From: Lepidodermella squamata
Lineage: Eukaryota > Animalia > Gastrotricha
Direction of reading: 5' to 3'
Length of the DNA stretch: 64,000 nucleotides
Assembly (NCBI GenBank): GCA_047495785.1
Contig: JBLDXI010000009.1
Location: 2,790,001 to 2,854,000, forward strand
Both the position numbers and the translations under genes were made by a program. Shown piece by piece: positions 1 through 64,000 of the stretch (its first letter is position 1; each line of letters opens with the position of its first letter). The notes beneath the pieces are model-generated. The model was not told where the DNA came from and made no database searches. It was given only the letters and a program-made list of their open reading frames with translations.

Positions 1-1634
1 CTATGTGTAGAAACGACGAGTCTTAGGCTAGGTCAAGCCGCGTTAAGACATATCCCAGTAAATGTTGGAAATAAGTCGGAATAAGTGAAAAAAATCGCCA
101 GCCATGCACCCTTTTGATTATGTGATTTTGTGCAAGGAGACATATAAATCCATCGTAGAATTTCTCTCCAACGAATTGATGGGCGAGATTCTCATCTACT
201 TTATCACGCTTCTTTTATTCTTTTATCGACGGTAATTCCGATTGAAGAAAGGTCGGGGGAATGTAGTGTCAGAAAGATGTTCTGAACTAGGCGATGTCGG
301 TGTTCATCTTGCTTATTACTCGATATTGCCCACGTACGTCGGGGTTATATGGCAGGGGGTGTCACGTATCTCACACATAGACATAATATCAGTCTATTTT
401 GTCTAAGATCTCGCATAATCTTCTAGCGTATCAAATTTTTTAGACGTCGTAAGTTGAAAGCCTCTGTTATGCCACCTTACCGGAAATCAATTTTCGACCT
501 GATGTGCCCCAAGGCAAATTGCACGAAGTACGTGGGGGGTTTTGACAGAGCTAAACTATCCGTAGGGACTTTTCAGTGCTGCATCCTTTCATCAAAACAT
601 GAGAGAATGAACGTCATCAATACGGAAATCAATGCGGAAAAGTTAGCAATTTTGGGACCGTGCGAAGGACATTTTCGCCTGTTACGCAGCTTTGCTTACT
701 GCGATTCAATACAAAGTATCTCCATGTTGAACACGTTTCTCATGTGCCATATAGGACTCTAGAACGTCCATCAGGTGTCACGTTGCTTGCATAACATTCT
801 TTGAGCTTGTTATACTTTTCTAGGATTGCCGTCGTCGCAGTCGGCGGAGCCACCTTCTACTTAAAAGCCCATCTCATTACGTCCGGCTTGATGTGAAGTG
901 ACTAATAACTATTCTGCAATCAATTTTCGACCTGATGCTGTACCCAGATGTCCCCGGAACTAATTGGGCGAAGTAACGTAGGCGATGTCTGACCGAGCTA
1001 ATCTATTCGCGGCAGCTTTCATCAGCACAGGAGTATGGACGTCTGCTGCTGATAAAAGCGGAGAAGGCCGCGCTACTCTCAGGCGAATGTTACGGAAGGA
1101 TTTGTTCGCTGACAGTTTGCTTTGAATTGCACGCAGTCGATGAAGGAAGTCCGATTTTGAGACGCCTCTGTGCAACATGGATATCACAGCATTTTCTCCA
1201 AGCCTGCATAATATGTTAATTTGCCGCGCTCGTCTCTGTAGAAGGAATGATGGGGATACTATAGTTCTGTCCCTAGCCCTAGGTCAAAAGTGAAAATGAC
1301 CGGCTCGAAACGTACAGCAGACTTCTGTATCTGGAACAGAAAAGCTCTCATAAAGTAAATTTGCATTTCGAATGACAATTAGCATGTTGGAAAAATGATT
1401 CGAGAAAACGCTGTCTTTCGCTGCCGTAAAAAATTGAGTTTTCTGGCCTGCTATTTGTCAGCCGTTGATCGCATGAATATGGGCGATGTCTCGAACAAAA
1501 CAAACGAGAGTCCTCTTTCAAACGGATGAAGGCTCTTGAGCGAATTCCATGAATTGAGCGAAAAATCTTCAATCAATTTATTTCTAATTAATGTCGTTTT
1601 TCGAATTTTCAATTATGCCTCTATCAATTTACGA

Positions 1635-2337
1635 CAGCGGTTTGAGACCCAAAATTGGGTCGCAGGGGCTTTTCTGATGGATCGCTGGGCGCTGGGTGGA
1701 CCGCGGGTCGCATGGGTCGCAATGCGAAAATAGATGTAAAAAAACTAAATGAATGATTAGTAATGAGATAATAGTTAAAAATGACTTGTTATCACTTTTT
1801 CCAGTTCTAAAGAACATGCTTTTTCAACACTGTCAGCTCTGAAACTTATTAACCAGCTAATTCTGAATTTTAAGTTTTCTCTCTATCCAGGCCAGTGTGC
1901 GACTTTCAAAGGGAATGGAGGATGGTATCATCCCCTCAGCTCGGCCAGACCGCAGACGAACATGAACTTTAGCCCACTGTTTAGTCAATTCTATCAGGTT
2001 TTAAAGCGATTTTAGTGCAAAATCGTCAACATTTCCTCGCTTCGCTCGTTATTTGGTTGAAATCACTAGTCATTTTGGGGAATAGAGCTAAAAATTATGT
2101 TCAACCTTAGCAGCTGCAGGATCCATGCTCCAAGCGTATCAAAAATTTGAGATGCCCGTTACTAGTTCCTGCTAAAGAGGCCAAACAGTGTGTAATTAAA
2201 CATATAAAAAAGAAGAAAATTTAAAAAATAAAATAAAAAATGCACCCCCGAAATTGAAAATTTCAAACGCCAGGGTCGCACAATTTTCTTGAAAACCCTT
2301 TTTAGGGTCGGGAAATGCTCAGTCGTGAGAACCGCCG
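1635..2337. mobile_element. Non-autonomous hAT (Charlie-like) MITE
   Basis: Ends CAGCGGTT... and ...GAGAACCGCCG form imperfect TIRs. Identical 8-bp TSD ATTTACGA at 1627-1634 and 2338-2345. Repeated subterminal GGGTCGC motifs. No transposase ORF. Confidence 0.8.
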
Positions 2338-3378
2338 ATTTACGATATCAAACTAGGATTTGCTGCGGAATTCACCTCCAGGAAATCATATACAGTTGAT
2401 CAATTTCAAAATATATTCCGAAGTGCATGAAAAAAATTGATTCGACAGTAGGTAAAACGTTTCACACACGCAGTATTTGTGACTGGTTGATATTCTAAAC
2501 AAAAATCTCATTTTCATCGGCTTCCTTTTTATTTGTTTTGTATCGTCAGCAAAATTTTCTTCTCTCGCTGTATCGAATACATGATATTTATAGAATTAGT
2601 CAAATTCAACTTGTCGCTTCTATACCATCGCAGTAAAAGTTTCATCATCAAGATGGCAATATCGGTGTAGTAGCATATAATTGATTCTCGATATATCTAA
2701 CATTTTTCATGTACAACGACGTCTCTCTGTTCCAAAAAGTGCAAGATAATTGGACAATGCAGCTATTATGATGTAGTATTTCTCAAGTAAAAAATGTCAT
2801 TTAATATATTTTCGAGAAAAAATCGCTGGAAAATATCCTGAGTATAGAGGCGCATAATTTCTATGATAAGCTCCACCTTAAGCTTTTTTGCAGGTGTTGC
2901 AGGTCAAATGATTCATCAAATTGCTCATCGCCATCTTCAATAAAAATACCAACAATTGATATTATAATTACATAATATTAGGTATGCAACAAGAAATGTG
3001 AACTTTTCTTAGCAAAAAAATGACAAGAAAACCACAATAAGGCCACAATAAATTTTCAAACAGATGAGAAGCGAGCGGCTTGTTTTTTTTATAGAAAAAA
3101 TTTCTTCCCTCGCAACTTGAAAAGAACAAATAATCGAACAAATTGCCGCGCATTAGAAAACGCAGCTTGCATCACAAATCCATCTCAATAGCTTTTTTTC
3201 GTATATGTTGCGGTTATATATAACGAGATTTTAACGAGATAGGTAAGTTATTTTTCTTATGGATGACATGATACGTATCAACAAGTAACAACAAGGTAAA
3301 GTCTGATAGGCACGCGGTTTTCTACCGAAACAAAGCCAAAAGTTATTGTTATTTCGTCGTGGGCATTATCTCAGCGTT

Positions 3379-6300
3379 TTATTTAACGCTCAAATTTTCA
3401 AACTCGGCCTTGAACGGATTGCTTGGCGAGTCGTCGTCTGCGGCTGACAATGGCATGGGTGATAGCTTGCTCGGGCTTCCGCCGCCGCTCGACACCGACT
3501 CGACGCCGGACGTTGTCGAGCCAGAAGTGGACGCTGCCGATGTGTCACCGGACGATTTTCGCGGCGGCAGCAGGGTCGGTTGTTTGTCGTGCAGTTTACG
3601 GTACATGGTTTGAACGTAAGTGAAGACGCACTTCCAATCCGGCTGTTTCATGCGCACCATGTCCTCGACTTCGAGCAGTTGCGGCACGTCGCCTAGCTTT
3701 TCGGCAAGATCAAACGCCAGCTTGAAGTTGGCTTTCCGGCGCTTCGGGTCCAGCCGGCCGAAATCGAAGGCATTCGGAAAGTAATGGTGTACGATAGCGC
3801 AAAATGCCATGCCATCAGACCAGGACGACGAAAAATTTGTCACACTAACATTCTGAAAAAAAATGAAAAATCAGCAAAAATTTAGAAAAAAATAGAAAAA
3901 TCCACCTTAAATATTAAGGATCGAATTTTTCGTTCAACATTAGATTAATCGATTTAATTTGAAAAAAGTAATTTCAGTAAAAAAAACATAATATAGTAAG
4001 AAACTTTAGGCCTTGAAAATTCAGCTGAAATTACCCAAGGTTCCTGCGCTAATTTTTCCCGATTTTTTTTGGACTTCGTCTTTTCCTTTCTTGATCGGTA
4101 ATGATGGACCCTATAACCCTGGGTTTGTTTATGCTACTCGCTACTCTCCGGTATGTTACATTTTTACTGAAGGTTTCCAAGGTTCCCAAGGTTTCCAAGG
4201 TTCCCAAGGTTTCCAAGGTTCCCAAGGTTTCCAAGGTTCCCAAGGTTTCCCTATCAAGGTTCGACTATCAAAAAACTAAGTGATTTCCAAAATCGATACT
4301 AGAAATCGATATAGCTTCGCAAACTGACGCAACACGTTGAAATTTATAATTTGAAGAAAAACTAGAAACTCGAAAAGACATTGGAGATATTCGGCCCTAA
4401 ATTTAGGGTGTCCATTTGGCGCACCCAAATTTTGATAATTTTGAAATTTCGGGGCGAAATTTAAAAAGATCAGCAACCTTAAAAAATTAGTTTTTTTGAA
4501 ATTTACCTCGTAACCTTCGGTTACTTGCTGGCACCATTTTAGGAGAGCATCCTTGATGCTAGAGGCGCTTCGTTGCGCTTGAGCGGTCGTCGACTCGGAG
4601 GCGCCGCTCGGCGAGCGGCCTGGCGCCGTTCTCATCGGACTGGCACCTAATGCGGGCTTTGCTGGCGACGAAATTGAGCCGGCTAAAAGAAATAAAGAAA
4701 CGCTGTTACAGTTCTACCACTCTAACTTTAAACAACCACTTCAACATCTTAAGCGCGAAATTTTGCGAAAAGGGGATTTTTTTGCCTACATAAAACTCCG
4801 ATGGAATGAATGATACAATAATTCCAGTGTGTATATATATCAAGAGCAAGCAAAAATTTTAAAATAAAGGCTAAATTTTGATGTTAGTATTTTGTGAAAA
4901 ATGTCTACGGCGAGCATATAAAAGTAAGCGAGCAGAAAAAATTTGGGTAAAAGAAGCACGCAACTATTAGTGATTATTAATATATAATAATAATAGGTGA
5001 GGTAGAAACAAACGAACATATCGCACTGCTGCAACAACGCAGGCCCAACGAGCTGCACAAGCAACTTGATTTGCGCCGCGCCGGAACCGGCGAGTGGCTG
5101 TTGCTAGAGTAACCGCTCGACGCATCCACATTGTCCGCGTTATGTGGCGTGTAACTGTTCGCCCGAGCCAATTGGTGATGCTGCTGCTGCTGTGACTGAT
5201 GGACGGCAGGCAGTGACAACAACGGCGATCCTGCGCTGTTATTACTCGAAATATTGCCAGCGGCCCATGAAGCGTGACGCGCAGTGACGCGTGACGAATA
5301 CGTTATAAACTCCTCAGGGTAATCTTCGTCGAAGTCAGCCTTTTGAGGCGCGATGGGTATGGCAGTGGGGGCTGGGGGTGGGGCTTGGCGGCGAGTTGGA
5401 CCCCCGCCAAAACTATGAATACTTCTAGCTTCGCGCTCTTCGTCGTCGTCGTCCGGTGAATTGAGCGTGAATTTCGCGCGGTAAAAGTCGAACGGCCTAG
5501 CGCCGTCGCGAATAACGAGTAGCGAAGACATAGGCCCGGCTGTAATAGGCGGTGGTCCGTCGTCTTCGTCGAACCCGGTTGTTCCAGCGTACGAAAAATG
5601 CCTTCTAGGCGCTTGGTGGTTCGTAATAACTGGGGCAGGGGTTACATTATTTGGCGAATGTTGCGAATTAGAAGACGAAACTGACGAAGATGGCGAGTGG
5701 CTTGAGTTGTTCGACGAGGTAGAGCCATTAGCGGCGTTTACCGTCAAAATCGACGGCGACGAAGTTTGATGGTGGACAAAATGATGGCCGTTTGCTATAC
5801 TTAAATGGCCGTTTCTCGAAGTTCCGTTCCGATAAGTCGGCGAGGTAGCTCCATTAATAATTGTTCCGTTATTCGTTGTAATTGTCGACGTTTTACTGGC
5901 AGTTGTTAAACTCGACGAGGTGTAGCTGAACAGCTTGTTGCTCGTTGTTGAGGTGGTGGTGTTATTGGGCAAATTAATATTAGTCTTGTTTGAACTTGTT
6001 GAAGTTGACATTGACGAGGAGGACATGATCATATTAACAGAAGTAGGCGGAGTAGGTCGCGTTAAAAGCTCGTAAACTAGACGATAAATTTTTACGAAAA
6101 AAAGTATTTTACAAGGCACATTCAACAAGCAATATATTTTTTCTTAATTTTACAAAAATTAAAAATGGTGATAAAATTGTTTAGATAAATAAATAAAAGC
6201 CATTCCGTTGTTAAGAAGTAACTAATCATTTTAAAAAGGGGTAAAAAAAATAACGAAAAAAAAACCACAAACCAAACCAGGGTTCGGTAATTTTTTTCAC

Positions 6301-7196
6301 AAGATCACCTTAAGATGAAAATCGCGTGACATGCCCACCCATGCATAGCATTGAAAACCAACACGCTAATACTCAGGCGATATTTTTTCCTATATAATAT
6401 ATAATGATGGTGGCGCTGATTCAAAATAAACGCTTCATAAATAAAAGATGCACTCTAAACAGTAGCGCAAGGCAATCTATACAGCAGCTAATAGAAATCT
6501 CATATAAAATTATTGTCATCACAAGTCTACAGCTATATTAATGACTATAAAACAGCTTGGTTTATAAAATAAACCCTCAAAATTTTTGGCATGCTTATAG
6601 TGCTGGAGTTATATTCCCGCGTTTTGACCGGGGGCAATAAAAACAAAAACAATTAATTGCACGGTGTGCGAAACGCAGGTGAAAAATGCATAATAATTGG
6701 ATTATTATATAACAACAACAATTGCGAGCTTTCTTAGCGCGGGTTGCAAATTAGGACCACAATAAAAATAGTAATTATCTTCTTTTTTATTCGCACGCGC
6801 GCAACAGTACAATTTTAGAATTTCGTTATTTTTTTAAGCTGGATTTGGACTTATTTTTCCAAAATTTCAGAAACCTACCTGTTGATACGGCTGTAGGACG
6901 GGTTGGCGTTTTCTTCAGAGGCAGTTGGCCGCCTAAAAACGTAAAATACGAACAGTTTTAAAGGCTGAATGCAGATTTTTTTTCATTTATAACGAGGCAT
7001 ATTTTGTCGCTATTTTTCGCGCATCACCACACCTGGCGAGCGCATTGAAAGTTGGCTCTTATTTACGAGCTGAGATACTACTACTCATGTGAATAAAATT
7101 TTTATTGTCGCATTTTATTATTGTGTTACCTGTTGTATCACTGCTGTTATCAGTTGTTGACTGTTGTGACGGCGCCTCAGCGGTAGTAGTAGCCAT
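3379..7196 (-). CDS. Smoothelin-like protein with C-terminal calponin-homology domain (multi-exon)
   Basis: Inferred exons 7130-7196, ~7033-7077, 6879-6932, 4507-4682 and 3379-3852 splice in frame with GT/AG. Motifs IKDALLKWCQ..EGYE|NVSVTNFSSSWSDGMAFCA and LLEVEDMVRMKQPDWKCVFTYVQ are typical of the smoothelin/SMTNL CH domain. The true 5' end may lie further upstream. Confidence 0.8.
4170..4250. repeat. Intronic minisatellite, 9 x 9 bp alternating AAGGTTTCC/AAGGTTCCC (18-bp higher-order unit)
   Basis: Read directly from the sequence; explains the spurious repetitive ORFs at 4013-4283. Confidence 0.95.
4977..6076 (-). CDS. Probable alternative terminal exon of the smoothelin-like gene (Ser/Thr/Asn-rich, Cys-rich C-terminus)
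   Basis: 1.1-kb open frame in an AT-rich intron. Acceptor TTTATCGTCTAG at 6077 is phase-1 compatible with the donor at 6878. The frame ends in a stop codon. Confidence 0.6.
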
Positions 7197-10100
7197 GTTT
7201 TTTGTGTATTATAAGGTGTTTTTTATCGCGACCGAAAAATGGCCCTTGTCGTGTCTGAAGATGCGCAGCGGCAAAAATTGGCAGTTGTGTTGTTTTGAGC
7301 AGCCGTTTTTCACGACAATATAAATTGAGGCGGCTCGTATTGCTGCGAAATGGCCAGCTTTTATCCGAGAATAACAATAATATCAAATTACTATATTCTA
7401 TATAAATTCAGATATAAAATTCAGTGACGCTGAAAAAATTAGCCAAATCAAGTGCAAGAAAAATGTGGTCAGTTATAAATTCCACCTCGTCTGCGGTTCC
7501 AGATTGGCGACGCCTAGTGTAAATAATTATTCAAAAAAATAATACGCAAGAAGACCTAGGAAATGTTGAGGGCTTATTATTGTTATGTGTAGCCGCCGAG
7601 TCTAGGGGGAAGTAGGAGCAGGGAAGGCGAGTCCAGGAAGACTCGGACGCTGAAATGATAAGCAAACAGCCGACGCAAGTATAAACAACAAAGGTGCGCG
7701 GCTGAGCAGGATGTGCGCATCACGTAAAAGAGACAAATATCAACGGCAAATACGACGCGCGGCAAAGAAAGGGCAGCAAAACATCAGGGCTCGGCTCGCT
7801 CAGAAAGGATTATTATTATGATTATTATTCTGACAGGTTCCATCGATACACACAACAAGCTGCAGCGTGAGGTGGAGATGATGCGCACACGTGCCGGCTC
7901 ATCGTTACTAAATTACGCGAGTGCGCACGGTCAAATTATTGTGTATTACAGAGTCATATATCCCCTCCTACTTTTGGCACCATTGACGTCCCTACTTGAC
8001 AAATAACAGACTGCCATTAATGGATATTCAACGTGAAAACTAGCCTTTACGTCAACCCTTTCAAGGCTGCAATCATCTGTCAGCTATATCTCGAGAAAAT
8101 CTGACAGCGACGCGGCTTTGTTTACCGCGCGCAGTAAAGCCGCCTTATTTTTTTAAAAGCAAAGGGATGATAATTTGTTTTCGCGGGCTAAATATGTTAA
8201 AATCCCGTTTTTTGATATAAGAGATTGCTTTTAAGCACGTATCACTATCACATGCCGCGATTTTAATACAACACCCGGCCTTTCATGAGAAATATAATAG
8301 CCACAGGTGATGATGATGATGATGATCACCTTTTTGCGGCGTGAGTTCATCTCCTATATAGAAGAAAAAAGGCACCTCTCAACAACAAACAAAACACTCA
8401 TTTCACGCATGACTTGACTTTATAGGTAAGAAGTGGGCGGCGATGGGGTGAATGTAGTGCTAAACGGCCTGGGGTGAAAAAGTCAACTATCGGCTATGTA
8501 TAAGAAAAAAAAACAGTGCGAAAAATATCGAATAGCCGGCAGAATTTTTTTCAGCCGCAAACTAGACGGGAGTGGCAAAATTTGATACTGTATATAAGAC
8601 GACGGGATGTAATAAATTACACGCAAGTGGCTACGCTTGGATGAACACACACTTATACATTCAGCTATTTGCGGTTGTACTTGGGGTGGAAGTAATAAAT
8701 GAAAGAAAAAAAATGAAAAATATTATTACTAAGCCTGTCCTAGGTGCAGGATAAGGGGAGGAATTAATTTTTAACAGCTCGAAAGAGGGAAATCGATATC
8801 GATAATGAAATCAGAGGAGTGGCCAGCAAAATTGCGTCCAAAAAATTTTTGATGCGGCACGAGCGCGCATCGACTAAGAAAAAAATTGAGGCGCGTTTTA
8901 CTACAATGGTGTAAACCACAGAGCAGTTGATAGAGAATGAGAATATAGGCCAAGTGACACACGCATCTATCGAGGGCAAATCAATCGCAATAAAATTCTA
9001 CAATAGAAAGCGCGTGTAAAATTACGAGGAAATAAAAACAATATGCTTCGATTGCTAGAGTATAAGCCGCACCGAGATAAGATGATGCTATCGATACTAA
9101 TGTAAAAATCCGGCGCACCGCGGGCAAATAGATAACTGTGTAAAAAGTAATGCGAACAACAAATGACGCGCGGTAAAAAAATGATGATCCACGGGTGCAT
9201 TTGTTCGCCGGGAGGTTATAGGTAGATCGTTTTTTATTACCTAGCCATTTAGTAGCCGATTTAGTTGCCGCTACATCGGTGTTATTTATACAAAAAGGAT
9301 AATCATTAAAAACATGAAAAATTCCCAAAATGGTAAAAAATACGACCGGCAACTAGGGGCGTTTCAGAGAGTAAAGCAACGCAGCGGCTACTCTATCGCC
9401 ACTTTTTGCTATAAACCATCTCTCTTGATCGGACTATTGCATTACGTTATTTAGGGTGCGTAATATTATTATTATTGTAGTCGGCATCACAAAAGGCTTT
9501 GCCGACGGTTCAAATGCGCAAACGCTGCTAACAGCCGCATTGTAGCCGCTTCGCCTTGTCTAATAAATATATTTTTTATATAATAATAGTACTAATAATA
9601 ATGAACGCCGACACGCATGTCTCTTCGAATATTTGATAGAGAATCTCTTGATCCTCGAGCATCACTCTTGCAATATATTCCTCAGGCGAATCGCTACAAG
9701 AGAAAATTATAATAATACATATGAGAGATAGAATTTAAGTGGGGTGGCTCTCGGCTTTCCTCGGCCAATAATTTTTGGCTCAACCTATGTTGACTTATAG
9801 AATTACTCGCCGCAAAAGTTGTTTTTTCCTACTTTGGGCTATTATTTTCCGAAACGAAAATGTTATTTTTTACACACCACATCCGGCTTTAGATAAGATA
9901 ACACGAAAAAAAAATGGCAGTCGATCGAAGATTATTCTACTACATATGTAAAAAATGCGGGGTTGAGACAATTTCCCACAGGGAAACAATCCGAGCGTCA
10001 TAAAAAAACACACATAACGGACACGCAAAAATCTTCAGCAGTGTTTAATAATTTTCAATTATCGCCGAATTTATTAAATTTTTTAAGAATCGAGGTGCTC

Positions 10101-13051
10101 TTGCCCTGAATTTTAGTCAACTTCGTTTTCACTAAGCGAGATGAGAAGCAAAAATATCGGAGAAATATATTACAAGCGGACGGAAAATATTGTGTACGAA
10201 AATTCGAGTGGTCATATCCGCAGAAAAATCCGCTGAATACATTAAGCCGCGCGCTCGGATATCGATAATAATGAATAACAATAAAAATTTGGCGTGTACA
10301 GAAAATTGAAAAACACGACGTCAAATTTCTTTTTACTCGGATTGAGAGTCCGATGAAATTTGCGGCCCATATATACTGCACTAAAAGTCAACAAAAATAC
10401 GAAAATATATGTCGTGTAAAAACTTTTCGCAGGGCGTAAATAGCGATTTTGTGTTCCAAGCGTTATTTTCCGGCATAAACAGATAGAAATTACCACTTCT
10501 TATAACTAAGTTGTTGTTGTTGGAGTTAGTTACAAATTACCGCTATAATAGACATCAAACAAAAATATATAAAAAGATTAATAAATAACTATTTATATAT
10601 GCCCTGCGTATGATTACGAGAGTAAACAAAAATTGATAAAAAATATCGGCCTCGAAAAACTGATAATAGGTATAAAGCCAGAAAGTGGCCGGTTTTAGGC
10701 ATCAACAAACAACAAACAAAAAGCAGAGAGTATAACGTTGGGCCATCGCCGTTTCGCCTCGTTAAAATTGCATGACGGCGCGCTATTCTCGGAACCAGGT
10801 AGTTGTAATAATAATAATAACAATAAAAAGGTAGCCGAGTTTTATTTATTCATGGCGGTTTTTTCGCGCGCGGATACACAAAGGGTGAGACAAAAATTTG
10901 CGCTGGAATATATTGGACACACGGCGAGAGTCGATGAAACATTATGATGTCGCGTGGTTTTAAGGTTCGAGGTAATTCGCGTGTACTAGAATCTAAAACG
11001 AAACATGGTCGATTTACGGCATGAGCGTGTGAGTACGCATTAAGCCGACAATGGAAGACTTTCTAGGTTGTTTGTAAATTGTGTTCTAAAGTGAGAGATG
11101 CGGTACATGAGAAAAGCTAGATTTTCGCGAGAACAAGATTATCAAGTTCGCTCTAAGTAAATTTACAACGGCGCGGACGAGCACCATTAACTTTTCAGCT
11201 CGTTGTAAATGCTGGCGTCATCGTCGTCTATACTCTAACCGCCGGAGATTGTCTCTCGCTTCGAAGTAGTAATTTAATTATAGTAAAGACAACAACCTAT
11301 CTATATACGTCGCGTTATAAATCAAACCGGCTCGTGTATTTCGGTCATTATTGAAAATTATTGTCTGTTGCAGTCACCCTGGGACCGCGCCGCGGCCTGT
11401 AATAAAATGATAGCGGCGTGATCAAATCATCAACTATGAAAATTCATTTGGCCAGCAGCTACTACTACTGCCCTGGTTTTACTAATGCCGCATGGACTAT
11501 AAATGTTATACGCTATATTTGTGCGTGCCTGAAGTTGTGATGATATTTCGCGCGCGAGCGGAAGGTCACAGCCGAGTTCAAATAGCCATGTCGCAATTAA
11601 CGTCAGGAAACGCGCTTCTGGTGATCTAACAGCTATTGAGCTAAATTACCGCTATCGGACGGGTTTTTTTTATGGACCCACAGATAGATAAGGTGTAACT
11701 ATTTTTTTATCGAAAAGCACGAGGGTGTGAAGTGAGTTTATGCAAATAAAATTCTTGTGGCCTATCGAAAAATTAGCCAAGATGTTGCGGGCGAAAAATT
11801 CTGTGAGATGAAATGAAATGAGCGAGCTCGGCGAACGATAAATGCATTATTTATTATTACAATCGATATGAACATGTCTTGATTGCCAGGAAATTCATGT
11901 TCCACATCTTGCTCGTCCCGATGTTTGTGTTATGATGGTTTCTAGCCGGCAGAAGCTGAGGCAAGATGAATGATATGAACGGTTTATCTAGGCCTGTCTT
12001 GATGGCCAGTGTGTTTACCTTTGAAGAAATCTAGGCCGTGGCGCTGATCGAAAATATATACCCGCTCGCAGTTACAAACAAACACGCTGTATTATTATTA
12101 TTTTACTCGCTGGCAATAAGAGTTGAATATTAGCCATAAGCCAAATATAGTTTTACCTCTATCGTTTATACGCAGGTATGGCGAGGGGCGTTCGCGTATA
12201 TTTTCGCGCGATTGTTGTTAGGAGTGAGAAAATACGCGACAAATGAAACGTGCACGGCGCCATATAGCCTCCTTAATGCGTTGGCGGGTAATTAAGCTGC
12301 ATGCCAAGGCATATAAACAACTTGTCGAAAATCCTGCGCTATTTCCGCACTGCAATATCTGCACATTACATGTTAGCGAACGCTATCTCCTGCAGGCACC
12401 CTGATCTGATACTTGACAGATTAGAAAGCAACAAATTAAACTGCGGCTGGTAAATATTTTCACGCTGCGAAATACGTGCTTTGAGTCACCCTATTACTAG
12501 CAAACAAATTTTTGAGAAAACGAAAACAAACGCGTTAATAATGCTCAACTCACTCCTTTAAAATTCGTAAACACGATATTAGCATCAAGTCCTTGAGAAT
12601 AAACCCTTTTGGTGTTACAAAATGCTTGTCGGCCAATTTATTGCTTGGCACTCGGTGATGAATTCTTCCAACTTTATTTCTTTTTATAAAAAATGATCAG
12701 CTCTCATAGCACATTTTACAGCTTCTAGAGTAGATTCTTAAGGTTTCAATACAACATTTGTTCAATATTTTACAGGCAATTTTCATACGAGAAAAAAATC
12801 ACGGAATTCTTAACAACGACAAGTAACAACAAATTATCATAGTCGAAACAAATAAGACGCTTTTAAGGAAGTTTCACATTTTATTATAAATAGCTCATCA
12901 AAAAATAGAATGGGTACTTATAAATAAATTCGGTAATACCACTTTACAAAGGAGAGTAAAAACGCCAGCACAAAATTTTGTTGTTGTAAACGTTTTATTT
13001 AATCATTTTTTTCAAATTTACAATAAATAAATTGAACAATTGTGTAGCACG

Positions 13052-13713
13052 TTATAGCAACAGCATATACAGTATGATAAGGACCGTGATAATCAGGAAT
13101 AAATTGCCTAGATAATTGTCATGCTCCATTTGCTGATTGCCTGGGCCAGTGTTAAGGTTGAAAAATGTGCCGAAAAACGGGAACGCTCCAATGCCGAACG
13201 ACACGTGAAACCCGCCCGGGTTAACGCCGCCGGCCTGCGCGAAGTCACCGAAGCCGAAACCGCCAAACGGGTTGAACGCGCCGGTGGGTTCAGGCTCGGT
13301 GCGACGAGCCTGCGGTCGAGGTGGGATAGGTTTCGTGCGCGGATCGACGTTGTCTGAGCCGCCGCGGCCATAAAGTGGGACGCACTTGTCTCGGTCAATA
13401 GCGGCTTTGCATACTGGGCAGGTTTTACGATCTGGCCGGGTTTCCAACCATTGATGAATGCAAGGCCAGCTGTTCAATTTTATAAAAAAAATGTTAAAAA
13501 CAGGGAATTGAGATGAAAAATTAAAATTAAAATTCCTCCTTAAAATAGCAATTCAACATACCAAAAAAGATGGCCGCACATGCTCACCACCGGGTCCTTC
13601 GGAGATTCCAGGCAAATATTGCATTCGAACATGTTGTTGCTACCCGAGGCCGAGTCGCCGGCATTATCACTGCCGCCCTCGTTCGGCCTTCTGTTTGCCG
13701 TTTCCGCCGACAT
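13052..13713 (-). CDS. RNF5: RING finger E3 ligase of the RNF5/RNF185 family (2 coding exons)
   Basis: Exons 13562-13713 and 13052-13469 give [23 protein letters not shown]|[38 protein letters not shown], then a Gly/Phe-rich region and a C-terminal TM segment. Confidence 0.92.
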
Positions 13714-14058
13714 AAGCAAATAACAAACCTAAAAAAATCAAATAAATGAAATTTTAACAACAATTTCTTTTTTTTTTCATTATCATCGACTCTTTCCACG
13801 AAAGAAAAATCATTCAAAATAATGGCGGTAGCACTGTTACAATATAAGCCTTGATTAGTATAGACTCAATCGCGTCAAAGAGATACATGCAATAAAATTA
13901 CCACATCGACCATCAGAAATTTCTTCGATCGTTCCCATAAAAGTTAATCGCAGAAATTCGTTATGGAATATTATATCAATATCACCGATTTTACACAATT
14001 GATTAATTTATAGGTATATAAGTACTGAAAAAAATATTGATCAAGGTGGCAGTTTATT

Positions 14059-16040
14059 TCAAGCCATTTTGCCGCTGAATGGCCGGGCACCTTGGTTGGA
14101 AGGCCTTGCTGTCGGCGCATTTCTCACATTTACACTTGGTTGCTGATTGTGTTGGATGGCGAAAACCCCGCCGACGGCACTTTCGACTTCTCGCAAGAAG
14201 CCGGCTGCGTTTATTACGGTGGTTCCGCCGACTAGAACGCGGCCTGGTTGCGGGTTATTTGACAGCAACGCCGCGCATTCCGTGTAGGTCACACCGCCGA
14301 TGAAAAAAACTAGTAAATTTTGGTTCTGAGCCTCCATCTGCTCTTGGTGTTGAGCATTCGAAGGGTCTAACTCGCCTAGAGGTCGAAGACATTGACTGCC
14401 GAAAATTGAGGAAGGTCCGACATTCCATGCAGCACCACGCGCTCCAGGAGTTCCACTGGTCACCCCGGAACTGGTAATCAGATCGCGAACTTTAGGTTGA
14501 TGCAACGCGTATACGTTGTCAACGCCTCGAATTCCTTGCAAAATTCGACGAGGAACTTGCTGGATCGAAGCTACAGCGCTGTTACCAGAATTCATGTCTT
14601 TGGCGTAGTTGAAAACTAAGGCTCGGAGTAACCGGACACCTTTATCTAGCATCCAACCCCCTCTTCTCCGTAAAACGTCCTCAAGTTGCCCGAAATCGGC
14701 ATCAGTTGGGCGGTAAGCGATGGCGTATAACGCAGCTAAACGGAAGGCATCAATTGGCCGACAATCGGCACAAAATTTCTTCGCATTAGCTAGTGCCTCT
14801 TCATTCGAATAACGCTTTGACGCTAACATTTGTTGACATTCCGAAATTTCCATCAATTTCGACTTCTCAATTTGCTGCGATAGCTCAGAGACTAGAGTCA
14901 CGTGCCTGGTCACATTACCTTGAAGACGTCTGAAACCTGGGTAAGTGGCGACAAATGCGCGTAGATCGGCGAGGGATTCAACACTGGCTTGTTGTTTGTG
15001 CCTTTGCTGAAATTCGTCGACAAGGCGGCGAATGGTCGCGCCAATTTCGCCAAAATTCAGAAACATATTGCGTAGAAAGAATTCGTCATGAACAGGGCTC
15101 AGAACAATTGATTCCAATTCGCTGGGTTCTTTGTCTTTGATTTTATCTTTAGGATTACTCTCTACGTCTGTCTCGGCTAAACATACTCGATTGTGGTTTA
15201 AACCAACCAATTCGTGGGCCATTGCCACATATAACCAGGGGTTGACTAGAGGGGTGATACAATCTTGACGTCTATCAACGATCACAACAGTAATGCAAGA
15301 CGCAGCGCTCTGTGCAGAACGGGATATTCCAGAATTCCAATTTGAAGATCCTGGAGCTCCGCCAAAATCGAATAACTCACGCTCTCTGGTAACCAATTGA
15401 TTAAGGGACTCAGCTAAACGTCGAGATGGGCTTGATTCAGGACTAAATCGAATGGCAATCGGAAAACGTTTGATTGAAAGAAGGACGGCAGCCAACGAGC
15501 GGGCAGTTCTTGATAACAAATCCGTGGAAGCCCAATCGAAGCCAGGTGGCGATATGCAACCGGGTAAGTCGAAAGAGAAAATCGAAGGTGTAAGTGCTAA
15601 AAAGTCCGCGAAGAATTCTTGGAGGTCTCTGACTGCCTCTGACTCATCGGCGTCAGCCAAAGTTTTAACCAACTGCTTGGGAGCTGCATTACTCAAGTAA
15701 ACATAGTATTGCGCGTATCTTGGATGCCTTAACTCGTCAGCCAGCCTTGATATTGAATCATCAGATGGTCGAATAAAGACGACAGCTTTCAAATGTGGCC
15801 TATAAAAAGCATCTCAATATTAATTAGTTTGATCAAAACAAATAATACTTACATTGGATCACGGCCAGTGTTTTCCAGTACTTCAAATGCGTACACTTCT
15901 TTCTGTAGAAGCTCGGATTGCGCAACTGCAAGGCTGACAATGGGCATGGTGTCCCTATCAAGCAACAGTAACTTCATTCCAGGCCCGGCAGCCTCCATCA
16001 TCTTCCAAACGTAGCCTCGTACAGCTGCACAAATATCCAT
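14059..16040 (-). CDS. VPS45: Vacuolar protein sorting 45, Sec1/Munc18 family (2 exons)
   Basis: Exons 15853-16040 and 14059-15799. Motifs GPGMKLLLLD..QSELLQKEVY, HLKAVVFIRP, LADADESEAV, NFGEIG and FFIGGVTYTE. Confidence 0.93.
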
Positions 16041-17836
16041 TTTTAAATATCCCTAGATATTTAGCAACAAAGCGATGTCAGCCATAGCTATCAACATAAA
16101 TGCAAAAGCCAGTGCTATTGTCTATTGTTGAGAACGGCATTCAGGCCGCCGGACTCGGGCTTTCCTAGGGTGGATCTCCTGAATCTGGCCAGAGTGTGGA
16201 CCCTGATAACCGCGCCTGCGATCACCGCTCTTCGGCCTCGGGGTTCGGATATGCCAAAACGCGAACGGGCACGTTTCGGACTACAGCCCCTAACAGTTCA
16301 CTAATATATTAGTGATATTAGTGATTTTACCAACTCTACCAAAAGTAAATGAGTGCCCAAAAGCCTTAGGCTGGGCGTAAATTTCGCAGAGAATTCTCCA
16401 TCTACCTGAAGATTTTTACTAAACACTGATTGAAGCAGCCATGCTATCGAGGGGTGGCAGGTTAACTGCCCGTGAACCAAGGTAATTTCAAGAGTGCTGC
16501 AGAGATGATATATTCTTAGTAGCCTAAATGGGTTGAATCAGGACACGTAACTCTTACCTTGAGCTACGATGTTAAATATTAACCCATTCATAAAATCGTT
16601 ACATAAGCAATTTACAGTGTAGTAAGTCTGCTAGAAAATGCCTATCGGACTGAATTTATACATGAACTATGACTAGCGCATCCAGTTGCATTTTGATGTG
16701 CCTTTTGATACGTCGTATCCTGAGCAATCACAGTTCATCTAATGGAAATCACTCAAAACTAGAGCTGACGCGCCGCTAACGGTAGACGCAGCCAGAAGCC
16801 AAAAAACCTGCTTTCGTGGATTTCCCAAAAAATTGAACTAGGTCACGTGACTGTTATTAATAATTTATTTGATCAACGAATTAAAACAAAACCTTTGTTA
16901 ATTTCTGTTTGAGATAATATATGTGAAAACTAAATAACAGCTAATAATGTGCATCAGGATTCGGGTTTTTTTGAAGGACCGGACCTTGGGCAAAAACCTT
17001 GTTTGTGGTAACTTGTACCCGGTTGCCGGCTGCACGACCCCTCTGATATCTGTAGAGCTGAAAGCTGGAAAACGAGAGGTATCTCGCATTTTTTCTCTTC
17101 AATAGGCATGAATACTAGAGTTTTCGATGGCTGCGTTGAGAGTGAATCTATAATTAGGTCAGCTGACAGCTGACTTACACCAACCGTGGCGTTGAGCTAG
17201 TAGACTGTGTTGTGTCCTCCTGCGCCTTGGTATTATTTAAGATGAAGGATTATTGCTTATTTTTTGAGGAAGAGGCAGGAGTGGTGACCTTTTTTATAAT
17301 TCAGTGATCTAACAACAGCTTATTACAGCTGCTTTTATAGAGACATTTGCCTGCGCTAGAGCTAATAGTAGCTCTCATGAAATGAAATCTGAATGGTGAG
17401 ACTAATCCTGTTGTCGAGAGTACTACTGAGTCATAAGTCATAAGTCCTGTGGGCAGATTCTTATGTCATCTCGTATCGCCGCCTATCAAGGCTTCTAGCT
17501 TCTACATAATTATTGCGCCCAGGTTTCGCTTGACCTTACTTTCTAGTTCGATGAGTATTAGCTTATCAGATTTTGAAATCTAATAGCAACTAGCAATTCG
17601 GATTCGACGTTAGTTGCCTGCTCACGCTATAATTCTAACTTCTATATAGAAATATACATTTCATGCTTCAAATCCAACTTTTATTGTTTTTTTTTTAGAA
17701 ATTTATGGAAGTTATTCTATGAGATGTCGCATCTCAACGAAGACGCGGCATCCTGTAATCTGAAAATGGCCAGTAATAAAAGACAAACTATCAATTGTCA
17801 CAATCAGTCTTGATATCAATCATTCGAATTTCCCTG

Positions 17837-20800
17837 ATGCTGCTAAGGACGTTAAACGTGCCATCATTTAATGTGATTGAAATACCATGCACGTGTTTGT
17901 TAACCCTATTGTTTTTGCTTGTGTTTGCCCCTGTAACTGAACCCTCTTCGCCGTCTCAGAGCATATTTCTCCTCGGCTTTCGAGTTGATTCGCCGGAGGC
18001 TGTGTACAATGATGAAGAAGCAGTATATAACGTACCAAGCAACCGTAAAGTTAAACTTCGTTTGTTCGGCGAGAACTTGGCCGGCGCCGTCCGCCTTTTG
18101 TTCACTAAGCAGAAGTATTCTGAGAACGAGACATGCGATACTATGGATCATACCTCATCGTTCGAATTGGCCGAACGGCGAAATTCAAGCACTACAGCTG
18201 ACGTGATATTTGAAACTGGAACGACTGATGATGTGACTTACTTCATGTGCGTTCGAGATTTCAACGGAGGCTACCATCATCTGGGCGACCAATCGCGAGT
18301 TGTGATTGTTTACAAAGCCGAGCATATTATGCCATTACCCATCCAAGTTCTTCTAGTAACTACCTGTTTGTTGTTATCGTCGATATTCAGCGGTCTAAAT
18401 CTTGGCTTGATGTCTTTGGATGTCGGCGAGTTGAAACTTATCATCAAGTGTGGATCACCCGAGGACAAGCAATACGCTAAAGCGATTCTACCGATTCGAA
18501 AGCGAGGAAACACATTGCTATGCACGTTGCTATTCGGCAATACAATTGTTAACGCGAGCTGTACACTGTTACTGGACGATTTAATTGGGCAAGGGATATT
18601 TGCTCTAATGGGATCTACGGTTGGCATCCTAGTGTTTGGCGAAATCGTTCCCCAATCAATTTGTTCAAGATATGGCCTTCGTGTTGGCTACTACTGCCGT
18701 TTTATAGTTATGTTCTTCATGTTTGCGTTATTCCCTGTCACCTTTGCCATCGGAAAACTTCTTGATTTGATACTGGGTAGAGAAATTCACCAGGTTTACA
18801 GTCGCGATGAACTGAGAGAGATGGTGAAAATGAGTTTTGCAATGGATGATAGCCGATCTTCTTCCCCCACAGCTTTCGCTAATCGAAGCGGGTTGAAGCG
18901 TGAGGAAGTCAACATTGTGACGGGTGCATTGGAAATCACCGAGGCAACTGTGAGCCGAATCATGAAGCAGAAGGACGAAATTTTCATGTTGGACATATCT
19001 GTTGCAATCGACTACGACCTCATTGAGCTGATAACTCGCCATGGATATACTCGAATTCCGATTTATGCAAATGGAGACCGGAACAACATAGTCGGGCTTC
19101 TCTCGACAAAAGATTTGCTTGGTATTGATCCTGAAGATAAACTTCCACTGAATTCTCTTGTTGAGTATTACCCACGCTCGATTTTGCGCGTTCTTGAGAA
19201 CACAACCATTCTGGATATGCTTAATCTATTCAAAACAGGTTTAATATTTCCGGAATCATTATATCTTGTTGATTTATCGTTTTTTTCTATCGCAGCGAAA
19301 GTTCACTTAGCCATTGTCGATAGAATAATCTGTGATGAGGAGCATGATCCTATAAAAGAAATGGTTGGCATCGTAACTTTGGAGGACGTTATCGAATTCA
19401 TTTTACGCGAAGAAATTAACGACGAAGCTGATGGTTCGTTTTTCGTGGTTATTTTATTTATTTTCATGACTGAAAAAATCGCAAGGCGAGAGATATTATA
19501 GCTGCTTTTGGGCTTTGGGCTAAGTAGCACGGAAGTACTCGTGTCAGTAATTGGATTTGCCTTGGCGTTTTTATGTTTTTTTATGTGCACTTTGGGTCGA
19601 TTTTTAAAATATTCGCAGTCCTATGCGAATTGTCTATATTCTCATTCTTTAAACACGCGTTTTGTTTGTATATATACATTTATATAAAATATATACAAGC
19701 ACAGTAGTCGCGGTATTGATTTCTGTTTGGGTCTGGGTTTTATTCATTAATTTGTCGACAAAAAAATGACTGGGGCTTTTTTTGCTGCTGTGAATCCATC
19801 ATCCGGACGATGGCAATTTCCTATGCATGCGGAATGCGTTGAAATACAGCAGTTTTCGGGCACTCGAGGCTCGCCCCATGTGTGTGTATGCGTGTGTGTG
19901 ATTTATTAATTTATCGTTTTCCGCTACAGCGCTAGCTGACCTGGCTGAAAATTTAAAATATAAGGGCTGAAAGGAACATAATTTTACTCGAAACCGCAGC
20001 GCGTATTGCGGATCGATGGTTTTTAATTCTGTTGTTATTATTTTCTCAGATCTAAAGGAGCGTCGCAAGAACGAGGAAATGGCGGATTCTAAAATGCATT
20101 CTCATGTTATGCCTTTCAAACGAGCTGATACAATTCCCCAGCAGTTAAACACGGCTGCTGTGCAGTTTCTCATCGCCAGTAATTTGCGACCAGTGAATGA
20201 AATGAGACAAAAAAAACAACATTATTCATTTTTTATCAGATGTGGAGGCCTTTCGCAAGGAGATTGTTGAAAGAAAAGTGTTGGCTAATTTACTGCGTTT
20301 CCCGGGCATTTTCGTCGTGAAAAAACATAGCGGCAAGCATGGCCACCACGAAAATGCGCTATATTCAGCTGAAAAAGAAGTGCGTGTTTATGTGATATTT
20401 AAATTAAACTAACACGAGGTCAATTTCCATTAACACAGGCTGACTATTTCCTTCTGATCCTGCAAGGAGCCTGTCAGGTTTACATTGGCCGAGAGCGACT
20501 GCCGTTTGAAGCTGGCCCGTTTCACTATTTCGGCTTGGAGGCCCTACTTGGTAAGAAATTCCTCCCTTATTAGTTACCCGTTAGATGTTGAAATATCGTT
20601 GAATGTCTCACCCGATGCCATTTTTAGTAGACCTAGTAGTTGCGTGAATCCTACCATCGCCCCTTGAAAGTTTTTGAGCTGTTTCGTTTTTTGTTTCATT
20701 TTTTTGTTGTTAATGTAAATAACTTGAAAGGGGTCGGTAACGTGCCTGTTGTCGCTCCTTTTGCTGTTCGGCCGTCTGTCGTGTCATTGTCGCCTCGATC

Positions 20801-22610
20801 TGGTGATAATACTTCGCCGAACAGCGGCGAGGATGAGCTGTTTCAGCAGAACCTCTTGACGTCGATTGCGGAGCATAATACCGGCGACCACGAGGCGCAT
20901 GCAACGTTGGGGCTAGGCAGGCGTTTCAGCCGCACTGCCAGCCGGGCTTTGCGCGTGTTTTCGATGATAACGCACATTGCTGGCAAAGAGAGCGGCGATT
21001 TGCCTCATGGTGCGGATTTTAAGCATTCCACCTCTAGTCTGCGGATGATTAAAAGTGTGCTGTGCCTTCTTTGCATTATTGACGCTTGCTATACCTCGCG
21101 CCATCTTGAGTAGCATACAACCAGAGAAGCAAATTAGCCCCCTATCGTCTCGTTTGCCTCCTATATTCAACCTGAAACAATTGTCAAGTTCTAGGTTAGA
21201 AAAATTACTCGAAAGCTTGAAGAGACATTTTTTATAGAATTTATTGGAATTCGACATTGATAAAGTTATTGGCAGTCTCACTTCAAACTTTTGTGGTACC
21301 TAGGGTTACTTTTCAAAAGAACAATCCCGCTTGTTAACAGTGAATTGACCCGTTAGTTTCAGGCTTCTTTCTGTTGATGCAATTCCATGTAACCCCGATA
21401 AACCGGCTATATTTTTTGTCTGATTTTCCTAATAATTCGATTGATTCATAGCTAGCTTGCAATAATTGGCTAACCGAATTACGAAATGAATTGTTTTTGT
21501 ATAGGCACATCAAGTATTGGATCTTCGTCGCATCACAATTTGCCGGTTGGAAAATCTACTAATGCTTTAGCTGAAGAGAACGAAAATCTTACGGGCTTGC
21601 GGCCGTTTGTGAAAGGACCGCATACTGCTTCGATTTCGACGTTGCACCGGCAAGGAAGTCAAAGCAGCCTCGGCAGTGTTCACCCTGCTTATCAATTCTC
21701 CCGGAAATGTTTTGTTCCCGATTTTACTGTTGAGGTATAAAAAAAGCAGATTGTCTTTTTTATGATGATAAGCAATTGTTATCTTGTAAAGATTACACAC
21801 GATGTTCAATATGTCCGGTTGACGAATGCCCACTACCGAGCGCTGATTACAGTGACGCAGTTGGTTAGACGGAAAGATAAACTCGATGACACGCCTTACA
21901 TTGTGGACAAACTCTGGATGGAGCTTGTTCGTGAGGGCGAACAGCTAGGAAACTTCGAATTAGTGTAAGTTTCACATCGTTGAAATTGAATTGAAAAAAC
22001 ATGAAATGAAATATAAATTTGAAAAAATTGTGGATGATAATCGTGATTTTTCAGAGCCCCTCGAGTGCCCGTTGTAGCTACTCATGCTGATGCAGCAACA
22101 ACGTCGAGCATACCGGGAAGCAACCGAAACACCCCGCCGAATTCGAATACGATGGTCCCTCTTCGCGTTTCGATACCAAATTTGCATCACGATGGCCGAG
22201 CGACGTCCGCCAAAGCTGACGGTAATCAAGCTGATTATCATATAGGCACCCAATCGGCGAACCAGCAAGGTAACCCCGGTATGAACGAGTCGTCAGTAAG
22301 GTAATGATTTATTCCACCTTAAAATACGGCTGTGTGAAAGAATCGATTTTACAGCTTGAATACTCCGAATAAATATCGGCATACGACTCCCCTTCACGCG
22401 GTGTTGTTGTCGAATTCGAGGAACGCGTTGATGGAAGGTGGCCATACCCGGCACAGGTCAATGACATCGGGTGAAATCGAGCCGCTTCTAGCTGTCTCCT
22501 CTTCGAATTCGCCCGTTCCCCTCAACGAAGATTCAGCGGTTGTTGTAGCTATGTCTGACGGTGATACATCGCGAAATGACGATGGAAGTAGCAGAGGTCC
22601 AGTTACTTGA
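17837..22610 (+). CDS. CNNM: CNNM-family metal (Mg2+) transporter: DUF21/CNNM + CBS pair + cyclic-nucleotide-binding-like domain (multi-exon)
   Basis: Motifs FSGLNLGLMSLD, LLCTLLFGN, FGEIVPQ, GYTRIPIY and GIVTLEDVIE. Downstream exons (~20051, 20240, 20439, 20731, 21505, 21791, 22055, 22355) include DYFLLILQG..EAGPFHYFGLEAL and FVPDFTV. Start codon and 3' exon boundaries are approximate. Confidence 0.88.
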
Positions 22611-23524
22611 AAATGAAGTACGGTGGATGAAATACAAAGTTGAAACTAGCTGTTCTGTAAAGTGAATGAAATCTATAATTAGATATTTTATCGAATGAAA
22701 CATTGAGATGAATAGCTATTTTTCTTTACATATTCGCGCTCATTGAGTTTGTTGTGTTGTGCCATATGTTTATGGAGGAGCTTGATTGAATTTTAATTAA
22801 AATCTAGTATATTCAAGGTATGTTGCACATAGTGTTTTATTTTTTGCGATCTGGCCTTTCAAAGCTTATGATATAACTTGTCTGTTCTTGAAATCTTATC
22901 TACCATGGAGTTACGGCTGCTTTTCTGCGTCGCGTCTGCCTTTCGAGCCGTTAGCATCTCGTGTTGATAATTCCCCTGCAATTCTAACGCTCAACTGTTT
23001 GTCATATCTTGCAACAAGAGAAGTCACTCACTTGCTTGAAGAAATCAAACGATGGTTTTAACGTCCACCTTATTTAATGATCGCCATCATTGTACACGCC
23101 GCATTAACATCGAATTCTGCATTGCGTTAACCTGTAATACCTACTATAATATACTCTCTATTTTTCTTCGCTGCCGCTGCCCAGTACTAGAAAAACATGA
23201 TGCGAAATTGCTTTGCGTATATGATTGTGATTTTTTACGAGCGCCTCCGTGTTACTTGTAGTTGAAACAAATGTATTGTTATTTTTTAGTTGCCCGTGTC
23301 ATTTTTCGTCTACATTGTTATTTTAAAAGACCGAAGGCACCTGATAGCGCTTCATTTTCTGCAAGTCTCTATGCCCGGAAGATTGAGTTGCGAAACCACG
23401 ATAACATTTAAAACAATAAAATTAATTTTCTATCAATTTATTGTGTAAACGGTTCCGAAAGCGATGACTAATGTTCACAGAAGCAGCTGTTCACAAGATT
23501 TTGAGCTTCATGAATTGGCAGTGA

Positions 23525-23867
23525 TCACCAGAGACGTTCCAATGCTTCAAGCATGATGATGCTGTTACCCCGAACAACCTAACAGAGGAGTACAGGGGGC
23601 TTAAAAGAACGGGTTAAATTTTGAAAACACTTACCACCATACCAACTTGTCTCTGCTCGTTGGTTTTCGGGACTACTTCAACCGACTCGTCGATGACGAG
23701 ATTCATGAAGGGATCAAAGCCGCGCAGAACACCCTGAATACAGCGGCCACCGTTCAGTTTAATCGATAGACGCTTGTCCATAAATCTGAAATACATCAAT
23801 TAATTCGTAACAGGTCACTTCAAGAGAAGACTTACTTCTTGAGTTCTGGCGGATGAGCCTTGCTCAT
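23525..23867 (-). CDS. SNRPG: Small nuclear ribonucleoprotein G (Sm-G), 3 coding exons
   Basis: [11 protein letters not shown]|[37 protein letters not shown]|[17 protein letters not shown]. Confidence 0.97.
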
Positions 23868-25000
23868 GATTCAAACTATTAGCGATGTTAAATAAACACT
23901 ATAAAATAGTTTTAGAATTATACCTTGAAAAGCAATTGCGCAAGATAGCCATGTTAATAAAAAATCATGCTCATGATTATTCTCACATGCTGACGACTCT
24001 CAGTCACATTGTCATTTGTTCGGAAAAATAGTCTTCCTTGAAGGCTTTAAACTCTCATCAATGGTGCTCGCGACCCAAATGTACAAAAACTCTTACGCTA
24101 GAAAAAGCATATAAAGCCTGGGACGAAATCAACGACGAACAATCCACGGGCGCCCTAGCGGCAGATTAAACGGCTCGGACTGAAATCAAACTGAAATTTG
24201 GGATCCTGAACGTCAAGCCGGCGGATGGTGCAGGATGGTGAGGATGCCCGAACAACTTATATATATTTAGAAAGGTTCGTGGCGAATGATAAAAGCTGTG
24301 CGATGAGTTATCTCGAGCTAATGGTGCCCTTGCGATTCGGCGCGCTACCCAGCAAAGCCCGTCGATACCTTCAGCGAATGGAAGCAAATGGAGCTGAAAT
24401 CCTTGGAATTGAATTTCTAGTACTGCAAGATGACTTATTATTCATTATCAATTCATTATCATTCATTATCAAAGGCACCGTAGAACAATAGTTGCGCTCG
24501 CAAAGATATGCAATGAAGTTCTCAACCAGCAAGACATGAGAAAGACAAGTAAGCAACTTGACAGCAAATCAAATTCCCAGCGCTACTGATAAAATTACAG
24601 ACGCTTCAATACAACCATCACATTAAACATAGGTAGTTTCATTGGTAAAATGAGCCTTCCGGAGAACCAATAACAGCGTTATACAAGGTTCAAAACGTAT
24701 CGGCGTCAGGCTCTCCAATATTCCTGCTTTTCAACTTCGGCCTTCGGTACTGCGGAAACCGGAAACATTGCCCAATATAGTTGAACACAGCGAAGTTGCA
24801 CGTTGTATATAAGTTGGTATAAAAGCCCGAAATCCTTCGCCGAAGGGTGAAGCATGATGATCTTCGGGCCTTCTGCGATGCAGCACTTGGGGTGCCAGAC
24901 TGGTCCTCAAAGTAACGAAATGGAAGATGGAAGATAGCGGGCAATTCACTTTTGGAGCAATTTGACTACTTTCAACCGGGCTGGAGGCAATATGATGGGT

Positions 25001-25047
25001 TATGGTTAGTGTTAGGTTTAGGCTCAGGGTTAGGGTTAGGTTAGGGG
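25001..25047 (+). repeat. Short degenerate (GGTTAG)n telomere-like tract, probably part of a non-autonomous repeat
   Basis: tatggttagtgttaggtttaggctcagggttagggttaggttaggg read directly. Confidence 0.6.
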
Positions 25048-25141
25048 CCGGAATAAAAAATGGCCCGCTTTCGCATAAGTATCCCGCCAACTTCAAATAC
25101 GTCTCAAAGTGTCGATTTACTTCCATCGAGCTCAAACGTTC

Positions 25142-26879
25142 TCAAAATCTCAAATCTTTATTGTTTACCGTTCGCTTTGCACCTATTATTAGTCATAATG
25201 TTTACAAAATTCAGAATGAGTACAAAGGTGGCAAAGGGAGGCTCGAGCGCAAAGAACAAGGCGTCCGGGACTGCATAAAATTAATTACAGCATGATGCAT
25301 ACAACTGTATACATACTTAGATACAGGAGGAATGGTACAAAGATTACATGTTCGGCAGGATAGGTAGGAACTCGAGAATATAATGGCGCACTTTGGTAGC
25401 AAAAATCAATGTAGAGTAAATACTGGTGATATTATTAGGTAGTGAATTCCACAAAGATGTCAGGCGCAAAATAAAGGAACAATGCCGTTGTTTGTAGTTC
25501 CACTGAGGAAAAATTAATTTATTGTTATGACTAGAACGAGTAGTAGAAGTGGACGGGGGATAAATAAATTCATTACGAAGCACAGAAATATGATTATGAA
25601 TGATTTTGTGGGCTATTTGAAGGTCCCTGAACAACCATCTCTGATGAAGTGATTGAATGTTAAATTTTTTCAGCCTTTCCAAGTAACATAAAGGAGCAAA
25701 GGGAGGAACTATCATTCGAGAAGTAACATTTTTGAGACACTTTTCCAAGAGGATTTTATCAGAAGCATTGGTGGGGTTCCAAACAGTTGAACAATAAAGG
25801 AATAAAGGTAAGACATAAGTATTAAAAGCACGCATTAGAACAGAATTATCTCGCGATACAAAGGAGTTCAAGATCAGACCGCACATGCGCCTGGCTTTTT
25901 CGTAGATATAATTACAATGAGAGGAAAATGATAATTTGCTGTCTACGATGACACCAAGGTCTTTAATTTCATATACTGATTCAATAGCGTGGTTCGACAC
26001 GGTATACGGAAAACACGGATTGTTTGAACCTAACCTTAAAACCACACATTTTTTCATGTTTACAGCTAGCTGATGGCTCAGAAAATAAGCTACGATGCAG
26101 TCAATATCAATCTGAACTTGAGAAGGAAGAGAATCAGGCTTCGGGTAAATCTTGACATCATCAGCATAGAGTTTAATTACACAGTGCTTGACAACAGAAG
26201 GCAAATCATTAATAAAAATTACAAATAACAGAGGACCCAGAACACTGCCCTGTGGAACACCGGATGACACATGTGACCAATCAGAAGAAGCGTTATTTAC
26301 ACAAACGCGCTGCTTACGAAGGATGAGAAAATTTTTAATCCAGTCTAGCAGTAATCCTTCAAAGCCATAATTACGTAATTTATCCAACAGTTTGATATGA
26401 GATACTGAGTCGAAAGCTTTTTTTAGATCAAAGTATATACAATCAGTATAATCTCCACGGTCAAGCGTCTTCGACCAGTCATTCACAGACTCCAATAGTT
26501 GTAGTTCAGTATTGCGAACAGGTAAAAAACCGAATTGCTCAGGAGATATTAGATTATTTTTCAGTAAAAATGATAGCATGTTGAATCTAACAACAGATTC
26601 CATTATTTTACATGGGACACTAGTTAGGCTGATAGGTCTATAATTCTCAGCGGAAGAAGAGGATCCAGACCCTTTATAAATAGGAATTACATTAGCAATC
26701 TTCCAAAGGGTAGGCAATTGAGATGTTTCAAAACTAGCAGAGAATATCAGAGAAAGTGGAACAGATAGAGCTTCTGACAAATTTCTAAGGATAGCTGGGT
26801 TGATACAATCTGGACCCATTGAGGTGTTGACATCAATTTTTCTTAGAAAAGATTCAATAATATTTTGAGGAAATTCTAC
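25142..26879 (-). mobile_element. 5'-truncated non-LTR retrotransposon (LINE, CR1/L2-group-like) with uninterrupted reverse transcriptase frame (ORF 25344-26819)
   Basis: RT motifs ENYRPISLTSVPCKIME, QFGF, YFDLKKAFDSVSH, SGVPQGSVLGPLLF, LYADD and KDLGV. No endonuclease domain. The 3' end is AATAAA plus GATTTGAGATTTTGA. Candidate 6-bp TSD ACGTTC at 25136-25141 and 26880-26885. Confidence 0.9.
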
Positions 26880-27760
26880 ACGTTCCTAAGTTGTGGGCAG
26901 GTAAAAGTCATCGGCAACGATCAACGAGAGTGGAGAGTAGACCGGGGACCCGGGAACCAGGAACGATAGTAGCGACTCCGCGTCAAGTTGTATAACTTCG
27001 AAATGTCTCTGAAATCCTCAACGAAAAAATGCTATGCCGAAGTTTTTCATATATATATAAATATAATTATTCAATATATTAATATTCAAACAATTCAAAT
27101 AATAATCGACACCTTTTGAATTGGGAAAAATTAGTTTTGGCGGGCGTTTTCTTTCTTTTTTTCTGTCCAGTTTTTGTTGGCTTGCCTGAGACGTCAGTTC
27201 TTTTGTTTTGAAGTCTGCAGACTCCTCCTGAATGACCCTGGTTAGGGACGGAGTGGAAATACTTTTTCACGTCTGAAGCAATTTAACCTTATTTTCGGCA
27301 TACTTTTTCTGCTTTTCTTGCTGCTTTCTTCAAGACAAGACACAAGACTTGGGTACTTAACGAAGTCTTGTGCTCATATTTACTAAGGGGTTCATTTTTC
27401 ATTGACCGATGCTATATAATTGTCAACGTTATCTCCTTCTGCATTCTGATTTCACTCAATATACCGTCTCTGATCATAATGGTCACTGTTAGCTGTTGCT
27501 GTGACATGTTCTCGGGGCTACCAACTGGGATCGGGGATTACCTAATCAAGCTGCGAATTTGCGGTCTGGTTTTGGCTTGTATTGACGTGGAAAACGGCCC
27601 ATTATGCAGACATCAATACTAAGATTTTAAATTTATTATTAATATTCGATAATGCCTGGGTCATAACTGTTGAATAGTAGTATAGCCCGATTTGAGTTTC
27701 ATATGAGTATTCCATTTCGAGATATTTAGTCAAATGTCGATCTTTATTCATAGATTCTAA

Positions 27761-28630
27761 ATGGGGTTGGAGACATTGTTCGAATTGTACAAGGATTCCG
27801 CTAAATCGAGGCTTCATGAAGTGGTGATATGTCTGCACAGCTTTCTTCTGGAACGTAAATTAAAGTCCGTCGGAAAATCTTACGATCCTAATGTTTCCGC
27901 CGCTTCGCTGAAGGGCTCTGAGCTCTTGCCAAATGGATGGAACGCGGACAACAACACAGTGGAATTATATTACATTGAACCTAATTCCAGCAATGTTTTC
28001 AAAGTTCTAGCATTGACCGAAGGAACTTCTTGTCTGCTTCATCTTCTTTCTGCTCAACCGGGTGATGGGAAATCAGCTTTCATCGAATTGGATATCAATG
28101 AATACGTTAATGAAACCAGTCACAAAACTGTAGAGCAAGTTTTCAGAAATGTCGATGCGTTAAAGAAGGTATTATTTCTTTATAAAATGAGTACACCGTT
28201 ACAATATTGCTTTGTACGCCAGGTCGTCGTGGAAAAACTGTTCAATGTTATCATTCCTCAAACTGAGAGCGCACAAAGAGAGGATAATGAGAGAAATGCT
28301 AGAGACTTTGGTCGCCCTTTCGTTCCAGTTGGTGGTGAGGGTCCAAGCCGACAGTTTGACCCGCTTCGAGACTATGGCCGAGCCGATTTAGATCCATTTT
28401 ACGTAGAACCTGGAGGTCTGGGAACATCTCCACCTGGCGGTATGATTTTCGATCCTCTTCGTGCTGTTCGTCCAAGAGCACCCGACCGTTTTTCTGGTTT
28501 GATTCAACCGCTCCCGCGTGGCTCTGTTCCTCCGGGTGCTCGATTTGACCCATTTGGCCCTCCTGGAACTGGAATGCCGGATCCTGACTTGGAGCGCCGA
28601 CCCAACTTTAACGACGATTTTTATAGTTAA
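27761..28630 (+). CDS. PSMF1: Proteasome inhibitor PI31 subunit
   Basis: Motifs MGLETLF, SELLPNGWN, GRADLDPF, GGMIFDPLR and LPRGSVPPGARFDPFGPP; C-terminal HbYX motif (FYS). Probable 54-bp in-frame intron at 28169-28222. Confidence 0.92.
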   Translation: MGLETLFELYKDSAKSRLHEVVICLHSFLLERKLKSVGKSYDPNVSAASLKGSELLPNGWNADNNTVELYYIEPNSSNVFKVLALTEGTSCLLHLLSAQPGDGKSAFIELDINEYVNETSHKTVEQVFRNVDALKKVLFLYKMSTPLQYCFVRQVVVEKLFNVIIPQTESAQREDNERNARDFGRPFVPVGGEGPSRQFDPLRDYGRADLDPFYVEPGGLGTSPPGGMIFDPLRAVRPRAPDRFSGLIQPLPRGSVPPGARFDPFGPPGTGMPDPDLERRPNFNDDFYS

Positions 28631-28997
28631 ACAAACCCAGGTGCAAGCCAACCATAATAGTGCGATAAATGTTTCTCGTGATTATTTTCATATTAACAAC
28701 AATGAGTCAGCAAAGATAGCCGTATTTTTACCTGAATTTAACACGAATGTGTGTGTAAAAAACGCGTATACTAGACAAAAGACTTTGCTATGTAAGCCTC
28801 GCTTTCTACATTCGTCATCGCCAGTCCTGGTACAGGCAATAAATATCCGGTGAGCCGTGCCATCTTGCTTTAATAGTATTCACAAGGCACGTCTTGTACT
28901 GACTGAGCGGTCTATTCAGCCAGAAATTTACACAAGTCGTATTTTTTAGGTACTTGCTTAATTTACTTAATTCTGGGATGCGCTTGGTCTATTTGCA

Positions 28998-31900
28998 ATG
29001 ATATCGACAATCATTTCTCGTCTCGTTATGTAAGTTTTCCAATCAATTTTTTCCGTTGTTTGGAATGCTAATTTTAACGTTGTTTACAGTTTGGTCTTTG
29101 GCACCCTCTACCCGGCCTATGCATCGTACAAGGCCGTCAAAACAAAGAACATTCGTGAATATGTTAGTTGAACACACACACACACAAACATTGATTGATT
29201 GTTTATACCAACAACGTGTTTGTTACTTTTTCGCAGGTGAAATGGATGATGTATTGGATCGTGTTCGCCATTTTCACCGCTGTCGAGACATTTGCCGATG
29301 TATTCATTTCGTGGTAAGCAATTTATTGACCAGCCTTGTTGTTGTTCTTTCCGTCTCGCTGCGTTCTTGCGCACTAATAGCTGCTAAATTGTTGTTCCAC
29401 CTTAATAAGAATAGCCGGCCATTCATGATGGTCAGTGCATCGTGCTTTGTCGCTTGTTTAAGCCGCCCACTACTTATATGAGATCTCTTGTAGCGTGGAG
29501 GGGGAGAAGCGTTTCATTGTGTTTTTTCTCGATTGACTAGTTGTAGTATCCCGTTCCTATTCCATTCTTTGGAGCGCGGGTCTTCAATTTTGTACTCATC
29601 ATCAGCCATATAATCCGCAGCGTGTAGGAATGCACTATCCATATCAGCTGCACCACGTCTTTTCTTTGATTAGCTGAGCGTGTGTGTGGCTAACCGGGCG
29701 CTCTTTGCCCGGTAAACAGCTCTGCTACTATTATTAGAGGTACGCCAGGCTAGGAAAGCCCGCATTATTAATGCGCCGTATTTCGAACATGCAATTTCTT
29801 GTGCGATACCCGTCGCTGCACATCAGCGCCGAAGCTTTATGAGCGCGAGCCGCCAAAACAGAACCCGCTGATTGGGATCACGTTCTTATTGTAAATAAAA
29901 TGCCGAACTACTACTACCAGTCGGTTATTAAACGAAACACTTGAGCTATTACTGTATTCGAAACATGAATACAACGCATTCACACAGACACTCGTTGATT
30001 ATTTGGTTGTTATTGTTAACCGAATTTCCAACTGCTGCTGGCCTAGAAATGTATCAACAAACCTGGGCGATGAGGAAAGTGTTGCAGACCACACCATATT
30101 CTATCTGCTAGAGAATCGAAAAGAAAGGAGAAAATGACAAGAGAACAGTTAATTTTTCACTGAACAAGATGAAATATTCGTAAGCTGTATTGATGTGAAC
30201 GAATCAAATCAACGAATTAACATTAAATGTTTATTCTTTTTGTATTTATTTATTTGGGTTCATTTTCGATAAACTTAAAATCTTGCTTTTCGGGAAACAT
30301 AAATATGTATATCTGCGTTTTCACGCTGCAATTTAACAGGATATTGAATTAAGCCATTAAGTACAAGGCCGTTACGTGCAGGGTTGTTTATTTGAATTGA
30401 AATCGGAAATAGCTTGCACTGATGTTCATAATTCATAGCTCAAATACCCTTGCGGCCGGTAATTTAGCAGAAAATCGCAAATTTTTAATGTGAAATCAAT
30501 AATCATTATTTAATGACCTGGAGTTGAAAAAAAATCTTCCCGAATATTGATCTTGAAATGAAAATAAATATTCGTCTTTTTCAGGATTCCGTTTTACTAT
30601 GAGCTCAAAATTGTCTTCGTCTTCTGGCTGCTTTCCCCCGCCACTCGCGGCTCTTCGCTATTATACCGTAACTTCGTCCACCCTCGGCTGGTGCGCTATG
30701 AGCCCGAAATCGACCGTGCCATTTCGACAGCGACCGAAAAAGGCTATTCTGGTCTGGTCGAAGTTAGCGCACGCGGCATCGACATGGTAAAACAGGCCGT
30801 TATCACTGCTGCCATCAAGGGCCAATCGACCCTCGTTACTCAGCTGTCGCAAATCGACAGATCCAGATCAGTATCGCTGACGGATATGCGCGGGGTCGGT
30901 GGGAATGACCCGACTATGGACGATTTCGAAGCTCTAGGACAGGACCTAGTAAATGGCAACCACGCGGATGCTCGCCGGTCGACTCGTAGGCAAAGGCAGG
31001 TTAGTATCAACGCGAGATTTTTTTACTCTATTTTATGCAAAAATTCTGCCTTAAAATTTTTGCATAAAATAGTTGTACTGTGCATTTGATAATTTTGCAA
31101 TGTACTGATTGTGTTTTTTCTGTCGTTTGATTTTGCCACCGATTCGCAGGTTGACATTCCAAGATCGAGTTCTAATATTCAGTTAAAAGATCGAGCTTTG
31201 GCTGATAGTAGTGAATTTGACGATGATGAGCCATCCCTGACCCCTTCTATGCACTATCCTCTGAGTTCTTCTAAATCTTCCGAGCAGAAAGCATCTGTTA
31301 TGTCTAGCATGTTATACCCCACCGCTGCTGTTTTAGCGTCTAATTTAGGCCTGGGCGAGAAGCTTCGTAACATGAATATGGAACGGGTAGCTCTTTGGTT
31401 AGCCCATAAGGCCAAGAAGTCGAGCGGTAATAGTTCGAAGGTTAGACTCGGGGCACAGAAGGCGCGGTTATCTGCAACTGAGTTAGATGACGTAGATGAG
31501 CATTCGGACCGCGAACAGCCAGAACTTAGCGGTGCTGATGATGAGCAAGGTGCCAACGATGCCGAGCCATGCGACCCGGATGATCCACCCGTCAATGCAA
31601 CTACTACTGTAGTCGAGCTTTGATGTGAATGCAACTAATATACAAGAGTAGGCCTGGGTTTGAATTATTAAACACTTTCACCGCGTTGTGTGATCCACCT
31701 TAACTACTAACATTCGTGCTGTGGAAATCTAGCAAATTTGATTTAATATTTAATTTTTTTCACAATGAAATTACTAACTGATTATGTTGCTTTTGGTGAC
31801 GAGGGATCAATCTGTCGCGGGCACCTTGCTTCGAGCGCGCCGAAAATTTCACCGATTAATACTAATTTTTTATCAGTTTCGGCTTGAGCACTCAATTTTT

Positions 31901-32437
31901 ATATGTTAGGAAATTATTTTTCTATTCACAAGTTGCCTTTTTGAATAATGCTTTAATCGTCTTGTTGTTATTTTTTACCGCAGCCTGCGACGAAGCCTAA
32001 CTAATGATGGTCGATTTTTATCTGTTGGCGCCAAGCAAGCACTGTTGACCACGTCCGCAACTGCACCGAACGTAGGAGGCTTGAAACCGGCAACTAGCGA
32101 TGAGACGATTCATGAGGAAGAAGCAGCTCATTCAGGAGACGACGAGCAGGACCAAAACGACCCTCCCTTTATAGATACAACTAATAACGGCGGCTCTGAC
32201 TCGGGCATTTCGTCACCAGTCGCCGATATACCGAGCAGCCGGCTGCTTTTCTCGCAAAATAGGTACTCAGCTTCACCTTTCAGCGGCTCGAGCTCGATTT
32301 CTAGCTCGAGCCGGCCCCCAGTTATGCCTGCCATTCGTTCTATCGCTAACCCTATCTCGCCTGCTCGTTCTTTGACAGCTCTTTCCAGCAGTTCGTCTGG
32401 CGCTTCGTCGGTCTACAGTCGTTTTTCTCGGCGCTGA
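28998..32437 (+). CDS. REEP: Receptor expression-enhancing protein (REEP1-4 subfamily), multi-exon, 3' end uncertain (stop at 31623 or 32437)
   Basis: [10 protein letters not shown]|[24 protein letters not shown]|[13 protein letters not shown]..|[33 protein letters not shown]; RSRSVSLTD motif; long disordered C-terminus. Confidence 0.88.
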
Positions 32438-33739
32438 CAAAATCAATCATTAGACTTTTTTTATAATCTTCCGCGTTATCTTGTTTGATGGAAAAAGATT
32501 GGGTCCTGTTGTCTTTCACATCTCTCAAAAATACAAATATGCTACACTCGGTACACAGCAACTAGCAGGAAAAATGGCAGGAATAGCCCAGCGTAATTCC
32601 GCGCGTTTTTTCTCACAATTCATTGTTGCCGAATAGCAATATAAAAGCGTTTGCAGTCAATTTTTTACGATAAAAAATATTAATCTATATTATTATTGCG
32701 GATATGATATTCGATTCACTCGAGTTTTCCGTCAGTAGCGCAACTTGAACACGTCGAAAAATGACAGTTTGTGCACAGTAGAGCTTGCCTCGTCTGATTT
32801 CGAAGCGATATGACATAACGCTTGGATAAACAGAAAATCTCGCTGAGAAAAAATGGATTGAAAAATATTCATGTGATAACTGTCAGAAAGATCGCTTACC
32901 TACGAAATGTATTATTCTTATAATGAAATGCTAATATCGATAGTCTTCACCAGCTTTTATCCTCTCTTTCTCTATCTAGTTTGTGTGTCGTTTCGTGCCC
33001 ATGATTGAACATTAATATTTTTATCAAAAAAATCTTTAAAAAAATGGCTATGATGAGGAACTTTCAGAGAAATCGTTGTGGACGGAGCGCGGCATCTTTA
33101 AGCTATGATTGTTTTACTACCCAGCGTGCGTTTGGTAATATTATTCAACCCCGTTCTCTTTGGAAAATCAGGCCGATTAAAATCGGCTAGTTTTCTTACA
33201 TTATTTTTAAGCTCTCGCATTCCTGATTTTTACTACTTGAACTTTTCGAAATGATAATCACAGCTGATCAGCAAATTTGTAACTTGCGGAGAAAATTTAG
33301 CGTTAAAACGTTACTACAAGTGTGAAGGTGTGATTCTCGTGTCGCTTTGTTCGCATCTAGGAAAACAATGCACCATTTCCTAATGGTGGTTCAAACGCGC
33401 ACTAGTTGACGCTTGTCTGGGTTTACGCGTTTGATGTCACACGTTAGATCACCGCATTTTAGCCGCGGCTTTCAGCTCCACTTTGCATATTTTGAGTGAA
33501 TTAGCGGTGTTACATTATTATATTACTTTCCCGTCATATTCATATTATAACGTTATTCAAAACAAACGCGTGTTTCTCTATTATTGCGAAAAATGAAAAT
33601 AAAATGGCCAGTACTTGGAATGAGGCTCTCTTTTTGTTTATCCGGCGTGCTTTAATTAAGGTGTTGATATGACTCGATCGTACCGAACGAGGCACTGTCG
33701 AGCTGATTTGCGGAGTCTAATGACTCATCATTTTTCAAA

Positions 33740-34222
33740 ATGACCAGTTTAGCGCTGCAGTCAATTTGCCCGTTAATCTTTCTGCTCAGCATCCTGGCTG
33801 CCGGAATCACTGCCCTCACATGTTACTCGTGCAAATATAACGATGTAGGTTGTGAGAGCACCACTGACTCGTATTACACGGAGACCAAGGAGTGCGATGC
33901 TGCCAGTCCCTACTGCGCCAAAATGGTTATGCTGAACACCACATTGAGGTTTTGTGCAGCTACGTGCTTTGAGAGTTACTCGACAGTATACTACACTGGC
34001 AACCAAACAGTAAGATTTGCTTTTTTGTAATTTTGTAATGAACACTCATCAGTCATCTACTTAAATTTTCAGTATAAATACGTGACAATCTCATGCTGTT
34101 TGACAAGCCTGTGCAACCAGGCACCGACATTGAGGGAGCACGGCTTTCAAATATGGGTTACTATTTTCATACTTCTCGAAGTCGGCCTACTGCATCTAAC
34201 AGACTTTGCGATATTGCAGTAG
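33740..34222 (+). CDS. Ly6/uPAR three-finger protein, secreted and probably GPI-anchored (2 exons)
   Basis: Signal peptide, LTCYSC..C..ECD....CAK..RFC...C. Exon 2 (34073-34222) carries CCLTSLCN and a hydrophobic C-terminus. Confidence 0.85.
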
Positions 34223-36415
34223 CATACTGTGTTAGTTAATGACAGCACCAGGAACGAGCCGAGACCAATATATGTTATATGTGCCTTTTCCTAATAACTA
34301 TGAGCTAGTCGCATGTTCCTAACCATTGTTTCTACGGAACGGCAGCGTGAGAACCAATAAAATTGATCACGAGGAAATAATATTGATAGTTTTGAATAAT
34401 GAAGCTGAATAACAATAAGCGCTAGCGAAAAAGACCTGAAGCCAAAAATATCAATAAAAAAAGGTCATGCATATTATCTAACTGAAGACATTCTACATTA
34501 AAAGCTTACTATCCAACACTATTGATACATTAGTAGTGATATTTGGTGAGATGGTTGGCGGTTGCGATGAAGGTTGCGATCCTTATACTCCCTGGGACCC
34601 TGAGACAATAGTTCGTCGTTGGGCTTTTTTCTTTAAAGATGATGATAAAAAATTGACAGCAACGGGCATGCGCCGGAGCATTTCAGTATAATATTGCTGA
34701 TGGTGCATCCGAGTTATATTAACAATTTCCTGACGACTCTTTTGCTGATCCTTTTGATGGGTCTTGATCCCTATAGCTATAGTCATTCATGCCTTCTTCA
34801 CTTCGGATGTTTCAAGGCGTAAAATTGCAGATGAACATTGCGACTTGCGACAACTATGTGTTGACGATTTTCGATTCTCACGTACGCAATCTTACCCTCG
34901 CTGATTAGCATGATAAACAAAGACATGCCTTCCAGTCTTGTCCCAGTCGTGCCAACGCAACAAAAGACACCATTCCATAATGGTACAAAAACAAAAACTA
35001 GGAAAGTTTGTGTGGTTAAGGAAACATATTCATTTCGCTTTAGAGCTAACCGTTTCGCATTGATGCAATCAATCTAAGCCGGTGAATTTTGCGATAGTCA
35101 GCTGATCATCAGCTGATCCGCAAGGACAACCAGAGCTAACCACGGACGCTAAAAATCGAATACAAATATAAAATTATTGAATAAATTTTAATAATCTTGA
35201 ATCAATTTTATTCATGAATAAACAATTTTTTATGTGAATAACATAGTTTGCGCGGTATTTTCAATCGTCCTGAGGAGAGCGTCTTTGGTTACGGTGTTCC
35301 ACCTCTCTTCTGCCGTTTAATGGCGCGTGAAATGCTGCGCGCTTCATAGTGATAGACCCTCAATGCGAGCTATTGGGCCATTTTTTGTGGACGACGAAAA
35401 TGTACAATCACTTGTCACTCTGTGACAATGAACTGCAATCATTTGGCTCAACCCTGAATAATTCGCCATTACGTCTTCGCTTTAGCATGGCTTATGCTCA
35501 CTATGTGGTATGCGGTTCTATGCGGTTCTTCCCTACGACGGGATTACAGCAGCTCATTTTGCGCTGTTTTGGTTGCGAATTCCGGCTCCTCCCGGGTCCC
35601 CACCAGGCCTTCTTCTTATATTATTTGTAACTTTCAAAGAGAGAACGATCATCCGCCATGCTTATCATGCTATATAGCTGTTTTGTTGTTTTCAGTTATA
35701 AAACATAGGTTCTCTCAACCAATGAATGTTTTTCGATTATTCAGAAGCCCGGACTAACTCTTCGATTCTATTTCCTCCACCAGAGATCAATTCTATATTT
35801 TGAGATGTCCTTAAAATTAGTTGATGTTCTATTGCCTCTACCAATCCGTCAGGCTTTACAATAGCCAAATGTTCCAGTGTTATTCGCCAGGCTTGCATAT
35901 AGCCTCTAGTCTCTTGCCAAAATGGCTAAATATCAGTGTATTTTGGCTTTTTGGCGCCGCAGAAAGTATCTCTAGCGGAAATACGAACCCCTTATATTTA
36001 AAAAGCATACGTGGCCATTTATTTCAGCTAAAGTGTTATGCTTATTCTTCATGCATGTCTTTAAAATTTCAAATGAAGTAGGAAATTAATCACTTCTGTT
36101 TGTATTGGTAGTACACCCTTTGGTAATATTTGTGATAGTGGAGTTATGATTTGATATTATTTGATATGCGATTTTTGATATTTGAAACTTTGAGTTTGAT
36201 TATTTCGGGTTATAGGTTATCGGCGATTGCAGACTCCGCAACCGGCAGCTAGGGCTATGCATTCCTTGGTTACAAGTCAACTATCTGCGTTTACCTTTTC
36301 TGATTAAATAGCGTTACATTATTTTTGATCATCACTCCAGCTGTGTTGGTAGTTCTCAAGCTTTTAGTTTTTCTTTTTACAGCTAATTATGGTGACTATT
36401 ATCTTTCTAATTTAG

Positions 36416-39400
36416 ATGTATCGTCTGACCAAAGGGCGATACCGACTGTTTTTAAAAGTAATTTTATTAACATTCCACATACATTTGGCATCTGGCAGGA
36501 CTGGTTCATTCCCAAATTTATTCAACGTGGCTAAAGGAAAGCCTGTTTTCGCTCAACCGGCTCAGTCAACATGCTCGCGGTTGTTCTTTTGTCGAAGCAC
36601 TCCTCTACCAGCATCAATCGCGTCATGCTCAAATGCCGAATTCTGTGACGCTTCTTGTCCTACTCGGAGCTCCATGCCCGATTATGCTAGTCTTTTCGAA
36701 TACGCTATGTTTGACAAATGCGCCTTCAAAGACTTTACATTCCCGCCTCCAAATTTTGCGTCAGCCTATTCCGTTTTTTATTCGCCATCGGAACGAGTGC
36801 AAACTAACTGCTCTGTATCGACTCCTGGCTATTTGTTGAGTGATCTCGCAGATACGCCTTCATTTTTCACCATGGCGATGTGGATTTCACCCGACTTTGC
36901 GTCATCCGCTGAAACCAAGTAGGAACTGCTTTTACTCTGAGCCGTGCTAGATAATTTTTCTATTATTTATTTCAAAGCAAAACCAGTGGAGCGAAGACGT
37001 TGCTTGAAAAAGTATGCTCGACCCAGAAGGAATCGGCTGTTGTATTTTCTCTCCAAATAACTGCGAATGGAATAATGTTACGGAGCTCAAATGGAAGAAA
37101 TTTTGTTTATACAGACAATTTTCTCTTCAAAACTGGCTCCTGGGTCCACCTTGCTGTACAGGTAAGATTTATTAATTCCAGTTGATTCATTATTTATCAT
37201 CGTCTTTCTTAACGAGTGCAACTGAAAATTCCAGAAAATGACCTCTTTGATGGCTATGTAACTCGATAGCGTAGCAAATAGCCAGTAGTAGCCATGATCT
37301 GACATGCTAAATTGAGTTCATCGCTTCATCTGCGATGCAGTTGCGCGTCTGTTGGCTGGGCGCACGCCCGCTTTTAACGCCTTTGGGACGGTGCCGACGC
37401 GGCGCGCGCACGCAAAGTCTCACTAGTTAATGACGCATGCTACTGACCGGCTGCGCGAAATTTCTGGATCACGCAACTTGTAGCTGTTACGCAATGATAA
37501 TAATCACCGTAATGAAGGAATTTGTTGTAAAAATAGGTGTCAAATGTGTCGCTGAGCTTCTTCGCCAACGGGACAGGGGCTGATCAGCTGCCTCTTCAGG
37601 CCTATCGACTGAGTCGCAGTGACTTCGCAGGATATCCAATGTCGAATTGTACCTTCTTCATCGGCCAATCTGTTGTTAAAACGCCAGATAACGCGTTTGT
37701 CGGCCATATAGCTGATGTTCGATATTACGAAACAACGCTAGATAACCGGGAGGTGAATGTAGCGTTCAAGGGCAATCAAACAACGCTCGAGCCGATTTAC
37801 ATCGACTCGGATTGCCGCTGTCCACCTCAATATCCGCGGGTTGCCGACCAGTTTTCACGCCTTTGTCTAACAAACGACCCCACATCTACTGATGGTTTGA
37901 GACGAAAAAGAAATTAATTAAAAATTCGAGTGAAATTATTGATTTACAGCTGAAATTCGGGTAAATCGGCGGGCTCATCCGTTGGAGTACATGACTGATG
38001 GTGATACAGCCACGTTTTGGCTGTCGAAACTGATCAACAAAGTAGTTGTTACCATTGATCTGCTCGATAATTATCAAGTTTGTTTCCTCAAATAATTGAA
38101 AAATTCAAGATAAAATTCTGGGTTCTAGGTTTTCTACATACTGCTGCAATTCTATAGTCCTCTGCCGAAAAAGCTGACAATAGAGCGGCAAATTGGCTCC
38201 ACTGATACCTGGGCTCCATGGCAGTACTATGCCGAGGATTGTCAGACGCGTTTTGGAATGCCAAATAACGGTAAATTTTGATTTTAAAAACCGGATTTGA
38301 AAACATTTGAAATTTTTAAGAGGGATTACGGGGTTGTTAGTCCGCGAAATCTTGTCTGAAAAATGGAAAAACTTGATTTTTCTGTTTCAATTTTGTTTAA
38401 AATAATGATGAAATTAAAAGTTTTCTGGAAAATTGACCAATTTTGACTTTTGAGGAGAAATTTTAATAATTTTTGTAATTTCATAAAAATAGGTCAACTC
38501 GGGAAATTTGATTCGGTAAACTGTATCCAACTCGATCGAGCTAACAGCCCGCCATCGTTGGGAAATATATCATTCAGCGCGCTGCAACTAACGCCAGCCC
38601 AGCGGCCCGGCGCCGACACGTTCTACGACAACGCGATCCTTCTCGATTTCGTGAAAACGCGCCGCATCCGCGTTACATTCGACGGTCACATGTACGACGC
38701 GATCAACGAACGTCACCTCTACTTCGGCGTCTTCGAACTGACCGCAAGTGGCCGGTGCGATTGCAACGGCCACGCGTCGGCTTGTAGCGTGAATTCAACG
38801 TCGGGCAAGTACGCCTGTGCCTGCGAGGGCAATACGGCCGGCGCGTCATGTGATCGATGCGCAGATTTGTTCAATGCGAAACCGTATCGAAAGGCCTCCG
38901 ACTGCCAGCCTTGCAACTGCAACGGCCACGCGTCGAGTTGCGTCTACAACGCAACTGTCGACCAGTTCCCGGACAGTTTCGAGTCCGGAAACGGCGGGGT
39001 TTGTGTTAATTGCGGCGATAACACCGAAGGCAGGTCTTGTGAGTTCTGTAAAGACGGATTTTACAAGCCGAACAGCGCGAAAGCTCCGACTGATCCGTGC
39101 ATTCAATGCGATTGCGATATTCAAGGCACGCTACCTGAGGCTTTGTCTAACTGCACGAAAATCGGTGGCCAGTGCCAGTGTAAAGAAAATGTCGAAGGTC
39201 GAACTTGCGATCGCTGTAAAGCCGGCTATTTTGGCTTGAGTGTTGAAAAAGAAGGTGAGAAGATAATTTGATGAAGTGATCTTACAAATTCAATCAATTG
39301 AGATTTTATATCTACCAAATTTACCTATTGCGGAACCAATTTTCGATAGCCAATTCGACCAAAATGCATTTTTTCAATTTTGTGGGGATTAAAAATTGGA

Positions 39401-42400
39401 AAAATTACCATCAATTTCCGTGTAATAGGGCTTTATCATGAAATTTTAACAAATTTTAAATAATTATATTTAATTATATTTTATATTAATAAATCATTCG
39501 AAAAAATGACGCGGTAGTTAGCGCTTGGTGCGAAATTTCGAATTTTGATTCCGCTAAAAGCTATTCATTATCTTGAAAAAAACTAACGGTTTTAAGAAAA
39601 ACTGGATGAATATTCGTATTTTTCGACAGCTGGTTGTTCGATTTGTAGCTGTAATCAAGCTGGTGTCGCGAATAACGTCTTGGATTGCGATCAAATCAGC
39701 GGCCGTTGTACCTGCAAAGCGAATGTCTATGGAGCAAAATGCGACGCTTGCAAATTTGGTTACCATTCACTTTCTCTGTGAGTTTCAATGTTATTGAAAT
39801 CGGCTGGATAAAAGTGACATTTTCTAGGAATAACACCCTGGGCTGTGAGCCATGCCAATGTGATCCCGTCGGCGCCAGTAGTATCTACTGTGACCCGAAC
39901 GATGGCAAGTGCCAGTGCCGAAAAAATGTTGAGGTGGGTCTTTGTTCTAAATACTCGGACAATTTATTTTGACGAATAATTCTGCGTTATTTCAGGGTCA
40001 AAAGTGCAACAAATGTGCGCCTAAATTCTACAATTTGACCATCAACGGCTGCATGGAGTGCGATTGTAACCAAGACGGTGTTATGATTGACAGCCCACAG
40101 GTGTGCGACAGCGACACGGGCGCGTGCCTGTGCCGTAAATTCGTCACCGGCTTCAAGTGCGACATTTGCATGGACGGCTACTCGCAGTTTGGCATCGACG
40201 CTGAAACAGGCTGTCTTGAATGCCGGTGCGCCAACGGAACTAGAGCGGGTCAAACTTGCGACAAGGAAACGGGTGTCTGCGCGTGTCGTCAAAATGTGGC
40301 AGGGTTGACGTGTAATTTGTGCAAACCCGGCTTCTGGAACCTTAGCAGTGAAAATCCGGTCGGCTGCCAGTCCTGCGAATGCGATCTCACCGGAGCTAAT
40401 GCGACTTGTGATCAAAATATCGTAAGTAACGCCCGAAAACCCTACTTTTGAGGCTCCAGAACTAGATTGTCCCAAAATATGGTTTTTCGAGTTTATCGTC
40501 ATGCATAGAGTCTCAATTCTTTTGCTATCATACCCGATCGATAGATCTCACCGTTACGCGTATTTTGCTCTATGAGCGGTCACTCAACTACTTATACTTC
40601 AGCCTGCAGAGCCGATATCGATTTCGAGTATCGATTTTACGAATCGGTGATTTTTCCGATATCAGAAGTCTTGGAAGCCAGCATTAAAATTTGTCTGCGT
40701 ATCTGAGGGTACAACGTAGCTAGAATGAAAATCTGCGGCCATGATCAAGAAAACAGCCCAAATCACAAAGAAACCTAGAATTCAGTTTTGCAAATACAGC
40801 ATGTCCCATAAGTCAAGCAACTATTTTTTCAATTTAGCATTTTCACATTTTCAAAATTGAGCCTACCGGGAAAATCTTCCATAATTTATCCACCATTTTA
40901 CAGAAGAAAAAAATTTACCGGTGAAAACCCGGGAAACCCCGATGGTAACTGGTTCGGTAATTTTCGGTATTCTACCCGGTTGGACAGAATTTCTCCAGAT
41001 TTTTTCATTCCAATGTTACGTACTTTGGCATTGTGAATTTTTCTAAGATTTTTCTGGCCATAAGATTAGGCTTCGCCTCTCATTCTAGAGTTTTTGATCC
41101 CTTTTCGACTCGCTGTATTTGGCCACTTTTTTATTTTCCAAACGAACTTTTCCAGGGTCGCTGCTCATGTCTACCCTACCGAACTGGTATGAAGTGTAAC
41201 ACCTGTGTCAACGGCTACTACAAATCTCCACCCCCTCTCCGCGGCTGCCTACCCTGTCGATGCTCCAATCTCACGTCATCCGGTCAGTGCGACCCAGAAA
41301 CCGGCCAGTGCCAGTGCCGCCTCGACCGGCTGGGCGTGGGCGGTCAAAACTGCGACCAGTGCCTACCCGGCTTTTTCGGCTACGACACTGCCAAGGGCGC
41401 GTGTAGTCGCTGCGAATGTTTTTGGCCGGGCGTGAAAGGCGGCATACAGGCCTTAACACCTTGCAACACGTTAAACGGGCAATGTACCTGCAAAGAATTC
41501 GTCACTGGTACAAAATGCGACCAATGCAAGCCGGGTTATTCGATTTTACGAGCCGATAACCCATTCGGGTGTTCCGCCGCTCCGAACCAGCAACCACCCC
41601 CGCGTTTAGCCGACTCGAACAGCTCGGCTATAACGATAGTCTGGCCACCCCCGCTGAGGCCTAATGGGGCTATCAGGAGGTATGCGGTCTATCGAAACTG
41701 GACAATGGTCGCGAATGTAACGCCCGTCTCGCTTGAGGCTTCGTCCATCTACTACTCAGACATTGGCTTAATGCCGCTCAAGTACTACGAGTATCGAATC
41801 ATGGCCTTCACCGATTTCGGTAATACAACCAGTATCGGGTCGGTTTTCAGCACGCTAAGCGGCGCCCCGGTCGGTAATTTGAGCTTCGAAGTTGATTCAA
41901 TCGAAGAATCTGCTGTAACCATGAAGTGGCTATTCTCCCCGGCGGATTCGATGACGCAGGAAGAACGGCGTGAGTTATGGTTCCAAATCTATATGATTTA
42001 CGCGGAAAATCAAACTGAAACCCAAGTCTGGCGGGGCCAGCGTGTTAATTCTACGAGAATTTCACGCCTTGAGCCGTTTACTAGCTACATTTTCCGAATT
42101 GAGGCGTGTAATCAGAGGTCAGAATGTATGTTAGGCGGCCGCCTTAATGTCACGACGAGTGAAGCCCCGCCTGAGGGCCAGCCCCAGCCTAAACCGACCG
42201 CGTTGAGCACGAGTTCGATTTACGTGGAATGGGAACCGCCGGAAAGGCCGAATGGAGTTATAACTTTTTACGAGCTCTGGATGCGGGAAATCGACCCTAC
42301 CTTAACGAATTTGACCACTACAACGCCCGCTTTTGACCTGAATGACACTGATTCATCGCTTGAAAATATTCCTCCGGCGTTGAAACGAATTTTAGTCTTC

Positions 42401-45400
42401 CACCCGGCTGGTATGTGGGTCCGGCAGCGGAGTGCCAGCTCGTCCAGCGATCGCCGCCGCTTGCCATTACCACCCCCGGCTCGAAATTTCACGGTCAATG
42501 GGCTGAAAGCGAATCGTCGATATGAATTTCAAATCGTGGCGCAGAATGATGTCGGAAAAACTGAGTCAGACTGGGCGTCGGCTCGCACGTTGGAAGCTCC
42601 GCCCAGTCAGCCGTTGCAGCCTATTGTAACCCCGATTTCGTCGTCCGAACTTCACGTGACCTGGCCAGACCCGGCCGCGGCTGATTTCATCGGCGGAACG
42701 GTTGTTAACGTAACAATCTACTCAGTTCGGCCGTTTGAAAACAACGAATATGGCCCGCCGATGAACATCATTCAAGAGGCAACGCAATCGCCTGCAGTTG
42801 TTCGTTCGATAATTTTGAAGCGTTTACCGCCTTATTCGGTCGCCGGGGTTATTCTACAGGTCTGCACTAGACTTGGCTGTATTAACAGCACGGTTGTCAA
42901 TGGGACGACGCTATCAGCCGCGCCTGAGGGTGTCTTCACGCCAAATGCTACCGGAAATTCTTCAACTTCGATTTTGGTCAGGTGGAGCAAACCAGCTCGA
43001 CCGAATGGACCGCCGCCTTTGTACGCGATCGAGCGGGTTTTGTCGTCTTTTGCCGTTCCAGCTATTCAAGTCGAGCGTGGCATTCGATTTCCGGGCGTTG
43101 GTTACATGCAATTCGCGGCTGACATCTTACCTCTGAGCACAGAATTTTTCGGTGAGCTCAAAAATTCATAAAAAATATTTTCTCAAATTTTAAATATTAT
43201 CTATAATTTTTTCTTTAAGAATTTTTCCACAAAATTGAAAAATTTATTTCCTCAAATGTTGTTTTTAATTTAATTTTTTCGAATGAATTTTTCAATTTTC
43301 CCAGCCTCAAAAAATCTTGAATTAAATGTAAATTCTCGACTATTTCTCCCACTCAGGTGTCGAATTTCGGTTCAAAACTCGGCAAGAAAAAGCTCTTCTA
43401 TTTCTGGCGATATCCGAGGATGAAGGAGAGGTTGTGGCTATTCAACTAATCGGAGGCAAACCGTTCGTCCTCGTCGATCCAGACGGCTGCCGGCGAACGA
43501 ATGACGTCTACGCGATTTCGACCATCAGTTCTGAATTTTCCGACTCGATTTTTTCGGATAATAACTGGCACAAGGTCAACTTTTTCAAGGACGGAGCGAT
43601 GATGAAGCTGACCCTCGATGATACTATGACAAGTGAGTAAAATTAACAACTGTTAGGAATCTTCAGAATATGATTATTTTTTCAGCTCAAATCACGATTT
43701 CCTGCGCCAAAAACGCGGTTATTGGCGAAATTACTAGCGTTTTTGTCGGTGGGGTTCCTCGCGAATTTACCGTCTATCGCAACAACGACGCTGCTGCCCA
43801 ATCGGATGAAACAAAGCAAGTCGTTCTCGAAGGTCTGGCCGGCTGTATGCGTGACCTTATGATCCTAACAGCCCGCGAACCTACCGTCATCTGGACGAAC
43901 ATCGAAGCCCAATCAGCAATCGCCTCGACTCTTTCTAATGAAATGTACGAAGGCTGCCCGATTTCGCTAACGCCCGGTACTCACTTCCTCGGAAAGGGCT
44001 ATTTAATCATGCCATCAGTGCCAGAACCGTCTCAAAGCGCTCGGATTTTGTCGCCCGTAAATTTCGGCGGCGGCAAAAATTTTAAGCTGGAACTATCATT
44101 CCGCGCCGAATTTCACACTGGGCTGTTATATTTCCAATACGCACCTAAGACGAAGCATTTATTGCTTATCCAGCTTAACAACAGCGTGTTAGAAATCGGC
44201 ATTTTCGTCGGTAGTGAAATCGAAAATTTGAATATGACCCTAACGCGATTGAGCCACCTTAATTTTTGCGATACCTCGTTAAAAACTGTTCGCATCACGA
44301 AAGCCGGGTCGAAAATGACGTTTGAAACTGAGGATGCAGTTGCGAAGCCGTTTAAAACCAGCGTAGACCTACCCTCCGATTACTTTTATCTATCCTCGGA
44401 CATTTTTCTCGGCGGAATCGGGCTTGATTTTTCGGATGTGGCTAAATTTATCGATCAAACCTACCGGCAATATGTTGTTAGCGAATCATTCGGCGGCTGC
44501 TTTTTGTCGTTCAACATTTCTACGGCTGATGACGAGATCCAGCTTAATGACGCCGTGCCTATAACTGTTTTGAGCTATTTGCCGCGGTATGGCAATACCT
44601 CGACCGTGCTAGCCGATGGATGCCCGCCTGTTGTCACGACACCGTCTCGAGCTAACATTTGCAAGTCGCCAAGATCGACTACGATTTACCGAGGCCGGGA
44701 TGAGTCGTTTTTAGACACCCAACTAACGCCGTTTTCAACGTATTTATACTCGATGAATGCGTCGAATGATCGCGGCTTTTCGTTGAGTTTATGGCAAAGT
44801 GGCCGGACTCTACCCCTGCCGCCGGAATTACAGGCCGTGCAGCCACCCTACTCGGTTTTACCAGTTTCAGGCCGCGAAATGGTGGTAAAATGGCGCCCGC
44901 CTACTGTCTACTCAGGGATGTTGACTTCCTACGGAATTACGGCTAAATTTGAAGATAAAATCGTTGCGTCGGTTACTATTAAGAACCCAGGCCCGACTGA
45001 CCTAACAGCGAATGTTGCCGGGTTGAAGCCGTATACCGCCTATGTTTTCGCCCTGACTGTTTGCAACACGGCTGGTTGTACTACGAGTTCGAGATCGACG
45101 AGAAATAGCACGCTACCCGAGTCGCCCGAGGGCATGTCACCCCCTACAGCCGCAGAGAAAAGGCCGTGGTCGCTTTTCTTACAATGGCCGGAGCCTGTGT
45201 CGAAAAACGGCGAGTTGACCGGGTATCAATTATTCCGCGACGAGATTCGAATCTACGCTGGGCAGTTGTTACGATTCAATGTTACTGGCCTTAAAGTTGC
45301 GACATCGAATCGATATGCGGTCGAGGCGTGCACGGTTGCTGGTTGCGCGAGGAGTGAGTCGGTGATTTTGACTACGTCCTCTCTACCACCCCCTGCACCC

Positions 45401-48400
45401 ATCCCGGCACCCATTGTCACTGCGCTGAGTTCGACTGAAGTTAGAGTCGCGTGGCTGCCGGTGGACAGTACGAATGGTATCATCCAGTTCTATCAGGTCT
45501 ATATGTCACTCAGGCCGGATGAACCCCTGGCAACTAGTATGTTGGCTGTAGAGAATGAAACGAACCCGACTACGGCGTTGGTTGAAAAATTGACTCCTGG
45601 AACAACTTATTACTTCAGGCTCAGAGCTTGCACGAATGGAGGCTGTACGAACAGTGAAGGTAGGCGTCTAAATAATTTTCATGATTGAAATTTTCATGAA
45701 TAGAAAATTTTTAAATTATTTATAATAAATTGAAAAGCTATTGTTTAGGTATCGGAAAATAAAAATCTTCAATTTTTCTAATTTATCAAGAATTATTTTG
45801 AAATTATTTTGAATTTCAATTTTTTGGATTTTAAATTACTGCTATTCAACCACGAAATTAATTTTGTGTCGGAAATGTGAATATTCGTGGAATATCTATC
45901 AAATCAACTCATTTTTATGATGGATAATTTAAAATGAAAATGGGTCAAAATACTAAGTGGAATTCATGCTCAAACTACCTATTTGTCTATGCAATTTTGA
46001 AATGGAAGCGTATATTATGCGCATTTTGCGAAATGAATCTCTAAAATCTGGTAAACGGGATTTTCGAAATTTTACGAAAAATAGCATGACATTTTTTTCC
46101 GTTCGTGAAATGTCTATATTTTCGACAATTTTAATTGCTTGCTGTCAAAACTTTTCTAAATTTTTGACACATTTTCTATTTTTTTTTTAGCTTCTTCTGT
46201 CGTTACGGAGGAAGCCATGCCTGACAATTTACCACCTCTGAACATCATCTCAGCGGACCCGACCCGGCTCGACGTATTCTGGCAGCCACCTCAAAATCCA
46301 AACGGCGTGCTCAGGAATTACATATTACTTCACAACGGGCGGCAAGTTCTATCGCAGCTCGAACCTCGCCATTACTCCCTGACCGGGTTACCTGCCTGGA
46401 GCCGAAACGAATTCCAACTGAAAGCCTGCAATAAGATGGGATGTACGACTGGTAATCTAACGGTAGCTTACAGTTTGGAGGACACCCCACAAGGCGCCTT
46501 GTCGCTTGACCCTCCCAAAGTTATCGACCCTCGTACAATTCGGGTCCAATTTTGGGGCCCGGAAAGACCGAATGGTAACGTTACGTATTACGTAATCGCC
46601 AGCGGTCCGTTTTTAGTCCAAAACCCGAATACCGGGTATCGGGTGGTAAATGACACGAAATTCGTCGCGACGTCTCAAACGTGGCAGCAAGGTCTGAGGA
46701 TCGGCGATTTGATGCCATCGACAAACTACACGATTCGAGTTAACGCGTCGAACTCGCGTGGCTACGTCCTTAGCAACCTCCAAACCATCGCAATGCCAAA
46801 GGGCCCTCCCCTCGGCTTTGACAACCCGATCGTGCAAATCAACACCCCACGCTCGGTCACTGTTCGTTGGAAACCGGCGGCCTGGTCGAACGGTGACGCG
46901 GTAATGGGCGCGGATTCGGCGTTGTACATGCTCCAGTGGCGCCGGGCTACATACCCGGACGACGTTAGTAACGCATTTTCGTACCCGGTGACTGGTACGA
47001 TGTACGTGTTGAACAACCTGCGGCCGCATACGAATTACGAGGCTAGGGTGACTACGTCAAACAGCGTGACTGAGCCGACTTACACGAGTTGGGTGCCGTT
47101 TTTGACGCCGGAGGATTGCCCGGAAAACCAGGACGCCCCGGTTATTACCGAAATTATCGAAACTGCGGTAACTCTAACCTGGAAGCCGCCTCAATATCCG
47201 AACGGCGAAATTCTAGCGTATAACATCTATAGTAATTTGAGCCGAAATGCTATGGTTAATCTGACCAATTCAAGCGTGACCTCGTTCCGGCTGATTGACC
47301 TCGAGCCTAGTGTCATCCATGTGTTCAAAATCGAAACTTGCACCTCAGTTTGTTGCAATTTCTCGAAGCCGTCCCTACCCGTTAGGACCCCGTCGGCCCC
47401 ACCCGGCGGGGTGTCACCACCAATTGTCGGCTCAGATTCGCCCACTTCGGTAATTATTTCATGGCAAAAACCGAAACGGCCGAACGGTCGCTTGTCGTGG
47501 TACGTCATCGAGCGGCAAATTAAGGAGGATAGCGGCGTGGTTAACAGCGTTGTAGTCGCTAATCTCTCCGCCTCTGCAACTCAGGATTTAAGATTCATCG
47601 ACCGGAACCTACTCGCATTTACCGACTACGACTATAGAATTATTGCGGTTAACGATGCTGGGCAAACTGCGAGTGAATTTTCCCGAATTCGGACGAAACC
47701 ATCCAGACCGGTTGGAGTTTTGCCGCCGCAGTCTGTGAACCCTGTTGACCCGGATTCGGTTATGGTTTCATGGCAACCGCCCTACCGTCCTAATGGCCAG
47801 ATCGAAAAATTTGTGTTACGAGTTTCAGCCCCGGCGGATTTGAGCGTGACTGTCAAAAACGATTTGTCTAAAGCGCGACCAAGGGGCCGAACTTCCGGGT
47901 CGAAATCAGCGCCCGAAACTTATCAACGGATTGTAACTGGGTTGAAGCCGTATACTGAGTATAATATTTCAGTTTCGGCGTGTTCGGACGGCGGCGGTTG
48001 TTCGGAATCGCCGCCGGTGTTATTCCGAACCCCGCCGGCTAGCCCGGAGGACCAGTTACCACCCGTTGCTTCCGCCACATCTCAGACTTCGATGTTCATT
48101 CAATGGTCCCAGCCGTTGAGAGCAAACGGGCCAATTAAGGCGTACACCCTTGACCGGATCAAAACCCGCCAGCCCCTCGTCTCGCCCGCTCCGTTGACCA
48201 ACGAAGCGTGGGAAACGATTTACATCGGTAACAATACGTATTATGAGGATACGAATCTTCCGTTGTTTACGTATTACAAGTACCGGGTCACTGCTATTTC
48301 GGATTTCGGTCGGGCGACCAGCCTACCATCGGCTGAAAATTCGACATTCGGCGAAGATCCACTAGCTGCCCCGGAGTTGATTACTTCACATGTTACCCAC

Positions 48401-51400
48401 GACTCAATTAATGTATCCTGGACTGACCTGAGTATGTTTTGAATTTTCAGATTTTTTAAAAATATTTTTTACCCTTAAATATTTATTAATTTAGCATTTT
48501 ATTTCTTTTGCAGTGTGTCCCATAAGTTGAGTAAATTTATTATTTTTCAATGTTTTTGCTGACAAATTGCATATTTTTCCAAAATTGAATAATTTCCCAT
48601 CGTTTATCAACGATTTCTCATGGGCAATTAAAATTTTACCGAAGAAAATCCGAAAAACCCGAAATTCGGGAATTTTCGGTATTTTATCTGGTGAGACCGA
48701 TTTCCTCCGGATTTTTCATTCTCGTTAGTAATTTACGATATAAAATTTTTATGCATTGAGAATTCATCCGGACTCGTCGGAAATCGCCCATAAAATTCTG
48801 CTTTCTGATTTCGTTGAATTTTCTTTGATTGATTTATTCTCAGTTTTTTCGTCAGTTTTTTTTATGAATTTGTATATAAATTGAATTTGTATTTCAATTT
48901 CAAGCTGTCGACGTGCTTCGCGGTGCCGTGGATCGATTTGTGGTGGCGCTTCAGCACGAGAAAAAATCCTCCTACCTGCTACCCGAATCCGCTCATTTGT
49001 CCCTTCTCACCATCAAAGAAATACCCGGCAATCAACACAACATAATTTTCCGCGATCTCGTACCCTCAACCGCTTATACTGTCATGCTAACCATGCACAT
49101 GTACGGCGGAGCTTCAAAACGAGCCGCACCCATCCGAGTTGCGACATCGGACGGGACACCTAGTGGCTTGAAACCGCCTACAGTTCGAACAGTGTCCGAA
49201 TCCCAACTACGGCTATTCTGGTTCCCACCCGTCAACTCAAACGGCCAGGTTATACGGTACAACGTCTATGTTAACGACAAAAAGGTCAAAAGTCTGCCGA
49301 CATCAGCCGACGGCTCGCCGATGACCTCGTTCGCGAACGAGGGTGACTACAGCACTGTCGTCTCAGATCTCGAGCCGTACCAGGTTCACGCCATAATTTT
49401 AGAGGCTTGCACGAAATTCGCGTGTGGGAATTCATCGAAAACCCTGGCGACCACCGTCGAATCCGCACCTAAGGACATGTCACCGCCTCGAGTTGTCGCG
49501 CGGGGTTCAAGCTGGTTAACAGTCCGTTTCGGGCCCCCCGACTCGCCGAACGGAATTATTCTTAGGTACGATCTATACCGAAAATCAACAGACCATTGCC
49601 CGCATTACCGCGGATCGGGTCAGTTTGTGACTGAAAAACGGATTCAGAAAAGGTCGCTGGAAGACGCGATTTTGTTAGACTCGTTGGAGCAGTTGCCGGT
49701 TCTAGACACCCAGGCTCAGAAAAAACCGGCATCAGGCGGGTGTGATTACGTTAGCTGCCCGGTCGGTCACCGGCAATGCGGCGGGATTTGCTACGCCTCA
49801 AATAGCTCTTTAACCTGTTGCCGGGGCGAATTGTTCGAAACCAGGCTTAACCACGTCTGCTGCGATTCGAATTACGTACCAGTTCTAGACGGGCCCCTCA
49901 GTGAGAAGGTCTGCTGCGGAGGTAGGTTGCATAAAAAGGTACCAGGGCACGACTGCTGCTTCGGTAATTACGTCGACATCCCATCTGGCGCAACTTGCTG
50001 CTACAACAGCCTACAGCGCAATGTCATCGTTAGTCTCGGCGACAGTTGCTGCGCCAGTCTGCCGTACCGGCCTAACGAATTCGCGCAGGTTTGCTTCGGC
50101 GGCGTCCTCCTTAACCGGCCGGAACAAAAGGCGTGTGGCCGCCGCTTGATCCCGGCCTCGAAAGTTTGTTGCGCCTCTTCGCCGAATTTGAACGCGCAAA
50201 CCGAGAGTGCCGACCCGTTGCCGGACCACAGGTGCTGCGGCGGGAAGTACTACAACACATCTACGGCCAGGTGTTGCTCCACCGGCCGCCGGACCCGGTT
50301 ATTCCCGTTGGATACCGTGAAGCCTGGTATGGAAATGGCGTGTTGTGGCCTTCAGTTGATTCCGGCTGAGTTGTCCTGCTGCAACGGGAAGCCTTATAAT
50401 CGAAAAACTGCGCTATGTGCCGATACTGCCAACCCGACAAGTGATGAGACTACCACAGTTTTTCACAACTGCGGCCGGGGTACGATTTGCCCGATCGGCG
50501 CGTCAGCGATGTGTGACGCGTGTGATTTTCCGACCTCAGAACGCACTTGTTTGATCGAACAGCGGGAGAATCAAGTGTCGGCTGCTTTTGAGGCGGAGAT
50601 GACGAATAGTGGGGGATGGCCGCGGAATTGGAATAGCCCGTTGTTGGCTCCGATGGGTGAGTTGCATGGATCAATGGCGCTTAGCAGTTGGTGCCAGCCT
50701 CGCATTGTTCGCCTCTACTCGAACCAGACTGTTACTACGTTCAACGATACGGACCTGAAGCCTTACACGCGGTACGAGTATTTCGCACAGGTATGTCCTT
50801 AATTTGACGAAAATCCATTTTTTGAAAAAAAATTCGAATTTTGCTAATCATTTTTGAGGTTCAAAAAGCTCTATGAATGGCTATTTTATAGCAGCGTTGA
50901 TTTTTTGTGAGAAATTATTTTTTTAAATGAATTTTTAAAAATTAAAATTGAAAAATGGCGGGTTGGCGTGGTCGGTGTCCTGGCATTGCGGGTGCGAGAA
51001 GTAATTCTTAAACGCGAAGTAACCGAACCACAAGGCCCGCGCATTTCACGCTGGAGTTAGTCTGCTTTTAAGCGGCGTGATGAATCAATAATTGCGTGGT
51101 AAAATTGCGTGATGCAATTCAAGGTTATTGCTATGCAGGCTTCCAATTCTTCACCTCTGGACCACGTCCATTGGGAGACATTAAACATACATTCCTTACT
51201 AAAAATGGTTCATAATAACAATTTTCGTAGCTTTTCTAGAATAATTTCACTCCGTACAACATTTTTTCTTTCTGATTTTTAAATTACCTCGATATTTCAA
51301 AGAGGAGGCTGGTTCACTTTGAGCACCTACATCAAACTAAAAACCATGGTTTTAAAGTTGGATTTTAGGATTTCGCTATTGAATTGCAGAGGATTTTCTA

Positions 51401-54400
51401 ACAAAAAATAAAAAAATGAAAATGAAAAATGCGTGGGTTGGCGTGGCCGGTTTGTCCTGGCATTGGGAACCCTGTGCGTAGGTAAGTTTTGCGAAGTAGC
51501 CGAACCACAAGGCCCGCGCATTTGGGCAATGCGCCAGTCTACTTTTAAGCTGCGCAAAAATCAATTTCTATCGATCGATAAAATGAGCGCCGTAAATGGG
51601 TTGTAATTTCCCTGTATAACATTTGCCTATTTGGTAGGCTGTTATTCAAGTCCCCCGTTATCAGTTGATCAGCATAAGCAGAAAGCTAGTGCCGTTTTAT
51701 CAATTTTATAAACGCTTTATATGAGATAAGGGGCTGCTTCGCCATATCTGTTGAACGGAATCGAATTCAAGGTAGATTTTTGCATGAGAAGTATCGAAAT
51801 AAAAAATGAAAAAATAAAAAGGCATGAGATAGCGCGGCCGGTTTAGTGGTTCAAGCGGCGCATTCCCGGCTGGTCACCCGAAAGGACCTCCTCCGTGAGA
51901 GCAAATGAATTGGTTTGTGAAACGAAGTAACCGTGCCACTAGGCTCATGCCAAATGACCACCGCTCTAATTTCTATATATCATTATTTCAAAAAACGCGC
52001 TCGAAATTGTAATGTCGTGAAAATTTTTAATACTAATTTTTAATTGTGGCAGATTATTCAAGCTGCATACTTTAGCACTAATTTATTAGAAATAAAAAAT
52101 GAAAAAAAAAATAAAAAGCATGGGTTAGCGCGGCCGGTGTGATTTGGTTCAAGCGCGGCGATGATCTGCTGACGTTGCCGACAGGAAGATCCTCCCCTCG
52201 GTGAGTAGCTCTGTTAGAGAGTTTTGTGAAACGAAGTAGCCGTGCCACGAGGCCCATGCCGTTTGCTATGCTGCGTAAATCCTTTATATACCGCGCTTGC
52301 ACACAGCACAACTCAATGCTAGCATAATCAATGACACGCAGCATATGAATGCAAATGAAAAAATTGCTGACAAATGAAAAATGGGCTCTAGGATAAATAA
52401 ATTGTATTTTCTACCTGCCGTCTCAAATTTGAGATTGTGTTGAAAATTAAATTTTTTTTTTCAATTTTTCAATTGATTTCAATTGATTTTCGATTTAATT
52501 TATTTTAATCAATTTTTAATTTTAATTTTTAATTTTTAGGTCTCAAATTCCGTTGGAGCTGTCAATAGTACGATTTTAACTGCATCAACTACCGAAGCCC
52601 CTCCCTCAGGACTTCAACAACCCAGGATCGTATCAAACCCCGATCAACTGAACGTTCTCCGCATCAATTGGGACCCACCCTCGAAACCCAACGGCGCCCC
52701 GATTTTCTACAAATTATACCGAGACGGAATTTTGATTTTCTCCGGCGACACTCGCTCGTTTGTCGACACGACCGATGTCGCCCCCTTCCAGACCTACACC
52801 TACTGGCTGGTCGCGTGTAACCAGGTCGCTTGTGTGACAAGTAGCCGAGTCTCCGCCGCAACCCTAGAATCAGTCCCGGAGGGCTTCAACGCGCCCAAGG
52901 TCGCTAATGTCAATTCGACATGCGTCAATTTGACGTGGCTCCAGCCTGATAAACCAAACGGGTTGATTACGAAATACATTTTAACCCTCCGCGAGAAAAA
53001 TATTCAGCAAAAAGGCGGCTTGCCAATGCGGGACACCAGCGTCCACACAGCCGGGCCTAATGTCCGGTGGCTAATCGCCTGTAACTTGAAACCTTACTTC
53101 AACTACGAGGCGGGTATGGAGGCCTGCACCCAGGTCGGATGCCGCATGAGTGAATGGCAGGCGTTCACCACCGACGCAGCTTTACCGGTCGAAATCCCGG
53201 AACCGAGAGTTCTCGTCGTTAATTTCATGCATATCGACGTTATTTGGCGGCTCCCATTTTCGCCGAATGGGCCTATACTCGAGACGGTTTTATTCCGGAG
53301 ACGGGATGGAGAAATCTTGTTCTCAAAATTAGTCGCCTACGACACGTCAGTCACCCTAAATCCGGCTTCAAAAACGTTGAATTTTTCGGATTTTACCGTA
53401 AAACCTGGGTATAAATATGCTTACATGGTCCAGTACGCTAACCCGGCTGGGAAGGTTAATTCATCCGAGGTTTTATCGTACGGCGTCCCGTTGAAGTCGC
53501 CTGGTATACCAAGCCGGCCGCCTAGTGCGGTCAGCGTTCGAGGACCGAGGGCTATTACCGTGGTACTTCAACAGCCGATGAATTGTTCAATTGACCCGGT
53601 TTCGTTCGATGAGGTCATAGTGTTGATTGAAGCCGAATCTGGGGTTGAACGGTCGCATTTCAACGGTCCCGAGGCGAATTTTGACAACTTATCGCCTTAC
53701 ACTCTGTACGAAGCTCGGATTAAAACTTGTTTCAAGTGAGTTCAAAATTTATTTTTTCATACCGATATTAGTCTGGAATGATAGGTAATGAAAAATGAAA
53801 AAGTAAAAACACGGGTTTGCACGGCCGGTTTGTTAGGGATTTGAACTTTCAAAGCGACAATTTGATTCCAAATGTGTGAATTTCACGAAGTAACCGAACC
53901 ATAAGGCCCGTGCCTTTTCTATGCGCGCTTATATGCCTTATATATGCAGGCGATGCGTGATTCATGTGTGATGCAATATAGCGCAGTACTGATGTTTGCG
54001 CTCGATGAGTCATCATAATTTCTTTTTTTTTGGCAATGTCTAGAATGCGCCTTTTTGCACCATTTACACCTCAAATATATACTGGAATGAGAAAATTAAG
54101 TCATTCGGATTCTGGTTTCTCTTTTATTTAAAATTCAGAATATCTTTTATGGGAACCAATTTGCCAGTTGCGGAACCTAATTTTAGATGAGAAAAAAGTC
54201 GCTTTTCAAATATTCCTACGAAATTGAGGCAAAGTGTAAAGTTCGTAGTGAAGATTGCGCCTTATACAGAATTTTACGCTGAATTTGAAGATAACTTATT
54301 TTAAATTATGCTGACCAATCATGACACCCTTGAAATGTTCGAAAAAGGGTTTTAGGCCCAAAATTCCAAAGTCGTTCCGCTCAAAGTCAGACCCTCTAAC

Positions 54401-57400
54401 ATTTACTCATATATTTATCTCTGTAACCTCAATCACCCGTTTCCAGTCTCATTCATTATGAAATACTGGGCCGATAAGCCAAATTCCTCCAAATTCAGAA
54501 GGACGAGTTTGGAGTTAGACACCCGTGTTAAATTTTGGGCTCTAATCTTGGGTTTGAAATGAGACTAATCATTTCTCAATTTGATAGACTGTTATCGTCA
54601 AGCCTATCGTTATCAGTTGTTTAGCATATGCAGAAAGCTTGAGCCATTTTTTCAATTTTAGAAGCTGCTTATATGAGGTATTATCCTGAATCCATTGAAC
54701 AGATTCGAATTTCAGCTAGATATTTAGGTAAGAAGTATTGAAATAAAAAATGAAAAAATAAAAAGACATGAGTTGGCGCGGCCGGTTTAGTGGTTCAAGC
54801 GGCGTTTTCCCGGCTGGTCACCCGAAAGGACCTCCTCCGTGAGAATAACCAAGAATTGTTTTGTGAAAAGAAGTAACCGTGCCACTAGGCTCATGCCAAA
54901 TTACCACCTCTCTAATTTCTTTATATCATTATTTTATAAAAACACGCTCGCAATTCGAATTTTAACAAGCTAAGGTTCTTATATTTGCATGGCTTGTTTA
55001 TGGAGCTCGATTGATACAGCCTACAGTGGAGCTAGAAAGGAGAAAGTTGAACTAAACACGAACCCTTCTGGCAACCAGATGAATATATTCATGGTCTACG
55101 AGCTATTTTTAGAGCCCGTAAAAATACCCCATTTTACTCTATTTTGATGAAATGAAAAGAAACCTACTCGTTGGCGAAATCGGAACAAAAGCCAACCCGT
55201 GTGGTTCTTTTGGTTTTTCCTCTAATTAACCTCACGATTTGCGATTTTACGTTTTCTAATGAAACTGTCTGAGCAACTTCGCATTTTTCATTTCTCATCT
55301 TGTAATCGGCTTCGATGTAAATAACTCGCATCAAATTCAAATGAGGAAAGAAATCGAAGAAAAGAAAAAGTATTAGGTACCTATTCACGGAGCAAAGAAA
55401 AAATAAAAAATAAAAATAAAAAAAACATGGGTTTGCATGGCCGGTTTGAGTGATTATGAAATGTCAACAAGGTACGTTGGTTTCATGAAATGGTGCATTT
55501 GCGCGAAGTAACCTAACCACGTGGCCCATGCTGCAATCGCTCGCGCTATTGCGCTGAAATACATGCTTTGTCGATCGATTTTCCAATAACGCTCCAATAA
55601 TGTTCAATAAGTTTCTTTGAGTAAATGTTGTTTACGAAACGTAACGCATTTATTCCAACGTTTCGGTTATCACGACGTTTCATAAACAATGTTCAATAAG
55701 ATACCCCATTTTATTCTATTTTGATAGAAAGCTCTTACTCGGTGGCGAAATCGGAACAAAACCGTTTTACCTTCTGAGTTGAGGGACTTTTTATAACAAT
55801 GAAAAATAGGCACTAGGCACTCTAAAATAAAAGGCAGGGTCGAAAAAATAAGACACTTTTGTTTTATTTCGGGTAATATGCCTTTCATTTTCCGTGGTTT
55901 ATACGTGTTTTATTCGGCTCAGATCGTTTGGAATCACCGTTTCAAGAAATATCTTGATCATGAATTCATACTCTTCAAATTGTCCTACAATAAATTTTTA
56001 GAGCCCATAAAACTGCTTAATTTTACTGGATTGGAACTCACGAAAAATTGGAACAAGTGGAATAATTTCCCCCGTTCGGTTCTTTTGATTGGCGCTTTAT
56101 TCAAATTTATGATTTCACGAGTTCCAAAATGATTTATCTTGCGCGTCTTGTAATCTGTTTCTATGTCAATAACTCGCAATATAAAATTCTAATGGTAAAA
56201 ATTAATTTAAGAAGACTAAAAAAATTGAAATTAGAATTGATAAATGCATGCAGAAGATGCTGGGGTTCTATGTCAATTGAGCAAACGAAAATTGAGCAAC
56301 GAAAATAGAGCAAGGGCTTTTGAGCAACGATATTAGAGCAAACGAAATTAGAGCAAAACGACTTCTGAGCAAACGAAATTAGAGCAAAACGACTTTTGAG
56401 CAAAACGAGATTAGAGCAAAACGACACGAGAGCAAATTTAATAATTAATTGCAGCTGTTGTTTATTTTAAATAAAATTTGCTCTCGTGTCGTTTTGCTCT
56501 AATTTCGTTTGCTCAGAAGTCGTTTTGCTCTAATTTCGTTTGCTCTAATATCGTTGCTCAAAAGCCCTTGCTCTATTTTCGTTGCTCAATTTTCGTTTGC
56601 TCAATTGACATAGAACCGATGCTGGCTATCAGAAATAATACCACAATGTTCTAGGAATAAAAAATAAATAAAAAATAATAGAAATAGAAAATAAATAAAA
56701 AATAATAGGAATAAAAAATAAATAAATAAATAAAAATTAAAAACATGGGTTTGCATAGCCGGTTTGTGTTATGAAGATTCAACGTGAAGAGTTGGTTTCA
56801 AGCATTTGTGCGAAGTAACCTAGCCACATGGCCCATGCTACTTCCACTCTCGCTATAGCGCTTATATACACGTTAGGCCGATCGATTTTCCAATAACGCC
56901 CTAATAATGCTCTCATTTGAGGTTTTTTAATTATCTCCTCCTTAATTTTGCAGACCACCGGAGACCAGCTGCTCGTATAGCGAACCAGTTTTCGTCCGAA
57001 CAAAGCCAGCGCCGCCCGAGGGCCCACCTCTACCTACAGTTTTCGCTCAATCAGCCCGGTCTGTCGTCATCACATGGACACCCCCAGCCGAACCAAATGG
57101 CCCAATCGATCGGTACGAAATCTACCGGCGGCGAATCGGCGAGGAAATGTCGATGATCGCCTCGATTCCTGTCACGGTCGAGGCCTTTGAAGACGGCGAT
57201 AAGGACACGCAAAAAGTCGACACGTCATACATCGATAACGACGAAAAGCTTCAAGCGTTCACAACCTACGAGTACCGGGTAGCCGCTGTCACATCAGCAG
57301 GTCGCGGCTTTTCACCCTGGGCTGCGGTTCGAACCTCCCAGGCTAAGCCTTCGGTATTACGGCCGTTGATGGTCAACCAAACCGGACCGTACGGGGTCGA

Positions 57401-60400
57401 ATTTGTCTGGTCGCCGCCTGAGCATACAAACGGACCGTTGATTCACTATAAAATCGAATATCGCCGCCTTAATGCCGACCCTTCGTCCGATGTCGAAGTC
57501 CCAGCGCATACCTTCGTTGTATCGAGTAAACGGCAGTCTGTCCTGATTTCTGGGTTAAAACCGTTTTCGACATATTCCGCGCGTATTATTGCGGAAAATG
57601 CGGTTGGATCGGCTGAAAGTGACTGGATCACCTTTGCGACACCCGAGGCTGCTCCGACCGATTTGCCACCGGTCACGGTCGAGCAGTCACCCACCGGCTC
57701 GGCGGTCACGCTGCGCTGGGACGAGCCGCTGTCACCCAACGGGCGAATCACTCGTTACGCGTTGTATGATATGACGAAAAGTGAATCGTTACTTTGGACT
57801 GGGTCGGGTCGGGTGTTTGAATACCGGCGACTACGCCCGTTCACCACGTATTCGGTCATGTTAGAGGCGTGCACGAATGCGGGATGCTCGAAGACGCAGC
57901 CGCAGACATTCCGAACGGCTGAAGCTCCGCCGGACCTGCTTGACCCGCCTGTTGTCAAGAAGCTGAATGAGCGTAGTGTCCGGCTGAAATGGATGCCTCC
58001 GAAACTACCAAACGGCGAAGTCATCGAATACGAGGTGAGATCAATTTATTTAATACGTATTCTCTCTAATTATGAGAAAATTAAGTAATTCGTTCAATTT
58101 TTGGTACCGTAATGCGATTGCGGACATGGTAACTTTAGACTACTTAGGCTTCGCAGGTACCAAAGATAAATTCTCTGTCTCATCAGCTTTTTCACATAAA
58201 ACTCAAGGTGATTGGAGCTAAATTCAGTTTCAGAAAAACTACCAATAACTGGTCGTTTTGAGAGCGCCTTATTTTCACTTTATAAAGTGTGTTTCCAATG
58301 GAATTCGACATTTTGATTCTTGGCTTTCTCTCCCCGCTGAAATCAAAGAAAAACTAATAATCCGTCGTTGACGTTGTACGGGGTATCTACCCTTATATTG
58401 TAGTTGAAAAATCGGACAACTATATAAATACCCGGCTATATGAATATGCCGCTAAGAAAAAATTGATTTTTCTTGAATGAAAGATGTTGTGTGCAATGAG
58501 CGTCTAAAAATTTTCGCTAAAAGTTAGCCAACTGTTTAAATTGCCAAAAGCTGGATAAACATAGAAAAATTCTCCAAGAAAACCAGGAATTACCTTGCCC
58601 ACCTTTGGTTCAAATTTCAATAGGTTCAAATATGTTTATAGGCTGATTTTCCATCTTCCATTTGCTACAAGTTTCCCCTCGCTATTGTTTTGTTTAGAAT
58701 TTTTTTAGAATTGCTAAAATTTATGAGGGAATGTGAATAAAATTTGAAAAATGAAAAACACGAGTTGGCATGGCCGGTTTTTGAAAGCAGGAGGATTCTT
58801 GATCCCTCACAACTTTGCGCAAGTGCGAAGTAACCTAGCCACAAGGCCCGTGTCTCCCCTCTAACGCTAAAAATGCATTATAAATGGAACTACAAAAGCG
58901 TATTATTGATCCAATATCGACCGAATTTATCTTTCCACTTGTACCTGAACCCTAAAAATCGATTCCTCTGATATTTTAAATTGAAAAAAACCAGAAAAGA
59001 AAAAACTAAATTTCATAAATTTCAATGATTAATCATCTTAGAGGAATCTTAGAAATTCTGTGTGCAAAGGCAATGAGTCATCTACAGAGGATGATTCGTG
59101 TAGTTTCGTCATTTTAATCGATGGAAAACTACCGGGAGGATGAAAATTCGATAATGCGCGTTTCGACCGTCGATTGATAACACGAGCCGAACGGTTAAGT
59201 AGCTTGCATTGACATCATGAACGATGGTCTTGTATGGCTATGCGCTGCAAAACGGCCAGGCTGGTTCGTGTTTTTTATTTTTTTATTTTTTATTACTCGG
59301 CGTTTTTTCTTTTCCAAGTTTATAATACCCCTTTATCACTTGACTGAGGGTTATATTTTTTCATGTTGTGCGCTCTGTGTAATTAGTTGCTGATAAAGGC
59401 CGGTATAGTGTGCATATGCAAATTAACCAGCCGGTTGGTAGTACACACATCACAGATGGCGGTTGCGTGGATTTTACTACTCTAATTTTAAGATCATACT
59501 TCTTGGGATCATTACTTTATTAAGTTTTGCCCCAACGTCAGCCTCATCTGACGACAAACCCAAACCGCGATGACGAGACGTGGTGACTGGCCCTGAGCGC
59601 GAACTTGGCTTCACCTGGTCGGCTGCCTTCACCGGTAGCTGGCCTGGTCAGCCGTTGATGAACGTTCCGGGTTGGTGGCTCTTTAATTAGGGCCACTTCC
59701 GGAGGGGTCAGTCGCTTTCAGAGCGGCTTTTTAAAATAAAAAATGAAAAATTATTTTGAATAGTTCTACATAACTCACTGATGATGTCAACGAAAACATA
59801 ATCGTTAAAATTTGGCGGAACCAGTTAAAATGCTGATGGTTGCCGAAAACGTTAACATCGGGTTTTCTGGGTTTTTGGCTAATTTTCATTTCTTCGATGA
59901 AATCTTGATGAAAAATTATAGAAAAAAAAACTTATGTTGAGAAGGCTGGAATTTGACCTTGGATACTATTTCCATTCAAGTTGTTAATTTTTTTTATAAT
60001 TATAGCTTTTGCGGTTTGAACACCCGTTGGCTAAAGAATCAGATGGCGACATGATGGACGACCTTTTCATGGCTGATATGCGTCGAAAGGCTTTGAGATT
60101 CGCAACAACCACGACGACCAGCACCGTTCGAACCACTGTCGATTTGCCAAAGCAGCGCCGATCTGTAAAAACAGCTGAAGATACGAAAAAGCCCGCCGCT
60201 AAAATGACCTTGGTTCATTTGAACGACAGCGATGCGAAAGTAGTTTTCCGCGTAAAAGCTGACACTTTGGCTGAAAATGGCATGTTTTCATTCATCGACG
60301 ATGATTTGAAGCCATTCACGCGGTTCAAATACCGTTTACGTGCTCGAAACAGCCGTGGCCTGGTTGAAATTGACGGCTTAGATGACTTTGAGACACCCGA

Positions 60401-63400
60401 AGCCGTTCCTACTCGAATTAAACCGCCGCGAGTTTTGGCCGCCGATACAGATGAGCTGCGATTAAGGTGGTCGTTTCCGGTCGAAGCGAATGGTTTACTA
60501 CGATCGATGGCTATTCACAGGCAGCAGTACAACATGGACCATCAGGCTATTAAAGATTCGATCAAGAAAATTTTGATTAAAAGTAAGATTTTGGTTATTT
60601 TTAAGGCGGAATATTTTAAAACAGTTTTTTTTTATACATTTTGAGGTAAAAAAAGCTGTCTACTTCAGCTTATTAATAACTATGATTCATCACTCTTTAT
60701 CGCACACGTTTTTTGTGTAGATTTACCTCTATTTAATCATGCATAAATTCCGCGGGCCCAGTGGCTAGGTTACTTCGCATTCACAGGAAATCAAATCATC
60801 ACTTTGACATTTCACTCTCCAAACCGGCCGCGCAAACCCGCTTTTTTATTTTTATTATTATTTTTTATTTTCATTTTTCATCTATGATATACCTATCTAT
60901 GATATACCTATCTAAACAACCTCTTCTTCTTAAATTTTATTGGATACCATTTTAATCTTATTTTGAAAATTCCAAAGGCTATTTTCTCACAAAATCTTAG
61001 CATGAACCAAAAACAAAAAAGAAGCCCAAACTAGCTTGGGAAACAACAAAAACCAGAATTCTTTCAGTATACATGGCTCCTGAAAAAAATTAAAAGTAAA
61101 AAAAAAATTAAAAAAATTAAATAAAAACACTCACCGGAAGGCCGGTCAACCCGCGTCTCCTCATCTAGTCAACGCGAACCAACTTTGCCATCCGACTCGT
61201 GCCATTACTCAATGGCTTAAACGCGCATTAAGCTGTGTCGGTATTATCGAATTTCCACCGTCACACCTAGTTTTTATCGATCGATCGGGAAGAGAAAATT
61301 CATCGTAGCCGCATCGTGGCTCACATCGAAGTTTTCAACGGTGGGCTACGATGTTGCTACGATGTGTTGTAGCGCGTCGTAGCATTTTGAAAAATCGATA
61401 AGTGACTCAGTGATTGATTTTTTCAAACGTTGTGGATCATGAGGATAGGAATCTGTCGTCGGAATGTCCAGACAGACATGTAAGTCCACGTGTTACACGA
61501 TCCAGGTGATAAGGGAAATAATTTCAGATTCTAGCAGTCTAACTGTAGCATGAATTCAAGAGGGTGAAACGCGAACGGTAGCCTTCTGCTGAATGGATAT
61601 CAAAACACAGATTGCCGGTAGTTGAAGTACACAGAGCCGCACAGAGGACTCGAAACATGATGTTACCTTCCTGGAAGAGTCATTTCGAGAGTATGGGGGC
61701 TCTTCCATGTCAATTCAACCGACGACCAGCCCGTGTTTTCAAACCTGCACAACGGATAGAGCTTTGAAAACGAATGAAGCTTTAGTTTTTGTGATTTTTT
61801 CCTCCGACGCAATGGCGAGGTTAAAAAATTCAAACCTGAAACCCACGCCAAATCTTAGAAACGGTAGTCAAGGAGCTTGTTCTCGCTAACTGTAGCGTTT
61901 CCCGGCGAAAATTTGTTACTGAAGTTACATCTCAATGGTCCCAGTATGCACACATAGTCTCGGCCTGGAATCGTCAATTTTCGCATTTTTTTTAATTCGG
62001 AACCCCCCAAAAGTAGGTATTTTCGGAAGGTCAAACATTCATTCTACTCAATTTTTTCTCCAAATGTTTTGCACCATCGTATTCAGCGTAACAAGTTGTA
62101 ACATGCAACATATGTCGGAATCACGGTGGTTTTCTTCCGTTTCTTGGAATGGAAACGTTCCTCGCCTGATGGAGTGTCCCATCGATTCCATGTTTGGTAC
62201 AAATGCGGCCCCCGGGATAGGCTTTCTAGCAAAACAAACCTCGTCCCACTCGGATTCTCCATCGGTTAGCCCTGGGTTGAAAATAATAGTTTTGGCTGAT
62301 TTTATCAGTTTTTCGAGCCAACTTGGCGCCGAACTCTTATCGCCCGCGTTTCTGTATAATTACTTCCATTTAATCATGCCTATATTGAGCTGGCCCAGTG
62401 GCTAGGTTACTTCGCATTCACACTGAAATTAAATCTTCATTTTGACACAAAAGAAGTCCAAACCACTTTGGGAAATAACAAAAACCAGAATTCTTTCAGT
62501 ATACATGGCTCCTAGAAAAGGAATTAAAAGTAAAAAAAAATTTAAAAAAAAATAAAATAAAAACACTCACCGGGATGCCGGTCAACCCGCACCTCCTCGT
62601 TCCGACTCAATGCGGACCAACATTGCCATCCGGCTCGTGCCATTACTCTATGCCTTAAACGCGCATTAAGCTGTGTCGGTATTATCGAATTTCCACCGTC
62701 ACACGTAGTTTTTTTCGATCGATCGCGAAGGTGAAAACCTATGAATAATTCAGTCATTTTATTTACTGTCCTTCACAGGTTGCCTCTTGGGTAACGAAAA
62801 AATAGAAAATTAAGAGAAAATAAGGACCGAGGCAAAAATCCAAAGAAATCTATTCAAAATACCGATAATTACCGAACCATTTCAATCGGTTTTATCCGGT
62901 TTTATTCTGAAAAATTGAAAATTGGTTTCTGAGGAGCCTTAAATTAAAGTTTGCTAACTTATGAAAATTAAAATTTTCCAAGCAAATTTTCACATTTTTA
63001 AAATAAATTGTCTGTCATTTTTTTTCAGATTTTCACACGCATGATTTTGTCGATTCCGATGTGAAGCCCGATACCGAGTACGCATACGCCATTGAAGCTT
63101 GCACCACAGTCGGCTGCAACATGAGCAGGTGGCGCCATGTAAAGACCCTCGCCCCGCCCCCGGACATGTACTCAGCCCCCTCTGTTTCTAACGTCAACTC
63201 AACCTCAGCAACAATCCACTGGGTTAAACCAGTTTCGAACCGGGCTACAACCTCTCTGGGCAGTGGGCATTTCCTGAGAAGCGCGGCGACGGGTGACGTG
63301 ATCGGTTATCGCATCGCTGTGAATGGGACGGAATATCCGAAATTAATACCGGCCGAAGAGACATTTTACGTACTGAACGAACTAAGACCGTTCCATTTCT

Positions 63401-64000
63401 ACTCAGTCGCTATAGCGGCTTGCGTGAATAAACCGTCATGGGACTCGAACCGCGACGACCCGGACGAAGATCTCGAGCAATTTTTCAAGGAAAATTTCGA
63501 CCAATCCGGCAATCACACTGTTGTTCTATCGAAAGTTCAAGAAATCGTCTCGAGTCGAAGCGGGGCTCTATGCGGGGCCTACTCCCGGCCGGCTACTATT
63601 CAAACGGAAGAGGCCCTACCGAAAAATCTAGCCCCGCCCAGGCCTGTTGCGATCAGTTCGTCCGCGATTGATATTCAATGGCGGGAGCCTGAGGAAACGA
63701 ACGGTTTCATCCTAGAGTACGTTCTCTACCGGAATAACTCGGCGATTTCCTACTGCGATTCCTGCTTCAGTTACATCGATTACGATTTGGAGCCTGCTAC
63801 GGCGTATTCTTACCATCTAACCGCGAGAAATAGCATTGGAACAATTACATCGAGTGAGGCGAATGTGACTACGTTTTTCTCATCGCCGGACGGAATGCCG
63901 CCGCCTAAGGTTAAATCGCTAAGCCCCACCACGGTTCTGGCTACGTGGGAGAAGCCGGTAAAACCGAATGGGGATATCAAAAATTACACGATTTACCTAA
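36416..64000 (+). CDS. USH2A: Usherin orthologue (LamG-like, laminin N-terminal, laminin-EGF array, FN3 repeats, two LamG, Cys-rich region, more FN3); runs beyond window end
   Basis: N-terminus (GSFPNLFNVA..STC..FFCRS..FCDASCPTRSS) and domain order match usherin. About 18 exons in the window, including 38493-39254, 41156-43151, 43686-45659, 46191-48432, 48905-50790, 52541-53736, 56954-58034, 60006-60582 and 63029-64000. Confidence 0.93.
40801..41010 (+). repeat. Diverged dispersed intronic repeat (related copies at ~48516-48722 +, ~62835-62965 -, partial ~59850-59936 -)
   Basis: Shared TGTCCCATAAGT... and ...GG(T/G)AATTTTCGGTATT..GATTTTT(T)CATTC blocks seen by eye. Confidence 0.6.
50951..51042 (-). 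ncRNA. Vault-RNA-like Pol III small RNA, copy 1
   Basis: Minus strand GCGCGGGCCTTGTGGTTCGGTTACTTCG..variable..ACACCGACCACGCCAACCCGCCA TTTTT; CTTAAAAG near -30. Confidence 0.7.
51425..51519 (-). ncRNA. Vault-RNA-like Pol III small RNA, copy 2
   Basis: GCGCGGGCCTTGTGGTTCGGCTACTTCG..CAAACCGGCCACGCCAACCCACGCA TTTTT; CTTAAAAG near -30. Confidence 0.72.
51816..51951 (-). ncRNA. Vault-RNA-like Pol III small RNA, copy 3
   Basis: GGCATGAGCCTAGTGGCACGGTTACTTCG..TAAACCGGCCGCGCTATCTCATGCC TTTTT; ATATATAG near -30. Confidence 0.75.
52113..52260 (-). ncRNA. Vault-RNA-like Pol III small RNA, copy 4 (longest)
   Basis: GGCATGGGCCTCGTGGCACGGCTACTTCG..ACACCGGCCGCGCTAACCCATGC TTTTT; TATATAAAG near -30. Confidence 0.75.
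53805..53914 (-). ncRNA. Vault-RNA-like Pol III small RNA, copy 5
   Basis: GGCACGGGCCTTATGGTTCGGTTACTTCG..CAAACCGGCCGTGCAAACCCGTG TTTTT; TATATAAG near -30. Confidence 0.75.
54760..54897 (-). ncRNA. Vault-RNA-like Pol III small RNA, copy 6 (paralogue of copy 3; internal T4, possibly defective)
   Basis: GGCATGAGCCTAGTGGCACGGTTACTTCTTTTCAC..TAAACCGGCCGCGCCAACTCATGTC TTTTT; TATAAAG near -30. Confidence 0.65.
55421..55531 (-). ncRNA. Vault-RNA-like Pol III small RNA, copy 7
   Basis: GCATGGGCCACGTGGTTAGGTTACTTCG..CAAACCGGCCATGCAAACCCATG TTTTTTTT. Confidence 0.72.
56264..56617. mobile_element. Foldback-type MITE (long TIRs built of ~14-15-bp GAGCAAA(A)CGA subrepeats), 8-bp TSD
   Basis: Ends GGTTCTATGTCAATTGAGC / GCTCAATTGACATAGAACC. 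Near-perfect arms of ~145-175 bp around a short AT spacer. TSD GATGCTGG at 56256-56263 and 56618-56625. Confidence 0.92.
56739..56838 (-). ncRNA. Vault-RNA-like Pol III small RNA, copy 8
   Basis: GCATGGGCCATGTGGCTAGGTTACTTCG..CAAACCGGCTATGCAAACCCATG TTTTT; TATATAAG near -30. Confidence 0.75.
58754..58854 (-). ncRNA. Vault-RNA-like Pol III small RNA, copy 9
   Basis: GACACGGGCCTTGTGGCTAGGTTACTTCG..AAAACCGGCCATGCCAACTCGTG TTTTT; TTTATAA near -30. Confidence 0.73.
59180..59276 (+). ncRNA. Divergent member of the same small-RNA family, copy 10
   Basis: ACACGAGCCGAACGGTTAAGTAGCTTGCA..TGCAAAACGGCCAGGCTGGTTCGTG TTTTTT. Same spacing and closing stem as the other copies; core motif altered. Confidence 0.6.
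59490..59727 (+). ncRNA. U3: U3 small nucleolar RNA
   Basis: All U3 boxes in order: A'/A AAGATCATACTT..GGGATCAT, C' GATGACGAG, B CTGAGCGCGAA, C TTGATGA(ACG) and D (variant CAGA) + GCGG. Stems CCGC/GCGG and TGACTGGCCCT/AGGGGTCAGTCG. Length about 238 nt. Confidence 0.88.
60750..60847 (+). ncRNA. Vault-RNA-like Pol III small RNA, copy 11
   Basis: GCGGGCCCAGTGGCTAGGTTACTTCG..CCAAACCGGCCGCGCAAACCCGC TTTTTT; upstream TATA less clear. Confidence 0.72.
61123..61203 (-). ncRNA. Divergent short member of the same family, copy 12
   Basis: GGCACGAGTCGGATGGCAAAGTTGGTTCGCGT..ACGCGGGTTGACCGGCCTTCCGGTGAGTG TTTTT. Confidence 0.55.
62387..62447 (+). pseudogene. 3'-truncated copy 13 of the small-RNA family (paralogue of copy 11)
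   Basis: GGCCCAGTGGCTAGGTTACTTCGCATTCAC is retained with a copy-11-like upstream flank. The 3' arm and terminator are deleted. Confidence 0.7.
62559..62641 (-). ncRNA. Divergent short member of the same family, copy 14 (paralogue of copy 12)
   Basis: GGCACGAGCCGGATGGCAATGTTGGTCCGCAT..GTGCGGGTTGACCGGCATCCCGGTGAGTG TTTTT. Confidence 0.55.

Follow-up and report, generated by a model that had tools for sequence, protein, structure and literature searches.

To our knowledge, vault RNA is scarcely documented beyond vertebrates and their close kin, and outside the deuterostomes, one described case apart, vault RNA sequences are largely unknown. That case is Trypanosoma brucei (PMC2655684, PMC10491885). 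Human VTRNA1 genes combine an upstream TATA element with A and B boxes, and the function of vault RNA is still unsettled (PMC13404743). The stretch of the Lepidodermella squamata genome analysed here (64,000 nucleotides; referred to below as the window) contains, as read on both strands, a cluster of 14 related vault-RNA-like units at positions 50952-62641. These units are probably divergent vault RNA genes which have been multiplied by local and segmental duplication in the introns of an usherin-like gene.

Organization of the vault-RNA-like cluster

The host gene lies on the + strand (48913..60585) and is recognized as usherin-like from its exon ORFs, which encode an FN3 array, and from its domain order. 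FN3-coding exon ORFs are located at 48913-50802, 52732-53739, about 56950-58035 and 60009-60585, while exons further upstream encode laminin-EGF, FN3 and laminin-G domains in usherin order. The RNA genes occupy the four introns downstream of the FN3-coding exons. A preliminary description of this DNA had reported 14 units in four introns, 11 of them antisense and three sense to the usherin-like gene, and the reading of both strands gives the same count and orientations, with the units falling between the + strand FN3-coding ORFs. One of the introns is shared by cluster units and a U3 snoRNA gene (59490..59727, + strand; 102.7 bits with the Rfam U3 model versus a gathering score of 34), which is not a member of the vault-like family. 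Since this U3 gene is the only match in the window at the Rfam gathering score, the entire cluster is missed at default annotation thresholds.

Ten of the units are intact and canonical (91-146 nt), one has been shortened by a deletion, and three are divergent. The intact units share the 5' arm motif GGYTACTTCG, to which the 3' arm is complementary, and an oligo-T stop (a run of at least four T residues) is found at the 3' end of every complete unit, as the preliminary description had stated; its consensus for the units is also correct. With up to one mismatch allowed, GGTTACTTCG occurs at 14 sites in the window, 11 of which are within 51015-62414; only 3.4 sites are expected by chance, and none of 100 shuffled sequences reached 14.

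The units can be described by their scores with the Rfam Vault model (RF00006) and with a covariance model built in this analysis from 13 sequences (R1). On the - strand, a 91-nt gene at 50952..51042 has the TATA-like element CTTAAAAG at -30 and scores 25.3 bits over the full Vault model and 74.1 bits with R1. Its 94-nt paralogue at 51426..51519 is 81-93% identical to it in the arms and 51% identical in the centre. Two long forms follow on the same strand, one of 134 nt at 51817..51950 (Vault 29.7 bits, model positions 1-99), in which the best A-box match is GAGCCTAGTGG, and one of 146 nt at 52114..52259 (Vault 24.0 bits), which has TATATAAAGG at -29. The 108-nt gene at 53806..53913 scores 29.8 bits with Vault and 98.9 bits with R1. 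A further long form of 136 nt at 54761..54896 (Vault 24.5 bits) is a segmental duplicate of the 51817 unit located in another intron. The remaining intact genes on the - strand are at 55422..55531 (110 nt; R1 98.3 bits), 56740..56838 (99 nt; R1 90.2 bits; TATATAAG at -30) and 58755..58853 (99 nt; R1 77.1 bits), and an intact gene of 96 nt is on the strand of the host gene at 60750..60845 (+ strand; R1 85.9 bits).

The shortened copy at 62387..62465 (+ strand) is a pseudogene consisting of the 5' arm and centre only; it matches R1 at 19.1 bits over model positions 17-93 only, and a deletion of about 200 bp within a duplicated segment has cost it its 3' arm and terminator. A divergent family member at 59180..59275 (+ strand; R1 15.9 bits, E 0.004) retains the closing panhandle, as judged from its fold, and the 3' T run, and the GGTTACTTCG motif is gone. 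More divergent still is a hairpin RNA gene at about 61123..61203 (- strand), possibly derived from the family, which has an upstream motif in common with the 59180 unit. This gene has a twin at about 62559..62641 (- strand) inside the duplicated segment. The two were recognized from their fold, a compensatory change between them and the duplication, and they are the only copies of their type in the genome. Neither scores with R1 or Rfam, and no model links them to the family. The assignment of all 14 units to one family in the preliminary description needs a correction here, as the 61123-61203 and 62559-62641 units are too divergent for either model.

Predicted fold and promoter elements

The units have a structure that is under selection. 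In the consensus fold predicted with RNAalifold, this is a panhandle of two helices with an internal loop between them. Helix 1 is predicted to pair the initial 7 nt with the final 7 nt ahead of the U tail, and helix 2, past the small internal loop, to consist of about 10 pairs which include the GGUU of GGUUACUUCG; the centre within the two helices is variable and measures 40-95 nt. In a MAFFT alignment of 18 copies, pairing cells amount to 93.4% compared with 31-47% in slid controls. Changes on both sides are found at 8 of 17 pairs in the same alignment and none of 500 shuffles matches its covariation score, although covariation among paralogues in one genome may partly represent shared descent. 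When the alignment also includes 8 sequences of a second organism, compensatory change is seen at 13 of 16 pairs. Pairing of the 5' and 3' arms, which had been proposed earlier, is thus borne out by the consensus fold and the compensatory changes. The suggestion that CAAACC is the 3' half of a B box was wrong, as this motif forms the 3' side of helix 2, where GGUU is its pairing partner.

Of 18 units, 15 have a TATA-like element between -32 and -29, and the A+T fraction at -30 to -26 is 0.92 versus about 0.6 nearby. Inside the transcribed region, GGUUACUUCG (up to one mismatch) is shared by the 10 intact units and the truncated copy. The A-box match at position 5 of the window units is 6-8 of 9, and the 10-nt GGUUACUUCG reaches past a generic A box. 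The true B box (GGTTCGANTCC) sits upstream of the 3' arm, contrary to its placement at CAAACC in the preliminary description, and it is decayed in most cluster copies. Window units match it at 5-6 of 10 positions, compared with a shuffled mean of 5.7, the exception being the 53806-53913 unit, which alone among the window units has a near-canonical B box (AGTTCAAATCC, 8/10). In the remaining nine intact window units the B-box match is therefore no better than in shuffled sequence, while four unlinked paralogues match at 9-10 of 10 positions. Copies with an intact B box include C1:3090126, C1:3128447 and C9:2889845. The nine units with a decayed B box may be transcribed weakly or not at all, and transcription of most cluster copies probably relies mainly on the upstream TATA element, to judge from the promoter sequences.

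The U6 snRNA genes of the same genome (32 copies) resemble the vault-like units in that a TATA-like element precedes the start by about 30 nt and a T run serves as terminator. U6 genes, however, carry ATATGCAAAT at a fixed place about 70 nt upstream, whereas this element is absent from any fixed upstream place in the vault-like units, so that the evidence falls short of a purely type-3 promoter for the latter. Repeated T-rich tracts occur downstream of the vault-like units but not downstream of the U6 genes.

Similarity to vault RNA and duplication history

When the copies are scanned against Rfam, as the preliminary description had suggested, five window units align with the Vault model over its whole length (24.0-29.8 bits), part of the Vault score coming from A- and B-box-like promoter sequence that is common to many Pol III genes. 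Each of these five alignments keeps the register of the two closing helices, of GGUUAC and of the B-box region. The Vault gathering score (34 bits) is not reached by any window unit, and for the remaining five intact ones a cutoff as loose as E 10 brings up no Vault match. Two paralogues, C1:3090126 and C9:2889845, are at the threshold (34.1 and 34.0 bits versus the gathering score of 34; whole-genome E about 5e-4); they carry canonical B boxes and are tied to the window units by common 5' and 3' arms in MAFFT alignments. Their R1 scores of 85-86 bits arise by construction, because both are among the 13 sequences from which R1 was built. A unit in a metagenome contig (L070) scores 37.4 bits with Vault, and 14 of 16 metagenome pattern matches have a weak or no model match and are chance-like.

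The genes for MVP and TEP1, which the preliminary description had proposed to look for, are both present in the genome. The MVP gene is intact, with MVP repeats, a shoulder domain and intact ORFs, and so is the TEP1 gene, which encodes TROVE, NACHT-like and TEP1-type propeller domains and for which the best named matches are telomerase protein component 1. TEP1 is the sole TROVE-domain locus found in the genome, and no Ro60-type TROVE gene was found there. Identity to the best annotated orthologues is 31% for TEP1 and 37% for VPS45, closer relatives of the two (47% and 67%, respectively) being found in metagenome contigs only. Candidate spliced-leader exons adjoin the 5S gene in this genome, and one of them is similar to the leader of Oikopleura dioica in its 3' half, which is a weak lead as to affinity. 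Searches of the genome for a Taeniidae antigen family and for the GH6 domain of tunicate cellulose synthase found neither, both being weak negatives.

It is unlikely that the units instead belong to a new class of small Pol III RNA which has a vault-like panhandle and promoter-derived sequence but is neither homologous to vault RNA nor bound to vaults, since the paralogues that share arms with the units in MAFFT alignments are at the Vault threshold with all helices aligned, a unit of a second organism scores 37.4 bits, GGUUACUUCG is longer than a generic A box, and TEP1 is the only TROVE locus found, with no Ro60. Such a class would fit the sub-threshold Rfam scores of the window units, the large share of the common sequence that lies in the A-box region, the missing B box of most units, and the still putative vault association. 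Two established identities were rejected. Neither Rfam Y RNA nor stem-bulge RNA gives a match at E up to 10, which together with TEP1 as the sole TROVE locus speaks against Y RNA, and ARAGORN reports 0 tRNA genes in 50000-56678 and 56715-64000, which speaks against a tRNA gene or pseudogene.

The family is small. A search of the 121-Mb genome with R1 gives 18 matches, which with the three divergent units puts the family at about 18-21 copies, and a strict-pattern search of the same 121 Mb gives 15 matches, 12 of them genuine copies. Part of the cluster arose by segmental duplication, as 51617-52008 and 54566-54955 are 83% identical, and the corresponding 51817/54761 pair is 91% identical in the unit, 88% in the promoter and 74% in the downstream flank. 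Between the members of older unit pairs, identity is 81-93% in the arms and 51-58% in the centres. A second duplicated segment comprises 60692-61298 and 62333-62737, which align with a gap.

These comparisons bear on whether the cluster consists mostly of silent, decaying duplicates, with the few unlinked copies that have an intact B box serving as the working vault RNA genes. In the duplicate pair, 83% identical overall, the flank has diverged more than the unit and promoter, and in ten of the eleven canonical copies the terminator, the TATA element at -30 and the two helices, which show compensatory changes, all survive. Decay on that scale is accordingly quite improbable, even if the decayed B box of 9 of the 10 intact window units, the one truncated and three strongly divergent copies, and Rfam scores in the window below those of the unlinked copies are what it would produce. 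A tRNA-derived SINE or MITE family which accumulated by chance in the usherin-like introns, as the A-box-like 5' region, short length and intronic position might suggest, is extremely improbable and was rejected, because about 18-21 copies in 121 Mb, rather than the hundreds of dispersed copies that the preliminary description had associated with such elements, contradict it, the sense strand finishes in T runs without a poly-A tail, every copy comes with a TATA element of its own at a constant distance, the structure is preserved by compensatory changes, and ARAGORN detects no tRNA-like fold.

The expanded and diversified vault RNA locus envisaged in the preliminary description is therefore the best-supported reading, given the Vault alignments, the paralogues at the threshold, the presence of MVP and TEP1 and the low copy number. 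Its history is best read as a vault RNA expansion specific to this lineage, during which the B box decayed in most cluster copies but the TATA element was kept.

Proposed expression and comparison with known systems

In appearance, every unit of the vault RNA expansion is an independent gene that would be transcribed by Pol III. The TATA-like element about 30 nt upstream would fix the start, the A-box-like 5' region would lie inside the transcript, and the T run would terminate it. If expressed units behave like vertebrate vault RNA, the TROVE domain of TEP1 would bind their conserved arms at the vault particle, and the variable centres could have paralogue-specific activities away from the particle. 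Over the course of the expansion, the canonical B box would have been lost in most cluster copies and retained in the four unlinked paralogues.

It is possible, though doubtful, that this is the first vault RNA family documented outside deuterostomes and kinetoplastids, with about 20 paralogues, diversified centres and a subfamily that moved from a B-box promoter to an upstream TATA promoter. If so, the vault RNAs of this organism would be a set of specialised riboregulators rather than a single structural RNA. The roughly 20 paralogues provide natural variation, in constrained arms versus free centres and in intact versus decayed B boxes, which can indicate the parts of the RNA that face selection. 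The copies can also serve as diverse seeds of covariance models for finding vault RNAs in other invertebrates.

The predicted RNAs of the cluster can also be compared with Y RNAs and the stem-bulge RNAs of nematodes, which are short Pol III products whose ends pair and which have a U tail and a loop that varies. The partner of these RNAs is a TROVE-domain protein, and in some lineages their genes are clustered and present in multiple copies. The conserved motifs of the cluster units, in contrast, are those of the Vault model. Differences from vertebrate VTRNA1 include the number of paralogues (about 18-21 compared with 1-4), the decay of most B boxes in the cluster, and the genomic setting, which is mostly antisense within usherin-like introns whereas VTRNA1 lies beside a protocadherin cluster. 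Copies in the window, which comes from a fast-evolving invertebrate, are also under the gathering score of RF00006. The likeness to VTRNA1 and RF00006 extends to the length of 90-150 nt, two closing helices with an internal loop, the variable centre, GGUUACUUCG in the A-box region, the upstream TATA element and the oligo-U end, and, in the best-preserved paralogues only, a B box before the 3' arm. Like the vertebrate genes, those described here form small local clusters in a genome that has MVP and TEP1 genes.

Genomic organization of the units

The core motif GGTTACTTCG, with one mismatch at most, occurs 14 times in the window, whereas 3.4 occurrences are expected by chance and none of the shuffles attained 14; a motif scan places 11 of these occurrences within 51015-62414. 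With each unit taken to run from 18 nt 5' of the motif as far as the first T run, a reading of both strands gave ten complete units of 91-146 nt, nine of them minus-strand and one plus-strand. An incomplete 11th unit at 62387 (+) has the 5' arm and the variable centre without the 3' arm, and it sits in a duplicated segment (60692-61298 versus 62333-62737) from which about 200 bp are gone. Three further units are divergent, at 59180-59275 (+), ~61123-61203 (-) and ~62559-62641 (-). The preliminary description had listed 11 antisense and three sense units, and the both-strand reading gave the same count.

Plus-strand ORFs coding for FN3 domains separate the groups of units, and ORFs further upstream encode laminin-EGF, FN3, laminin-G and then more FN3 domains. 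This domain order is that of usherin, and the host is therefore an usherin-like gene, four of whose introns house the RNA units. The exon at 48913-50802 (+) of this gene includes a cysteine-rich stretch, set between FN3 domains, that matches galaxin-like repeats (Pfam PF24748). A U3 snoRNA gene (59490-59727, +; 102.7 bits with Rfam) shares an intron with two of the units. A near-perfect palindrome of 354 bp at 56264-56617, whose arms are 88% identical and made of short tandem subrepeats, may be a MITE-like or foldback element, and the Rfam matches to miRNAs and sRNAs that it produced, which were below threshold, are spurious.

Elsewhere in the window, the ORF at 25344-26819 (-) encodes a reverse-transcriptase domain (RVT_1) and is presumably a retroelement. 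The VPS45 gene (Sec1 family), a single ORF at 14059-15792 (-), is 37% identical to its best annotated orthologue and 67% identical to a metagenome protein. As judged from its sequences, this is an animal genome with very divergent proteins, from a fast-evolving lineage without an annotated close relative. The rDNA unit of the genome (G000:C2:2908301-2911419) contains a 5S gene, 28S sequence and two spliced-leader-like genes. The latter adjoin the 5S gene, and each consists of a short exon followed by a GT donor, with a shared CCAATGACCAYGTGCATGTGG element upstream; one of the exons resembles the Oikopleura dioica leader in its 3' half, a weak clue to affinity. Searches for the Taeniidae antigen family and for the GH6 domain of tunicate cellulose synthase found neither, which speaks weakly against a taeniid or a tunicate.

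RNA structure and constraint

All ten intact units, when folded singly, gave the same panhandle, with which the RNAalifold consensus agrees. In helix 1, nucleotides 1-7 pair with the 7 nt that precede the U tail, and a small internal loop comes next. Helix 2 has about ten pairs, including those of the GGUU of GGUUACUUCG with the AACC of the 3' arm; CAAACC, which had been taken for half of a B box, is instead the 3' strand of this helix. Pairing was tested on a MAFFT alignment of 18 copies to which no structure had been fitted. Standard pairs made up 93.4% of cells, versus 31-47% with partners slid by 1-3 columns, both sides had changed in 8 of the 17 pairs, and no shuffle attained the observed covariation score.

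Duplicated units diverge unevenly. The pair 51617-52008 and 54566-54955, flanks included, is 83% identical overall, with 91% identity in the unit and 88% in the 58-bp promoter but just 74% in the downstream flank. Two older duplicate pairs are 81-93% identical in the arms and 51-58% in the centres. The duplicate pairs agree with the pairing test; the arms and promoter are under constraint, with the centre free to vary.

Probable assignment to the vault RNAs

At Rfam gathering thresholds the U3 snoRNA is the sole match in the window. When matches are reported by E-value, five window units align with the Vault model (RF00006) over its full length (model positions 1-99), with the two closing helices, GGUUAC and the B-box region in register. 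These alignments score 24.0-29.8 bits, below the gathering score of 34, which two unlinked paralogues with canonical B boxes (C1:3090126 and C9:2889845) do reach, at 34.1 and 34.0 bits respectively (whole-genome E ~5e-4).

Genes for both partner proteins, MVP and TEP1, are present, as the preliminary description had suggested checking. Intact ORFs of the MVP gene span the N-terminus, vault repeats, shoulder and cap helix. The only TROVE locus in the genome is continued by an ORF of 1627 aa, which encodes DUF4062, a NACHT-like NTPase domain and TEP1-type propellers. The best named homologues of its product, at 27-31% identity, are telomerase protein component 1 of amphioxus, echinoderms, a priapulid, an annelid and molluscs. 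A search of the genome for a Ro60-type gene found none, which argues against the units being Y RNAs. ARAGORN, run over 50000-56678 and 56715-64000, finds no tRNA genes; positions 56679-56714, between these ranges, were likewise kept out of later region-specific searches and masked for self-BLAST, and the whole-genome searches span them.

The genome comprises 121 Mb in 151 contigs. A strict-pattern search returned 15 matches, 12 of them genuine, and a covariance model trained on 13 family members found 18 copies, with ten of them in the window, another 37 kb downstream, another 12 kb upstream, three on contig C1 and a cluster of three on contig C54. The divergent units at 61123 and 62559 have no copies elsewhere in the genome. 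A SINE or MITE, which had been expected to show hundreds to thousands of dispersed copies, is ruled out by the genome-wide total of about 18-21.

Relatives occur in metagenome contigs. A scan of these for the 5' motif gave 16 matches, 14 of which resemble chance. The two eukaryotic contigs JAAUXV010144917.1 and JAAUYJ010084009.1 each have four or five matches to the family model (126-201 nt), most of which show the same arms, T runs and canonical B boxes; the Rfam Vault score of one of them, 37.4 bits, exceeds the gathering score. Once these units are added, compensatory changes are seen in 13 of 16 pairs, although the alignment was fitted to the model and so leans towards the structure. This genome is therefore not alone in having clustered, diversified vault-like genes.

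An expanded vault RNA locus is the best reading, given the full-length Vault alignments, the paralogues at threshold and the MVP and TEP1 genes, and the units are probably a lineage-specific expansion of vault RNA genes. Such an expansion would be unusual in its copy number and in having one subfamily with a decayed B box. Vault RNAs are largely unknown outside deuterostomes (PMC2655684); they have been sequenced from vertebrates, a sea urchin and Trypanosoma brucei (PMC10491885), and a survey of tunicate genomes did not find them (PMC5006418).

Promoters and terminators

Fifteen of 18 family members that were inspected carry a TATA-like element between -32 and -29, and A+T content is 0.92 at -30 to -26 versus ~0.6 around it. 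The 32 U6 genes of the genome have ATATGCAAAT ~70 nt upstream and GTATTTAAGG ~30 nt upstream. The U3 gene of the window likewise has ATATGCAAAT ~70 nt upstream (59414-59423), with no TATA at -30. The vault-like units have in common with the U6 genes only the position of the TATA element, and some units have octamer-like sequences, whose distance varies. Upstream of the three divergent units, within 59100-59180, 61204-61290 and 62642-62730, lies the motif GAAATTCGATAAT ... AATGCGCGTTT, whereas canonical units lack it, which suggests a separate promoter type for this subfamily.

Each complete unit is terminated by at least four T. Beyond the first terminator, nearly every family member has repeated T-rich tracts (TTTTTATTTTTTCATTTTTTATTT and variants), for example at 51790-51816 and 52090-52113. 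The tracts recur at the unlinked C1 and C54 loci, are absent downstream of U6 genes, and may be back-up terminators.

B-box matches are 9-10 of 10 positions in four unlinked copies, 8 of 10 in the window unit at 53806-53913, and 5-6 of 10 in the other nine intact window units, against a shuffled mean of 5.7. Since a residual TTCA-containing stretch remains at the homologous place, it would seem that the B box of the window copies has decayed and was not originally absent. We infer a hybrid promoter, predicted to combine an upstream TATA element with an internal A box and, in some units, a B box, rather than a strict type-3 promoter. The published layout of VTRNA1 is an A box, a B box and an upstream TATA box (PMC13404743), and the unlinked copies agree with it.

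Follow-up and report, generated by a model that had tools for sequence, protein, structure and literature searches.

A window of 64 kb, the whole stretch of DNA that was analysed, carries a cluster of 14 elements in a span of 12 kb: besides 11 full copies there are a truncated one and two rod-shaped relatives of derived type. The cluster is best explained as a group of independently transcribed Pol III genes that are located within introns of an usherin-like gene and most likely encode this animal's vault RNA. We favour vault RNA because of the architecture, the promoter type and the sequence. The RNA family is real and structured and is probably transcribed by Pol III, its members probably being divergent vault RNAs, most likely the form that vault RNA takes in this poorly sampled invertebrate. 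Pol III transcription, the ends of the RNA and any link to the vault particle are what we infer from the DNA.

In the mechanism that we propose, the start at a purine would be set jointly by two elements, an upstream TATA-like box at a distance of about 30 nt and an A-box-like element inside the gene (GUGGnnnGGUUACUUCG), and a run of at least five T right after the 3′ arm would terminate the transcript. The predicted RNA of 85-140 nt would pair at its ends as a panhandle, namely: a closing stem of 5-7 bp; an asymmetric conserved loop (5′ CC.., 3′ GC.AA); and a second, once-bulged helix of about 10 bp. This panhandle would bear a central domain whose length and sequence are specific to each paralogue.

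The RNA genes and their host gene

Eleven copies of a 92-147-nt unit are found at 50951-60847 of the window, nine on the minus and two on the plus strand; these lengths include the terminator T-run. As judged with model R1, the units are confined to one 12-kb part of the window. They sit in four introns of the host gene (approximately 50803-52600, 53760-56990, 58090-60000 and 60650-63026) and are mostly antisense to it. The predicted domain architecture of the host gene, a gene of an invertebrate animal, is usherin-like; a protein search with one of its exons returned generic FN3 clusters only. A reverse-transcriptase ORF is present elsewhere in the window. The features are as follows, with stems read on the RNA strand.

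48913-64000, plus strand: host gene; exons with laminin-EGF, laminin-G and many FN3 domains (Pfam; translation)
c1, 50951-51042, minus strand: 92 nt; stem GCGGG/CCCGC; 73.5 bits (R1); Vault 25.3 bits; TTAAAAG at -29
c2, 51425-51519, minus strand: stem GCGCGGG/CCCACGC with one C·A mismatch; R1 match; TTAAAAG at -29
c3, 51816-51950, minus strand: stem GCAUGAG/CUCAUGC; Vault 29.7 bits, E 0.0036; TATATA at -29; long, G+C-rich central domain
c4, 52113-52259, minus strand: longest copy, 147 nt; stem GCAUGGG/CCCAUGC; fold z -3.1; Vault 24 bits; TATATAAA at -31
c5, 53805-53913, minus strand: stem CACGGG/CCCGUG; 101 bits (R1); Vault 29.8 bits, full length
c6, 54760-54896, minus strand: close paralogue of c3; Vault 24.5 bits
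c7, 55421-55531, minus strand: stem CAUGGG/CCCAUG; central hairpin common to c5, c7, c8 and c11
c8, 56739-56838, minus strand: paralogue of c7; TATATA at -30
c9, 58754-58853, minus strand: stem CACGGG/CUCGUG with one G·U
c10, 59180-59275, plus strand: divergent; closing stem extended to 10 bp; 53.4 bits (R1); A-box region altered, TATA not clear
c11, 60750-60847, plus strand: stem GCGGG/CCCGC; 90.2 bits (R1)
c12p, 62387-62464, plus strand: truncated; 18.2 bits, R1 model positions 19-90 only; 3′ arm and terminator deleted, 5′ arm mutated; a probable pseudogene
d1, 61123-61204, minus strand: rod-shaped relative with its own T5 run; 12.7 bits (R1); MFE -33.9, z -3.4
d2, 62559-62642, minus strand: paralogue of d1; z -3.0

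c6 and c3 go back to a segmental duplication in which the flanks were copied too (repeat families D8, D9 and D15), and the upstream flank of c8 also resembles that of c7 (repeat family D11). Paralogue pairs share promoter flanks (D9, D11, D12 and D15), which indicates that they arose by local DNA duplication. d1 is collinear with c10 at both ends, and d1, d2 and c10 have a rod-like, remodelled core.

Transcription signals and similarity to vault RNA

All 11 copies have T5-T8 directly after the closing stem, often with a second T-run beyond. In eight of the 11, a TATA-like motif begins between -29 and -31, as compared with 3.5% of random intron positions, the motif set having been picked after seeing the data. 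The analysis revealed no CRE-like or PSE element. The A box is located in the 5′ helix region, where cmscan places GGUUCGGUUACUUCG on the Vault consensus AGcGGUUACuUCg with 11 identities in a row; as a TFIIIC site it is predicted from sequence. The B box (consensus GGTTCGANNCC) is degenerate or absent in most of the copies in the window. The best B-box-like site is that of c5 (AGTTCAAATCC, 9/11), c3, c4 and c6 carry GCTTGAACC as a degenerate B box, and c1 and c2 have no B box. When sequencing runs were searched with 6 kb of this DNA and with one 109-nt copy, a single run matched, which is probably the source of the assembly; its type is not recorded, and no matching run is registered as RNA.

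Vault (RF00006) was the only one of 4227 Rfam families matched in the 12 kb from 50000 to 62000. Five of the 11 copies match it over its full length (1-99) with 24-29.8 bits and E values of 0.0035-0.15, the curated gathering cut-off being 34; the other six gave no Vault match in this search. When c5 alone is compared with Vault, the E value is 8.7e-05. In addition, CGGUUACUUCG agrees with the Vault consensus at every one of 11 nt. In other animals, vault RNA is bound to TEP1 and is carried in vault particles, and a free form of it acts by binding proteins. No gene for major vault protein was seen in this analysis.

What is known of vault RNA genes fits the cluster in several respects. Boxes A and B are the main conserved parts of these genes, which have composite promoters with an upstream TATA; the 5′ and 3′ regions of the RNA pair in all species, and the central domain is widely variable (PMC7058938). 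The copies in the window resemble vault RNA in length (85-147 nt) and in their closing stem, internal loop and second helix with the A box. Both have clustered paralogues, a central domain that varies between paralogues, composite Pol III promoter signals (TATA plus internal elements) and an oligo-T end. In contrast, the B box is degenerate in the window, and the 14 elements in 12 kb compare with the one to four genes that are typical of vertebrates (PMC7058938). Furthermore, the genes lie here in usherin-like introns, while the syntenic loci of vertebrates differ, and the cluster has a rod-shaped subfamily (c10, d1 and d2).

Relatives of these genes are found in a second organism. A pattern scan of metagenomes yielded 80 loci. 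Model R1 shows that 79 of these fit the 5′ pattern by chance and that contig L075 is the sole real relative. This contig holds five related genes with T-runs in 2 kb, which have the same fold as the copies in the window. The L075 genes have tRNA-like A boxes (TAGCTCAGGTG / TGGCTCAGGTG), and, unlike most copies in the window, two of them have canonical B boxes (GGTTCGAATCC and GGTTCGAACCC). L075 does not match Vault in Rfam at E up to 1, and it has no recognisable coding sequence.

A credible, if unlikely, alternative is that the genes encode a lineage-specific Pol III ncRNA, likewise structured and under selection, that is not vault RNA: a Y-RNA- or sbRNA-like RNA or a wholly new panhandle RNA, whose Vault likeness would stem from general Pol III features (tRNA-like A box, terminal stem and oligo-U tail). 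The sub-threshold scores, reached by five of the 11 copies only, speak for it, as do the L075 genes without a Vault match, the weak B box, the rod-like core of d1, d2 and c10, and a number of elements well above that of vertebrate vault RNA genes. However, the sole Rfam match is Vault, at full length and with an E value of 0.0035 after correction for all families, and the 11-nt identity to its consensus comes with the same layout of loop and helices. Y RNAs and the sbRNAs of nematodes and insects are likewise short products of Pol III that have a terminal stem, a loop or bulge, a variable domain and oligo-U, and their genes are often clustered, but their Ro-binding GGUCCGA/UUGAC helix with a bulged C is absent from the closing stem of the c-type copies. 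A UGGUCCG...GUUGACC pairing is found in d2 only, deep inside its longer rod. Y RNA was rejected as a candidate, with no match to Y_RNA (RF00019) at E up to 10 in 50000-62000 and with closing stem and loop sequences that differ. Adenovirus VA RNA and EBV EBER are also panhandle RNAs that end in oligo-U, have paired termini and are driven by Pol III promoters of composite or internal type, but they are viral, whereas the genes described here are cellular intron genes without an Rfam match to those families.

We put forward a further reading as a doubtful one. Here, a vault-like Pol III RNA would have expanded and diversified into a multigene family of at least 14 elements that is TATA-driven, has mostly given up its B box and has spun off the rod-shaped subfamily (c10, d1 and d2), its paralogues having distinct protein partners or serving as small-RNA precursors independently of vault particles. 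If true, the diversified family would be a new functional class derived from vault RNA.

Vault RNAs have been experimentally validated in only a handful of species, and they are barely catalogued outside deuterostomes because their central domains outrun homology searches (PMC7058938, PMC2770079). The curated Rfam threshold misses genes of the kind described here. The 11 intact, covarying paralogues, together with the L075 cluster and its canonical A and B boxes, could provide the seed alignment for a covariance model of invertebrate vault-like RNAs. The cluster in the window is also a natural paralogue series with which to probe what in the RNA is important, the stems and loop being fixed and the centre free.

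Pairing and covariation of the transcript ends

The sequence-only reading of this DNA had listed variants of the closing stem in which both arms change together, and every one of them is present when read on the RNA strand. CAUGGG/CCCAUG closes copies 4, 7 and 8, CAUGAG/CUCAUG closes copies 3 and 6, and CACGAG/UUCGUG, with one G·U, closes copy 10. In copy 2, which that reading had left out, the C·A mismatch corresponds to a G·U on the opposite strand. The reading had also held that the inner pairings are retained around fixed unpaired positions. RNAalifold, applied to a plain MAFFT alignment made without structure information, recovers both inner helices and the closing stem, and none of the 11 copies departs from C8 and C9 on the 5′ side or from G131 and C132 on the 3′ side, all of them unpaired loop positions. 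In the consensus fold, a closing stem of 7 bp is followed by a conserved internal loop and then by a second helix; the same panhandle results when each of the 11 copies is folded singly.

Of 165 alignment cells, 93.3% are paired, as compared with 30-48% when the partners are slid. Changes on both sides are seen in 13 cells, against 5.6±2.2 in shuffles (0/500), and they occur in five pairs among the 11 copies. Three of these pairs belong to the closing stem and switch between Watson-Crick types (A-U/G-C, U-A/C-G and G-C/A-U), and two pairs of the inner helix also switch type; in c5, one inner pair is A-U where others have G-C. At the closing-stem pairs 3/140, 4/139 and 6/137, there are at least two type switches each, with both columns changing equally often on either tree. 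The central hairpin of c5, c7, c8 and c11 has an A-U/C-G switch. In general, central domains cannot be aligned between copies.

As the copies are paralogues, covariation was also assessed with their phylogeny modelled, the check that the earlier reading had proposed. The null was our own simulation, which keeps the copy tree and the number of changes in each column; the tree is weakly resolved, being built from 52 columns only. The covariation score is 0.364, against 0.22-0.23±0.035 in the simulations (0/1000), and the percentage paired is 93.3 against 81-84 (0/1000). The 13 cells changed on both sides compare with 4.2-5.8 (1-10/1000). The apparent count of independent compensatory events may be too high if there was gene conversion between copies.

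The earlier reading had further claimed that the G-U wobbles work on the strand that ends in oligo-T. This holds, with 19 G·U against 5 A·C on that strand, although there are exceptions. By minimum free energy, the RNA strand has no advantage over its complement. The main claim, that this is a folded RNA under selection and not a decaying inverted repeat, is upheld by the Watson-Crick switches, the tree-keeping null and the G·U asymmetry. It gains from the TATA-like box and T-run, and from the copy that lacks its 3′ arm and is also mutated in its 5′ arm. The arms of the stem change together because selection keeps the pairing and not the sequence; paired base changes that keep the folded ends intact thus point to a structured RNA under selection.

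These results bear on two readings at the DNA level. It is very improbable that the units are copies of a mobile element whose complementary ends would be a DNA-level feature, be it a tRNA-derived SINE or a MITE with its short terminal inverted repeats. The unit does occur in multiple copies, its termini are short and inverted and its flanks are A/T-rich, and the window contains the reverse-transcriptase ORF mentioned above. Transposon ends, however, are conserved by sequence and not by pairing, whereas the termini here vary among copies yet remain complementary, with the 19:5 asymmetry; a MITE was rejected because the ends covary instead of staying fixed. ARAGORN finds no tRNA, and hence no tRNA-like head, and there is no A-tail. 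The restriction to 12 kb of the window, the shared promoter flanks left by local duplication, and the TATA at a fixed upstream distance with a T-run at the end also argue against mobility.

That the copies are functionless, decaying duplicates of an old inverted repeat, compensated by chance and shared ancestry, is scarcely credible: the sequences are paralogous, their tree is weakly resolved and the number of double-change pairs (five, against 2.8-3.5 under the tree-keeping null) is by itself not significant, but the covariation score and percentage paired exceed those of all 1000 simulations, the unpaired loop bases never vary whereas the central domains cannot be aligned, the copy without its partner arm has lost 5′ arm sequence too, and related genes with the same fold exist in a different organism. 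When three of these L075 genes are added to the alignment, both-side changes are found in 10 of 15 pairs. Within the rod-shaped subfamily, an inner-helix pair that is G-C in d1 is A-U in d2, a compensatory change.

Base pairing and covariation in the panhandle

The eleven full copies of the unit (c1-c11, positions 50951-60847) were aligned with MAFFT without structural information, and the alignment was folded with RNAalifold. The resulting panhandle consists of a 7-bp closing stem (alignment columns 1-7 with 136-142) and two inner helix segments (columns 12-16/126-130 and 19-21/122-124), besides which there is a conserved internal loop, and it recurs in the single-sequence folds of 11/11 copies. 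On the strand with the terminal oligo-T, all the paired variants of the terminal stem listed in the sequence-only reading are found; copy 2, omitted there, has GCGCGGG/CCCACGC with one C·A mismatch. Three closing-stem pairs are variable, and the inner helix holds further G-C/G·U/A-U and C-G/U·G/U-A series.

Variable closing-stem pairs (alignment columns; number of copies)
3/140: A-U in 8, G-C in 3
4/139: C-G in 5, U-A in 5, C·A in 1
6/137: G-C in 7, A-U in 3, G·U in 1

In total, 93.3% of the 165 cells form pairs, as against 30-48% in a slid-partner control, and 13 cells are changed on both sides, compared with 5.6±2.2 in column shuffles (0/500).

In order to separate covariation from shared ancestry, we related the copies by two trees, the first based on every reliably aligned column and the second on unpaired columns only, and applied a null that keeps the tree, in which the parsimony changes of each column are moved to randomly drawn branches (1000 replicates for each tree).

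Observed values against the tree-keeping null
Covariation score: observed 0.364; null 0.22-0.23 ± 0.035; observed value reached in 0/1000 runs
Percent paired: observed 93.3; null 81-84; reached in 0/1000 runs
Cells changed on both sides: observed 13; null 4.2-5.8; reached in 1-10/1000 runs

The number of pairs with a double change (5, null 2.8-3.5) was reached in 87-207 of 1000 runs and is not significant. Each of the three variable closing-stem pairs shows at least two type switches on either tree, with both columns changing equally often. All four state combinations of pairs 4/139 and 6/137 are present among the copies, indicating either a repeated switch of one pair or an exchange of sequence between copies. 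Thus, the covariation is not lost once the copy phylogeny is modelled (no null run reached the score), with the reservations that the alignment is short, that the tree is weak and that the copies may have undergone gene conversion. Its excess over the tree-keeping null supports the earlier proposal that a folded RNA is under selection.

Transcription signals and likeness to vault RNA

G·U cells outnumber A·C cells by 19 to 5 on the oligo-T strand, or by 17 to 3 if the divergent c10 is left out; on the opposite strand the ratio would be reversed. A run of T5-T8 stands directly 3′ of the 3′ arm in 11/11 copies, and 10 of the 11 have a purine at column 1. A TATA-like motif starts at -29 to -31 in 8/11 copies versus 3.5% of random intron positions, a comparison whose nominal P value is too small since the motif set was picked after inspection of the data and the copies have a common origin. 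The copies very probably form a family of structured Pol III RNAs that is under selection.

Six of the RNA genes, namely c2, c7, c8, c10 and two derived relatives (d1, d2), have an ATCGAT(CG) motif 48-73 nt upstream; of the 35 ATCGAT sites in the window, the 11.8-kb cluster contains 13. The motif may act as a promoter element upstream of these genes, or its recurrence may reflect only the shared ancestry of the flanks.

In a search of 12 kb against all 4227 Rfam families, the copies matched one family only, Vault (RF00006). Five of them match it over its full length (model 1-99) at 24-29.8 bits, the curated cut-off being 34 bits; the E-values are 0.0035-0.15 in this search, and a search with c5 by itself gives 8.7e-05. 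The closing stem, internal loop, A-box helix and oligo-U tail align in register, and CGGUUACUUCG in the copies is identical to the Vault consensus. The Rfam search gave no match to Y RNA at E up to 10, and no tRNA-like gene was found among the copies.

Vault RNAs have paired 5′ and 3′ regions in all species, central domains that vary strongly in length and sequence, and composite promoters with upstream TATA-type elements, while conservation of their genes lies chiefly in boxes A and B (PMC7058938, review). The composite promoter, the paired ends and the variable centre are all seen in the window copies, whereas the conservation of boxes A and B is only partial because the B box is degenerate. 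The central domains fall into four groups.

Central-domain groups
c1/c2: short
c3/c4/c6: long, G+C-rich
c5/c7/c8/c11: common hairpin with an A-U/C-G switch
c9: hairpin of its own

The copies are not a new kind of system, and they are likely to be the vault RNA of this animal; we infer their transcription, RNA ends and vault association. Vault RNAs had been recorded from deuterostomes and from two lineages of lophotrochozoans, and they elude homology search in other invertebrates (PMC2770079). The cluster can serve as a seed in searches for the vault RNAs of invertebrates.

Related genes on a metagenome contig

Of 80 loci picked out by a pattern scan in metagenome contigs, 79 are chance matches and one, contig JAAUXV010144917.1, is a real relative. 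Positions 174-2123 of this contig, which is of eukaryotic origin, carry five vault-like RNA genes packed into 2 kb and distributed over both strands; the search pattern is missing from four of the five. The genes have T-runs and the same 5′ region as the window copies (GGCC..GUGGC..GGUUACUUCG); tRNA-like A boxes (TAGCTCAGGTG) occur in two, and canonical B boxes are present in two (GGTTCGAATCC, GGTTCGAACCC). The five genes connect the standard type-2 layout with the window copies and their decayed B boxes. With three of the five genes added through the covariance model built from the window copies, both-side changes occur in 10/15 pairs and 92.4% of cells are paired, in an alignment that is fitted to the structure and thus biased towards it. 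A separate GGTTCGAACCC site is located at 1883-1893, in the interval between two genes.

Host gene, local duplication and derived copies

The copies, 92-147 nt long including the terminator T-run, lie within four introns of a host gene; c1-c9 are encoded on the - strand, and c10 and c11 on the + strand. The large host exons, on the + strand, encode laminin-EGF, laminin-G and many FN3 domains, an usherin-like architecture, and the window DNA is eukaryotic.

Other genes in the window
14059-15792, -: Sec1-family protein, single 577-aa ORF
17795-19501, +: CNNM/CBS protein
25344-26819, -: reverse-transcriptase ORF (RVT_1)
27761-28630, +: PI31 proteasome regulator
59490-59727, +: U3 snoRNA gene (Rfam, 102.7 bits), in the intron shared with c9 and c10

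An octamer, ATGCAAAT, about 78 nt upstream of the U3 snoRNA gene resembles the distal element of snRNA-type promoters. A large foldback at ~56265-56615 has two facing arms of ~170 nt each, made of tandem units of ~16 nt (GAGCAAAACGA..TTA-like), around an A/T-rich centre, and gives weak, sub-threshold matches to miRNA hairpin models.

In each of the paralogue pairs c1/c2, c3/c6 and c7/c8, the two copies have their upstream flank in common, so the family grew through duplication of local DNA and not through retroposition. Across the rest of the 64 kb, a scan with the covariance model found no other member except a truncated copy and, weakly, d1 and d2.

Truncated and derived members
62387-62464, +: truncated copy c12p, covariance-model match
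61123-61204, -: d1, rod fold (z -3.4), own T-run
62559-62642, -: d2, rod fold (z -3.0), own T-run

The truncated copy lacks the 3′ arm and the terminator and has an altered 5′ arm, and so shows what becomes of a copy after loss of the partner arm. A block in which a c-type gene is followed by an antisense d-type gene is duplicated at 60750-61250 and 62387-62700; in the second block, a deletion removed the 3′ arm and terminator of c12p.

In c10, the A-box region is divergent and the closing stem is 10 bp long. At either end, d1 and d2 (~80 nt each) are collinear with c10; neither has an Rfam match, and a compensatory G-C/A-U change distinguishes the two. Their inner helix contains four consecutive G·U/U·G pairs, and its UGGUCCG...GUUGACC pairing faintly recalls the Ro-binding helix of Y RNA.
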